Positions 1 through 43,369 of a DNA stretch of 43,369 bases are shown here, in pieces. The DNA is from an uncultured Thermotogae bacterium (GTDB lineage Bacteria > Bipolaricaulota > Bipolaricaulia > UBA7950 > UBA9294). The DNA lies in the NCBI GenBank assembly GCA_964654805.1, contig CAZZJU010000001.1:1-43369 (forward strand), in the 5' to 3' direction. The position numbers and the translations under genes were made by a program. A model generated the notes under the pieces. It had not been told where the DNA came from, made no database searches, and was given only the letters and a program-made list of their open reading frames with translations. How positions within the stretch are numbered: the first letter of the stretch is position 1; every line of letters begins with the position of its first letter.

Positions 1-2
1 GC

Positions 3-1070
3 GAACTCACCCCGCGGGCGCTGGACGGGATCGTGTCGTTTGGGGAACGGCTGAGTGCGCGACTGTTCGCCGCGGTCCTGCGCGGTGGCGGAGTGCAGAG
101 CGAGCCGGTCGACGCCACCGAGCTCATCGTTACCGATGAGACGTTTCAGAACGCGGTTCCGCTTCCCGACCCAACGCGGGACCGCATCGCCGCGCGTCTC
201 TCCCCGCTGCTCGAGCGCGGGATCGTCCCAGTGGTCACCGGGTTCATCGGCGCGACCGAGTCCGGGGTGACGAGCACCCTCGGCCGGGGCGGGAGCGACT
301 ACACCGCGGCGATCCTCGGGGAGATGCTCAAGAGCGATGCCGTATGGATCTTTACCGACGTCGACGGGGTGATGACCGCCGATCCGCGCATCGTCCCCGA
401 CGCGCGCGTGATCCCGGTCATCTCCTACACCGAGGTTGGGGAGCTCGCCTACTTCGGGGCGAAGGTCCTACACCCGCGCACCATCCGACCGGTGATCGAG
501 CACGGGATCCCCCTGTGGGTGAAGAACACGTTCAATCCGGAGGCTCCGGGAACGCGCATCGTGCGCACACCCCAGAACACCGACGGCACGGTCAAAGCGA
601 TCACGGTGATAACGGATCTCACCATGGTCAACGTGGAGGGGCGGGGGATGATCGGAGTGCCGGGGATCGCCGGGCGGACGTTCAGCGCAGTGGCGCGCGC
701 TGATGCCAACGTGCTCATGATCTCCCAGGCGTCGTCCGAGCAGTCGATCTGCTTCGTCGTGCCCACGCCCCGGGCCCCGGCGGTCGTCACCAGCCTGGAG
801 GAGGAATTCGCCCGCGAGCTCGCCCGGCGGGACATCGATCGCATCTGGTCGCAGGACGGGATCGTCATCGTGAGCGCGGTGGGAGCGGGGATGCGCGGCA
901 CTCCGGGGATCGCTGGCCGCATCTTCGGCACGCTCGGACGGAGCGGGATAAACGTGATCGCGATCGCGCAAGGCTCGTCCGAGTGCAGCGTATCTCTTGT
1001 CGTTGACGCCGCGGACGCCACCGCCGCGGTGCAGGAGATTCACAAGGAGGTCATCAGTAATGGAAAATAA
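3..1070 (+). CDS. lysC: Aspartate kinase, C-terminal ~355 aa (5' end lies outside the window)
   Basis: The frame is open from the window edge to the stop at 1068-1070. Motifs include GERLSARLFAAVL and GGSDYTAAILG. There are two ACT-like repeats (VNVEGRGMIGVPGIAGRTFSAV and IVSAVGAGMRGTPGIAGRIFGTL). The stop overlaps the asd start. Confidence 0.9.
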   Translation, partial: ELTPRALDGIVSFGERLSARLFAAVLRGGGVQSEPVDATELIVTDETFQNAVPLPDPTRDRIAARLSPLLERGIVPVVTGFIGATESGVTSTLGRGGSDYTAAILGEMLKSDAVWIFTDVDGVMTADPRIVPDARVIPVISYTEVGELAYFGAKVLHPRTIRPVIEHGIPLWVKNTFNPEAPGTRIVRTPQNTDGTVKAITVITDLTMVNVEGRGMIGVPGIAGRTFSAVARADANVLMISQASSEQSICFVVPTPRAPAVVTSLEEEFARELARRDIDRIWSQDGIVIVSAVGAGMRGTPGIAGRIFGTLGRSGINVIAIAQGSSECSVSLVVDAADATAAVQEIHKEVISNGK

Positions 1071-2112
1071 GATTCCTGTCGCTATTCTCGGCGCCACCGG
1101 CGCGGTCGGCCAGCGGTTCGTGCAGGTGCTCGCCGATCATCCGTGGTTTGAGATCGCCGGGCTCGCCGCCTCGGCCCGGAGCGTTGGTCGCCCCTACGGC
1201 GAGGCGTGCCACTCCATCCTCCCTGGCGACGTGCCGGAGCGGATTCGGGAGATGCCCGTGTTGCCGCTAGAGCCGGGCATCCCGGGAAAGATCGTGTTCT
1301 CCGCCCTTCCCGCTGACGTGGCGCGAGAGGTGGAACCGCGGTTCGCCGCGGCGGGCTACGCGGTCTGCTCGAACGCATCGGCGTTCCGGTATGCCCCCGA
1401 CGTTCCGCTTATCATCCCTGAGGTGAATCCCGACCATCTGGCGCTCATTCCGGGGCAGCGGGAGGGCCGCGGGACTCCCGGATTCATCGTCACCAATCCC
1501 AACTGTTCCACGAGCGGGATCGCCATGGCGCTGAAGCCGCTCGACGACGCGTTCGGGGTGGAGACGGTCCTCGCGTTCACCATGCAGGCGGTCTCCGGCG
1601 CTGGTTATCCCGGCGTGCCGTCGCTCGACATCATCGGGAACGTGCTCCCCTATATCCCGGGGGAGGAGGAGAAGATCGCCCGCGAGGCGCGCCTCCTCCT
1701 CGGGATGGTGCGGGACGGCGCCCAGGTGCCGGCGGACTTTCAACTGAGCGCACACGCCAACCGCGTTCCGGTGATCGATGGCCACACGATCTGCCTGTCG
1801 GTGGCGGTGAAGGGCCATCCTGATCTGGCAGCCGTGCGGGATGCGTTGCGGGAATTCCGCGCCCCGGACTCGGTGGCCGGGCTTCCCAGCGCCCCATCCC
1901 GTCCGCTCGCGCTGCGGGACGAGGACGATCGTCCCCAACCGCGGCGGGACTGCGAGACCGCGGCCGGGATGACGGTGTCCGTCGGGCGGGTGCGCGCGTG
2001 CGAGGTGTTCGACGTGCGGATGGTCGTGCTCGTGCACAACACACTGCGCGGCGCGGCCGGAGGAGCGGTGCTGAACGGCGAGCTTCTCGTCGCCCAGGGG
2101 TACGTGTCATGA
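1060..2112 (+). CDS. asd: Aspartate-semialdehyde dehydrogenase
   Basis: ATG at 1060 is preceded by GGAGG at 1046-1050, so the ORF-track start at 997 is rejected. It has the Rossmann motif ILGATGAVGQRF and the active-site context NPNCSTSG. It overlaps the aspartate kinase gene by 11 nt. Confidence 0.92.
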   Translation: MENKIPVAILGATGAVGQRFVQVLADHPWFEIAGLAASARSVGRPYGEACHSILPGDVPERIREMPVLPLEPGIPGKIVFSALPADVAREVEPRFAAAGYAVCSNASAFRYAPDVPLIIPEVNPDHLALIPGQREGRGTPGFIVTNPNCSTSGIAMALKPLDDAFGVETVLAFTMQAVSGAGYPGVPSLDIIGNVLPYIPGEEEKIAREARLLLGMVRDGAQVPADFQLSAHANRVPVIDGHTICLSVAVKGHPDLAAVRDALREFRAPDSVAGLPSAPSRPLALRDEDDRPQPRRDCETAAGMTVSVGRVRACEVFDVRMVVLVHNTLRGAAGGAVLNGELLVAQGYVS

Positions 2113-3227
2113 AGGTGCACGGTCGCGCTTGCGTCGCCGATCTCCTCGGCGATTTCATCGTCTACCGCAATCTCGTGCCGCTCGACCCGCACCTTCCCGG
2201 GCTTCCCCAGCTGCGTGATTGGTTCCGGCTGGCGCGTGATTACGTCCCGCGCAAGAGCAGCCCGGAGTACGCCCAGGTGGTGGTCGAGATCCTCAAGGCG
2301 GCGCAGCGGCGCGCAGATCAGCCCCCGCTTACCCGGCTCGTGTACATCGGGGATACGCGGGTGAACGATGGCATCGCGTTTTCCAACCTGTGTCGGGCGG
2401 GAGACTGGCCCGGGATGGCGTTCATCTGCGCCGAGGATGACAGACCGGCCCGACTGGAGGTGGTCGAAGGCGAAACGGGGACGCTTGTGTTCAGCAACCG
2501 ATGGGCCGGGATCGACGAGTTCGCCGGCCTGTGCAAGAGCAGAAGAGTTCCCATCGGGGTTGGTACGGCGGTGGTGATCGATCTCGACAAGACGCTCCTC
2601 GGAGCGCGGGGGAGGAACGATCGCGTTATCGACCAGGTGCGGGTGGAGGCGATGCAGGCCACCCTCGCCGGGGTTCTCGGGGACGGGTTCTCCGCCGCGG
2701 CGTTCGCCGCCGACTACGCTGCCCTGAACCGGCCGGAGTACCACGCGTTCACCACCGACAACCAGGACTACCTCGCTTACATCTGCCTCATCCTTGGGAC
2801 GGGGATCATCCGCCGGGACGAGCTGATCGCCGCGGTGCGGGCGGGAAGGATGCGCGGGATCGCTGATCTCATCGAATATGTGGACGCACGTGCAGAGGAG
2901 CTTCCAGCGAAGGTACGGGTGGTACATGAGCAGGTGTCCGCGTCGATCGCCCGCGGCGATCCCACACCGTTCAAGGAGTTTCGCCGCGCCGAGTTTCGCG
3001 CCACCGTCGCCCGCATGGGGCGGCTGAATGATAACGCAGCGGTCGAGGAACTTCTCCGGGAGGAGATTGTGATCACCCACGAGATCATGACCGCGGCGGC
3101 GCGCTGGCACGACCGCGGTGCGCTCCTGTTTGGTCTGTCGGACAAACCGGATGAGGCATCCGTGCCAGAGGCGACGGACGAGCGACTCCCGGTGCACCGG
3201 GCGGTCACTCACATGGTAGGAGGTTGA
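2109..3227 (+). CDS. Hypothetical protein with HAD-superfamily-like DxDxT motif
   Basis: ATG at 2109 overlaps the asd stop (ATGA), and its stop lies 3 nt before the thrC ATG. It has [11 protein letters not shown] (DxDxT) and a later GLSDKPDE. A motif-IV-like [10 protein letters not shown] lies N-terminal to the DxDxT. No specific family is recognised. Confidence 0.6.
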
Positions 3228-3229
3228 CG

Positions 3230-4552
3230 ATGACAGATAGAGGTTGGTTTGAATGCATCCGCTGTGGAAAGCGCTACCCGCTCTCGGAGGTGGTCTACCG
3301 CTGCGATGACTGCGGCGGATTGGTCGATGTGGAGCATGACCTCGCCCCGCTCAAGGCACGGGCCGGCGCGGAGTGGCGGAAGCTGTTCGACTCCCGAGTT
3401 CATGGGGCACAGTGGCCGTACGCAAGCGGGGTGTGGGGGAAGTGGGAGTGGGTTGCGCCGCACATCACGCTCGAGAACATCGTTTCCCTGGGAGAAGGCT
3501 ACACCCCTCTTCTGCACGCGCCGCGGCTCGGGTCGTGGCTCGGGATCCCCGATCTGTGGATCAAACAGTGTGGGATCAGCCAGACCGGCTCGTTCAAGGA
3601 TCTGGGAATGACGGTACTCATCTCGCACGTGAAACAGCTGATCTCCCAAGGAGTATCGATCCGCGCGGTGGCATGCGCATCGAGCGGGGACACCTCGGCC
3701 GCGCTCGCCGCTTACGCCGCGGCCGCCGGGATTCCGGCGATCGTCTTCCTGCCGCGGGGCAAGGTCTCCACTGCTCAGCTTGCTCAGCCGATCGCGCACG
3801 GCGCGCTCGTCCTCGCGCTCGACACCGATTTCGATGGGTGTATGCGGGTCGTGCAGGAGATCACCGCCGATAAGGAGATCTACCTTGCCAACTCGATGAA
3901 CCCGTTGCGCATAGAGGGGCAGAAGACGGTGGGAATCGAGATCGTCCAGCAGCTTGGTTGGGAAGTGCCCGATTGGATCGTCATCCCTGCCGGCAATTTG
4001 GGAAACATCAGCGCGCTCGGGCGCGGGCTTTTGATGATGCGGGACCTCGGGCTGATCGATCGGCTCCCCCGTCTCGTCGCCGCCCAGGCGGAGCGGGCCA
4101 ATCCGCTCTACCTGAGCTATCGCACCGGGTTCAAGGACTACCACCCAGTCACGGCACGGCCGACGCTGGCCTCCGCGATCCGGATCGGGGCGCCGGTGAG
4201 CTACGAGAGAGCGGTGAAGACGCTCACAGCGTTCGACGGAGTTGTCGAACAGGCGAGCGAGGATGAACTGGCGAACGCGGCGGCGCTCGCCGATCAAGTG
4301 GGGTTGTACACCTGTCCTCAGACCGGGGCCGCCCTCGCCGCGGCGGCCAAATTAGCGGCGGACGGTGCGATCAGGCCGGATCAGCGCGTTGTCGTCATCT
4401 CCACCGCCCACGGGCTCAAGTTCACCGACTTCAAGGTGAATTACCACCGGAAGAACCTGGAAGACGTAGCCGCGCGTTATTCCAACCCGCCGGTGGAGCT
4501 GCCGGCGGATGTGGCAGTAGTGGTGGATCAAATAGAACGTCGAATTAAATAG
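3230..4552 (+). CDS. thrC: Threonine synthase
   Basis: ATG at 3230 is preceded by GGAGG at 3219-3223. There is an N-terminal zinc-ribbon-like CIRCG...CDDCGG and the PLP-lysine motif GSFKDLGMT. The length (440 aa) is typical. Confidence 0.93.
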
Positions 4553-4566
4553 TGAGCTGAACGAAC

Positions 4567-4605
4567 GCGCTAAGGGAGGACACGCCTCCGCTTAGCGCGT
4601 TTTTA
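4567..4605. terminator. Rho-independent, probably bidirectional terminator between thrC and the convergent 586-aa gene
   Basis: GCGCTAAGGGAGG-ACACG-CCTCCGCTTAGCGC forms a 13-bp stem with one bulge, followed by GTTTTT. The other strand has an A-run before the stem and TTCGTT after it. Confidence 0.8.
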
Positions 4606-4629
4606 CGTTCAGTCATCAGATGAAGTGGA

Positions 4630-6390
4630 CTAGATTTCGATCTCTCTCCAGAAAGTCTTGTAGTCTTTGAGAATTTCCATTCCTTCCACCAGGAGTTCAC
4701 CGGCGGTGGTGAGTTTGTCTCCGCGAATGAAGTGGGAGTAAGAAGCCTGATTGCGCACTTCGTTGAATATATCCGGATCGAAGCGTGTCATTTTTTCGAC
4801 CTTTTTCCAATCGACCTTGCCTCGGGTTTCAATTGACTCAGCCATTGCTGTCAACAACCGCAGCATGTGTGGCGTCACATGGAACTTGATCTCGTCCGGG
4901 ACAGCGGTTATTCCCCGCTTGAACTTCTCCCCGGCCTCGGTCACCGAGTAAAGGCCACCGGGCAATGCGTCGATTAGTCCTTGTGCAAGCAGCTTTCGAA
5001 CCGCGGTGATGACTTTTTCCCCGTCGTCTTTCGGGAATAAGGACAGGAGCTTATCCTCAAACATGCCACGCCACAGAGGAAGGGCTTTCAACACTTTCCC
5101 CTCGAACGCGGAGATAAGAGGAAGTCGCTCGATGTCACTGGCCAGTTGGGCGAACAGCCGACCCGATTTTGTGGGATAACCGTTTCCAACTAGACCTTGA
5201 TCGGCCGCTGTATCGATCCAAGCGTCATCCGGTGAAAGGTTCTCCATCCGGGTGGTGGTGATTGCCATGACTCCGGTGGCAGATACGGGTTTCAACGCGT
5301 GCTGTTTTCGGTCCTGGAGAACTTTTTTGCCCCATTCTGTGAGGACGTATGCAAGCTCGCCATCCTCGTATCTCTCGGAGTCAATGAGCCGGAAGCTTTC
5401 CAACAAGTGCAGGCTATAGGCCACTTTCCACGCCGTAGTTGCACTTTTCTTTTCCATTTCAGTGCGGATCTGTTTGTGGGACGGGAAGATCTCGGGATTC
5501 GATTCGTGTTTCTTCCATAACTCCTCGATTACTTCCATCGCAGTGAGGTCGTCGCCGTCGATATCGATCGACGGATTGATGGTAATCGGCGATGTAAAGA
5601 GCAATTCTGCAGCCCGTTTAAAATGATGCCCAGCGGGCAGTATTTTCAGCTCGCTGTCCACCGCTCCAATCGCCATGAGAGCGTCTTTGCTCCCTTCAAG
5701 TGACTCCTCTTCGAGCAAAGCGAATAGGGTCTCCGCAGCTAGTGGGGAGACGGGTGCAGCCCCGTGTAACAGCCCGGCCCGGATCTGTTGTCCCGCTCCG
5801 GTGAGGGAATAGTTATTGCCAAACGGCAGTGAGAAGGTAAGAAGCCTCATCGATTCCAGTTGAAAAATCTCGTCCTGAGAGAAAGGAAGGAGGCTTTTCC
5901 GCCCTGGCCCCGGCGGGGTTTGTTTGATCTTCTCACATAGTGCAGGGGGGAGGAAGACATCCGGGCCGGCGATGTTATATGCTTCGAGCACGGACTCGGC
6001 GGCGGGAAGTAGGATTCCATCCTTCATGAACCCGCGGCGTTCCAGCTCATCAGCGATGGTCGGCTGATCAACCACTTTGCCCTGTGCTGCTCGTGCCACC
6101 TCGATCATCGATATAACTTCTGAGCCAATCCAGCGGAAATTATCGTCCCACTCCTCCGTGCCCGCACCGGTTTCCAGAAATTCGACAAGGGCTTCTCCGA
6201 TCAGGTGCCCGGCTTGGGATAGGATGAATCGATCATCGTCCTCGTAAACGAGTCCCGCCAATTCGAGGTGGTAGAGATATTCTAGAGCATCATCTGTTAA
6301 CGCATCCTCTACTTTCTCTAAGCCTAAGCCATCATTCCACTTTTCAATGAGGTGGATAATCAATTCAGCGTGTTTCTTGGTTATGATCAT
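4630..6390 (-). CDS. Hypothetical acidic 586-aa protein with about eight tandem winged-helix-like repeats
   Basis: It is a long ORF with ATG at 6390 preceded by AAGGAGGTAGGAG. It has no TM segments. A motif [GL]-[LIV]-x(3-9)-[YFL]-x-[LI]-[TSP]-x-x-G-x-x-[FLIV] recurs near aa 45, 119, 184, 242, 334, 399, 470 and 553, a period of about 70 aa. Confidence 0.75.
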   Translation of the reverse strand: MIITKKHAELIIHLIEKWNDGLGLEKVEDALTDDALEYLYHLELAGLVYEDDDRFILSQAGHLIGEALVEFLETGAGTEEWDDNFRWIGSEVISMIEVARAAQGKVVDQPTIADELERRGFMKDGILLPAAESVLEAYNIAGPDVFLPPALCEKIKQTPPGPGRKSLLPFSQDEIFQLESMRLLTFSLPFGNNYSLTGAGQQIRAGLLHGAAPVSPLAAETLFALLEEESLEGSKDALMAIGAVDSELKILPAGHHFKRAAELLFTSPITINPSIDIDGDDLTAMEVIEELWKKHESNPEIFPSHKQIRTEMEKKSATTAWKVAYSLHLLESFRLIDSERYEDGELAYVLTEWGKKVLQDRKQHALKPVSATGVMAITTTRMENLSPDDAWIDTAADQGLVGNGYPTKSGRLFAQLASDIERLPLISAFEGKVLKALPLWRGMFEDKLLSLFPKDDGEKVITAVRKLLAQGLIDALPGGLYSVTEAGEKFKRGITAVPDEIKFHVTPHMLRLLTAMAESIETRGKVDWKKVEKMTRFDPDIFNEVRNQASYSHFIRGDKLTTAGELLVEGMEILKDYKTFWREIEI

Positions 6391-6444
6391 CTCCTACCTC
6401 CTTTTCTCTCATTTTATCGCGATGGTGTTTCCCAATGGCCGGGT

Positions 6445-6460
6445 TTGTACTGACCGGTAT
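6445..6460 (+). promoter_or_regulatory. Variant copy (TTGTACTGACCGGTAT) of the operator-like motif seen at 17368 and 23266
   Basis: It matches TTGGACTGACCGGTAT, the reverse complement of 17367-17382, at 15 of 16 positions. It lies about 55-70 nt upstream of the 586-aa gene start, in the opposite orientation relative to the gene. Confidence 0.3.
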
Positions 6461-6556
6461 GGAACCCATTTCCCACGTCAATTTTCCATATTAATAACTT
6501 GGCCCATTAAATTAAAGGAATGCGGCAAAGGCGGTTATCAGGTAATCATGTTTAAG

Positions 6557-7453
6557 TTAGTCGAGTAAGGTGAGGAGTAGCCACATGGTGGCGATATTTC
6601 CGACGGTGGTGAGGAAGACCACCGAGGAGACGAGGTCCGGCCGACGATTGTACTGGAGCGCGAGGACAAGGGCGTTCACTGCCGTGGGAGTGCTCGCTTC
6701 CACGATCAGTACCGCCCGCAAGAGACCGTGAATCCCGAATGCGGCGGTCAATCCGAACGCGAGGAGTGGAGGGATAATCAACTTGGTTGCGGTGAGCGGA
6801 AGCGCCTCACGTATCAGCCCGCGCAGCTTTACCTGTCCGAGCTGGATTCCCAGCAGGAGAAGCTGCATCGGGATCGCTGCTTGTGCAAGAAGCTCAACGG
6901 GCCTGTTAATCGTTGGAGGGAGAGGTGTCCCTGTCCCCCGCAGGACGAGGGCGAGCGCGAACGCGTAAATCCAGGGTACCTTCAGCAGGTTCAGCAAGAG
7001 TTTTCCTACCGACATCCCTTTCCGCCACGCCGCCGTTCCCACCCCGAATGTGATCTGAAACGCCATGTGTCCGAGAATGTACAAGAGACCAAGTCCGAAC
7101 CCCTTCTCCCCAAATGCGAACAACAGGATCGGGAGTCCATAGTTCCCGGTGTTGCTCAGGGAGAGGGTGAGAACTGTCGCTGTGCGCGTCTCGCGGTCGA
7201 GTTTAAGGATGCGAGAGGCGAGATGCGCGAGCCCAAATAGAATCCCGTGGAAGATAAAGACGAATAGCAGGGCCTCCGACAGTTCCCCACCGCTGACCGG
7301 GCGGTTATATAAGGCATGGAATATGAGGGATGGAGTGAGAATATAGAAGACGAGCTTAGTAAGGATCGCCGGATCACGGTTCACGAGGCGTCCGACGAGG
7401 AACCCTCCTCCTGCGATTAACAGCACGGGGAGAAGGACATTCAGGAACACCAT
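6557..7453 (-). CDS. AEC (auxin efflux carrier) family transporter
   Basis: It is a 298-aa polytopic membrane protein with N-terminus MVFLNVLLPVLLIAGGGFLVGR, typical of AEC/malonate-type permeases. Its start follows the PHP gene stop by 1 nt. Confidence 0.8.
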   Translation of the reverse strand: MVFLNVLLPVLLIAGGGFLVGRLVNRDPAILTKLVFYILTPSLIFHALYNRPVSGGELSEALLFVFIFHGILFGLAHLASRILKLDRETRTATVLTLSLSNTGNYGLPILLFAFGEKGFGLGLLYILGHMAFQITFGVGTAAWRKGMSVGKLLLNLLKVPWIYAFALALVLRGTGTPLPPTINRPVELLAQAAIPMQLLLLGIQLGQVKLRGLIREALPLTATKLIIPPLLAFGLTAAFGIHGLLRAVLIVEASTPTAVNALVLALQYNRRPDLVSSVVFLTTVGNIATMWLLLTLLD

Positions 7454-7454
7454 A

Positions 7455-8300
7455 TCAAAGTCCGCAGAATTCCTTGAGTCGGTTTACGTACTTACACGGT
7501 ATCCTCACTTTGCCTAATTCCTCTTTTACCGAGCCCGGCCCGTGATCGTCGGATCCACCGGTGAGGAGGAACCCATGTTTCTCAGCCAGAGTGAGGATTT
7601 CATTCGGAGCGATCGATAGCTCACGGTTCACATCTTCGTAGGGGTAGAATGCCTCGATCCCGTCCACTCCTTCTTCCTTAACTTGCGCTAAGAACGGCTC
7701 CCACTCCGGCACGTCCAGCAGACAGGGGTGAGGGATCGAAGTAACCCCTCCCGCTCTGTGTATGGCATACGCTGCCTCACGGAACCCGGGCCGCGGGATC
7801 GGGATGTAACAAGGTTTGCCGTTTCCTATTAGAGTATCGAACGCCTCTCGCTTTGTAGCGACGACCTTTTTGCGTACAAGAATTTGCGCCAGATGCGGCC
7901 GTCCGATGCTTCCGGCGGCGAGCTTCCGTACTTCCTCGAGCGAGATGTCGGCTCCGGTGTAGTCGCGGCAGCGGAGGACCATCTCCTCCATTCGTGCCAC
8001 GCGTGCTTTTTTCATACGCGAGAAAAGCTCGATTAATGCCTCGGCCTGTGGATCGATAAAGTATCCAAGTAATTCTCCGTAAATACCATCGAAATCCACT
8101 TTAATTTCCACCCCAGTGATCACTTCAACCCCGTTGCGTACATGCCTGCGGGTTTTAATCTCGGGGGCAATCGTGTCATGATCGGTCACTGCGATGATGG
8201 ATAGCCCGACCGCGGTGGCTCGGGAAACGAGCTGAGAGATTGTCTGCGTTCCGTCCGAGGCGGTAGTGTGAAGATGGAGGTCAGCGTAACAGATTTTCAT
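7455..8300 (-). CDS. PHP-domain phosphoesterase (TrpH/YciV-like)
   Basis: It has ADLHLHTTASDGT and IAVTDHDT metal-binding motifs and a C-terminal GGSDDHG. It has an ATGA overlap with wecB. Confidence 0.85.
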   Translation of the reverse strand: MKICYADLHLHTTASDGTQTISQLVSRATAVGLSIIAVTDHDTIAPEIKTRRHVRNGVEVITGVEIKVDFDGIYGELLGYFIDPQAEALIELFSRMKKARVARMEEMVLRCRDYTGADISLEEVRKLAAGSIGRPHLAQILVRKKVVATKREAFDTLIGNGKPCYIPIPRPGFREAAYAIHRAGGVTSIPHPCLLDVPEWEPFLAQVKEEGVDGIEAFYPYEDVNRELSIAPNEILTLAEKHGFLLTGGSDDHGPGSVKEELGKVRIPCKYVNRLKEFCGL

Positions 8301-9400
8301 ACCAGACTCCTTTCCAAAGTGGTTACAATGCGTTCAGCGGCTTTTCCATCACCGTATGGATTCTCCGCCTCCTGCATCCGGATGTACTCCGCAGTATCTG
8401 CGAGGAGTCGGCTTGCTTCGGTTGCAATCCTTTCGGGATCGGTTCCCACCAACCGTGCAGCCCCTGTCTCAAGTCCTTCCACCCGCTCCGTCTTATCCCG
8501 CAGAACGAGTACCGGTACATGGAGCGCCGCTCCGAGTTCTTGGATCCCACCTGAGTCAGTGAGAATGAGGTAAGACGAGGAGATAAGGTGGATAAATGAG
8601 GCGTAGTCAGGCGGGTCGATAAGCGCGATTCGTTCGCAGCCGGAGAGCTCTTCGCGAACTACTTTTTGCACGTGCGGATTGGGATGAACGGAGTAGACGA
8701 TCGTAATCTCGGGTGCTAACCCGACGAGTCTCCGTAATCCTTCGCATATCCGTGCAATCCCACCGGAGAAGCTCTCGCGGCGGTGGGCGGTGACAAGAAC
8801 GACTTTGCCCGGAAAGTCGAATTGCACTCGCGGTGGAACGTTCTCCCGCACGTATTGCAGGGCGTCGATCTCCGTGTTGCCGGTAACGGTGATCTCGTCC
8901 TCGGACCTACCCTCATGTAATAGGTTCTCCTTTGCAGTTTCAGTAGGGGCAAACAGAAAGGAAGCGATCCGATCGATCAGCCGACGGTTCATCTCCTCGG
9001 GGTAGGGTGCGTACGGATCGCCGGTGCGCAGCCCTGCCTCAACATGCGCCACCGGTATACGAGCGTAGTAGGCCGCAAGTGCACCGACAAACGCCGTCTG
9101 GGCGTCTCCCTGCACGATGAGCAGATCGGGCTGCTCTCGATTCAGGACCGGTTCAAACCGCTCCATAATCGACCGTGTAACGTAAAAAAGGCTTTGATCG
9201 GGGATCATCACGGAGAGATTTATGTCGGGAGTTATGGAAAAGACTGATAGAGCTTGATCAAGGAGAGAGCGGTGTTGTCCACTAACGCATACGATCGGCT
9301 CGAACTTTGGGCTGCCAGATAACCGGCGAATGACTGGAGCAAGCTTAATTGCCTCCGGTCTTGTTCCAAAGAAGCAGAGCGCCTTCAGCTTTTTAGCCAA
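8297..9400 (-). CDS. wecB: UDP-N-acetylglucosamine 2-epimerase (non-hydrolysing)
   Basis: Motifs include FGTRPEAIKLAPV, VQGDAQTAF, VAHVEAGLRT and LILTDSGGIQEL. The TTG start at 9400 overlaps the upstream epimerase gene by 16 nt. Confidence 0.9.
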   Translation of the reverse strand: MAKKLKALCFFGTRPEAIKLAPVIRRLSGSPKFEPIVCVSGQHRSLLDQALSVFSITPDINLSVMIPDQSLFYVTRSIMERFEPVLNREQPDLLIVQGDAQTAFVGALAAYYARIPVAHVEAGLRTGDPYAPYPEEMNRRLIDRIASFLFAPTETAKENLLHEGRSEDEITVTGNTEIDALQYVRENVPPRVQFDFPGKVVLVTAHRRESFSGGIARICEGLRRLVGLAPEITIVYSVHPNPHVQKVVREELSGCERIALIDPPDYASFIHLISSSYLILTDSGGIQELGAALHVPVLVLRDKTERVEGLETGAARLVGTDPERIATEASRLLADTAEYIRMQEAENPYGDGKAAERIVTTLERSLV

Positions 9401-10329
9401 TCAATGACCTTTCGCAGTCCCTCCCCGAGGCTCGTCTGTGGGGTAAACCCGAGGATCTCATGGGCGCGGGAGATATCCAGTCGGCTCTCCATGAGCTCCC
9501 CTGGGCGTGGGGCCCCATGAACCGCTTCCTTTTCAAAACCGATGGCCTCGGCGAGCATCCGGTAAAGTTCGTTGACCGAGGTGGAGACTCCGGATCCGAT
9601 GTTGAACGCGCAGTCGTCCGGGGTATTTGGTTCCCCAGTGTGGTGATATAGATAGTCAATCGCCAGCAGGTTGGCGCGGGCAACGTCGCCGACGAACACG
9701 TAATCGCGCACTTGGTCGCCGCTGCCGAAGATCGTCGGTGTCTTCCCGGCGAGGATGGCTCCGGCAAATATCGATACCACCCCAGCTTCGCCCTTCGGGT
9801 CTTGACGCGGTCCGTACACGTTTCCATAGCGCAGGGCAACTGTGGGTAACCCAAACGTCTTCTGGTAGACAAACATGTAGTTTTCCACCGCTGCTTTTGC
9901 CGCTCCATACGGACTGATTGGCGCCTTAACCGCTGTCTCCATTGCTGGGACCGGGGTCTCTCCGTAGATTGCCCCGCCGGAGGAGGCGAAGATAAAACCG
10001 TCGACTTTATGCTTTACCGCTTGATCGAGTAAGTTGATCGAACCGACGATGTTTACAGCGGCATCGAAGGCGGGATCCGCGACCGAGCGACGGATATCAA
10101 TCTGCGCGGCGTGGTGGTTCACGATCTGCGGGTGGAACTGCGAGAACATTCGCTCCAGCGCGGATGCATCCCGAATGTCGAGCTTCGTGAATAGAGCCTT
10201 CGGATTGAGGTTTTCCGCCTTGCCGGTGGAAAGGTCGTCGATCACAAGGACCTCGTGCCCGGCGGAGATGTACTCATCTACAATATGGGAGCCGATGAAT
10301 CCAGCTCCACCTGTGACTACTATGCGCAT
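9385..10329 (-). CDS. NAD-dependent sugar-nucleotide epimerase/dehydratase (GalE-like)
   Basis: It has MRIVVTGGAGFIGSH (GxxGxxG) and the SDR catalytic YGAAK. Confidence 0.85.
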   Translation of the reverse strand: MRIVVTGGAGFIGSHIVDEYISAGHEVLVIDDLSTGKAENLNPKALFTKLDIRDASALERMFSQFHPQIVNHHAAQIDIRRSVADPAFDAAVNIVGSINLLDQAVKHKVDGFIFASSGGAIYGETPVPAMETAVKAPISPYGAAKAAVENYMFVYQKTFGLPTVALRYGNVYGPRQDPKGEAGVVSIFAGAILAGKTPTIFGSGDQVRDYVFVGDVARANLLAIDYLYHHTGEPNTPDDCAFNIGSGVSTSVNELYRMLAEAIGFEKEAVHGAPRPGELMESRLDISRAHEILGFTPQTSLGEGLRKVIDWLKS

Positions 10330-10393
10330 CTTACCCCCTTTTGATTTATCCGGGGGAAAGCCTACCCCGAACCTGTTCGCCGTTCAAGACGAG

Positions 10394-12190
10394 TCAGGGC
10401 GATGTTGTACCACGGGTGGCACGGTAAGACGCCAATGCTTCCTCTAGTTCCAATTGCGTTATTCGTTCTCCGCGACATGATCCAGAAGGAAGTGGATCAG
10501 AAAACCGCGTGGGGAGGATATCGTCGGCGGTAGTGAATCCTATCTGTGCATTTAACTCCCGAAGCAATGAGTAGTTTCTTCTCCCGATTTCGAGCATCTC
10601 TTTCGAATTAATGCGCCGACCAGTGAGGGCGTACAAGAGTTCCAGGATGTGATTGTACGGGTAATGCTCTCCTACGGCAAGGCTGGCCGATACAAATGAG
10701 CATATGATAAGCGAATTAGTGAACGACATTAGGTCTTCATAAATGGTACATAGCTCTGGTTTCCTATCCCACGAGCACCACGCGACGGTTCCCGTTACCC
10801 CGAGTGCGGGAGTGGGATCAGACTGCACACCGATGAAATCCTCATCGTCCAATCCCTCCATGTGTGTTGCTCCGCGTGGACTAGTGGCATAACTTATTCC
10901 CATTCCTTTTTTAACGCGCACATCATGCATCGGTACAGCTTGTCCTTTAACGTGGAGGACAAATTCTTTTCCCCATTCCCTCTCCAATGTGCGCATGCCC
11001 GCCGCGAGGAGTTTTCCAACGCCTTCCCGATGTGCAATTTCGTCGATTAGCTTCAACAACCGCGTGGAGTCGCCCCACTCGATCCCATCGGAGCGGGAAA
11101 GCAATCCACGCTCTGTTGCCTCCATAGCTGCGGCGATTGCGCTTCCAGTAGTGATCGTGTCAATGCCGTATGCGTTGCACTTAAGATTGGCCAGCGCTAA
11201 AGCCGAAAGATCGTCGATCATGCACAGCGAGCCCAGCGCGGCGAGTGTCTCATACTCGGGGCCACCGCCGTCGACCGGTTGCCCGTCGTATTCCGTATGC
11301 ACAACTCGTTTGCAAGCGACCGGACACCCATAGCAAGTGTCACGCCGTACCAAGATCGTATCAGCCATCACTTCACCGGAGATCCGCTCCGCTCCTGAGA
11401 ATACACCAAGGCGAAAGTTTTTAGTGGGGAGTATTCCAAGCGAATTCAACTCCAAGACGCATTTTGCTGTTCCCAATTTCCTTCTGCGCTGAATCCCGGG
11501 AATAGACATCAGAAAGCGTGAATATTCATGGCTGAGGGCATTGAAATTTTGTGCGTCGAAGACTGGTTTTGTTGTATCTCCGACGACGACCACTGCTTTG
11601 AGCCGTTTCACGCCTAAAACTGCTCCGAACCCCGGGCGGCCAGCGGCACGGGCGTGGTCGTTTATTACACACGCGAACGATACTCCGTTCTCTCCAGCGA
11701 TCCCGATTGTTGCCACACGAGCCCCGGGATGGCGAGAGCGCAATGTTTTTTCTGCTTTTATTGTATCCATTCCCCATAGATCAGCAGCATCGCGAATTTC
11801 GACTTTACGAGAGCGGATTACCAGGTAAACCGGCCGGTCCGCTCGGCCACGGATGATCAGGCCATCGTAGCCAGACTTTCCCAATTCATGAGGGAAATAC
11901 CCGCCCACGAACGAATCGCTGACTCCGCCAGTGACCGGTGACACCCCCATTACAGCATTGCGACTTCCACCAGCGATTCCCGTCCCCTGAAATGGTCCGG
12001 TCGTGAACAGAAGCAAGTTGTCTTCTCCCAAGGGCTCGACTGGAATAGTGATCTCCTCTTGCAGAATCCGTGCGCCTATCCCTCTGCCACCCAGATGATC
12101 ATCCTGCCACGTGGCTGGGATTTGATAATCGCGCACACGCATGGTTGAAAGGTCGATATCGGCATAGCGGCCGTAACTACCGAATATCAT
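10394..12190 (-). CDS. aor: Aldehyde:ferredoxin oxidoreductase (tungstopterin AOR family), paralog 1
   Basis: ATG at 12190 is preceded by AGGAGA overlapping the upstream permease stop, so the ORF-track start at 12262 is rejected. It has the AOR N-terminus MIFGSYGRYADIDLS, EYETLAALGS and the Fe-S motif CYGCPVAC. Confidence 0.9.
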   Translation of the reverse strand: MIFGSYGRYADIDLSTMRVRDYQIPATWQDDHLGGRGIGARILQEEITIPVEPLGEDNLLLFTTGPFQGTGIAGGSRNAVMGVSPVTGGVSDSFVGGYFPHELGKSGYDGLIIRGRADRPVYLVIRSRKVEIRDAADLWGMDTIKAEKTLRSRHPGARVATIGIAGENGVSFACVINDHARAAGRPGFGAVLGVKRLKAVVVVGDTTKPVFDAQNFNALSHEYSRFLMSIPGIQRRRKLGTAKCVLELNSLGILPTKNFRLGVFSGAERISGEVMADTILVRRDTCYGCPVACKRVVHTEYDGQPVDGGGPEYETLAALGSLCMIDDLSALALANLKCNAYGIDTITTGSAIAAAMEATERGLLSRSDGIEWGDSTRLLKLIDEIAHREGVGKLLAAGMRTLEREWGKEFVLHVKGQAVPMHDVRVKKGMGISYATSPRGATHMEGLDDEDFIGVQSDPTPALGVTGTVAWCSWDRKPELCTIYEDLMSFTNSLIICSFVSASLAVGEHYPYNHILELLYALTGRRINSKEMLEIGRRNYSLLRELNAQIGFTTADDILPTRFSDPLPSGSCRGERITQLELEEALASYRATRGTTSP

Positions 12191-12197
12191 TTTTCTC

Positions 12198-13034
12198 CTA
12201 GTGACGGTGGAGCGTCGGATCGAGAGCATCACGCATCGCATCTCCCAGTAGGTTAAATCCAAGCACAGTGATCGCGATCGCTAGCCCGGGGAAGGTCGCG
12301 ATCCATGGGGCAGAGAGCATGAAGTCTCGTCCTCCACTCAGCATCGCACCCCATTCTGGGGTTGGGGGCTGTGCACCAAGCCCAAGGAATCCAAGACCGG
12401 CTGCTTCGATTATTGCTGCTCCAGCAGTGAGGGTAGCCTGGACGATGATCGGAGCCATCGCATTGGGGAGGATATGTTGGAACATGATCCGTGGATCGTT
12501 CGCTCCCATGGCACGAGCTGCAGTGATGTAGTCGGTCTCCTTAATGGAAAGGACGGAACTTCGTAGGATACGCGCGTATTGAGGAGCGTACACTATACCG
12601 ATCGCTATCATCGCGTTGATCAGACCCGGCCCAAGAATGGCGATAGTAAGCATTGCGAGAAGCAAGTAAGGGAATGCCATCATCACGTCAACTCCGCGCA
12701 TAATGAGGAAATCCCACCACCCACCGTAGAATGCCGCAATCAATCCCAGCAAACAGCCGATACCGAGGGCGACCCCGTCGGCTAAGAGTCCGCTCAGCAG
12801 TGCATAACGGGTACCATACACGATCCGGCTGAATATATCGCGACCGTAGCGATCTGTGCCTAAGAAATGGGTCAGGGACGGGGGCTGGAGTTGCTGGGTG
12901 AACTGCTGCTCAATTGGGTCATACGGTGCAATATAGTGTGCAAATGCAGCTAGGATCAGAATGACGGTGAGTATGGCCAATCCTACGATGCCGGCTTTGC
13001 TCTTGAGGAAGTATTTGAACGTCGCGGATAGCAT
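12198..13034 (-). CDS. Peptide/nickel (Opp/Dpp-type) ABC permease, DppC-like
   Basis: It is a 278-aa polytopic protein with HFLGTDRYGRDIFSR and the EAA-type loop ETDYITAARAMGANDPRIMFQHILPN. Confidence 0.9.
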   Translation of the reverse strand: MLSATFKYFLKSKAGIVGLAILTVILILAAFAHYIAPYDPIEQQFTQQLQPPSLTHFLGTDRYGRDIFSRIVYGTRYALLSGLLADGVALGIGCLLGLIAAFYGGWWDFLIMRGVDVMMAFPYLLLAMLTIAILGPGLINAMIAIGIVYAPQYARILRSSVLSIKETDYITAARAMGANDPRIMFQHILPNAMAPIIVQATLTAGAAIIEAAGLGFLGLGAQPPTPEWGAMLSGGRDFMLSAPWIATFPGLAIAITVLGFNLLGDAMRDALDPTLHRH

Positions 13035-13043
13035 TGCTTCTCC

Positions 13044-14045
13044 TTAATAACGGATTCTTGGGTCGATATAGGCGTATGACACGTCCACCAGTAGGTTGAC
13101 CACTACTACTGCTAGCGCAGTGAACAGCACTAGTGCTTCCACCACCGGATAATCGCGGAACAGGATCGAAGTGACGGCCAGCCTGCCGATTCCGGGCATA
13201 GCAAACACTGTTTCGGTCAGAATCGCTCCGCACAACAGGTTTCCGAACTGTAGACCTACTACAGTAATTACTGGTAGAAGGGCATTTCTCAGGGCATGGC
13301 GTAGGATAACAACGTTCTCGCTCAGACCTTTAGCGCGGGCAGTGTTCACATAATCCTTTTGCAAAACCTCAAGCAGGGAGGAACGCATCATGCGAGCAAT
13401 GATTGCCATTGGTAGGGCACCGAGTGCTATTCCGGGCAAGACCAAATGGCGGAGAACATCGACGAAAGCAGTCCAGTTACCGGTGAGAGCTGCATCCAAT
13501 AAATGAAATCCAGTTATATGCTGGAGGGTTATGCCGTTAGAGATAATCCCAGTGAACGGAAACCAACGTAACCGGAGGCTGAACAGCATCATGAGCAGCA
13601 CCGCTGTCCAAAAGATCGGCATGGAAATCCCCAATACCGCTCCGGCCATGAGAATGTTGTCGAACAGAGAGTACTGACGGACGGCGGCGAATATCCCCGC
13701 CGGTATGGCAATAATCATTGAAAACAGGATGGCGACCAACGACAGCTGTATCGTGACTGGAAACGCACGCATCACAGCCCCAGTTGCTGGCTCCATTGTC
13801 TGATACGATACTCCGAAGTTCCCGGTGATCGCGTGTTTGAGGAATATCCCGTATTGCACGTATATCGGTTTATCCAACCCGAGTTCATGCCGAAGTTTGG
13901 CTACCTCTTCGTGCCCTCCCTTCTCTCCGATCAGTGTTTGAGCTACATCGCCGGGCACGAAGTGCATGGCAAGAAACACAAGCAGAGTGATCCCGAACAA
14001 TACCGGGACAAGCGCAATCAACCTCTTGATAATATATTCCAGCAT
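13044..14045 (-). CDS. Peptide/nickel (Opp/Dpp-type) ABC permease, DppB-like
   Basis: It has N-terminus MLEYIIKRLIALVPVLFGITLLVF and DYVNTARAKGLSENVVILRHALRNA. Confidence 0.9.
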   Translation of the reverse strand: MLEYIIKRLIALVPVLFGITLLVFLAMHFVPGDVAQTLIGEKGGHEEVAKLRHELGLDKPIYVQYGIFLKHAITGNFGVSYQTMEPATGAVMRAFPVTIQLSLVAILFSMIIAIPAGIFAAVRQYSLFDNILMAGAVLGISMPIFWTAVLLMMLFSLRLRWFPFTGIISNGITLQHITGFHLLDAALTGNWTAFVDVLRHLVLPGIALGALPMAIIARMMRSSLLEVLQKDYVNTARAKGLSENVVILRHALRNALLPVITVVGLQFGNLLCGAILTETVFAMPGIGRLAVTSILFRDYPVVEALVLFTALAVVVVNLLVDVSYAYIDPRIRY

Positions 14046-14069
14046 ATAATCTGTCCCTCACGAATGAAC

Positions 14070-14099
14070 GGGGGATGGACGAACCAACGTCCATCCCCC
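14070..14099 (-). promoter_or_regulatory. Intercistronic GC-rich stem-loop directly after the SBP gene
   Basis: GGGGGATGGACG-6 nt-CGTCCATCCCCC forms a perfect 12-bp stem. It lies between the SBP stop (14115) and the permease start (14045). No U-run follows it. Confidence 0.6.
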
Positions 14100-14114
14100 A
14101 AGAAAGGTTATGTT

Positions 14115-15713
14115 TTAGGGCTCTTTCCAAATCTGATCCGCATAGAAGAACATCGATAATGGATCGAGTTGGAACCCATGCACCTTAGTGGTCGATGCTC
14201 GAACGAGCACCCCGTTGGTGAGCCAGACATCCCCAGCATCCTTCCAAATTAGATCGAGCGCTTTGTCGATCAACTGTGCTCGCTTGTCTGGATCGGCGCA
14301 CACTCGCTCTTGTTCGATCAATGAATCGATCTCAGGACGATTGTCAAACGCATGAGGGATGTTCCCTGCCTTCCCGTAGTATAGATAATACAGGAAGTTA
14401 TCCGGATCGCCGCAGTCTGCGGTCCAGCCGCGCAGGTCCATCCCGTCCTTGAAGTTCGGATCACGGGTAGTGCGCAGGTAAGATCCCCACTCGAGCTGGG
14501 TTATATGAACGTTAATTCCGACCTTCTTCCAGTAACCCTGCAGGGCGGTAGCGAGCTTCCCTCCCGCGGGGTTATAGCTGCGCGGGTTCCCATAGGTATA
14601 GAGGTTGCAATCGAACCCGTTCGGGTATCCTGCTTCGGTAAGGAGCTGTTTTGCCTTCTCCGGATTGTACGCGTAGTCGGGCTCCAACTCGCGGTAACCC
14701 GGCATTCCCGGCGGCATCGGTGAGCGCATCGGTACGGCTAATCCCTGATATAAGTACTCACAGAGTTCCTTTTTGTTGACCGCGTAGTTCAGTGCCTGGC
14801 GGACGCGGATGTCATTGAACGGTGGAACCATGCGCGGGATTCCAATGTAGTTGACGAGTAAGGCTGTGAGTTTGTACAGCTTGACACCGGGATCGTTTTC
14901 GAGTACTTTGATACTCTCTGGCGGTACGTTCATCATGATGTCAATCTCTCCTGCTTGAAGCATCATGGTGCGTACCGAGCCTTCCGGAATCTGTTTGAAA
15001 ATGATCTTGTCAACCTTGGGCTTGCCGCGCCAATAATTCGGGTTAGCTTTGACCGTAACATGGTCGTTGGGAACCCACTCTACGAATTCGAACGGTCCGG
15101 TTCCTACCGGATGCTTGTATACTTCCAGTCCGTATTTTTCCACCGCGGCTGGGCTGACGATACCGAACCAGACCATTGCCAGGTCTTGGAGTAGCGGAGC
15201 GTAGGGATGGGATAATGTCAACTCAAACGTGTAATCATCCACTACCTTGTAGCTGGCCACATTCGCTTCCAATGTCCCGGGGACGTAACTATCGATTCCC
15301 TTGCGTTTGGCATAATAATAAGGGTAATTAGGGTCCAATAAGCGATCAAACACCAGTTTCAACGCGTGTGCGTCAAACTTCGTCCCGTCATGGAACGTCA
15401 CCCCATGACGGAGGTGGAAAGTGTACACCAGGCCATCAGGGGAAATGTCCCAACTCTCCGCCAATCCAGGCACGATCTTCACCGACCCAGGGCCATACTC
15501 CACTAGCCGATTGTAAATCGTGGCCATGATGAATGCCGCTTCGTTGTTCATTACACACTCCGGATCGAGCCCACCAGCCGGGTCCGCCGCTGTACCAACG
15601 ACCAGTGTCCCACCGTAATGCACATTATCTTCCGCGGCAGCTGCTATTCCTACGATGAGCAGCAGAGCGGCAAACACTACCCCTAATAACAATCTGTGAC
15701 GAGAAAACAGCAT
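14115..15713 (-). CDS. ABC substrate-binding protein, family 5 (peptide/nickel type)
   Basis: It is 532 aa with signal peptide MLFSRHRLLLGVVFAALLLIVGIAAAA. The size and motifs such as PGLAESWDISPDG and TFHLRHGVTFHDG fit SBP family 5. Confidence 0.9.
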   Translation of the reverse strand: MLFSRHRLLLGVVFAALLLIVGIAAAAEDNVHYGGTLVVGTAADPAGGLDPECVMNNEAAFIMATIYNRLVEYGPGSVKIVPGLAESWDISPDGLVYTFHLRHGVTFHDGTKFDAHALKLVFDRLLDPNYPYYYAKRKGIDSYVPGTLEANVASYKVVDDYTFELTLSHPYAPLLQDLAMVWFGIVSPAAVEKYGLEVYKHPVGTGPFEFVEWVPNDHVTVKANPNYWRGKPKVDKIIFKQIPEGSVRTMMLQAGEIDIMMNVPPESIKVLENDPGVKLYKLTALLVNYIGIPRMVPPFNDIRVRQALNYAVNKKELCEYLYQGLAVPMRSPMPPGMPGYRELEPDYAYNPEKAKQLLTEAGYPNGFDCNLYTYGNPRSYNPAGGKLATALQGYWKKVGINVHITQLEWGSYLRTTRDPNFKDGMDLRGWTADCGDPDNFLYYLYYGKAGNIPHAFDNRPEIDSLIEQERVCADPDKRAQLIDKALDLIWKDAGDVWLTNGVLVRASTTKVHGFQLDPLSMFFYADQIWKEP

Positions 15714-15793
15714 TGCGTACCTCCTTAAATCGTTTTCGATTCCCGAGTTGCCAGACAGCGTCGTTTCTTGTTACTCCATAACATCCCCCCTTT

Positions 15794-16600
15794 TTACCGC
15801 CTTAACGGCAGGCGGACTTTTTGAAATTCATCGATGAATTCCGAAATGTATTCAGCCACTTTTTCCATAACCTCTCGCCCCAGTGCAGGGCTTGCCGCGG
15901 TAGGAGGCACGGAATGATCTGCTTCGGGTGAAGCGCCATATTCGATCATGTCTCCCGTATCCGTGTAATCGCGCGTGCGCAGAGAGACATGAATCAATCC
16001 GGATTTGAACCTGCATGCGTGTATGTCGTCCAGGATGAGGACATCGCTTAAGTTATTGCGCACCGGGATCTGGGCCCTGTCCAGATCGACGATCTTGTCA
16101 TTTATCGCTAATACCAAACTGGTCTCAAGGAAATCCCCATGACCAATTAACGCCCAGCTTGGATTGATCGCCTGGGCTGATTCCCACCACAGCACAGTGG
16201 CAGCAAGTACCTCCTTTTTGCGCAGGTAATTCCCCACCGTAGTGAGGGGGCCGAGGTTACCGCCATGTCCATTGATAAACACGATGTGAGTAACCCCGTA
16301 GGACACAAAGTAATCACATATCTCTTGATAAACCTCAACCAGAGTTCTTTCAGTAAGTGACAGAGTGCCGGGAAAATCGGCATGATAATCGGCATACCCG
16401 ATCGGAATCGCCGGTGCTACGACCGCCGGACTAATCTCACTTACGCGTCGGGCGAGTGTCTGAGCGATCAGGTAATCAGTGCCTACCGGCAGGTGAGGTC
16501 CATGTTGTTCTATACTCCCGGTAGGGATCACTACCGTCTTGGTTTCGGTCAGCGCAGCTGCCGCCTGTGGCCAAGTCATCTCTTCCAACAAATAGCCCAC
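15794..16600 (-). CDS. Creatininase-family amidohydrolase
   Basis: GTG at 16600 is preceded by AGGAGG at a 4-nt spacer, so the ORF-track start at 16657 is rejected. Motifs include PTGSIEQHGPHLPVGTD and FINGHGGN. Confidence 0.8.
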   Translation of the reverse strand: MGYLLEEMTWPQAAAALTETKTVVIPTGSIEQHGPHLPVGTDYLIAQTLARRVSEISPAVVAPAIPIGYADYHADFPGTLSLTERTLVEVYQEICDYFVSYGVTHIVFINGHGGNLGPLTTVGNYLRKKEVLAATVLWWESAQAINPSWALIGHGDFLETSLVLAINDKIVDLDRAQIPVRNNLSDVLILDDIHACRFKSGLIHVSLRTRDYTDTGDMIEYGASPEADHSVPPTAASPALGREVMEKVAEYISEFIDEFQKVRLPLRR

Positions 16601-16613
16601 ATTACCTCCTTTT

Positions 16614-17288
16614 TCAGATGTCACGTCCCCCGGGAAGGAACAATTTCTCCGATGCAAGAAAGTGCTGATCGATAATCTGTTTTATCCTCTCTTTGTCCTT
16701 GTTTTTTAATGCTTCGAGGATCGCACGGTGGCGATCGATCATCTCCTGACCGTGCTGAGCGATATAGCGTTTATCCACTTGCGTGGCTACTTGTTGGTGA
16801 GTTATCTCCAGCACTGGAAAGAGAGCTCTCTCCAAGAAAGGGTTCTTCGCCGCAGCCGCTAAGCTGAGATGAAAATCGCGGTCGGCTGATGTGTAGTCAT
16901 CGTAGTTCCCCAGGGATAGCGAAGTGACAATAGCGTTGAAGCACTCCTCTATTTTCTTGATGTCAGTAGGTTCAGCCTTTTCAATTGCCAGCCGGGCGAG
17001 GACTACCTCCAGGATCCGTCGTGCCTCCCATACCTCCCCCAGACTTTCGTTCTCCTGGAGAGCGGCTATTGCTGCTTCCACCCCGGTCAGTCTGTCTACT
17101 CCCTTAGCTACGTACGTTCCATCCCCGATGCGCCTTTCTATCACTCCCATGACTTGGAGGGCACTGAACGCCTCACGTACAGCAGCCCTACCGACTCCAA
17201 GAGTCTCTGCCAGGACGCGCTCTGACGGGAGTCGGTCCCCAACTCGGTAATGTTGTGCTTCAATAGCTTTTACGATTTCATCGATCAC
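16614..17288 (-). CDS. GntR-family transcriptional regulator (FadR/FCD-type)
   Basis: It has the wHTH segment LPSERVLAETLGVGRAAVREAFSALQVMGVIERRIGDGTYV and an all-helical C-terminal domain. GTG at 17288 has no SD. The start may instead be CTG at 17336, which lies 8 nt after a perfect SD. Confidence 0.85.
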   Translation of the reverse strand: MIDEIVKAIEAQHYRVGDRLPSERVLAETLGVGRAAVREAFSALQVMGVIERRIGDGTYVAKGVDRLTGVEAAIAALQENESLGEVWEARRILEVVLARLAIEKAEPTDIKKIEECFNAIVTSLSLGNYDDYTSADRDFHLSLAAAAKNPFLERALFPVLEITHQQVATQVDKRYIAQHGQEMIDRHRAILEALKNKDKERIKQIIDQHFLASEKLFLPGGRDI

Positions 17289-17339
17289 GAACGACGTGCG
17301 ACTTCTTTGTGTAGGAAAGTTTGAGAAATTTACCAGTTA

Positions 17340-17352
17340 GATCACCTCCTTG
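17340..17352 (-). promoter_or_regulatory. Extended perfect Shine-Dalgarno CAAGGAGGTGATC in the GntR leader
   Basis: The same 13-mer occurs at 23191-23203. No ATG, GTG or TTG lies at normal spacing; only the in-frame CTG at 17336 does. Confidence 0.4.
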
Positions 17353-17367
17353 ACTAGATATTGTTCA

Positions 17368-17385
17368 TACCGGTCAGTCCAATAT
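17368..17385 (-). promoter_or_regulatory. Candidate operator, reading ATATTGGACTGACCGGTA on the gene strand
   Basis: The 18 nt are identical to 23266-23283. The site sits immediately downstream of the predicted -10 of the GntR operon promoter. Confidence 0.45.
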
Positions 17386-17386
17386 C

Positions 17387-17415
17387 AATATATGGATAAA
17401 TACAGCATATGTCAA
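17387..17415 (-). promoter_or_regulatory. Sigma70-like promoter of the GntR/creatininase/ABC/AOR operon
   Basis: TTGACA (17415-17410), a 17-nt spacer, then TATATT (17392-17387). Confidence 0.5.
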
Positions 17416-17436
17416 GAGGAACTTGCGATTCACGTC

Positions 17437-17553
17437 TCAATGGAAGAGTAAAAGAAACACTCCAATGGCTATTCCACACCCAAGCACCGCTCCGACAAGA
17501 GCGGGAAGAAACAACTCGTACAACGCGATCACTGCACCCAGAAACTTACGCAT
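17437..17553 (-). CDS. Possible 38-aa hydrophobic micro-protein
   Basis: ATG at 17553 is preceded by AAGGAGGT and overlaps the ATPase stop (CATAATGCGTAA). The product MRKFLGAVIALYELFLPALVGAVLGCGIAIGVFLLLFH has one predicted TM helix. Confidence 0.4.
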   Translation of the reverse strand: MRKFLGAVIALYELFLPALVGAVLGCGIAIGVFLLLFH

Positions 17554-18547
17554 TATGACCTCCTTTTGAAACCTCATTAGTACTAGGGACGAGATGGCAA
17601 GCAACTTTGTGGCTAGCTCTAACATCTACTAGTAGGGGAGACTCATGTGAACAGCGGGGACCAGCTTGTGGACAACGAGGATGAAAGAAACATCCCGGCG
17701 GAAGATCGAGTGCGCTTGGTACTTCTCCCATCAATACGTTTCTCCCTTTTATTTCCGGATTAGGTTTTGGCACGGCTTCAAGCAGCGCTTTGGCGTAGGG
17801 ATGCAGAGTGTGGGTAAACAACTCATCAGTAGATCCCCACTCGACTATCTTTCCCAGGTACATCACCCCGACGGTGTCGCTTATGTGACGCACGACGTCC
17901 AGGTCGTGGGAAATAAACATGTAGGTAAGATGGTGCTCATCTTTGAGGTCATTCAACAGATTGAGAATCTTCGCCTGAACCGAGACATCAAGGGCGGAGG
18001 TCGGTTCATCGAGAACTATGAACGTGGGATCAGCAGCCAGTGCACGGGCGATTGCGATCCGCTGGCGTTGTCCCCCGCTGAACTCATGCGGATAGCGGTA
18101 CATATGTTCCTCTTTTAACCCCACGCTGCGCAGTAATTCGAGCACAATATCGTCTCGATCTCCAGGGTCACATATCTTGTGGATTAACAGCGGTTCAGCA
18201 ACCACGTCAGCGATCAGCATACGAGGATTGAGTGATGAATACGGATCTTGAAAGACCATCGCTGTCTGTCGCCGGAATATTTTCAGGGATCGCCCACGTA
18301 GTGCGGTGATGTCTTCCCCCTTGAACAGGATTTTCCCCCCGGTTAATGGAATCAGCCGGAGAATCAAGCGCCCTAGCGTAGTCTTCCCACATCCACTCTC
18401 TCCCACCAGACCTAATACTTCACCGTCCTGAATAAGAAAGCTGACGTCATTCACAGCGTGCACCCGGCCGCGTCGGGTCAATATCCCTCTTCCGGTCATG
18501 AACTCTTTGGTGACGTGGCGTACCTCCAGTATCGGCTCAGGAGTCAT
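17546..18547 (-). CDS. Opp/Dpp-type ABC ATP-binding protein (OppF/DppF-like)
   Basis: It has Walker A GESGCGKTT, signature FSGGQRQR, Walker B FIVLDEPTSALD and a C-terminal Cys-rich oligopeptide-ATPase extension. Confidence 0.92.
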   Translation of the reverse strand: MTPEPILEVRHVTKEFMTGRGILTRRGRVHAVNDVSFLIQDGEVLGLVGESGCGKTTLGRLILRLIPLTGGKILFKGEDITALRGRSLKIFRRQTAMVFQDPYSSLNPRMLIADVVAEPLLIHKICDPGDRDDIVLELLRSVGLKEEHMYRYPHEFSGGQRQRIAIARALAADPTFIVLDEPTSALDVSVQAKILNLLNDLKDEHHLTYMFISHDLDVVRHISDTVGVMYLGKIVEWGSTDELFTHTLHPYAKALLEAVPKPNPEIKGRNVLMGEVPSALDLPPGCFFHPRCPQAGPRCSHESPLLVDVRASHKVACHLVPSTNEVSKGGHNA

Positions 18548-19524
18548 CTTCGACCTCCGTATAGATGACAGGCCACCATATGTCCTGCTTCAATCTCAAT
18601 TAGCCTGGGCTTCTCTCGTGAACATACCGGCATCGCTTGGGTACAACGGGGATGGAACCGACACCCGGTAGGGGGATTTATTAGTTGGGGCACAAAACCT
18701 GGGATTTCCGCCAGCCGTCTCCCGCTTGCCATAGTTGGGATCGATTCCTTGAGGGCATTGGTGTATGGATGAAGCGAGTTCTTGAATATGGTGAATACGT
18801 CAGCAACCTCGACGATATGTCCCGCGTACATCACGGCCACCCGATCGCACATCTCGGCTACCACCCCCAAATCGTGAGTTATTAGTAACACCGATGTTCC
18901 ATGCTCTAGCTGCATTTTCTTTATCAGATCCAGGATTTGCCGTTGGATCGTTACGTCGAGGTTAGTTGTTGGTTCATCGGCGATCAGCAACTTGGGATCA
19001 CACATCATCGCCATACCGACCATAGCGCGCTGGCGCAGGCCACCACTGAATTCATGTGGATAATTACGAGCTCTCTGGCGTGGGTCGGGCATCTTCGTCT
19101 TCTCAATCATGCGGACAGCTGCTGCCAGAGCCGAACTCCGGTGCACTCCCTGGTGGTAGATTAAGGGTTCAGCCATCTGGAATCCCACGCGTAGAAGTGG
19201 GTTAAGATAGGCAGTGGGATCCTGGAAAATAATGGCAATTTGTCCCCCTCGAATTTCACGAATTCGTCGCTCATCCACCGCTAGCAGATTTTCACCTTCG
19301 AACTCGATAGTTCCGCCTACTATCTCGCCCGGACGGGGAATCAATCTGAGGATCGACAACGCGGTGACAGACTTGCCACATCCGCTTTCTCCCACCAGGC
19401 CGAAAGTCTCACCGTGTCGAATGGTGAAACTCACCCCGTCTAGGGCTTCAACGACCCCTCCATACGTGAAGAAATGGACTTCAAGGTCCTTTACTTGCAA
19501 TAAGTACCGCTCGTCTTTCGCCAC
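18544..19524 (-). CDS. Opp/Dpp-type ABC ATP-binding protein (OppD/DppD-like)
   Basis: It has Walker [10 protein letters not shown], signature FSGGLRQR and Walker [13 protein letters not shown]. The start is GTG at 19524. Confidence 0.92.
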
Positions 19525-19525
19525 G

Positions 19526-20434
19526 CTACCGTACCTCCGTCAGTCGCCGTAGCTTGGGGTCGAGAGCATCTCTGATTCCGTCACCCAGCAGGTTGAATCC
19601 CAGTACCAGGAGCATGATGGCCAATCCCGGGAAAGTGGACACCCACCAGGCTTGAAACAGGTATAGTCTTCCATCGCTTACCATCCGCCCCCACTCCGCC
19701 AGCGGTGGCTGCGCCCCAAACCCGAGGAAGCTAAGAGCAGCTGTTTGGAGGACAACTGCTCCCATATCCAAGGTTAGGGTAACTAAAATTGGAGAAAGAC
19801 AATTAGGGAGCACATGCTTACGAATTATCATCCAGTTACTCGCACCTCGTGAACGCGCTGCCTCCACGTATAGACTTTCCCGCACAGCGAGCACTTGTCC
19901 TCGAACGAGGCGGGTGTAAAGAGGCCACCATACCAAAGCCAACGCCGCCATTGCATTTTTTAACCCGGGCCCTATCGCTGCCGAGACTGCCATCGCCAAG
20001 ATGAGAGAAGGGAAAGACAGGAAGATATCGGTTATCCGGAGGATTACTTCATCCACCCATCCGCCTAGATATCCAGCGATCCCGCCGAGCAGGACTCCTG
20101 TGGGGACTGCTAGGGAGAGGATTATCACTCCGGCGATAGCGCTATGACGTGCTCCGACAAGGAGTCGGCTGAGAATATCCCGACCCATCTTGTCGGTGCC
20201 GAGCAGATGGCTTGCTGTTGGAGGACTGAACCGATGTGCGAGATCGGGCTCATAAGGATCGTAGGGAGCAAGCTTTCCGCCGAAGATGGCAATGAAATAA
20301 AATACAACGATAATGATAAAACCGCTTACTGCTAGAGGGTTCTTCCGCAGGACATATAGAGTAAGCCCCATTTCCTTAAGTGTTGGGGCAAGACGGCGCT
20401 TGAGGAGACGATAGCGCTTAGACAGAGACAGCAT
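19526..20434 (-). CDS. Opp/Dpp-type ABC permease (OppC-like)
   Basis: It is a 302-aa polytopic protein with [15 protein letters not shown] and [26 protein letters not shown]. Confidence 0.9.
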
Positions 20435-20438
20435 CGCT

Positions 20439-21455
20439 TCACCTCGCTTTCTCTCCCATGCGGATCCGGGGGTCGATTATGCTGTACAGGATGTCAATGA
20501 ACAGGTTGGACAGAATCATCATCAACGCCACAACGAGTGTGTAGCCAACCATTGCTGGCAAATCAATCAGCACAATAGAACCAGCCGCGTAGCGACCCAT
20601 TCCTGGCCATGCGAATATGGTCTCTAGGAGTACTGATCCCGCGATTAGCCAACCGAACTGGATTCCCAGCACCGTTAATGGGGGTATCACCGCATTGCGA
20701 AACGCGTGACGGAAGTGAAGGATCCACGATGGTAAGCCCTTGGCTCTAGCAGTTACAATATATTCCGCACCAAGGACTTCCAACATGCTGGAGCGGGTGA
20801 TCCGCACGATGTAACCCATAATCCAAAAGCCGAGAGTAAACGCTGGTAGGATGAAATGTCGCAATGCATCTCCAAAGGCGGTTAGGTTCCCCTGGAGCAG
20901 TGAGTCCAACAACACGAATCCGGTAATATTGTGAATCTCTACACTGATACGCCCCCCCGACGGCAACCAATTCAACCGGTAGTAAAAGAAGAATTGGAGT
21001 AGAAGCGCTGACCAGAATATCGGCGTTGATACACCGATTAGTGAGAAGACACGGGAAGCATGATCGATCCAGCTATTACGCTTAATAGCAGAAATTGCCC
21101 CCAGCGGTATACCAACAAACACCGCGAAAAAAAACGCGATCATTGCCAATTCAAACGTGGCGGGAAAGTACGTGATCAAGTCCTTAAGTACAGCACGATG
21201 CGTGGTGGGAGATACGCCGAAATCTCCGTGCAACAAGTTCCAGATATAGTAGCCCAGCTGAACGTATAGTGGATCGTTCAAGTGATAGCGCTCAGCAAGT
21301 GCCTGTACCTGCTCCTCGCGTGCATGAGGACCAGCCCATTCGCGGGCAGGATCAGCTGGGATTACGTATGCGATCGTGAAGATGAGAATAATAACGCCGA
21401 GGAGCACCGGAAACACAAGAAGCAATCTTCGTATGATATATCTCCACAAAGACAC
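20439..21455 (-). CDS. Opp/Dpp-type ABC permease (OppB-like)
   Basis: GTG at 21455 is preceded by AAAGGAGA. It has N-terminus MSLWRYIIRRLLLVFPVLLGV and EYIVTARAKGLPSWILHFRHAFRNA. Confidence 0.9.
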   Translation of the reverse strand: MSLWRYIIRRLLLVFPVLLGVIILIFTIAYVIPADPAREWAGPHAREEQVQALAERYHLNDPLYVQLGYYIWNLLHGDFGVSPTTHRAVLKDLITYFPATFELAMIAFFFAVFVGIPLGAISAIKRNSWIDHASRVFSLIGVSTPIFWSALLLQFFFYYRLNWLPSGGRISVEIHNITGFVLLDSLLQGNLTAFGDALRHFILPAFTLGFWIMGYIVRITRSSMLEVLGAEYIVTARAKGLPSWILHFRHAFRNAVIPPLTVLGIQFGWLIAGSVLLETIFAWPGMGRYAAGSIVLIDLPAMVGYTLVVALMMILSNLFIDILYSIIDPRIRMGEKAR

Positions 21456-21479
21456 GTTTCTCCTTTGGATTTAAAACAT

Positions 21480-21512
21480 CCCGGCACCGCAAGTCTCCCT
21501 CACGGTGCCGGG
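21480..21512 (-). promoter_or_regulatory. Intercistronic GC-rich stem-loop (possible partial terminator) after the SBP gene
   Basis: CCCGGCACCG-13 nt-CGGTGCCGGG forms a perfect 10-bp stem. On the gene strand it is followed by ATGTTTTAAA. Confidence 0.6.
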
Positions 21513-21529
21513 TGATCACATATGCTCCA

Positions 21530-23125
21530 CTACCAACCCTTGGAAATCGCGTAGAAGTCGGGTGGCATAACCGGGTTGTAGTAGAATCCTTTGACCCAAG
21601 TGCGCCTTACTGCGATGCTCTTTTTCTGAGCAAGCCATATGTACGGCACTTCTTTAGCAGCTAGTTCTTGAATCTGAGCATACAAGTCCGCGCGCTTATC
21701 TCGATTAGGTTCCCACTTAGCCTTATCAATCAGCTCGTTCATAGCAGCATTGGAGTACGCTTTCCAGAAATGAGCGGGGCCGATCAATGCGTCTGTATAA
21801 TCGTCAGGATCAGCGTAGTCCGGATACCAACCTGCTATTAACAGGTCCAGTTCACCCTGACGCATCAGGTTATGGAGTACGGAGAAAGTGCCAACGCGGA
21901 TCGTGGCTTGGATGCCGAGCTTCCTTAGTTCATTCTGCCACATGACCGCGATTTGCTGTGCTGTTTCTCTCCCCTGCCCAACGGAGATTTCCAGCGTCAA
22001 CGGTTTTCCGGTATGCGGGTCTATTCGGGCTCCGGAAGTATTTTTCGTGTATCCGGCAAGATCTAGTAGTTGGGCTGCCTTATCCAAGTTGAAAGTGTAA
22101 ATGGTCTCAGGTTTGGTATACCCGAACATCCCTTCAGGGATGGGGCCGTATAAACGTTGGGCGTAACCTTGATAAATGTACTTGATAAGCTTATCGTACG
22201 GTACCGTCCACGCGAGGGCCTGCCGCAGGGAAACGTCTTGCAGCACTCCGGTTTTACAATTAATAACTACGAAGTCAATGTTGAACGATGGGAAAGGCTC
22301 GACGACCACTCCCGAGGATCCAAGCAGATCGGGGATGTTCGTTTCTGGGAATTCATATACGATGTCAGCATCTCCTCGTTTTACCAGCATAACTTCGGTA
22401 CCAACTTCGGGGACCACGCGGACTTCTACTTGTTTGAGCGGAGCTGGCCCCCGCCAGTAATCATCAAATCGCTCCAGCACTACTCTGTCGTTAGGGATCC
22501 ATTCCTTAAGTTGGTAAGGTCCTGAGCCGTATTCGTTCCTGGACGCCCATTCGTTCTCTGCACCGTCGATTACACCACCGTGCGCCTCTACTTGGCGAGA
22601 GTTAACAATGCTTGCAGTAATTATGCTCAGTACGGATAGAAAGGCGGCGTACGGTTTGGTTAGAGTGATCTGTACCGTATAGTCGTCGATCACCTTAGTA
22701 CTATTCAGGTCCATACATTGCGAGAGCATCCACGCCGGGCCTTGGTTCATGCGGAGAACACGATCGAAGGAATACTTGACGTCTTTTGCAGTGACGGGGG
22801 TACCATCGTGAAACTTAGCGTCCTTGCGCAAGTAGAATGTCCATACTAACCCATCATCCGAGCAACTCCAATGGGTAGCTAATCGTGGTACGAACTTAGT
22901 TGAATCCGCTCCGTCATAACCCACCAGTCTGTCATACGTGTTTCGCAGGATCAGCCAACCCCGAATCGTGTATGAAACGGCTGGATCAAGAGTTGTTGGT
23001 TCACCATAGATCAACAATACTAACTTATCGGGGTTGGTTATCCGTCCTTCCCCGAGGGAGAGAAGTCCCATTCCAGACACCAATAGAACCACAGAAATCG
23101 CGATTAGCAACCAATTACGCTTCAC
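21530..23125 (-). CDS. ABC substrate-binding protein, family 5 (peptide/nickel type), paralog 2
   Basis: GTG at 23125 is preceded by AAGGAGGT. It has signal peptide MKRNWLLIAISVVLLVSGMG. Its 531 aa and TFYLRKDAKFHDGTPV motif parallel the other SBP. Confidence 0.9.
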   Translation of the reverse strand: MKRNWLLIAISVVLLVSGMGLLSLGEGRITNPDKLVLLIYGEPTTLDPAVSYTIRGWLILRNTYDRLVGYDGADSTKFVPRLATHWSCSDDGLVWTFYLRKDAKFHDGTPVTAKDVKYSFDRVLRMNQGPAWMLSQCMDLNSTKVIDDYTVQITLTKPYAAFLSVLSIITASIVNSRQVEAHGGVIDGAENEWASRNEYGSGPYQLKEWIPNDRVVLERFDDYWRGPAPLKQVEVRVVPEVGTEVMLVKRGDADIVYEFPETNIPDLLGSSGVVVEPFPSFNIDFVVINCKTGVLQDVSLRQALAWTVPYDKLIKYIYQGYAQRLYGPIPEGMFGYTKPETIYTFNLDKAAQLLDLAGYTKNTSGARIDPHTGKPLTLEISVGQGRETAQQIAVMWQNELRKLGIQATIRVGTFSVLHNLMRQGELDLLIAGWYPDYADPDDYTDALIGPAHFWKAYSNAAMNELIDKAKWEPNRDKRADLYAQIQELAAKEVPYIWLAQKKSIAVRRTWVKGFYYNPVMPPDFYAISKGW

Positions 23126-23190
23126 CGGTAACCTCCTTACGTTTCTGGGTTGCTCAACCGAAAAAGCACAGCTGCAGTTAGCTTCTATGT

Positions 23191-23203
23191 GATCACCTCC
23201 TTG
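23191..23203 (-). promoter_or_regulatory. Orphan perfect Shine-Dalgarno CAAGGAGGTGATC in the 5' leader of operon A
   Basis: It is followed by ACATAG with no usable start codon. The real SD and start of the SBP gene lie about 65 nt downstream. Confidence 0.4.
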
Positions 23204-23265
23204 CGCTTACCATCCGGGATTGAGATTCCGGAGTGGTGCCCGCCAATTTTCGCCATTAAACATCT

Positions 23266-23283
23266 TACCGGTCAGTCCAATAT
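23266..23283 (-). promoter_or_regulatory. Candidate operator, identical 18-mer to 17368-17385
   Basis: ATATTGGACTGACCGGTA on the gene strand overlaps the predicted -10 hexamer of the operon A promoter. Confidence 0.45.
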
Positions 23284-23308
23284 AGCACGAAACGGATTCC
23301 CCTGTCAA
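23279..23308 (-). promoter_or_regulatory. Sigma70-like promoter of peptide ABC operon A
   Basis: TTGACA (23308-23303), an 18-nt spacer, then TATATT (23284-23279). Confidence 0.5.
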
Positions 23309-23334
23309 GGAAGCGCCTGAATCGCTCTCCATCA

Positions 23335-23363
23335 TTGACTTATCTTTGGGAGCACCATACAAT
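23335..23363 (+). promoter_or_regulatory. Sigma70-like promoter of the Memo-like/iadA/racemase/fpg operon
   Basis: TTGACT (23335-23340), a 17-nt spacer, then TACAAT (23358-23363). It is followed directly by GGTCATACCAGTGGACC. Confidence 0.5.
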
Positions 23364-23393
23364 GGTCATACCAGTGGACCGTGGTGATAATCG

Positions 23394-24389
23394 TTGTTCA
23401 ATTGGAAACCGTATTACAGACGAGAATTGGAGGAGGCGGGAGCGGGCGATTGCATTGATAAAATGTTCGTCCGCGCTGAGAAAGAAGACTCGCTGCCTCT
23501 GCTGATAGAGACCGGTGCGATCCTATCATTTCCCCACACTGCATTGCGGTATGCTGGACCGCTTCAGGCGCGGGTGATCGTTGGACTGCGCCGCGCAGGA
23601 ATCGAACACGTGGTTGCGTTAGGGGTGTTTCACATGTGGGGACACGCGACTACGCGAGATGATTACGCAACGGCGATGGAGGAAACAGAGGAAGGGACAC
23701 GGAGAATGATGGCGTTTAATAAGCTACGAGGGGCATTTATCCCCACTGATCCCATCTGTGAAACTCCGTTTGGTGACCTTCCCCTTGAACTCATACCGCC
23801 CGTGAAGGAACTCAATGTGCGCATAGACGGTGACGGTCTACTGCGAGACGAGTTCTCGCTTGACACTTTTATGAGCCTTCTTCTCTACTACTACCGGATG
23901 TGTGGCGTGTCTCTCCCGGACATTAGCCCGATTTACATTGGGATGACGAGAAACCCCGTGTCCGGGTCGTTCACCACTGCTGCCCAGGTTGCCGCGGTAA
24001 TACGCGGGTTGCTCTCTCCAAAGACAGCGATTGTAGCAACGGGCGATCTCATCCACTATGGAACAGTATACACCTCACCGGAGATGATGAAGAAAATGCC
24101 GGCAGCGCGCTCAGAGTTGACTAAGTACTTCCGCGTTAAGTTGGAACGCACACTCCTGAGCGCTCTGAACGACCGCGATTACTCGGAAGCGTTTCGGCTG
24201 TGTGATACTGTACTGAACAACGATCAACGCTATCTTCTTCCGGTAATTGCCGAAGTGCTGTCTTCCCATGCTGCCTACCGGATAGATGCGTTCGAGCTAT
24301 CCGATTATACAACGATATTAAACGTGAATGCCCCGTGCGTGGTTGCTTCAGCACTGGTGGCGTACGTCCCAGAGGTCGAGAAGAGGTGA
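23394..24389 (+). CDS. Hypothetical protein, weakly MEMO1/LigB-superfamily-like
   Basis: The TTG start at 23394 follows GGTGAT, with an alternative ATG at 23463. SFPHTALRYAGPLQARV resembles the Memo PHAGYxYSGP segment, and ATGDLIHYG resembles SSDLSHYG. The functional call is low confidence. Confidence 0.45.
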   Translation: MFNWKPYYRRELEEAGAGDCIDKMFVRAEKEDSLPLLIETGAILSFPHTALRYAGPLQARVIVGLRRAGIEHVVALGVFHMWGHATTRDDYATAMEETEEGTRRMMAFNKLRGAFIPTDPICETPFGDLPLELIPPVKELNVRIDGDGLLRDEFSLDTFMSLLLYYYRMCGVSLPDISPIYIGMTRNPVSGSFTTAAQVAAVIRGLLSPKTAIVATGDLIHYGTVYTSPEMMKKMPAARSELTKYFRVKLERTLLSALNDRDYSEAFRLCDTVLNNDQRYLLPVIAEVLSSHAAYRIDAFELSDYTTILNVNAPCVVASALVAYVPEVEKR

Positions 24390-24397
24390 TTTGAGCT

Positions 24398-25561
24398 ATG
24401 GATGGTTCGGGGATCAAGTGCATATTGCTCAGAGGAGGAGAGATCTACTCCCCTGCAAAACGTGGCCGGGGCGATATTTTGATAATTGGGAGGATGATCG
24501 CTTCAGTTGGGGAGGGCCTCATACCTCCTGTTGGTCTGGAGGTGGAGGAATTTGACGTCTCCGACCGATTAGTCATTCCAGGATTTATCGATCTGCATGT
24601 ACATCTGATTGGGGGGGGAGGGGAGGATGGCTCCACTTCTCGTGTGCCCGAGATAAACCTCTCCACACTAACTTCGGCTGGGATCACCACGGTAGTTGGA
24701 GTGCTTGGGACGGATAGCATCACTCGCACCCCTGAAGCGCTCCTCGCTAAGGTGAAAGCACTGCGAGCTGAAGGCCTCAGTGCCTGGATGTATACGGGAG
24801 CGTATCACCTCCCCTCCCCTACGATTACTGGTAGCGTTACCAGAGACCTGGCACTGATTGACGAAGTACTCGGGGTGAAGATAGCAGTTGCTGACCATCG
24901 AAGCTCTCAACCGACTACACATGAACTTGCCCGCCTCGCTGCTGAGGCGCGGGTTGGTGGTATGTTGGGGAGAAAACCGGGGATTGTACATGTGCATGTT
25001 GGACCCGGTCAGGCCGGACTTGCTCCGATCATCAAGGTATGCACACGCACGGAAATCCCAATAGGGCAGTTCCTTCCTACTCACATCTCCCGCAGCCCTG
25101 CTCTCGTTTCCCAAGGGATCGAGTTTGTGAAATCGGGTGGAGCCATCGATCTCACCGTTCCGAGCGATCCCGACACCATAGTCCCGATTGTGTGGAAATT
25201 GGTGAATGCAGGAATCAACATGGGTAAAGTTACTATTAGCTCCGACGGCAACGGCAGTCGTCCTTTGTTCTCAAGAGATGGAGATCTCATTGGAATGACG
25301 ACCGGCACGGTGTTAACTTTGTGGGAGAGCGTGAAGTTCCTCGTGGCTGAGAAAGTACTTCCGTTTTCCGATGCTTTGCGGTTAATAACTACTAATCCCG
25401 CGGACAGACTGGGGATATCTAAGCTTAAGGGGAGAATTGAGCCGGGTGCGGACGCGGACATTGTTATACTGGACCAAGACTTTAGCATCGACAAAGTGTT
25501 TGCGCGCGGTAGGTTAATGGTTGATAGTGGCGCCCCGGTGGTGAAGGGAGCATATGAGTAA
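24398..25561 (+). CDS. iadA: Isoaspartyl (beta-aspartyl) dipeptidase
   Basis: VIPGFIDLHVHLIGGGGEDGSTSRVPEI and GITTVVGVLGTDSITR closely follow the IadA pattern I recall from E. coli. Its 387 aa is a typical length. Confidence 0.88.
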   Translation: MDGSGIKCILLRGGEIYSPAKRGRGDILIIGRMIASVGEGLIPPVGLEVEEFDVSDRLVIPGFIDLHVHLIGGGGEDGSTSRVPEINLSTLTSAGITTVVGVLGTDSITRTPEALLAKVKALRAEGLSAWMYTGAYHLPSPTITGSVTRDLALIDEVLGVKIAVADHRSSQPTTHELARLAAEARVGGMLGRKPGIVHVHVGPGQAGLAPIIKVCTRTEIPIGQFLPTHISRSPALVSQGIEFVKSGGAIDLTVPSDPDTIVPIVWKLVNAGINMGKVTISSDGNGSRPLFSRDGDLIGMTTGTVLTLWESVKFLVAEKVLPFSDALRLITTNPADRLGISKLKGRIEPGADADIVILDQDFSIDKVFARGRLMVDSGAPVVKGAYE

Positions 25562-26237
25562 GACGGTGGGGATAATCGGAGGAATGGGACCCGCAGCTAC
25601 AGTGGAGCTGTTCCGCCGTATTGTTGCGTTTACTCCAGCAACGCGAGACCAAGAACATCTCCGAATCATTATTGATAATAACCCGCGTATTCCCGATCGG
25701 ACGGCCGCGATCCTGGGGAAAGGAGAAAGCCCACTACCACTGTTGATCGAAACGGCGCGGACCTTGGAGAAAGCAGGAGCTGAAGTGCTTGCTCTTCCAT
25801 GCAACACAGCTCACTTCTATCTCCCGCAATTACGAGAACAGGTTGGAGTGCCGATTGTTGACATGGTCGAAGAGACGGTACACATGGTCCGGGAATCAAT
25901 GGTCGCACTGTTGGCTACAGATGGAACGGCAAAGGCAGGAGTATATCAACGGGCATGCACAGCTCAGGGGATCGAGCTTGTTCTCCCACCACTCCGTGAG
26001 CAGCGGTGGTTAATGGAAATCATCTACAAAATCAAGGCTGGATCAGCACCAGAGGGATTTGAGGATGATATGGGAATGATCATTGGTAGATTGAGCGAAC
26101 AACAGGGAGTACAAGGGGTGATCATCGGGTGCACTGAGCTGTCGCTCATCCCGATTGTGCGCTCTCTGATCGCAGTGTACGACGCTCTCGATATCTTGGC
26201 CCACCGAGTGGTGGAGATATCCAGAGGAGGAAAGTGA
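25554..26237 (+). CDS. Aspartate racemase (Asp/Glu racemase family)
   Basis: It has GIIGGMGPAAT and two catalytic-Cys contexts (LPCNTAHFY and IGCTELSL). It is 227 aa and overlaps iadA by 8 nt. Confidence 0.85.
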   Translation: MSKTVGIIGGMGPAATVELFRRIVAFTPATRDQEHLRIIIDNNPRIPDRTAAILGKGESPLPLLIETARTLEKAGAEVLALPCNTAHFYLPQLREQVGVPIVDMVEETVHMVRESMVALLATDGTAKAGVYQRACTAQGIELVLPPLREQRWLMEIIYKIKAGSAPEGFEDDMGMIIGRLSEQQGVQGVIIGCTELSLIPIVRSLIAVYDALDILAHRVVEISRGGK

Positions 26238-27085
26238 TGCCGGAGCTACCCGATCTTGAAGTTTTGCGAGATGTGCTCACGCGTAAAGTGTTAGGGCGGA
26301 GAATTGTCAGATCCCGTGCCCTTCGCCCTGGAATATTGAAGACGGTTGATCCACCGCTTGAGGCTCTGATCGGGGAACAGGTCAATGAAATCTCACGCCG
26401 GGGAAAACATCTTATTTTCACACTCCGTTCCGATCTGCATTTCGTCGTTCACTTAATGCTCGCTGGACGATTCGTCCTCTGCCGGAGCGACACCCGGTTG
26501 ACCAAAGCGTCCGGGCTGGTTATCTCGTTTGCCGATGGGGAGGATCTGCGGTTGATCGAGAACGGCCCGATAAAACTGGTGCAGATATATGTGGTCGCAG
26601 ATCCCATGCAAGTGGATGCAATTGCGCACGCTGGAATCGAACCCCTGTCCTCTGAATTTACGGTGGAGAGGTTGACCGAAATGATGAGAGGGCGTCGGCG
26701 ACAGGCGAAGAAATTTCTCACCGATCAGCGGATAATCGCTGGGATCGGAAGCGCCTACGCGGATGAGATCCTATTCGCTGCCCAGATTTCGCCAATCCGC
26801 TACGTGAGCACGTTGTCCGAAGAGGAAATCACCCGTCTACATGTAGCGATTGTAAGCGTCCTTGAAAGTGCAATAAACGAAATTCGGGCTCGCATCGGGG
26901 ATAGCCTCTTCACCGATGAGATCCGTGACTTTCTCAAGGTCTACAAGCGAACCGGCGACCCGTGCCCGATCTGTGGGACGCCAATCCGCGAGATCCGCTA
27001 TGCCCAAACCCGCACCTACTACTGTCCAACCTGCCAGTCGGGAGGGAAAACCATTCCCGACCGGCGCAGTTGGATAACTCACTAG
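26237..27085 (+). CDS. mutM: Formamidopyrimidine-DNA glycosylase family (Fpg/Nei)
   Basis: ATG at 26237 is chosen so that the catalytic Pro follows Met (MPELPDLE). It has the C-terminal zinc finger CPICGTPIREIRYAQTRTYYCPTCQ. Confidence 0.88.
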   Translation: MPELPDLEVLRDVLTRKVLGRRIVRSRALRPGILKTVDPPLEALIGEQVNEISRRGKHLIFTLRSDLHFVVHLMLAGRFVLCRSDTRLTKASGLVISFADGEDLRLIENGPIKLVQIYVVADPMQVDAIAHAGIEPLSSEFTVERLTEMMRGRRRQAKKFLTDQRIIAGIGSAYADEILFAAQISPIRYVSTLSEEEITRLHVAIVSVLESAINEIRARIGDSLFTDEIRDFLKVYKRTGDPCPICGTPIREIRYAQTRTYYCPTCQSGGKTIPDRRSWITH

Positions 27086-27666
27086 CGGATGATCAGCCGG
27101 AACGAGTAATACTTGATCGTGCGGGAGCAGGAATCTCCGGCAGTCTCCATCGCTAGGGTGAGGAGGAACGGTCCTTGATCGAGCACGCTGGTGGACAGGG
27201 TATAACTTCCATCCGTCGTCGTGAATTCGGTAATCGGGATCAGTGCATCGAACAAGTCTCCGTCTGGAGCGATGGTGAGCACGTGGGGTAGCTCTTTGGT
27301 AGAAGTAAGGCGGGATTCAGGCACGATAGGGACCGTATTCCCGTTGGGAAGCGTAATTGAGCATCGATCCCACAATATGACGATAGCATCGGATGAAACG
27401 TTATGAATCCAGATGGGAATCCTGCTTTCCACCGCATTATCGCTATTTATCGACGCTTTAAACGAGACGTAGATCGTATCATCTTGAAAGATACCTTTTT
27501 CTGAATATACCGGACCCAGCATCTCGAGCGTTTTCTGCGGCACGCTTACCTGAGTATCTGGTGCCGGCGCCGGTGCCGGTTGATGCAGGGCCATTCCTCC
27601 GATTAGCAGTGCTACTAACGCCACCCCGAAAACGATCAAGGTCGTATTATTATCCATACGTTCCAC
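27082..27666 (-). CDS. Hypothetical membrane-anchored protein (194 aa)
   Basis: It has an N-terminal TM helix LIVFGVALVALLIGGMAL, a PAPAPAP linker and then a beta-rich domain. Its stop codon shares the CTAG tetranucleotide with the convergent fpg stop. Confidence 0.6.
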   Translation of the reverse strand: MERMDNNTTLIVFGVALVALLIGGMALHQPAPAPAPDTQVSVPQKTLEMLGPVYSEKGIFQDDTIYVSFKASINSDNAVESRIPIWIHNVSSDAIVILWDRCSITLPNGNTVPIVPESRLTSTKELPHVLTIAPDGDLFDALIPITEFTTTDGSYTLSTSVLDQGPFLLTLAMETAGDSCSRTIKYYSFRLIIR

Positions 27667-27880
27667 CCCTCATCTCTTTTTATTAGAGACGGCATTATGG
27701 TTGCTGTCCACATCAATCCTCGCACAATGGGCAATCGACGAAACTATCGTCTGCCCCTCATGTGTGTGACATTTATCACCAAAAACAGGCGACCAGACCA
27801 TGTCAATACAAGAAAATAGAAGCACTAAACTTTGCATGGCGATTCAATATGGCAGTATCATTCATGTCAAGGGAGGCGAG

Positions 27881-28297
27881 ATGGCAAAACGGATCTCCGT
27901 GATCGATATGGAGCGGTGCGTGGGATGCGAATCATGCATGTTTGCGTGCACACGGCGTTTCGGGGTAGGAGGAACGGGGAAGGCTTGTATAGCGGTCCGG
28001 TCTGCAGGCGGGATCAGGCGAGGATTCGTGGTAGTCGTCTGTCGGGCGTGTTCCGACCCACCGTGCGCACGTGCCTGCCCGACCGATGCCCTCACCGTGC
28101 GGGACGGCGGTGGGGTTATCTTCCACCCGAACGAATGCTTGGGCTGCGGGAACTGCCTCGATGCCTGCCCGTACGGCGCTGTATTCTGGGACGAGGTAGC
28201 GGGGAAGCCGCAGATCTGTGTATATTGCGGAATATGCGCTCAGTACTGCCCATACGATGTCATTGCGCTGGAGGAGGTGCCAAATGGTGCCGGGTGA
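27881..28297 (+). CDS. Four-cluster 4Fe-4S ferredoxin-domain protein (AOR electron-transfer partner)
   Basis: ATG at 27881 is preceded by GGGAGG, so the ORF-track start at 27800 is rejected. It has four Cys motifs: CVGCESCMFAC, CRACSDPPCARACP, CLGCGNCLDACP and CVYCGICAQYCP. Confidence 0.88.
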   Translation: MAKRISVIDMERCVGCESCMFACTRRFGVGGTGKACIAVRSAGGIRRGFVVVVCRACSDPPCARACPTDALTVRDGGGVIFHPNECLGCGNCLDACPYGAVFWDEVAGKPQICVYCGICAQYCPYDVIALEEVPNGAG

Positions 28298-30029
28298 TCC
28301 GCTCTGTCGAGTGCTCACGATCGATCTCTCCCACCGCAGCTTCCGCATCGATGACCGGCCGGAGCTGTTCGCCGCCGGGATCGGAGGAACCGGGGTGGGA
28401 ATCCGCCTACTGAACGAGCTCTGTCCTCTGGGGACCGATCCGCTCGGGCCGGATAATCCGATCATCCTCGCGGTCGGTCCGTTGGTCGGGCTGTATCCTC
28501 TCGCTTCGAAGACGGTAGCGATGTTCAAATCACCGCACACCGGCAACTTGGGGGAGGGGCATGCCGGCGGGCGCAGCGCGGTGTCGATCCGCATGGCCGG
28601 TTACGGAGCGATCGTCGTCCGCGGGGCGAGCAGCAGGCCGGTGTACCTAGTGATCGAGGACGGCCGCGTCCGGTTCCGCGACGCCTCCGCCCTGTGGGGA
28701 CTCTCCACCAGTGCCACGGTGGGGAGCGTGATCCGCGAGCGGGAACCCGGATCGGGGTACCGGTCGATTATGCGCATCGGTCCGGCCGGGGAGAAGAAAG
28801 TCTCCTACGCCTGCGTGATCGTCGACACCTACCGCCACTTCGGCCGGCTCGGACTGGGGGCAGTGTTCGGGAGCAAGAACCTCAAGGGGATAGTCGTTAT
28901 CGGAAAGCGGACCCTTCCCACGGCCGATCCGCGCGGCTATCGGAAAGTCTACGACGAGATATTCCGTGCTGCTACTGCATCGCCGCTGATGAAGAAATAT
29001 CACGAGCTGGGAACGCCGATGAACGTGCTCCCGCTCAACGAGCTCGGTGCCCTGCCCACACGGAACCTGAAACAGGCTCAGTTCGAGGGAGCACAGGATA
29101 TCTCCGGCGAGCGATTGGCCGAGACCGTCCTCGGCCGGCGGCTCGCCTGCGCCCACTGCCCGGTGGCGTGTATCCACCTCGCTGCCCTGCGCGTCCCTCA
29201 TCCCAAGGAGCCGTACTTCTACAAGACCGCGATGGTCGGCTACGACTACGAACCGATCTACTCTCTGGGAACGATGCTCGGAATATCGTCCTCCACTGGA
29301 TTACTCGAGCTGATCGACGAGGTGGAATCGCAGGGGCTCGACGCGATGAGCACCGGGGTGGTCCTTGCCTGGGCGACCGAAGCGCTGGAGAAAGGGCTGA
29401 TCTCAACAGCGGAGACCGATGGGATCACGCTTTCTTTCGGTGACTATGCCGGTTACATCGCGGCCGTGCGTCGCATCGTGACCCAGCCGAACGAGTTCTA
29501 CCGCGCCCTGGCCCACGGAGCCGAGCGCGCCGCCTCGATCTACGGTGGCCTCGACTTCGCGCTGACATTCGGGAAAAACGAGATGCCGGGATACCACACC
29601 GGACCAGGAGCCGCCCTCACCTTCCTCGCCGGAGCACGGCACAGCCACCTCGACAGCGCCGGCTACAGCGTCGATCAGAAGGCGGCGGCGAGCGGTGAGG
29701 CCCTCTCTCCGGACACCCTTGCCGAACGGCTGCTCGCCGAGGAGAGCTGGCGCCAGGTGCTCTCCAGCCTCGTTGTCTGCTTCTTCTCCCGCGGGATCTA
29801 CTCCCCGCCGGTGGTTGCCGATGCGTTGCGAGCTTGGGGAATTGAGCTGGATACGGATGCGCTGGAAGAGTTCGGCCGCGATGTGCTGGCACGGAAGCAC
29901 GCGTTCAAGGCACGTGAGGGGTTTAATGTTGAGAAGGTCCGGATACCACGCCGGATCCTGGAGACTCCCACCCCACTCGGACGGATCAATGAATCATTCC
30001 TGAGAAAAGCGTTGACAAAGTTCAAATAG
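28284..30029 (+). CDS. aor: Aldehyde:ferredoxin oxidoreductase (tungstopterin AOR family), paralog 2
   Basis: ATG at 28284 is preceded by GGAGGAGGTG and overlaps the ferredoxin gene by 14 nt. Motifs include CAHCPVAC and DYEPIYSLGT. It is much more GC-rich than paralog 1. Confidence 0.9.
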   Translation: MVPGDPLCRVLTIDLSHRSFRIDDRPELFAAGIGGTGVGIRLLNELCPLGTDPLGPDNPIILAVGPLVGLYPLASKTVAMFKSPHTGNLGEGHAGGRSAVSIRMAGYGAIVVRGASSRPVYLVIEDGRVRFRDASALWGLSTSATVGSVIREREPGSGYRSIMRIGPAGEKKVSYACVIVDTYRHFGRLGLGAVFGSKNLKGIVVIGKRTLPTADPRGYRKVYDEIFRAATASPLMKKYHELGTPMNVLPLNELGALPTRNLKQAQFEGAQDISGERLAETVLGRRLACAHCPVACIHLAALRVPHPKEPYFYKTAMVGYDYEPIYSLGTMLGISSSTGLLELIDEVESQGLDAMSTGVVLAWATEALEKGLISTAETDGITLSFGDYAGYIAAVRRIVTQPNEFYRALAHGAERAASIYGGLDFALTFGKNEMPGYHTGPGAALTFLAGARHSHLDSAGYSVDQKAAASGEALSPDTLAERLLAEESWRQVLSSLVVCFFSRGIYSPPVVADALRAWGIELDTDALEEFGRDVLARKHAFKAREGFNVEKVRIPRRILETPTPLGRINESFLRKALTKFK

Positions 30030-30035
30030 ACCTTG

Positions 30036-30107
30036 AGCCGGCGAGAGGACTTGAACCTCCGACCCACGGTTTACGAAACCGTTGCTCTACCACTGAGCTA
30101 CGCCGGC
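30036..30107 (-). tRNA. tRNA-Thr (anticodon CGU), CCA not encoded
   Basis: I folded a cloverleaf by hand. The acceptor stem is GCCGGCG/CGCCGGC, the D stem GCTC/GAGC and the anticodon stem ACGGT/ACCGT. The anticodon loop is TTCGTAA and the T arm is GGAGG-TTCAAGT-CCTCT. Confidence 0.9.
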
Positions 30108-30118
30108 GTTATAATTTG

Positions 30119-30147
30119 ATTATAGCAACGGTATTTTACCCCATCAA
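30119..30147 (-). promoter_or_regulatory. Sigma70-like promoter for tRNA-Thr
   Basis: TTGATG (30147-30142), a 17-nt spacer, then TATAAT (30124-30119), which lies 11 nt upstream of the mature tRNA 5' end. A + strand TATAAT at 30110-30115 may serve rqcH. Confidence 0.55.
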
Positions 30148-30158
30148 CTGGAGGCATT

Positions 30159-31742
30159 ATGGACGGCCTGGCGATTGCGGCAGCGCTCACCGAGATCAAC
30201 CGCATTGCAGATGGGGCGTCGGTGCGCACGATCTATCAGCCGGACCGCTGGACGTTCGTCATCCACCTGTTCGCGGGGAGGGAGTTTCGAGTCCTCGTCT
30301 CACCGCGACGAGCGCGGATCCAGTTAACCGATCTCGATCTTCCTCATCCTCAAACCCCGTCTCCGTTCACTATGCTCCTGCGCAAGCACCTGCGCGGCGG
30401 AAAGATCACCACGATAAACCAGGATGGCTGGGAACGCGTCGTGCGTGTTGGGATGACCCGCCGTGGACCAGATGGGGAAGTTAACCTCGAGCTCATTGGT
30501 GAACTGATCGGGGTGAGGGGAAATCTGATCTTGGTACGGGAGGGGCAGGTGATCGCGGCGCTGCGGGCGGATCCTCGGGTTCAGATCGGCGGGCAATATC
30601 ATCCGTTGCCGCGGCAGGAGAAGCTCGATCCGCGCGAGGTGAATCCACAAGTTATTTCCGACATTATGGCAGCGGGTGATCCGGTACGGGCACTTGTAAA
30701 AGAGATTGACGGAATCGGAAAGGAAACCGCGCAGGTGGTCGTTTCTCAGAATAGTGGGCCGAAGGAGCTTGCGTCTCGTATCACTGAGATCGTTTCTTAC
30801 GTTGATCATCCGGTCGGATGCTACGATCCGGACAGAAAAGCCGCGTACTTCTTTCCGGTGGAGTGCGGTGAGAAATTTGCAAGCTTTTCCCTGGCGCTCG
30901 ACCGGGAGTACAGGATGAACTATGCCGATATGGATTACGAGCGCACTGTGAATGACCTGCGCATTGGGTTCGAACGGGCACTGGCGAAGCGCAAGCGGAC
31001 GCTGGCCAAACTCGTCCGTTGGTTGGAAGAAGCGGAGCAGGAAGATATCCTGCGTCACCACGCCGATCTCATCATGATTCATCTGAAGGAGCTGTCTCGT
31101 GGGATGACGCGGGCGAAACTGCTCGATGTGGAGAGCGGATCCCCGGTGGAAGTGGCACTCGATCCGCGGCTCGGACCGATCGAAAACGCACAGGCCCTGT
31201 ACGAACGGGCCAAGCGGTTGCGTCGCGGCCGCCCGCGCGTCGAGGCGCGCAAGCGGCGCTTGGAGAAAGAGATCGCGGTTTTGGAAGAAGGACTTGATGC
31301 GGTCGCTGCCGGTGAGGTCCCGTCCGAGGAGGCGCTTGCCCTCCTGCCAACACCACCAAAACAGAGTGAGAAACGGATTGTCCTTCCTGCCACCAGAGTG
31401 TATCAAATCGATGGCTATCGTGTTGAAGTAGGTAAAAGTGCGGTACAGAACGATTTTCTTCTCAAAAGGGCGAAGCCTGATGACCTGTGGTTTCATGTTA
31501 AGGGGCTGCCCGGCGCTCATGTGATCGTGCACCGCCGGGGGAAAAAGGAGGTCCCGCAGGAAGTGGTTGAGGCGGCAGCGCAGTTAGCGGCTGGATTTTC
31601 CAAAGGGAGAGAGGAGGCGAAGGTGGAAGTGAGTTATACTCGCGTTAAATACGTACGTAAGCCGAAAGGGGCTCCGCCGGGATTGGTCATCCTCGAGCGT
31701 GAAAAGACGATCGCTGTTGCACCGGACCGGCGTAGCGGGTAA
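30159..31742 (+). CDS. rqcH: NFACT-family ribosome quality control protein (RqcH/FbpA-like)
   Basis: ATG at 30159 is preceded by GGAGG. It has an N-terminal NFACT-N-like segment MDGLAIAAALTEIN and a C-terminal DDLWFHVKGLPGAHVIV (NFACT-R/DUF814 hallmark). Confidence 0.85.
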   Translation: MDGLAIAAALTEINRIADGASVRTIYQPDRWTFVIHLFAGREFRVLVSPRRARIQLTDLDLPHPQTPSPFTMLLRKHLRGGKITTINQDGWERVVRVGMTRRGPDGEVNLELIGELIGVRGNLILVREGQVIAALRADPRVQIGGQYHPLPRQEKLDPREVNPQVISDIMAAGDPVRALVKEIDGIGKETAQVVVSQNSGPKELASRITEIVSYVDHPVGCYDPDRKAAYFFPVECGEKFASFSLALDREYRMNYADMDYERTVNDLRIGFERALAKRKRTLAKLVRWLEEAEQEDILRHHADLIMIHLKELSRGMTRAKLLDVESGSPVEVALDPRLGPIENAQALYERAKRLRRGRPRVEARKRRLEKEIAVLEEGLDAVAAGEVPSEEALALLPTPPKQSEKRIVLPATRVYQIDGYRVEVGKSAVQNDFLLKRAKPDDLWFHVKGLPGAHVIVHRRGKKEVPQEVVEAAAQLAAGFSKGREEAKVEVSYTRVKYVRKPKGAPPGLVILEREKTIAVAPDRRSG

Positions 31743-31755
31743 TTTTAGGAATGTC

Positions 31756-32445
31756 ATGAACTTCGACTACATTTTGGACATAATTCTGTCGCTCATCGCT
31801 GTATTCACAGCGATAGTGCTTCACGAAGTCTCGCATGGCTACGTCGCGTACCGGCTTGGGGATCCAACGGCCAAGGCGCACGGTCGCTTGACTCTCAACC
31901 CACTCGCCCACATTGACCCGATTGGAACAATCCTCGTTCCGCTGATGCTGGCGGTGTTCCGTTCCCCATTTCTCTTCGGCTGGGCGAAACCTGTTCCGAT
32001 AAACCCTAACTATTTTCGCAATCCGTTTAAGGGGATGCTCTACGTAGCGATCGCTGGCCCGGCGACGAACACTGTTCTCGCACTGGTCACTGCTGGTATC
32101 GGGCGGGCGAGCCTGACTGTAATACCGAATGAGCTGCTGTTTGGGGCAACGTTTTCTTCCTACCTCGTCCGTGATATATTTTACCTGTTAGGAATGTTCG
32201 TTATCATTAACGTATTCCTCGCGGTATTCAACATGATACCCATTCCTCCCCTCGACGGCTCGCGCGTTCTTACCTACTTCTTGCCTCCGGAAGGGAAACG
32301 GGTAATGCTTATGCTCGAGCGGTACGGAATGTTGATACTATTTGCAATCATCCTCCTCGGCGGGATTAGTCGGCTGGTCAACGGGACAAGCTGGGTATGG
32401 CAAGGACTTCTCGGAGTTCGCTGGCTCGCTTCTATGACATTTTAA
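31756..32445 (+). CDS. M50-family (site-2 protease-like) zinc metallopeptidase
   Basis: ATG at 31756 is chosen because the ORF-track start at 31699 would overlap rqcH. It is a polytopic membrane protein with HEVSHG and NMIPIPPLDGSRV. Confidence 0.85.
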   Translation: MNFDYILDIILSLIAVFTAIVLHEVSHGYVAYRLGDPTAKAHGRLTLNPLAHIDPIGTILVPLMLAVFRSPFLFGWAKPVPINPNYFRNPFKGMLYVAIAGPATNTVLALVTAGIGRASLTVIPNELLFGATFSSYLVRDIFYLLGMFVIINVFLAVFNMIPIPPLDGSRVLTYFLPPEGKRVMLMLERYGMLILFAIILLGGISRLVNGTSWVWQGLLGVRWLASMTF

Positions 32446-32516
32446 ATGGCTCCTTGTTAGGACCCCTTACCGCGCGTATAATCCCACAAGCAACCAACGA
32501 TAGGGAGAGGATTTCC

Positions 32517-33770
32517 GTGATAAGCCAAAAAGGTGATTATAAGATCAAGGAACGTACCGCCACTGAGGTGACGTTGGAGATCACCGTCGATGCGGAAGAA
32601 GTGCGCGGTGCGATAGATGAAGTATATCGTCGCTACAGCCGTGAGGTGAGTATTCCCGGGTTCCGTCGTGGACGTGTGCCACGCAACCTGCTTGAGGCAC
32701 GATTTGGGAAGGAACTGTTCCTGGAAGAAGCACAAAAAGCGTTAGAGGAGGAGCACCTTCCTCAAGCGATTGCCGAGCTTGGGTTACATCCGGTCACCCC
32801 TCCGAAGACTGAGGAGACAAAAGTTGAAGAGGGAAAGCCGTTCGTATTCACTGCCAGCTTTTCCGTCCTCCCTGAGTTTGAACTTCCCGAATATAAAGGG
32901 ATTGAAATCACTGTCCCTCCAGAGAAGGAAGTAAGCGAAGATGACATCCAGCAAGCACTGGAGGATATCCGCCGCCGGTTTGGGACCCTCGTCAATAAGG
33001 AAGGGGATACCGTATCCGCTGGGGACATCGTGCATGTGAAAGAAGGGGATGAGGAATGGGACACCCGCGCCGAGGAGGACAATCCCGTTACCTCCAAGCT
33101 GATCGGACACAAAGTGGGAGAGACGGTGGAAATATCGCTCGACGTCGGGGAAGGAAAGACCGTTGATACCTCTCTCACTATTCTTGGTTTGAAGGAAATA
33201 TCACTGCCAGAAATCGATGATGAGCTTGCCAAAGACGCAGGTTATGACAGCCTTGATGCGCTGAAAGCGGATATCCGTGAACGACTTAAAAGCGCGCGGG
33301 CGCGGGAGCAACGGCGTGAGATTGAGTTGAAGCTACTGGATAAATTGATCGACCAGGTGGACATTCCGCTTCCTCAAGCTCTAGTTGAGGAAATTGCTGA
33401 AGAGGAATTGGACGAGCTGAAGCGTAACCTCGCTCATCCCCGTTCTCCGCTTTCATTTGAGGATTACCTGAAAGAAAGGGAGAAAACCGAGGATGAGGTA
33501 CGGGCTGACTACCGTGAGCGTGTCTCCCGTCGCATCCGCCGTGAGCTGATGTTGCAGAGGATAGCTGAAGCGGAGGGAATCAATATTCCGGATGAGGAAC
33601 TTGAACAACTGGCGAGCGAAGAGGCGGAGCGAGAAGGGGAGAATCCTCTCCGATTCATTGCTCGACTCAAGGCTGAAGATAGATGGGACGATTACCGCAC
33701 CGCTAAAGTGAACGCCCGAGTACTCGAGCTTCTGTACAATGAAGCGAAAATCAAGGAGGAAGAGGAATGA
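32517..33770 (+). CDS. tig: Trigger factor
   Basis: GTG at 32517 is preceded by GGGAGAGGA. It has the N-terminal signature [19 protein letters not shown], a central PPIase-like region and an acidic C-terminus. It has an ATGA overlap with clpP. Confidence 0.88.
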
Positions 33771-34366
33771 AGCCGACCGCTCAGATCCCGTTCGTCATCG
33801 ATCGCACCGGTCATGTCGAGCGCACCTACGATATTTACTCTCGCTTGCTTGAGGATCGGATAATCTTCCTGCGTCAACAGATTGACGATGAAGTGGCGAA
33901 CGTGGTGATCGCCCAGATGCTGTTCCTTGCAGCGAAGGATCCGAATAAGGACATCAAGCTGTACATAAATTCTCCCGGTGGATCTGTTACCGCCGGGTTT
34001 GCCATCTACGACACCATGCAATATGTGAGCTGCGATGTTTCTACAATCTGCATTGGGCAGGCAGCGAGTATGGCCGCAGTCCTTCTTGCTGCCGGGACAA
34101 AGGGAAAACGTTCGGCCCTCCCCAACTCGCGCATCCTCATTCACCAGATATTCGGCGGTGCGCAAGGACAAGCGATCGATGTTAAGATCCAGACTGACGA
34201 GCTTCTCCGAATGCGGGATCAGATAAACCGAATCCTCGCCCATCACACTGGTCAGACGGTAAAAAAGATCACCAAGGATACCGACCGTGACTTCTATATG
34301 TCTCCGGAGGAAGCGAAAGAGTATGGAATCATTGATCGGATCATCGCTCCCAAGGCGAGTAAGTGA
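33767..34366 (+). CDS. clpP: ATP-dependent Clp protease proteolytic subunit
   Basis: Motifs include [44 protein letters not shown] and ILIHQ. Confidence 0.95.
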
Positions 34367-34517
34367 ACATCTTTCATAAAAACGGCCGTAGCCAAAGTAG
34401 CTGCTGATTCGCTCACACTGACTTCCTGGGCTCGCATATATATATGACAAACTCGGTTGAACGAGTTGATGAACCGAGTCTAACACGGGTTGGCGCTGAA
34501 TGATCAGCTATTACCTC

Positions 34518-34546
34518 TTGACAAGCAGCGATAAACGTGCTATATG
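34518..34546 (+). promoter_or_regulatory. Sigma70-like promoter of the lacI-led sugar cluster
   Basis: TTGACA (34518-34523), a 17-nt spacer, then TATATG (34541-34546). The operator-like repeats start at its 3' edge. Confidence 0.5.
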
Positions 34547-34582
34547 TAACGTTACCGGTAACGATACCGATAACGTTACCAG
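34547..34582 (+). repeat. Three tandem 12-bp units carrying LacI-type palindromic half-sites
   Basis: The units are TAACGTTACCGG, TAACGATACCGA and TAACGTTACCAG. GTAACGTTAC (34546-34555) is a perfect palindrome with a central CG. ATAACGTTAC (34570-34579) is a 9/10 copy. Confidence 0.7.
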
Positions 34583-34590
34583 AGGATATA

Positions 34591-35610
34591 ATGAATCAGC
34601 ACGTGACGATTCGCGATGTGGCTGCTGCCGCTGGGTTTTCCGTTAACACGGTCTCCCGGGCGCTGAACGATAAGCCCGATGTCAGCCCGGAGACGAAAGC
34701 ACGTGTGTTGGAGGCAGCACGACGCCTTGGTTACCGTCCAAATAAGCTTGCGCGGGGCCTTCGTTCAAATAAGACCCAGACCATCGGAGTAATTGTCGCT
34801 GATATAGCTAATCCATTTTTTGGTGCCGTAGTTAAAGGGGTAGAGGAAGCAGCTCGCGAGCATGACTTGAGCATCATCCTTGGCAATACCAATGAAGATT
34901 ACGAGAAAGAAGAAAAAGTAATCCAGACAATGCTTTCTGAACGGGTAGACGGATTATTAGTCACTCCAGTGCAAACCAAAAATGCGACAATCATTAAACT
35001 AGAAGAATCTGGTATGCCATTTGTATTACTGGGAAGGCATTTTAAGGATTTAGAAACTGATTATGTTGCTTCTGATGATGTCCAGGGAGGCTTTTTGGCT
35101 ACAGAGCGGTTGATAAAACTAGGGCATAGGAAGATTGCATTTATTAACGGTCCACTACATGTGTCGTCAGCTAAGGAGCGGTTTCAGGGATATAAAGCTG
35201 CGTTAGAACGATACGGACTAGTTCTTAAACCAACATTAGTGAAAAATGATGCTATTACAATGGAGGATGGCTACCGTGTTGCTAGGTTGTTATTAAGTCA
35301 CACTTCAAGACCCACTGCAGTTTTTGCATACAGTGATTTTGTAGCGCTAGGAGTAATAGAAGCAGCACATGAATGTGGACTTGCCATTCCTGATGACTTA
35401 TCAGTTGTAGGATACGATGATACTAATTTCGCTCGTGGATTAGCAGTTCCGCTAACTACGGTTCATATTCCCATAGATGAGCTTGGTAAACTAAGCATAG
35501 AAATCCTTCGGGAAAAAATTAATGGCAGCAATGTAACTCGACAAGTGAGAGTTCCAGTGAAGTTAGTCATCAGAAAATCGGATGCGGAGGTCCATGCGTT
35601 TGGAGACTAG
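34591..35610 (+). CDS. LacI-family transcriptional regulator
   Basis: ATG at 34591 is preceded by AGAGGA, so the ORF-track start at 34537, which reads through the repeats, is rejected. It has the HTH VTIRDVAAAAGFSVNTVSRALN and a periplasmic-binding-like effector domain. Confidence 0.9.
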   Translation: MNQHVTIRDVAAAAGFSVNTVSRALNDKPDVSPETKARVLEAARRLGYRPNKLARGLRSNKTQTIGVIVADIANPFFGAVVKGVEEAAREHDLSIILGNTNEDYEKEEKVIQTMLSERVDGLLVTPVQTKNATIIKLEESGMPFVLLGRHFKDLETDYVASDDVQGGFLATERLIKLGHRKIAFINGPLHVSSAKERFQGYKAALERYGLVLKPTLVKNDAITMEDGYRVARLLLSHTSRPTAVFAYSDFVALGVIEAAHECGLAIPDDLSVVGYDDTNFARGLAVPLTTVHIPIDELGKLSIEILREKINGSNVTRQVRVPVKLVIRKSDAEVHAFGD

Positions 35611-37687
35611 GGGCACGCTGTTTGTCACTTCGATTTGTATTGTAGTGACTAACATTGTATGGGGAGGAATGTTAGTGGGAGCTTATCAACTGGATTTGAA
35701 TAATTTAAATCTCCATTGGAAAGACCCGATTTATTTATCATATGCTGCTGATAATAGCCAAACAAATTATTTTCTCGACCAAGGGTATGACTTAGTATTT
35801 AACTCAAACTTTGGAGTTAGTTTTAAAACAACCAAAGTAGGAATATTGGGGCTGTTATTCGGTGTTAACACAGATATCGTTCCTCTAGATTCATACTATA
35901 GCCCTCCTATAATCAAGAGGACTTATAATGATATTGTAGAACTTAATTATTGTCCAGTAAGAGATTTAGCAGTAAACGAAATATTTTACGTAGCATCATC
36001 GTCTATTGCTTATCGACGGATAATCATAACTAATATTTCAAACCAAGAGTTAGTAGTACACATTCTTGCACTATTTCAGAAATTACCATTTGCTATGATG
36101 TTAGCGAATAAGCTCGTGGATGGTTTTGAATTCCCAATTTCAATTCCACCTGACAGCTGGCAGAAACATAACTTGGATCAGTATGAAGGGCACTTCCAGG
36201 CAGCTTTTATGAGCAAAGAACTAACCACAAAATCAGTCTACAGTGGAATTTGGGATCTTCAATTACAAACCGGGAGTGAGAGTATTCCGATATCTACGGC
36301 ACGCCGTGGCTCATTGTTAGTTCTTGGAAAACGTGCACTTCTGCAGCCAGGTGAAACGCAAACCTTTTATGTGATGTGGTGGAAAGGCGATAGAGGAGAG
36401 CAGCCACCTAACGTTGACACATTGGAGAACGGAAATTTAGAAGAAATATTCGCGATTAGGCATAAGTTGTATTCCCATGCTATGGGAAAATTGGCAGCAG
36501 AGGATCGTGAGCAAGCACTAGTTGGTTTCTCCTCTCTTCTTTTACTACGAGAACAGTTCATGCAAGCAGAAAATAGACTGCCTTACAACTATTACTTGTT
36601 CTCCCGCGAGCCAACTTGGGGATGGGGACATGCTGGCCAAGTGTTTCATGAAAGCATCGGTACTATTGCCTACGCGAATTTAGATGCCCATGGAGCAATA
36701 GACTCTCAACGCAATTTTTTCGCTATGCAGGATAACAATGGATACATCCCGTATCGCATTGGCCCTTATTTACGAGAGACAATAGACGGAAATACATCTT
36801 CAGCTCCTTTACTTAATTGGGAAAATTGGAAGATATACCAGATTACGCATGATAGAGAATTCCTTAAAGAAGCTTATTACCATGGAGCTCGGTTCTATGA
36901 ATGGTGGGAATGCTATCGCGATAAAGACCGTGATGGATTGTGTGAATGGGGGGGAAATCCAATATTGGAGTGTCTGCGCGATTCTCACAACGTTGTGTTT
37001 CAGCAGGTTTTAAACGGCAATCGTAAGAAGATATCTGCGTTGGAGGCCCTTGATTTGAACTGCTTCTTAGTGCGAGAAGCAGAAGCGCTTTCTTATATGG
37101 CAAAGGAACTGGGGTTAGTCGCTGCGGAAAAATGGCGTAATAAAGCAGAAACACGTAAAGAGTTAATCAATAATACTTTTTGGGACCCTAATACGGCGTT
37201 TTATTACCACGCTGATATGGCTACGAACGAAATACGACCGGAATTGAAGCGTAAGGAAATGATAGCGTTTCTAACCCTGTGGGCGCATGTTGCTAACCAA
37301 CGTCAAGCGCAATTATTGGTGAAGCAATTAACAGATCCCAATGTGTTCTGGCGAAGATACGGTGTATCTAGTATAGCGGCTGACGATCCTTATTACACTC
37401 CCAGTACTGGTGCTTGTAAATGGAACGGCCCCGTCTGGCCTCAATGGCAATATCTAATATTTGAAGGCTTATTGGACTATGGGTATGTGGATATAGCGAA
37501 AGCTTTACTGAGAAAACTTTTTAAGGCAATTGCTTATTGGTTAGTTAAAAGCCATAAATTTTGGGAGCAATATAACCCCGATCAGATCACAGAACAAAAA
37601 TCGCATAAAGATTATTACTGGACCGGCATTATATTTGAGATGTTACGAGCTATATACCAGAAAAGAGAAGGTGGTGTAGTACAGTGA
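35594..37687 (+). CDS. Glycoside hydrolase, (alpha/alpha)6-barrel GH63/GH37-like, with N-terminal signal anchor
   Basis: Motifs include NGYIPYRIGP, DRDGLCEWGG, LDLNCFLVREAEAL, FWDPNTAFYYHAD and KWNGPVWPQWQYLIFEGLLDYGY. ATG at 35594 follows GGAGG; alternative starts are 35582 and 35675. The N-terminus is hydrophobic (LFVTSICIVVTNIVWGGMLVG). Confidence 0.75.
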   Translation: MRLETRGTLFVTSICIVVTNIVWGGMLVGAYQLDLNNLNLHWKDPIYLSYAADNSQTNYFLDQGYDLVFNSNFGVSFKTTKVGILGLLFGVNTDIVPLDSYYSPPIIKRTYNDIVELNYCPVRDLAVNEIFYVASSSIAYRRIIITNISNQELVVHILALFQKLPFAMMLANKLVDGFEFPISIPPDSWQKHNLDQYEGHFQAAFMSKELTTKSVYSGIWDLQLQTGSESIPISTARRGSLLVLGKRALLQPGETQTFYVMWWKGDRGEQPPNVDTLENGNLEEIFAIRHKLYSHAMGKLAAEDREQALVGFSSLLLLREQFMQAENRLPYNYYLFSREPTWGWGHAGQVFHESIGTIAYANLDAHGAIDSQRNFFAMQDNNGYIPYRIGPYLRETIDGNTSSAPLLNWENWKIYQITHDREFLKEAYYHGARFYEWWECYRDKDRDGLCEWGGNPILECLRDSHNVVFQQVLNGNRKKISALEALDLNCFLVREAEALSYMAKELGLVAAEKWRNKAETRKELINNTFWDPNTAFYYHADMATNEIRPELKRKEMIAFLTLWAHVANQRQAQLLVKQLTDPNVFWRRYGVSSIAADDPYYTPSTGACKWNGPVWPQWQYLIFEGLLDYGYVDIAKALLRKLFKAIAYWLVKSHKFWEQYNPDQITEQKSHKDYYWTGIIFEMLRAIYQKREGGVVQ

Positions 37688-38673
37688 AAAACCGCACTCC
37701 ATTAGCAATAGCGGTGACAGGGAGTATGGTCCTATTTCTCCTTGTTTATTCTCTGGCTGTGTACGCTGCTGGGGAGAAGTCAGAGTATGGCACAGTTGGG
37801 AATGAGACGGTAATTATCTTCCACACTGAACACTTTGATGTGGAATTGGCAAAAAAATACGCCTCTTACAAATCTCTAATAATAAAATATCTAGAACAAG
37901 GTTATAGTATCTACTGTAAATATACAGGCTACGACATAAATGACGTTTCTCGCCGTATGGGGAACCGTCCTCGTTATCTTTTCCTGTTTCTTCTGCCGGA
38001 GGATATGTGGACCCCGGGATGGCAAGGAGGGCTCACTAGTGGAAACGTATCTCAAGTTACAGCGACTCTCTTACCCGGATTGAAACCTGAAGAAATTGAA
38101 AAGGGTAATCCTGCTCTTTCTATCATCTGGCATGAATTAGCTAATGGGTGGTCTAGCATTTACACCCATTATCCTGACGGGAGACCTAATTATGCTCCGT
38201 GGTGGTTTGCTTCCGAAGGGCATGCTGGATTCTTACGTCAGCATGCCATGGTGGATAGTGGCTGGCCAGTAGAACAAATAAGGGAATATAAGGTGGCACT
38301 TAGGGAGGTTGAGAAGTATCTTAGCGGAGAATCGTACGATCAGGGTCATGTATGTCATGTTTTGCTTCAAAGTCTGTGGGCAGAATATGGGTGGAATCTC
38401 TTCCGGGCCGTATACCATGCGATTCAGGAAGGGAAATTGTCTTTTCCTTACCCATTTGAAAAGAACAGTGTGATTAGGTCTTACTCGGTATTAATTCGCT
38501 TTCTTTCCGAAACTGCGGGTAGGAATTTAATACCTTTCTTTGCGCAGTTTAGGATCAAGGTGGACCGAGAAACGCAAGAGGCATTAGCAAAGTTGCCGAT
38601 AGCGAATATTCCTGTAGAACACAGCGTGCTAGTAAAGAACCCTAGACATCCATTACAAACAAAAAATGAATAA
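37684..38673 (+). CDS. Hypothetical secreted/anchored protein with degenerate gluzincin-like motif
   Basis: It overlaps the GH gene stop by 4 nt (GTGA; GTG start at 37684, no in-frame ATG nearby). It has an N-terminal hydrophobic segment LAIAVTGSMVLFLLVYSLAVYAAG. It also carries IWHELANGW...WWFASEGHAGF. Confidence 0.6.
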   Translation: MKNRTPLAIAVTGSMVLFLLVYSLAVYAAGEKSEYGTVGNETVIIFHTEHFDVELAKKYASYKSLIIKYLEQGYSIYCKYTGYDINDVSRRMGNRPRYLFLFLLPEDMWTPGWQGGLTSGNVSQVTATLLPGLKPEEIEKGNPALSIIWHELANGWSSIYTHYPDGRPNYAPWWFASEGHAGFLRQHAMVDSGWPVEQIREYKVALREVEKYLSGESYDQGHVCHVLLQSLWAEYGWNLFRAVYHAIQEGKLSFPYPFEKNSVIRSYSVLIRFLSETAGRNLIPFFAQFRIKVDRETQEALAKLPIANIPVEHSVLVKNPRHPLQTKNE

Positions 38674-38702
38674 TGGGTATATAAGTTAACATACTTGATC
38701 AT

Positions 38703-38735
38703 AGGAGGTGATAAATTATGTAATTTGTTATGTAG
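38703..38735 (+). promoter_or_regulatory. Orphan perfect SD followed by two start-stop mini-ORFs
   Basis: AGGAGGTGAT (38703-38712) is followed by ATGTAA (38718-38723), a 6-nt gap, and then ATGTAG (38730-38735). The real SBP start lies about 66 nt downstream of the SD. Confidence 0.4.
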
Positions 38736-38778
38736 AACAGACGCTCACAGTTCTAACTAAACAAGGAGGTGCATCGCT

Positions 38779-40089
38779 GTGAAAAAGGTTAGATGGTCAA
38801 CTATAGTCACGGTGGGAAGTTTGGTCCTATTATTACTCGCTTTCTCCCTTACCGGTCTTGCCCAAGAGAAGATTAAGTTGAGAGTTACTTCGTGGGCAGG
38901 TGCGGAAGAGGCAGCAATGGACCAACAGATCATCGCAAAGTTTTTGGAAACACATCCTAACGTTGAAGTCTCATATGAGCCAATCTCTGACAACTATTAC
39001 CAAAAGATTTTGACAGATATTGCTGCCGGTACCCCCCCAGACGTGCTGCTTTTAGATGGTGAAATGGTCCCAACATTTACCGAAGAAAAGGGATTGCTGT
39101 TGAACCTAGCTCCTTACGCGGATAGGATGAAAGATAAACCGGGAGCAGATTTAAGTGCGTATTTCCCAAACGTACTGCAAATTGATACAGTCGGACATGC
39201 TGTATATGCATTTCCTAAAGACTTTACCCCAATAGTTATTTACTACAACAAGAAACTATTTGACAAATTTGGTGTCCCTTATCCCCCAAAGGATGAGTGG
39301 GACTGGAACCAGTTCATGGCAACGGTAAAAGCTCTGACTAGGGATACCAATGGTGATGGGAAAACAGATGTATGGGGGTTCCGCTACGTTAATTGGGTTG
39401 GCTACAATGTACCGTGGATTTGGGCTGGTGGCGGTGCAATAATGAATCCAGATCGGACTAAGTGTGAGGGATATCTCAATAGTCCAGCCACCGTTAAGAC
39501 AATGGAGTTCTTAATCAACCTCGTTAAGAACGGATACTCTCCCACTCCTGAGACACAGAAAGCATTTGGTGGTGGCGCCGCTATGTTCTACACGGGTAAG
39601 GTAGCAATGGCTACTTCGGGGCATTGGTGGCTTCCCTCAATTTACGCTCAGATCAAGAAAGGTGCCGATCTTGACATCGGTATAGCTCCTATACCGCATA
39701 ATCCTGGCGGCAAAAATCCTACAGTAATTTATGAGTCCGGTTGGGCTGTCCCCAAATCTGTCAAAAACCGGAAACTGGCTGTGGAACTAGCGGCATGGCT
39801 CTCGGGACCATACGCACAGAAAGTTCGGACTGCAAATGGTTTAGCTATCTCTGCAATCAAGAGCATCGCTGAAGAGCAAGCGGCTAGCTCGGAATTAGAA
39901 CGGACGTTCATGAATATCGTGAAGGACGGCCGTCCCACTCTTGGATCTGAAACGAAGTTCTATCGCCCTCTTATAGAGGACACAATGGACGAGGCGATCG
40001 ATAAGGTTTTGGTCAAGGGCTGGACAGTGCAGCAAGCGCTGGATTGGGCAGCTAAGACCATCGATAAAACGATAGAGGAACGTTTGTAA
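38779..40089 (+). CDS. Sugar ABC substrate-binding protein (family 1, CUT1 type)
   Basis: GTG at 38779 is preceded by AAGGAGGTG. It has signal peptide MKKVRWSTIVTVGSLVLLLLAFSLTGLAQE. Its 436 aa and composition are typical of family 1. Confidence 0.88.
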   Translation: MKKVRWSTIVTVGSLVLLLLAFSLTGLAQEKIKLRVTSWAGAEEAAMDQQIIAKFLETHPNVEVSYEPISDNYYQKILTDIAAGTPPDVLLLDGEMVPTFTEEKGLLLNLAPYADRMKDKPGADLSAYFPNVLQIDTVGHAVYAFPKDFTPIVIYYNKKLFDKFGVPYPPKDEWDWNQFMATVKALTRDTNGDGKTDVWGFRYVNWVGYNVPWIWAGGGAIMNPDRTKCEGYLNSPATVKTMEFLINLVKNGYSPTPETQKAFGGGAAMFYTGKVAMATSGHWWLPSIYAQIKKGADLDIGIAPIPHNPGGKNPTVIYESGWAVPKSVKNRKLAVELAAWLSGPYAQKVRTANGLAISAIKSIAEEQAASSELERTFMNIVKDGRPTLGSETKFYRPLIEDTMDEAIDKVLVKGWTVQQALDWAAKTIDKTIEERL

Positions 40090-40104
40090 AGAAAGCACCT
40101 AACC

Positions 40105-40138
40105 GCCGGGGGGGCTGCTCTTGCGTAGTCTCCCCGGC
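40105..40138 (+). promoter_or_regulatory. Stem-loop directly after the sugar SBP gene
   Basis: GCCGGGG-20 nt-CCCCGGC forms a 7-bp GC stem. The ORF-track TTG start of the next gene (40121) lies inside its loop. Confidence 0.45.
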
Positions 40139-42787
40139 ATAAAAAGCATGGACAGAGCTTCAATGAAGACGAGTAAAGTTCTTATTATAATAGGGTTAAT
40201 AGGTGTAGTAATTGTCACCAGTGCTTGGCTCCTTTGCTTGCAAACGCGAAATAAAATTCTGGTGGCGTACAGAATATCTAGAGAAACTGAAGCGAAAGTT
40301 ATCAATGGTGTATATGAAAATTATATTGACAACTTAAATCGTAATGTGTATGCAGCAGCCGAACAGTTGTCTTTAGCAGCAAACGAGCAGCCTCAATTTG
40401 AAGAGTGGACTAACTACGTTGCAACCTCGCCGAATATCAAAAAATTATTCCTCAGGGCATGGTGGTTGTCTCCGGATGGTAAAGTGCTATACGCAACTAG
40501 TAAAGACCAACTATTTACGGAGGATTTTGCTTCTGACCCGATGTTCTCATCTGCTGAAGAAGGAGTAGTATACTCGGATTTATATACAGGTAATAAAACA
40601 GTTTATCTACGAACAATTTGTCCAGTTGTGCTACAAGACCAACATTATTTATTGGTAATAGATACTCGGTTTGGCACTAATTTTGTTAACAGTGTAAGGA
40701 AATTAGTCGAAGAAGATGTTGCTTTTCTATATGGATACAAGATATTCGCTGCTTCTTCCCCAAGGCTGCTTAGTACAAATTTCCAGATCCCGATCAAATT
40801 TCTAAACTCAGTCCGGGATAAACAAGAAGCTGGTTCGCAGACTGTAGAATTGGCGGGAGTAAAGTATTTAATAACAGCATATCCCGTCCTCGATTTCGAT
40901 GCGTGGGATACAAAAGGTTATATAGTACTTATACTCCCTGAGTCTACATTGATGTCAATAGTGCACAACATCTGGAAACAAATTCTACTCGGAATAGGGT
41001 TCTCTCTATTACTGTTAACCTTAGTAATATGCTACTTAACCCAGCGGGTTGCTAAGGTATTGATCAATAACGGGCATAAAGTAGCTAACACCGGATTCAA
41101 GCTACGGATGTGGCTTATAGCCTTTGTGGCTATTATACCAGTGATAGGCGTTCTTGTTTATGTCAGTTTTGTACCAGTGCCAACAATTATGGCGAAGTTT
41201 AATTCCGCACGCATCCGTATTAGTTCTCAGGAGATGGCTAACGTAGTATCAAAGCAAGCTGCTTTACTTACACAGGAGTATGCGTTGGAACCTAACGAGG
41301 CGAGTTCCCCACAGCAAGTACTTAAGCTGATAATGGCAGAAGGAGGGTTTGATTTCGCTGTTTTAGATCAAAAAGGAAAGATTACTACGGTGGGGTCATT
41401 GCCGACTAGCTATTTGCATTTGAAAGCAGACATTAGCCGAATATCGAATAATACTCCCCAACTAGTCGCAGGCAAGCACTGCGCTCTTTTCCTAGCCAAG
41501 GAGCTCTTTTCTACTGGTACTTTGATCTATGGATACGTTATAACGAAGGATTGGCTTAGAAAATTTGAGGATCGGGCCAATGCTGATCTAACTATATTTA
41601 TTGATGGAAAACCGATGGTCTCCACCGTGGAAACATGGACTCTTAGAACATTAAAACTTCTGTCCGGGGCTACGTGGAGAGGAAAGATATTACTCACTAA
41701 AGGCAAACTCAGGGATATATATCACGATATCGCGCTTATTCCGCTAACTCAGAGTGCGAAACCCCAGAAATTTGAATCCGTGTTGATGTTATCAGTGGAT
41801 GATACACCTTTCCAAAATAATATCACGAGTTATCACTTCACCGTTTTTGCCCTTATTCTTATAATTTTAAGTATTTTTTCCTTGTCGATTTTTGTGATGT
41901 TGAACGTTGATCGTCCACGGCTGCTCCGCTCAGTGTTCGTGGGGTATACATTCTTATCTCCTTCACTTATCCACCTGTTTTGGTGGGCAGTTGGCCCATT
42001 GCTATTCGCTGCTTATCTTGCCTTTCACCATTGGAGCATAATAAATCCTGCAAAGCCATTTGTAGGATTCGGCAACTTCATTGAATTAATGCATGATAAT
42101 ATATTTTGGCATTCTATGCTAAACACCGTTATTTATACACTGCAGGTACCTATTGGTATGGCATTATCTCTAGCAATCGCACTAGCCGTCAACCGTAAAG
42201 TGCGTGGGATTAGAGTGTTACGGACGGTGTACTATCTGCCAGCGGTTAGTTCATTAGTTGTTACGTCCATTATGTGGAGGTGGATATACAATCCGGATTT
42301 TGGAATTTTGAACTACCTGTTGGGCTTATTGGGGATTCCTAAGCTGCCATGGCTTACTTCTCCTTACATGGCAATGCCAGCGATTATGATCATGAGCATC
42401 TGGATGGTTATGGGCCAGCAGATGATCATTTTCCTTGCCGGGTTACAAAGCATCCCTCCTGAATATTATGATGCTGCTGGCGTTGACGGCGCTAATGCTT
42501 TTCAGCGGTTTTGGTATATTACTTTGCCTCTTTTGAAACCAACTACATTCTTTGTATTAGTGACGAGTGTAATAAGTTCATTTCAGGTGTTTACCCCAAT
42601 CTATGTATTGACTCAAGGAGGTCCGGTACGAAGCACAGATGTAGCTGTCTATCATATATGGCAAACCGCATGGCAGGAACTGCGAATGGGGTATGCTGCA
42701 GCAGAATCGTGGGTATTATTTGGCGTTATACTAGTATTTACTCTCATAGAGTTTAAATTATTAGGTAAAGAAATTAAATATGTCTGA
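40121..42787 (+). CDS. Fusion protein: two sensor-like extracytoplasmic domains (aa 1-599) plus a CUT1 sugar ABC permease (aa 600-888)
   Basis: It is one uninterrupted ORF. The start is uncertain (TTG 40121, ATG 40148 or ATG 40163). The permease part has the EAA loop LAGLQSIPPEYYDAAGVDGANAFQRFWYITLPLLKP. The N-terminal part has four TM helices flanking hydrophilic domains of about 245 aa and 220 aa. Confidence 0.75.
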   Translation: MRSLPGIKSMDRASMKTSKVLIIIGLIGVVIVTSAWLLCLQTRNKILVAYRISRETEAKVINGVYENYIDNLNRNVYAAAEQLSLAANEQPQFEEWTNYVATSPNIKKLFLRAWWLSPDGKVLYATSKDQLFTEDFASDPMFSSAEEGVVYSDLYTGNKTVYLRTICPVVLQDQHYLLVIDTRFGTNFVNSVRKLVEEDVAFLYGYKIFAASSPRLLSTNFQIPIKFLNSVRDKQEAGSQTVELAGVKYLITAYPVLDFDAWDTKGYIVLILPESTLMSIVHNIWKQILLGIGFSLLLLTLVICYLTQRVAKVLINNGHKVANTGFKLRMWLIAFVAIIPVIGVLVYVSFVPVPTIMAKFNSARIRISSQEMANVVSKQAALLTQEYALEPNEASSPQQVLKLIMAEGGFDFAVLDQKGKITTVGSLPTSYLHLKADISRISNNTPQLVAGKHCALFLAKELFSTGTLIYGYVITKDWLRKFEDRANADLTIFIDGKPMVSTVETWTLRTLKLLSGATWRGKILLTKGKLRDIYHDIALIPLTQSAKPQKFESVLMLSVDDTPFQNNITSYHFTVFALILIILSIFSLSIFVMLNVDRPRLLRSVFVGYTFLSPSLIHLFWWAVGPLLFAAYLAFHHWSIINPAKPFVGFGNFIELMHDNIFWHSMLNTVIYTLQVPIGMALSLAIALAVNRKVRGIRVLRTVYYLPAVSSLVVTSIMWRWIYNPDFGILNYLLGLLGIPKLPWLTSPYMAMPAIMIMSIWMVMGQQMIIFLAGLQSIPPEYYDAAGVDGANAFQRFWYITLPLLKPTTFFVLVTSVISSFQVFTPIYVLTQGGPVRSTDVAVYHIWQTAWQELRMGYAAAESWVLFGVILVFTLIEFKLLGKEIKYV

Positions 42788-42802
42788 TGAGGAGGTGCCC
42801 CA

Positions 42803-43369
42803 GTGTTACACCGGAGAATCATGAATAAAACGTTACTTGGGGTAGCCTATTTGCTTATTGGCGCACTTGCTATTACTACGCTATTTCCATTTTTGTGGAT
42901 GGTTTCTACGTCGTTAATGAGCGAGATGGAAGTGTATAGCTTCCCTCCAAAGATTTTCCCTAGCCATCCTCAATGGTCCAACTATAAAGAAGCAATGACA
43001 ATGCTTCCATGGGGGTGGTTTTTCTTCAACACTATTGTCATGGCAGTAGCAGTAGTAATCGGTCAGCTGTTCATTGTTTCTACCGGGGCGTATGCACTAG
43101 CTCGGCTCCGTTTCCCTGGTCGTGATAAAGTGTTCATCTTCTTTTTGCTGTTTATGATGCTTCCGTCGGCAGTGACATTGATCCCTGGATTCCTCATACT
43201 TCACAGCATGGGATGGGTAGATACCTACTGGGCATTAATTATTCCAAATCTTGGTAATATTTGGGGAATGTTCCTTACTCGACAATACATGATGACACTC
43301 CCCAGCAGTTTGGAAGACGCAGCGCGTATAGATGGCGCATCGGAGTTTACGATCTATTGGAAAATAGTA
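42803..43369 (+). CDS. Sugar ABC permease (MalG/UgpE-like), 3' end outside the window
   Basis: It is not in the ORF track because no stop is reached. GTG at 42803 lies 5 nt after GAGGAGGTG, with an alternative ATG at 42821. The frame is open to the window end. It has TLFPFLWMVSTSL and the EAA loop start LPSSLEDAARIDGASEF. Confidence 0.85.
   Translation, partial: MLHRRIMNKTLLGVAYLLIGALAITTLFPFLWMVSTSLMSEMEVYSFPPKIFPSHPQWSNYKEAMTMLPWGWFFFNTIVMAVAVVIGQLFIVSTGAYALARLRFPGRDKVFIFFLLFMMLPSAVTLIPGFLILHSMGWVDTYWALIIPNLGNIWGMFLTRQYMMTLPSSLEDAARIDGASEFTIYWKIV

Follow-up and report, generated by a model that had tools for sequence, protein, structure and literature searches.

Background

Control of ABC importers is exerted mainly from the cytoplasm. 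In MalF of E. coli, a periplasmic loop of ~180 aa (P2) between transmembrane segments (TMs) 3 and 4 reaches up to bind the substrate-binding protein (SBP); in the type I importers OpuA and GlnPQ the permease carries fused substrate-binding domains; and in MacB, FtsX and BceB (type VII) a big external domain between TMs is mechanically coupled to the ATPase cycle, BceB being also involved in sensing.

To our knowledge, the Cache domains described to date feed into signalling enzymes or chemoreceptors. Among the extracytosolic sensor domains found in bacteria they are described as the most abundant, and nearly all double-Cache (dCache) domains that have been studied bind their ligand in the distal module (PMC8050422). 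Some dCache or dCache-like sensors sense via an SBP, several of them for sugars: LuxQ-LuxP, HptS-HptA, ChiS-CBP, VirA-ChvE and PctA-GltB (PMC8050422).

Here we analyze a stretch of 43,369 nucleotides (the window) from an uncultured Thermotogae bacterium, which encodes a single polypeptide comprising two "TM - double-Cache domain - TM" units followed by a complete six-TM permease. The gene product is a subunit of an ABC importer for sugars that belongs to the CUT1 (type I) class.

The locus and the fused gene

The genes of the locus are as follows:

34537..35610, + strand: repressor of the LacI family, heading the locus (LacI/RbsR-type matches in NCBIfam and Pfam)
35582..37687, + strand: MGH1-like (GH63-type) glycoside hydrolase in the same operon (Pfam MGH1-like_GH, 141 bits)
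37684..38673, + strand: secreted protein of 329 aa between the hydrolase and the SBP (N-terminal signal-like segment)
38779..40089, + strand: cognate SBP, SBP_bac_1, 436 aa (Pfam, 138 bits), directly upstream of the fused gene
40163..42787, + strand: fused gene, tandem dCache module and CUT1-type ABC permease (874 aa from ATG; identical protein in two assemblies)
42803..43369, + strand: second permease of the UgpE/MalG type (278 aa; AGGAGG precedes its GTG start; runs past the window end, full gene in L003)

The SBP has a signal peptide without a lipobox cysteine, and the 329-aa secreted protein matched no Pfam or NCBIfam family. No ATPase gene is present in this locus; CUT1 loci commonly lack an ATPase gene of their own, and a MalK-type ATPase is found in the operon of the relatives L008 and L010. 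Comparison of related loci showed that the SBP neighbor is conserved and that hydrolase neighbors usually are, a point that the first-pass annotation of this DNA had proposed to check. The long permease gene is always flanked by an SBP gene and a second permease gene, and in every related locus examined the SBP gene lies directly upstream. Most loci with sufficient flanking DNA also have hydrolase genes close by. Such enzymes (MGH1-like/GH63-like, GDE_C/GH116-like, GH127 or GH172) occur in 8 of the 9 related loci examined, with MGH1-like enzymes adjoining the long permease in 7; their families vary by locus, in contrast to the constant Cache module and SBP.

The open reading frame at 40121..42787 (+) is present as described in the first-pass annotation, with 888 aa from a TTG start. 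However, translation probably starts from the ATG at 40163 (MKTSKV...), which is used by the database gene calls and by the N-termini of all homologs and would yield 874 aa. Residue numbers of the first-pass annotation therefore equal those of the 874-aa protein plus 14. The parts of the protein are:

40178..40234, + strand: TM1 (aa 6-24) after a short basic cytoplasmic N-terminus (hydropathy 2.79; position kept in 11/11 family members)
40235..40981, + strand: extracytoplasmic domain 1 (aa 25-273), predicted dCache fold (AF2, Foldseek, Pfam matches of relatives)
40982..41173, + strand: TM2 (aa 274-292), basic cytoplasmic loop (293-318) and TM3 (319-337) (hydropathy, alignment)
41174..41842, + strand: extracytoplasmic domain 2 (aa 338-560), predicted dCache fold (AF2, Foldseek)
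41843..41938, + strand: TM4 (aa 561-579) and short conserved cytoplasmic linker into permease TM1 (hydropathy, alignment)
41921..42787, + strand: complete UgpA/SugA/MalF-type permease (aa 587-874) (Pfam, NCBIfam, fold matches)

The C-terminal part is the ordinary MalF/UgpA-type permease that had been proposed from its TM1 motif and EAA loop. The motif VGYTFLSPSLIHLFWW was found at aa 593-608, and the EAA-type loop YDAAGVDGANAFQRFWYITLP, the kind of cytoplasmic loop through which such permeases contact the ATPase, is evident in the sequence itself (aa 769-789, nt 42467-42529). Pfam BPD_transp_1 (PF00528) matches aa 682-871 of the 888-aa ORF with 56 bits against a cut-off of 26.4. Residues 587-873 cover positions 7-294 of the 295 in the NCBIfam UgpA profile, hence the permease is complete, but the score of 134 bits falls short of the 335-bit equivalog cut-off and the protein is therefore not UgpA itself. 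The closest solved chains are SugA (8ja7_A, E 1.3e-26), 7cad_A, AlgM1 and MalF.

The ~585 N-terminal residues have no permease counterpart, in agreement with the first-pass annotation. A hydropathy scan places four TMs at aa 6-24, 274-292, 319-337 and 561-579 (20-38, 288-306, 333-351 and 575-593 in the earlier numbering), which leaves hydrophilic stretches of 249 and 223 aa. The TM2-TM3 loop, which carries a conserved K-x-R-M, is basic in the charge scan (three K/R, no D/E), and the loop between TM4 and the permease has three K/R and one D/E; these charges agree with an N-in, domains-out topology. Hydropathy and the positive-inside pattern thus bear out the coherent four-TM arrangement suggested earlier, with both Cache domains facing the periplasm. 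Each domain is placed extracytoplasmically between two TMs, a layout common to 11/11 family members. Only ~20 residues, including the motif N-x-D-R-P-x-L-L-R, separate TM4 from the first permease helix. There is no cytoplasmic signalling output (kinase, MCP signalling domain or cyclase): the loops are ~20-26 aa long and the permease is the sole downstream domain.

An indel introduced by sequencing or assembly near 41.9 kb, joining two neighboring genes, would mimic such a fusion, and we consider it extremely improbable. The identical 874-aa protein occurs on the NCBI MAG contig and in an independent Logan assembly. Homologs that are 58% and 47% identical in the N-terminal region show single-residue gaps only and continue into the permease without a gap, relatives keep the junction sequence DRPRLLRSVFVGYTF, and ten diverged clusters of 741-890 aa share the layout. 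Nothing was found in favor of an artefact, and the one relative that appears split, L009, breaks at two N bases; because the break coincides with this NN in the assembly, L009 was also rejected as a naturally split version. Retention of the fusion in independent assemblies and diverged lineages therefore refutes the indel, as the first-pass annotation had expected from the topology.

Fold of the extracytoplasmic domains

Models of both hydrophilic domains indicate dCache folds, in each of which a long stalk helix leads into a stack of two alpha/beta (PDC) modules. The earlier proposal of a Cache/PDC fold is thereby upheld as regards the sensor-type fold (AF2, Foldseek) and made more precise as regards its extent, each domain being a double Cache and not a single PDC; the three strands then cited as Cache-like sit on predicted beta-hairpins.

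In domain 1 the stalk helix (25-72) is followed by a distal module (~79-170) and a proximal module (~184-260); the AF2 model has pLDDT of 65-83 and the secondary-structure order of dCache. Its best Foldseek matches are Mlp24, PctA/B/C, Tlp3, vpHK1S-Z8 and 2p7j (E down to 6.5e-8), although the query was a two-domain model for which the aligned part is not reported, so that these matches are assigned to domain 1 by its higher confidence and its secondary-structure order. Domain 2 likewise has a stalk helix, a distal module (~383-461) and a proximal module (~473-547). Modelled from an 11-sequence alignment (mean pLDDT 86.6, pTM 0.75), it matches the extracytoplasmic domain of a sensor kinase (8w7p, E 1.2e-6), Mlp24, Tlp3, LuxQ, KinD, DctB and Mlp37. 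The best Foldseek matches are exclusively or mainly dCache, with probability 1.0 over ~230-270 columns against solved dCache domains and target-normalised TM-scores mostly of 0.4-0.63.

Sequence searches gave weak signals. When the N-terminal region of the window protein was scanned against Pfam and NCBIfam, no match was significant, the best Pfam Cache model being sCache_3_2 (E 0.17, below threshold), and no SBP family was detected in the N-terminal 600 aa. A search of PDB sequences with a three-sequence N-terminal profile gave a chance match only (ribosomal protein L9, E 0.036). Among relatives, matches to the Pfam Cache clan remain sub-threshold (CHASE4, 25.5 vs 26.2 bits; dCache_1, 19.3 vs 45; a faint dCache_3 match in P0003), and the sole protein to pass is the histidine kinase P0012 (dCache_3, 28.6 vs 25.7), to whose sensor domain our domain 1 is homologous.

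BLASTP detected no match between domains 1 and 2, and their profiles gave an in-register hhalign alignment with E 0.002 and probability 13%, as well as HMM cross-matches with E ~1e-3 (11-sequence set). Because these profile signals are only marginal and BLASTP is blank, origin of the two domains by internal duplication is plausible but unproven.

Distribution and conservation

Exhaustive search of 1.84 billion representative proteins yielded 11 matches. About ten diverged clusters of 741-890 aa have the same architecture. A word-indexed homolog search with a single N-terminal sequence retrieved three proteins only, and the same three were found with the 11-sequence profile. A scan of a genome collection with the close alignment added two relatives of the P0004 cluster and one chance match. 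Full-text literature and review searches found no description of a dCache-permease architecture, and a search by accession found no paper on the source genomes. The architecture is real, conserved, rare and, as far as these searches show, uncharacterised; nothing in them pointed to the common, characterised family that the first-pass annotation had named as a refutation.

Analysis of the relatives reveals a stepwise shrinking of the domains. Of the 11 family clusters, 5 (the short forms) lack the distal module of domain 2, and minimal relatives of 430-500 aa retain only a proximal-type remnant; conserved motifs extend from proteins of Thermotogota-labelled MAGs to these minimal forms, part of which carry the label Gemmatimonadota. 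Within this permease clade, P0063 and P0093, known from truncated proteins on short contigs only, apparently bear an SBP itself and one extra TM at the same N-terminal position.

The Cache region is far more variable than the transporter core: identity to the closest relatives is 47-58% vs 84-96%, and dN is 0.31-0.47 vs 0.03-0.07, i.e. the Cache region is ~10 times less constrained. As dS is saturated in all parts of the gene and dN lies far below it, purifying selection on the Cache region is clear. A mosaic origin by recombination, considered in view of the 94-96% (core) vs 58% (Cache region) identities, was rejected, synonymous sites being saturated in every segment.

Conservation within the N-terminal region is highest in the membrane-proximal module of domain 1, with 69% identity among close and ~27% among distant relatives, compared with ~50% and 16% for the distal module. 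The proximal module contains the following element:

40883..40921, + strand: hairpin PVLDFDAWDTKGY, aa 241-253, domain 1 proximal module (11-sequence alignment)

In this alignment D244 is invariant and F245 and G252 are nearly so. The hairpin motif, DxDxWD[IV], is the sole recognisable motif retained in the minimal relatives.

Possible functions of the Cache module

We tentatively favor the view that the module serves as a receptor, built into the transporter, by which the SBP of this same system is docked or gated, rather than as a second substrate site. The two units would pack like the halves of a sensor-kinase or chemoreceptor dimer, with side-by-side stalks on a four-helix membrane bundle, and the resulting covalent pseudo-dimer would stand beside the SBP-docking face of the transporter. 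Its conserved membrane-proximal part may touch the sugar-loaded SBP, the periplasmic face of the permeases, or both. The module would thus retain the SBP at the transporter, and productive docking, hence ATP-driven import, would depend on the contact. The variable distal modules may contribute a lineage-specific cue, while transcription of the locus would be left to the LacI-type repressor. As the protein has no cytoplasmic output domain, any output must be transporter activity itself.

Several comparisons of sequences and loci point in this direction: the constant position of the SBP gene, the membrane-proximal conservation with a hairpin kept in minimal relatives, the loss of the domain 2 distal module in the short forms, and the apparent SBP fusions of P0063 and P0093. 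By analogy, the SBP-dependent dCache sensors may serve as a precedent. The SBP itself is 84-94% identical among three close homologs, vs 47-58% for the Cache region; a large co-evolving interface is therefore unlikely, and a small conserved patch is the most that could be expected. Nor would an SBP-dependent module be required for docking as such, because ordinary CUT1 importers work without one.

The main rival to the SBP receptor is direct gating of import by a ligand, which we consider rather unlikely: a small molecule from outside the cell, be it the substrate, one of its breakdown products or some unrelated cue, would bind to one or both dCache domains. That a piston or scissor movement of TM4 would then pass into permease TM1 and switch the importer on or off seems equally doubtful to us. 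Such gating would suit the fold, shared with the sensor domains by which kinases and chemoreceptors bind ligands, the homology between domain 1 and the dCache_3 domain of a histidine kinase, the short and conserved linker between TM4 and the permease, and a Cache region that diverges faster than the core, as with changing ligand specificity. On the other hand, the distal modules, the usual site of ligand binding in dCache (PMC8050422), are the least conserved, one being absent in half of the family; only a proximal-type remnant is left in minimal relatives; and several sugar-sensing dCache sensors detect the sugar via an SBP and not directly (PMC8050422). The same list includes no sugar-sensing dCache receptor that binds its sugar directly (PMC8050422), which also argues against a role in glycan capture, a reading to which we give little credence. 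Here the Cache stack would bind oligo- or polysaccharides, or tether the secreted or anchored hydrolases of the locus beside the transporter, and products would be passed straight to the SBP. The long permease does lie usually in glycan-utilisation loci, all but one of the nine related loci examined having hydrolases, the operon encodes the signal-bearing 329-aa protein without an assigned family, and the conserved hairpin (PVLDFDAWD) is rich in Asp and Trp, typical residues of sugar-binding sites. Yet Pfam scans detected no carbohydrate-binding module family, and the hydrolase families change from locus to locus, unlike the Cache module and the SBP.

Similarly improbable, in our estimate, is a structural or assembly role, in which a degenerate former sensor would now do no more than stabilise the transporter within the envelope, or position or space it there. 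The relaxed constraint on the Cache region, the failure of the window protein to reach any Pfam Cache model and the stepwise domain reduction in relatives would all be expected of such a relic. Against it stand ~585 residues kept in frame, nearly gap-free and under clear purifying selection across deeply diverged lineages, motifs that persist from Thermotogota-labelled proteins to minimal forms, and confident, well-packed models that point to functional domains. Overall, the conservation data shift the weights among ligand gating, substrate capture and SBP docking without deciding between them.

The dCache-permease fusion suggests a transporter docked to, or regulated from, the outside of the cell. 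It might even represent a type I ABC importer that, for the first time, has its sensor in cis, in which the dimer of a sensor kinase or chemoreceptor is copied covalently and helix movement is read by the transporter, although we regard this as doubtful; if true, it would represent receptor-gated nutrient import, triggered by a ligand or by the SBP, and Cache transmembrane signalling would be able to drive a mechanical output besides a signalling enzyme. The family is a natural test case for how a Cache conformational change crosses the membrane, and for control of uptake or assisted SBP docking from outside the cell. Moreover, the cassette of SBP, long permease and second permease recurs, usually near GH63-like, GH116-like, GH127 or GH172 enzymes, in MAG records labelled with several phyla, and therefore also marks an uncharacterised glycan-utilisation system.

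Comparison with known systems

As regards the permease, the C-terminal 288 aa are of the same kind as in the CUT1 importers LpqY-SugABC, AlgM1M2SS-AlgQ2 and MalFGK2-MBP, SugA being the nearest, and the operon resembles theirs in encoding an SBP_bac_1 protein and a second MalG/UgpE-type permease. None of these solved or named relatives has an N-terminal extension with four TMs and 585 extracytoplasmic aa. The P2 loop of MalF likewise adds a periplasmic domain to a CUT1 permease, but P2 has a different fold and is inserted in a protein of eight TMs. Here the addition is N-terminal, with four TMs of its own and two dCache domains, on a six-TM core of the UgpA/SugA type; the match to MalF is restricted to the core (query 64-239), and the extra region is not a P2-type loop. 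OpuA, GlnPQ and the sister-clade proteins P0063 and P0093 also fuse an extracytoplasmic domain to a type I membrane domain, in the latter two at the same N-terminus and with an extra TM that keeps the topology. In contrast to OpuA and GlnPQ, the fused part in our protein has a predicted Cache fold and no periplasmic-binding-protein fold, and a separate SBP gene lies directly upstream. MacB, FtsX and BceB differ in that their external domains have other folds (Porter/Sabre) and another position, whereas our protein belongs to the SBP-dependent importers.

As regards the N-terminal module, the dCache sensors of histidine kinases and chemoreceptors share its fold and setting (TM, stalk helix, distal and proximal modules, TM). 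Unlike them, it is followed by the membrane domain of a transporter and no signalling output domain, it carries two dCache domains in tandem within one chain where the sensors form homodimers, and its conserved part is the proximal and not the distal module. In LuxQ-LuxP, HptS-HptA, ChiS-CBP and VirA-ChvE a dCache or dCache-like domain is the receptor for a ligand-loaded SBP (PMC8050422), and domain 2 has LuxQ among its structural matches; in these sensors the output is a kinase, whereas in the dCache-permease fusion the contact with the SBP is putative and only the transporter could serve as output.

Architecture of the fused permease

The fused gene is a single uninterrupted ORF (40121-42787, forward strand), which encodes 888 aa if counted from a TTG codon; the ATG at 40163 (MKTSKV...), which is the start in public gene calls and in all homologs, yields a protein of 874 aa, and this form is the basis of the residue numbering used here (numbers in the first-pass annotation are larger by 14). 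The sole Pfam family found in the protein is BPD_transp_1, in the last 200 residues. The region of aa 587-873 spans positions 7-294 of the 295 positions of the NCBIfam UgpA profile, and the nearest solved chains are SugA, AlgM1 and MalF; thus, the C-terminal 288 aa form an entire permease of the CUT1 type, whose EAA-type loop lies at aa 769-789. N-terminally to it, a hydropathy scan revealed four extra TM segments, with two hydrophilic stretches (249 and 223 aa) and short basic loops between them:

aa 6-24, TM1
aa 25-273, domain 1
aa 274-292, TM2
aa 319-337, TM3
aa 338-560, domain 2
aa 561-579, TM4
aa 587-873, permease

The predicted topology is N-in with both domains outside, which would place the N-terminus of the permease in the cytoplasm. 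A cytoplasmic output domain is absent from the protein.

To the N-terminal 581 aa we applied AlphaFold with a three-sequence alignment (pLDDT 65-83). In the resulting model, domain 1 starts with a long helix, after which come two alpha/beta modules joined by a linker helix and, last, a helix leading into TM2. A Foldseek search of the PDB returned almost only double Cache (dCache) ligand-binding domains (Mlp24, PctA/B/C, Tlp3, vpHK1S-Z8, 2p7j), with E-values down to 6.5e-8 over ~250 columns and target-normalized TM-scores mostly of 0.5-0.63; the output carries no query range, and we credit these matches to domain 1 in view of the poor model of domain 2 in that run. Domain 2 was re-modeled together with TM3 and TM4 from an 11-sequence alignment (mean pLDDT 86.6, pTM 0.75), and it again exhibits the dCache order of elements, its best structural matches being the sensor-kinase extracellular domain 8w7p, Mlp24, Tlp3, LuxQ, KinD, DctB and Mlp37. 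At the sequence level, the Pfam families most often matched among the 11 family members are CHASE4 (in three, best E 5e-6), dCache_3 (in two, 1.2e-6) and dCache_1 (in one), while the window protein itself reaches none of the Pfam Cache thresholds; the histidine kinase P0012, by contrast, contains a dCache_3 domain that passes the threshold and aligns with domain 1. Together, the models, the Foldseek matches and this sequence-level support lead us to assign a dCache fold to both domains. Domains 1 and 2 show marginal, in-register sequence similarity to each other, and an internal duplication is plausible.

The first-pass annotation had described the layout of four TM helices before the permease, which the hydropathy scan and the basic loops reproduce, and two "Cache/PDC-looking" domains, which are borne out and sharpened to dCache in both cases by AlphaFold, Foldseek and the Pfam matches of relatives; its structural interpretation agrees with fold, topology and conservation.

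Reality of the fusion and its distribution

Two independent assemblies, an NCBI MAG contig (GCA_054028715.1) and a Logan contig, code for exactly this protein. Two homologs of 873-874 aa, one from an ENA metagenome and one from a MAG labeled Nitrospiraceae, align with single-residue gaps only, and the junction with the permease is ungapped. An exhaustive HMM search with the N-terminal profile against 1.84 billion representative proteins yielded 11 matches at E <= 0.001, namely nine proteins of 741-890 aa that end in BPD_transp_1, one frameshifted fragment, and one histidine kinase; the four-TM layout is common to all fused family members. In comparison with the two close homologs (Nei-Gojobori), synonymous sites are saturated in every segment (pS 0.68-0.93), while dN in the two hydrophilic domains amounts to 0.31-0.47. 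The Cache region (the N-terminal ~585 aa) is genuinely coding and subject to purifying selection. An artefactual origin of the fusion is effectively excluded by the two assemblies, the conserved homologs and the purifying selection, and the first-pass view that it is no obvious frameshift artefact holds, given the identity of the assemblies, the ungapped junction and the conserved layout.

In one related locus (L009 4152-6424, MAG GCA_015657855.1) gene calls divide the long permease into two genes (306 and 464 aa). We rejected a natural two-gene version and regard the split as an assembly artefact, since it falls on two N bases of the assembly (5013-5014). The permease domain of this locus is nearly identical to that of a protein labeled Mesotoga sp.

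Two-domain forms make up 11 clusters at 50% identity, and further divergent and reduced relatives exist. Long forms with two full dCache domains (P0001-3, P0005, P0006, P0008) can be distinguished from short forms without the distal module of domain 2 (P0004, P0007, P0009, P0010, P0013). A search with the permease domain only, limited to the closest 120 relatives (46-68% identity), retrieved ordinary permeases of ~300 aa as well as minimal forms of 430-500 aa (e.g. P0070, P0081, P0083, P0107; P0083 is labeled Gemmatimonadales), composed of TM1, a domain of 90-145 aa with a DxDxWD[IV] hairpin, TM2 and the permease; P0081 has two further TM helices before the permease and lacks the second domain. 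The same set contains a few truncated proteins that join the C-terminal end of a substrate-binding protein (SBP), one extra TM and a permease. In P0063, P0093 and P0076, an SBP appears to be fused to the permease at the site that the Cache module occupies in the window protein; an SBP match is detectable in P0063 and P0093, both truncated at the N-terminus, and P0076 was counted from its sequence alone. Because minimal-domain and SBP-fused forms occur among the closest permease relatives, N-terminal additions are a hallmark of this clade, with the window protein as its most elaborate form. The source labels of the loci, all of them MAG labels, comprise Nitrospiraceae, Thermotogota, Clostridia/Bacillota, Caldilineaceae and Gemmatimonadota; the Cache-permease family is rare, conserved across MAG-labeled phyla, and uncharacterized.

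Genomic neighborhood

In every readable locus the SBP gene lies immediately upstream of the long permease and a second permease (268-302 aa) immediately downstream. The arrangement in the window is:

35582-37687, forward strand, MGH1-like/GH63-type hydrolase starting with the hydrophobic segment TLFVTSICIVVTNIVWGGMLVGA
37684-38673, forward strand, 329-aa protein with an N-terminal signal-like segment
38779-40089, SBP (436 aa)
40163-42787, forward strand, fused permease
downstream of it, 278-aa UgpE/MalG-type second permease

On account of its initial hydrophobic segment the MGH1-like hydrolase may act outside the cytoplasm, as a membrane-anchored or exported enzyme. The 329-aa protein between the hydrolase and the SBP belongs to no Pfam or NCBIfam family, its sole match being Peptidase_M60 (E 0.087). 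Glycoside hydrolases are found near the long permease in eight of nine related loci (MGH1-like/GH63-like, ~1000-aa GDE_C/GH116-like, GH127, GH172), with none seen on the short contig L014; a MalK-type ATPase gene is present in two. Downstream of the window, the continuation of its contig (L003 13474-22214) encodes a 1069-aa GDE_C/GH116-like hydrolase, a TPR protein, a GH127 beta-L-arabinofuranosidase-like protein, GalT, an M24 peptidase and GalK; this gene content suggests a substrate that contains galactose and possibly arabinofuranose.

Two paralogous systems stand in tandem in L012 (7660-17596), one consisting of an SBP, a 741-aa long permease, a permease and GH172, the other of an SBP, a 709-aa long permease and a permease; GntR and an MGH1-like hydrolase come next. 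The proximal hairpin of domain 1 is retained in the 709-aa protein (AAPFLDYLSWHAEG), which had diverged too far to be picked up by the library-wide search. In L011 (264-3204), the gene of the P0012 kinase is directly downstream of, and overlaps, a gene for a PBP_like_2 (PstS-type) binding protein, a further case of an SBP gene adjoining a domain 1-type Cache domain.

Elsewhere in the window, the following features were identified:

4630-6390, reverse strand, 586-aa DUF505 protein (very strong match, 423 bits)
10394-12262, reverse strand, aldehyde:ferredoxin oxidoreductase (AFOR_N + AFOR_C)
14115-15713, reverse strand, SBP_bac_5 (Opp/Dpp-type)
21530-23125, reverse strand, SBP_bac_5 (Opp/Dpp-type)
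28218-30029, forward strand, aldehyde:ferredoxin oxidoreductase (AFOR_N + AFOR_C)
30035-30107, reverse strand, tRNA-Thr (CGT), the sole Rfam/ARAGORN match in the window

The presence of two AFOR genes within 43 kb hints at an anaerobic host using tungsten/molybdenum enzymes, and the two SBP_bac_5 genes, each followed by ORFs of permease/ATPase size, may belong to a pair of peptide-type ABC importers in tandem regions. The G+C content reaches 65-68% in the stretch with the aspartate kinase, ASD and threonine synthase genes (1-4000), 64% around one aldehyde:ferredoxin oxidoreductase gene (28000-30000), 42-45% over the entire sugar-utilization locus (34000-43369), and ~50-56% elsewhere. With such strong shifts within one contig, the low-G+C sugar locus could have been acquired horizontally, or the MAG contig could be chimeric.

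Evolutionary rates

Percent identity between window proteins and their counterparts in two close homolog loci
SBP: 93.6% (L002), 84.5% (L001)
Permease domain of the fused gene: 95.8% (L002), 90.0% (L001)
Second permease: 94.2% (L002), 92.8% (L001)
Cache region: 58.0% (L002), 47.4% (L001)
Large hydrolase: 54.5% (L002), 61.3% (L001)

Recombination was rejected as the source of the gap between the transporter core and the Cache region, since synonymous sites are saturated throughout; the constraint is instead unequal. The core (38779-40089, 41921-43369) is unusually conserved for saturated synonymous sites and a hydrolase only 55-61% identical, and SBPs normally diverge faster than the 84-94% identity seen here. 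Conservation in the Cache region peaks in the membrane-proximal module of domain 1 (69% identity among close and ~27% among distant relatives, vs ~50% and ~16% in the distal module of this domain); the proximal module contains the PVLDFDAWDTKGY hairpin, which is also present in the minimal forms.

Possible function of the Cache module

Two TM-dCache-TM units in one chain could mimic the dimer of a kinase or chemoreceptor, with its periplasmic part and a four-helix membrane bundle; TM4 would continue via ~20 residues into TM1 of the permease, and the Cache module would come to lie beside the SBP docking face. Of the explanations considered we tentatively favor one in which the module serves the transporter as an integral receptor for its cognate SBP and aids or gates productive docking. 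This proposal draws on the invariant SBP neighbor, on the peak of conservation in the membrane-proximal module, at the height of SBP docking, on the dispensability of one distal module, and on the apparent SBP fusions that sister permeases carry at the same position. It also accords with a published pattern, in which the sensing of sugars and other signals by dCache and dCache-like receptors is often mediated by SBPs (LuxQ-LuxP, HptS-HptA, ChiS-CBP, VirA-ChvE; PMC8050422).

What speaks most against an SBP receptor is the contrast between a nearly invariant SBP and a divergent Cache region, which leaves only a small conserved patch as a conceivable interface. Among the other explanations, direct gating of transport by a small ligand bound to the module seems rather unlikely to us; a purely structural role of the module and its use in glycan capture or enzyme scaffolding are about equally improbable.

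Comparison with known systems

Full-text searches of open-access papers and relevant reviews yielded no description of a Cache-permease fusion. By its C-terminal part the protein belongs to the CUT1 permease family, and the N-terminal domains are alike in fold to dCache sensor domains, although the window protein has neither a profile match above threshold nor a signaling output domain. The extension differs from the MalF P2 loop in both position and fold, and from the fused binding domains of the OpuA/GlnPQ type in fold and in the presence of a separate SBP gene. The protein is a variation on known kinds, in which an accessory module of the sensor type has been added to an ABC importer, and its combination of Cache and permease would surprise specialists of both fields.
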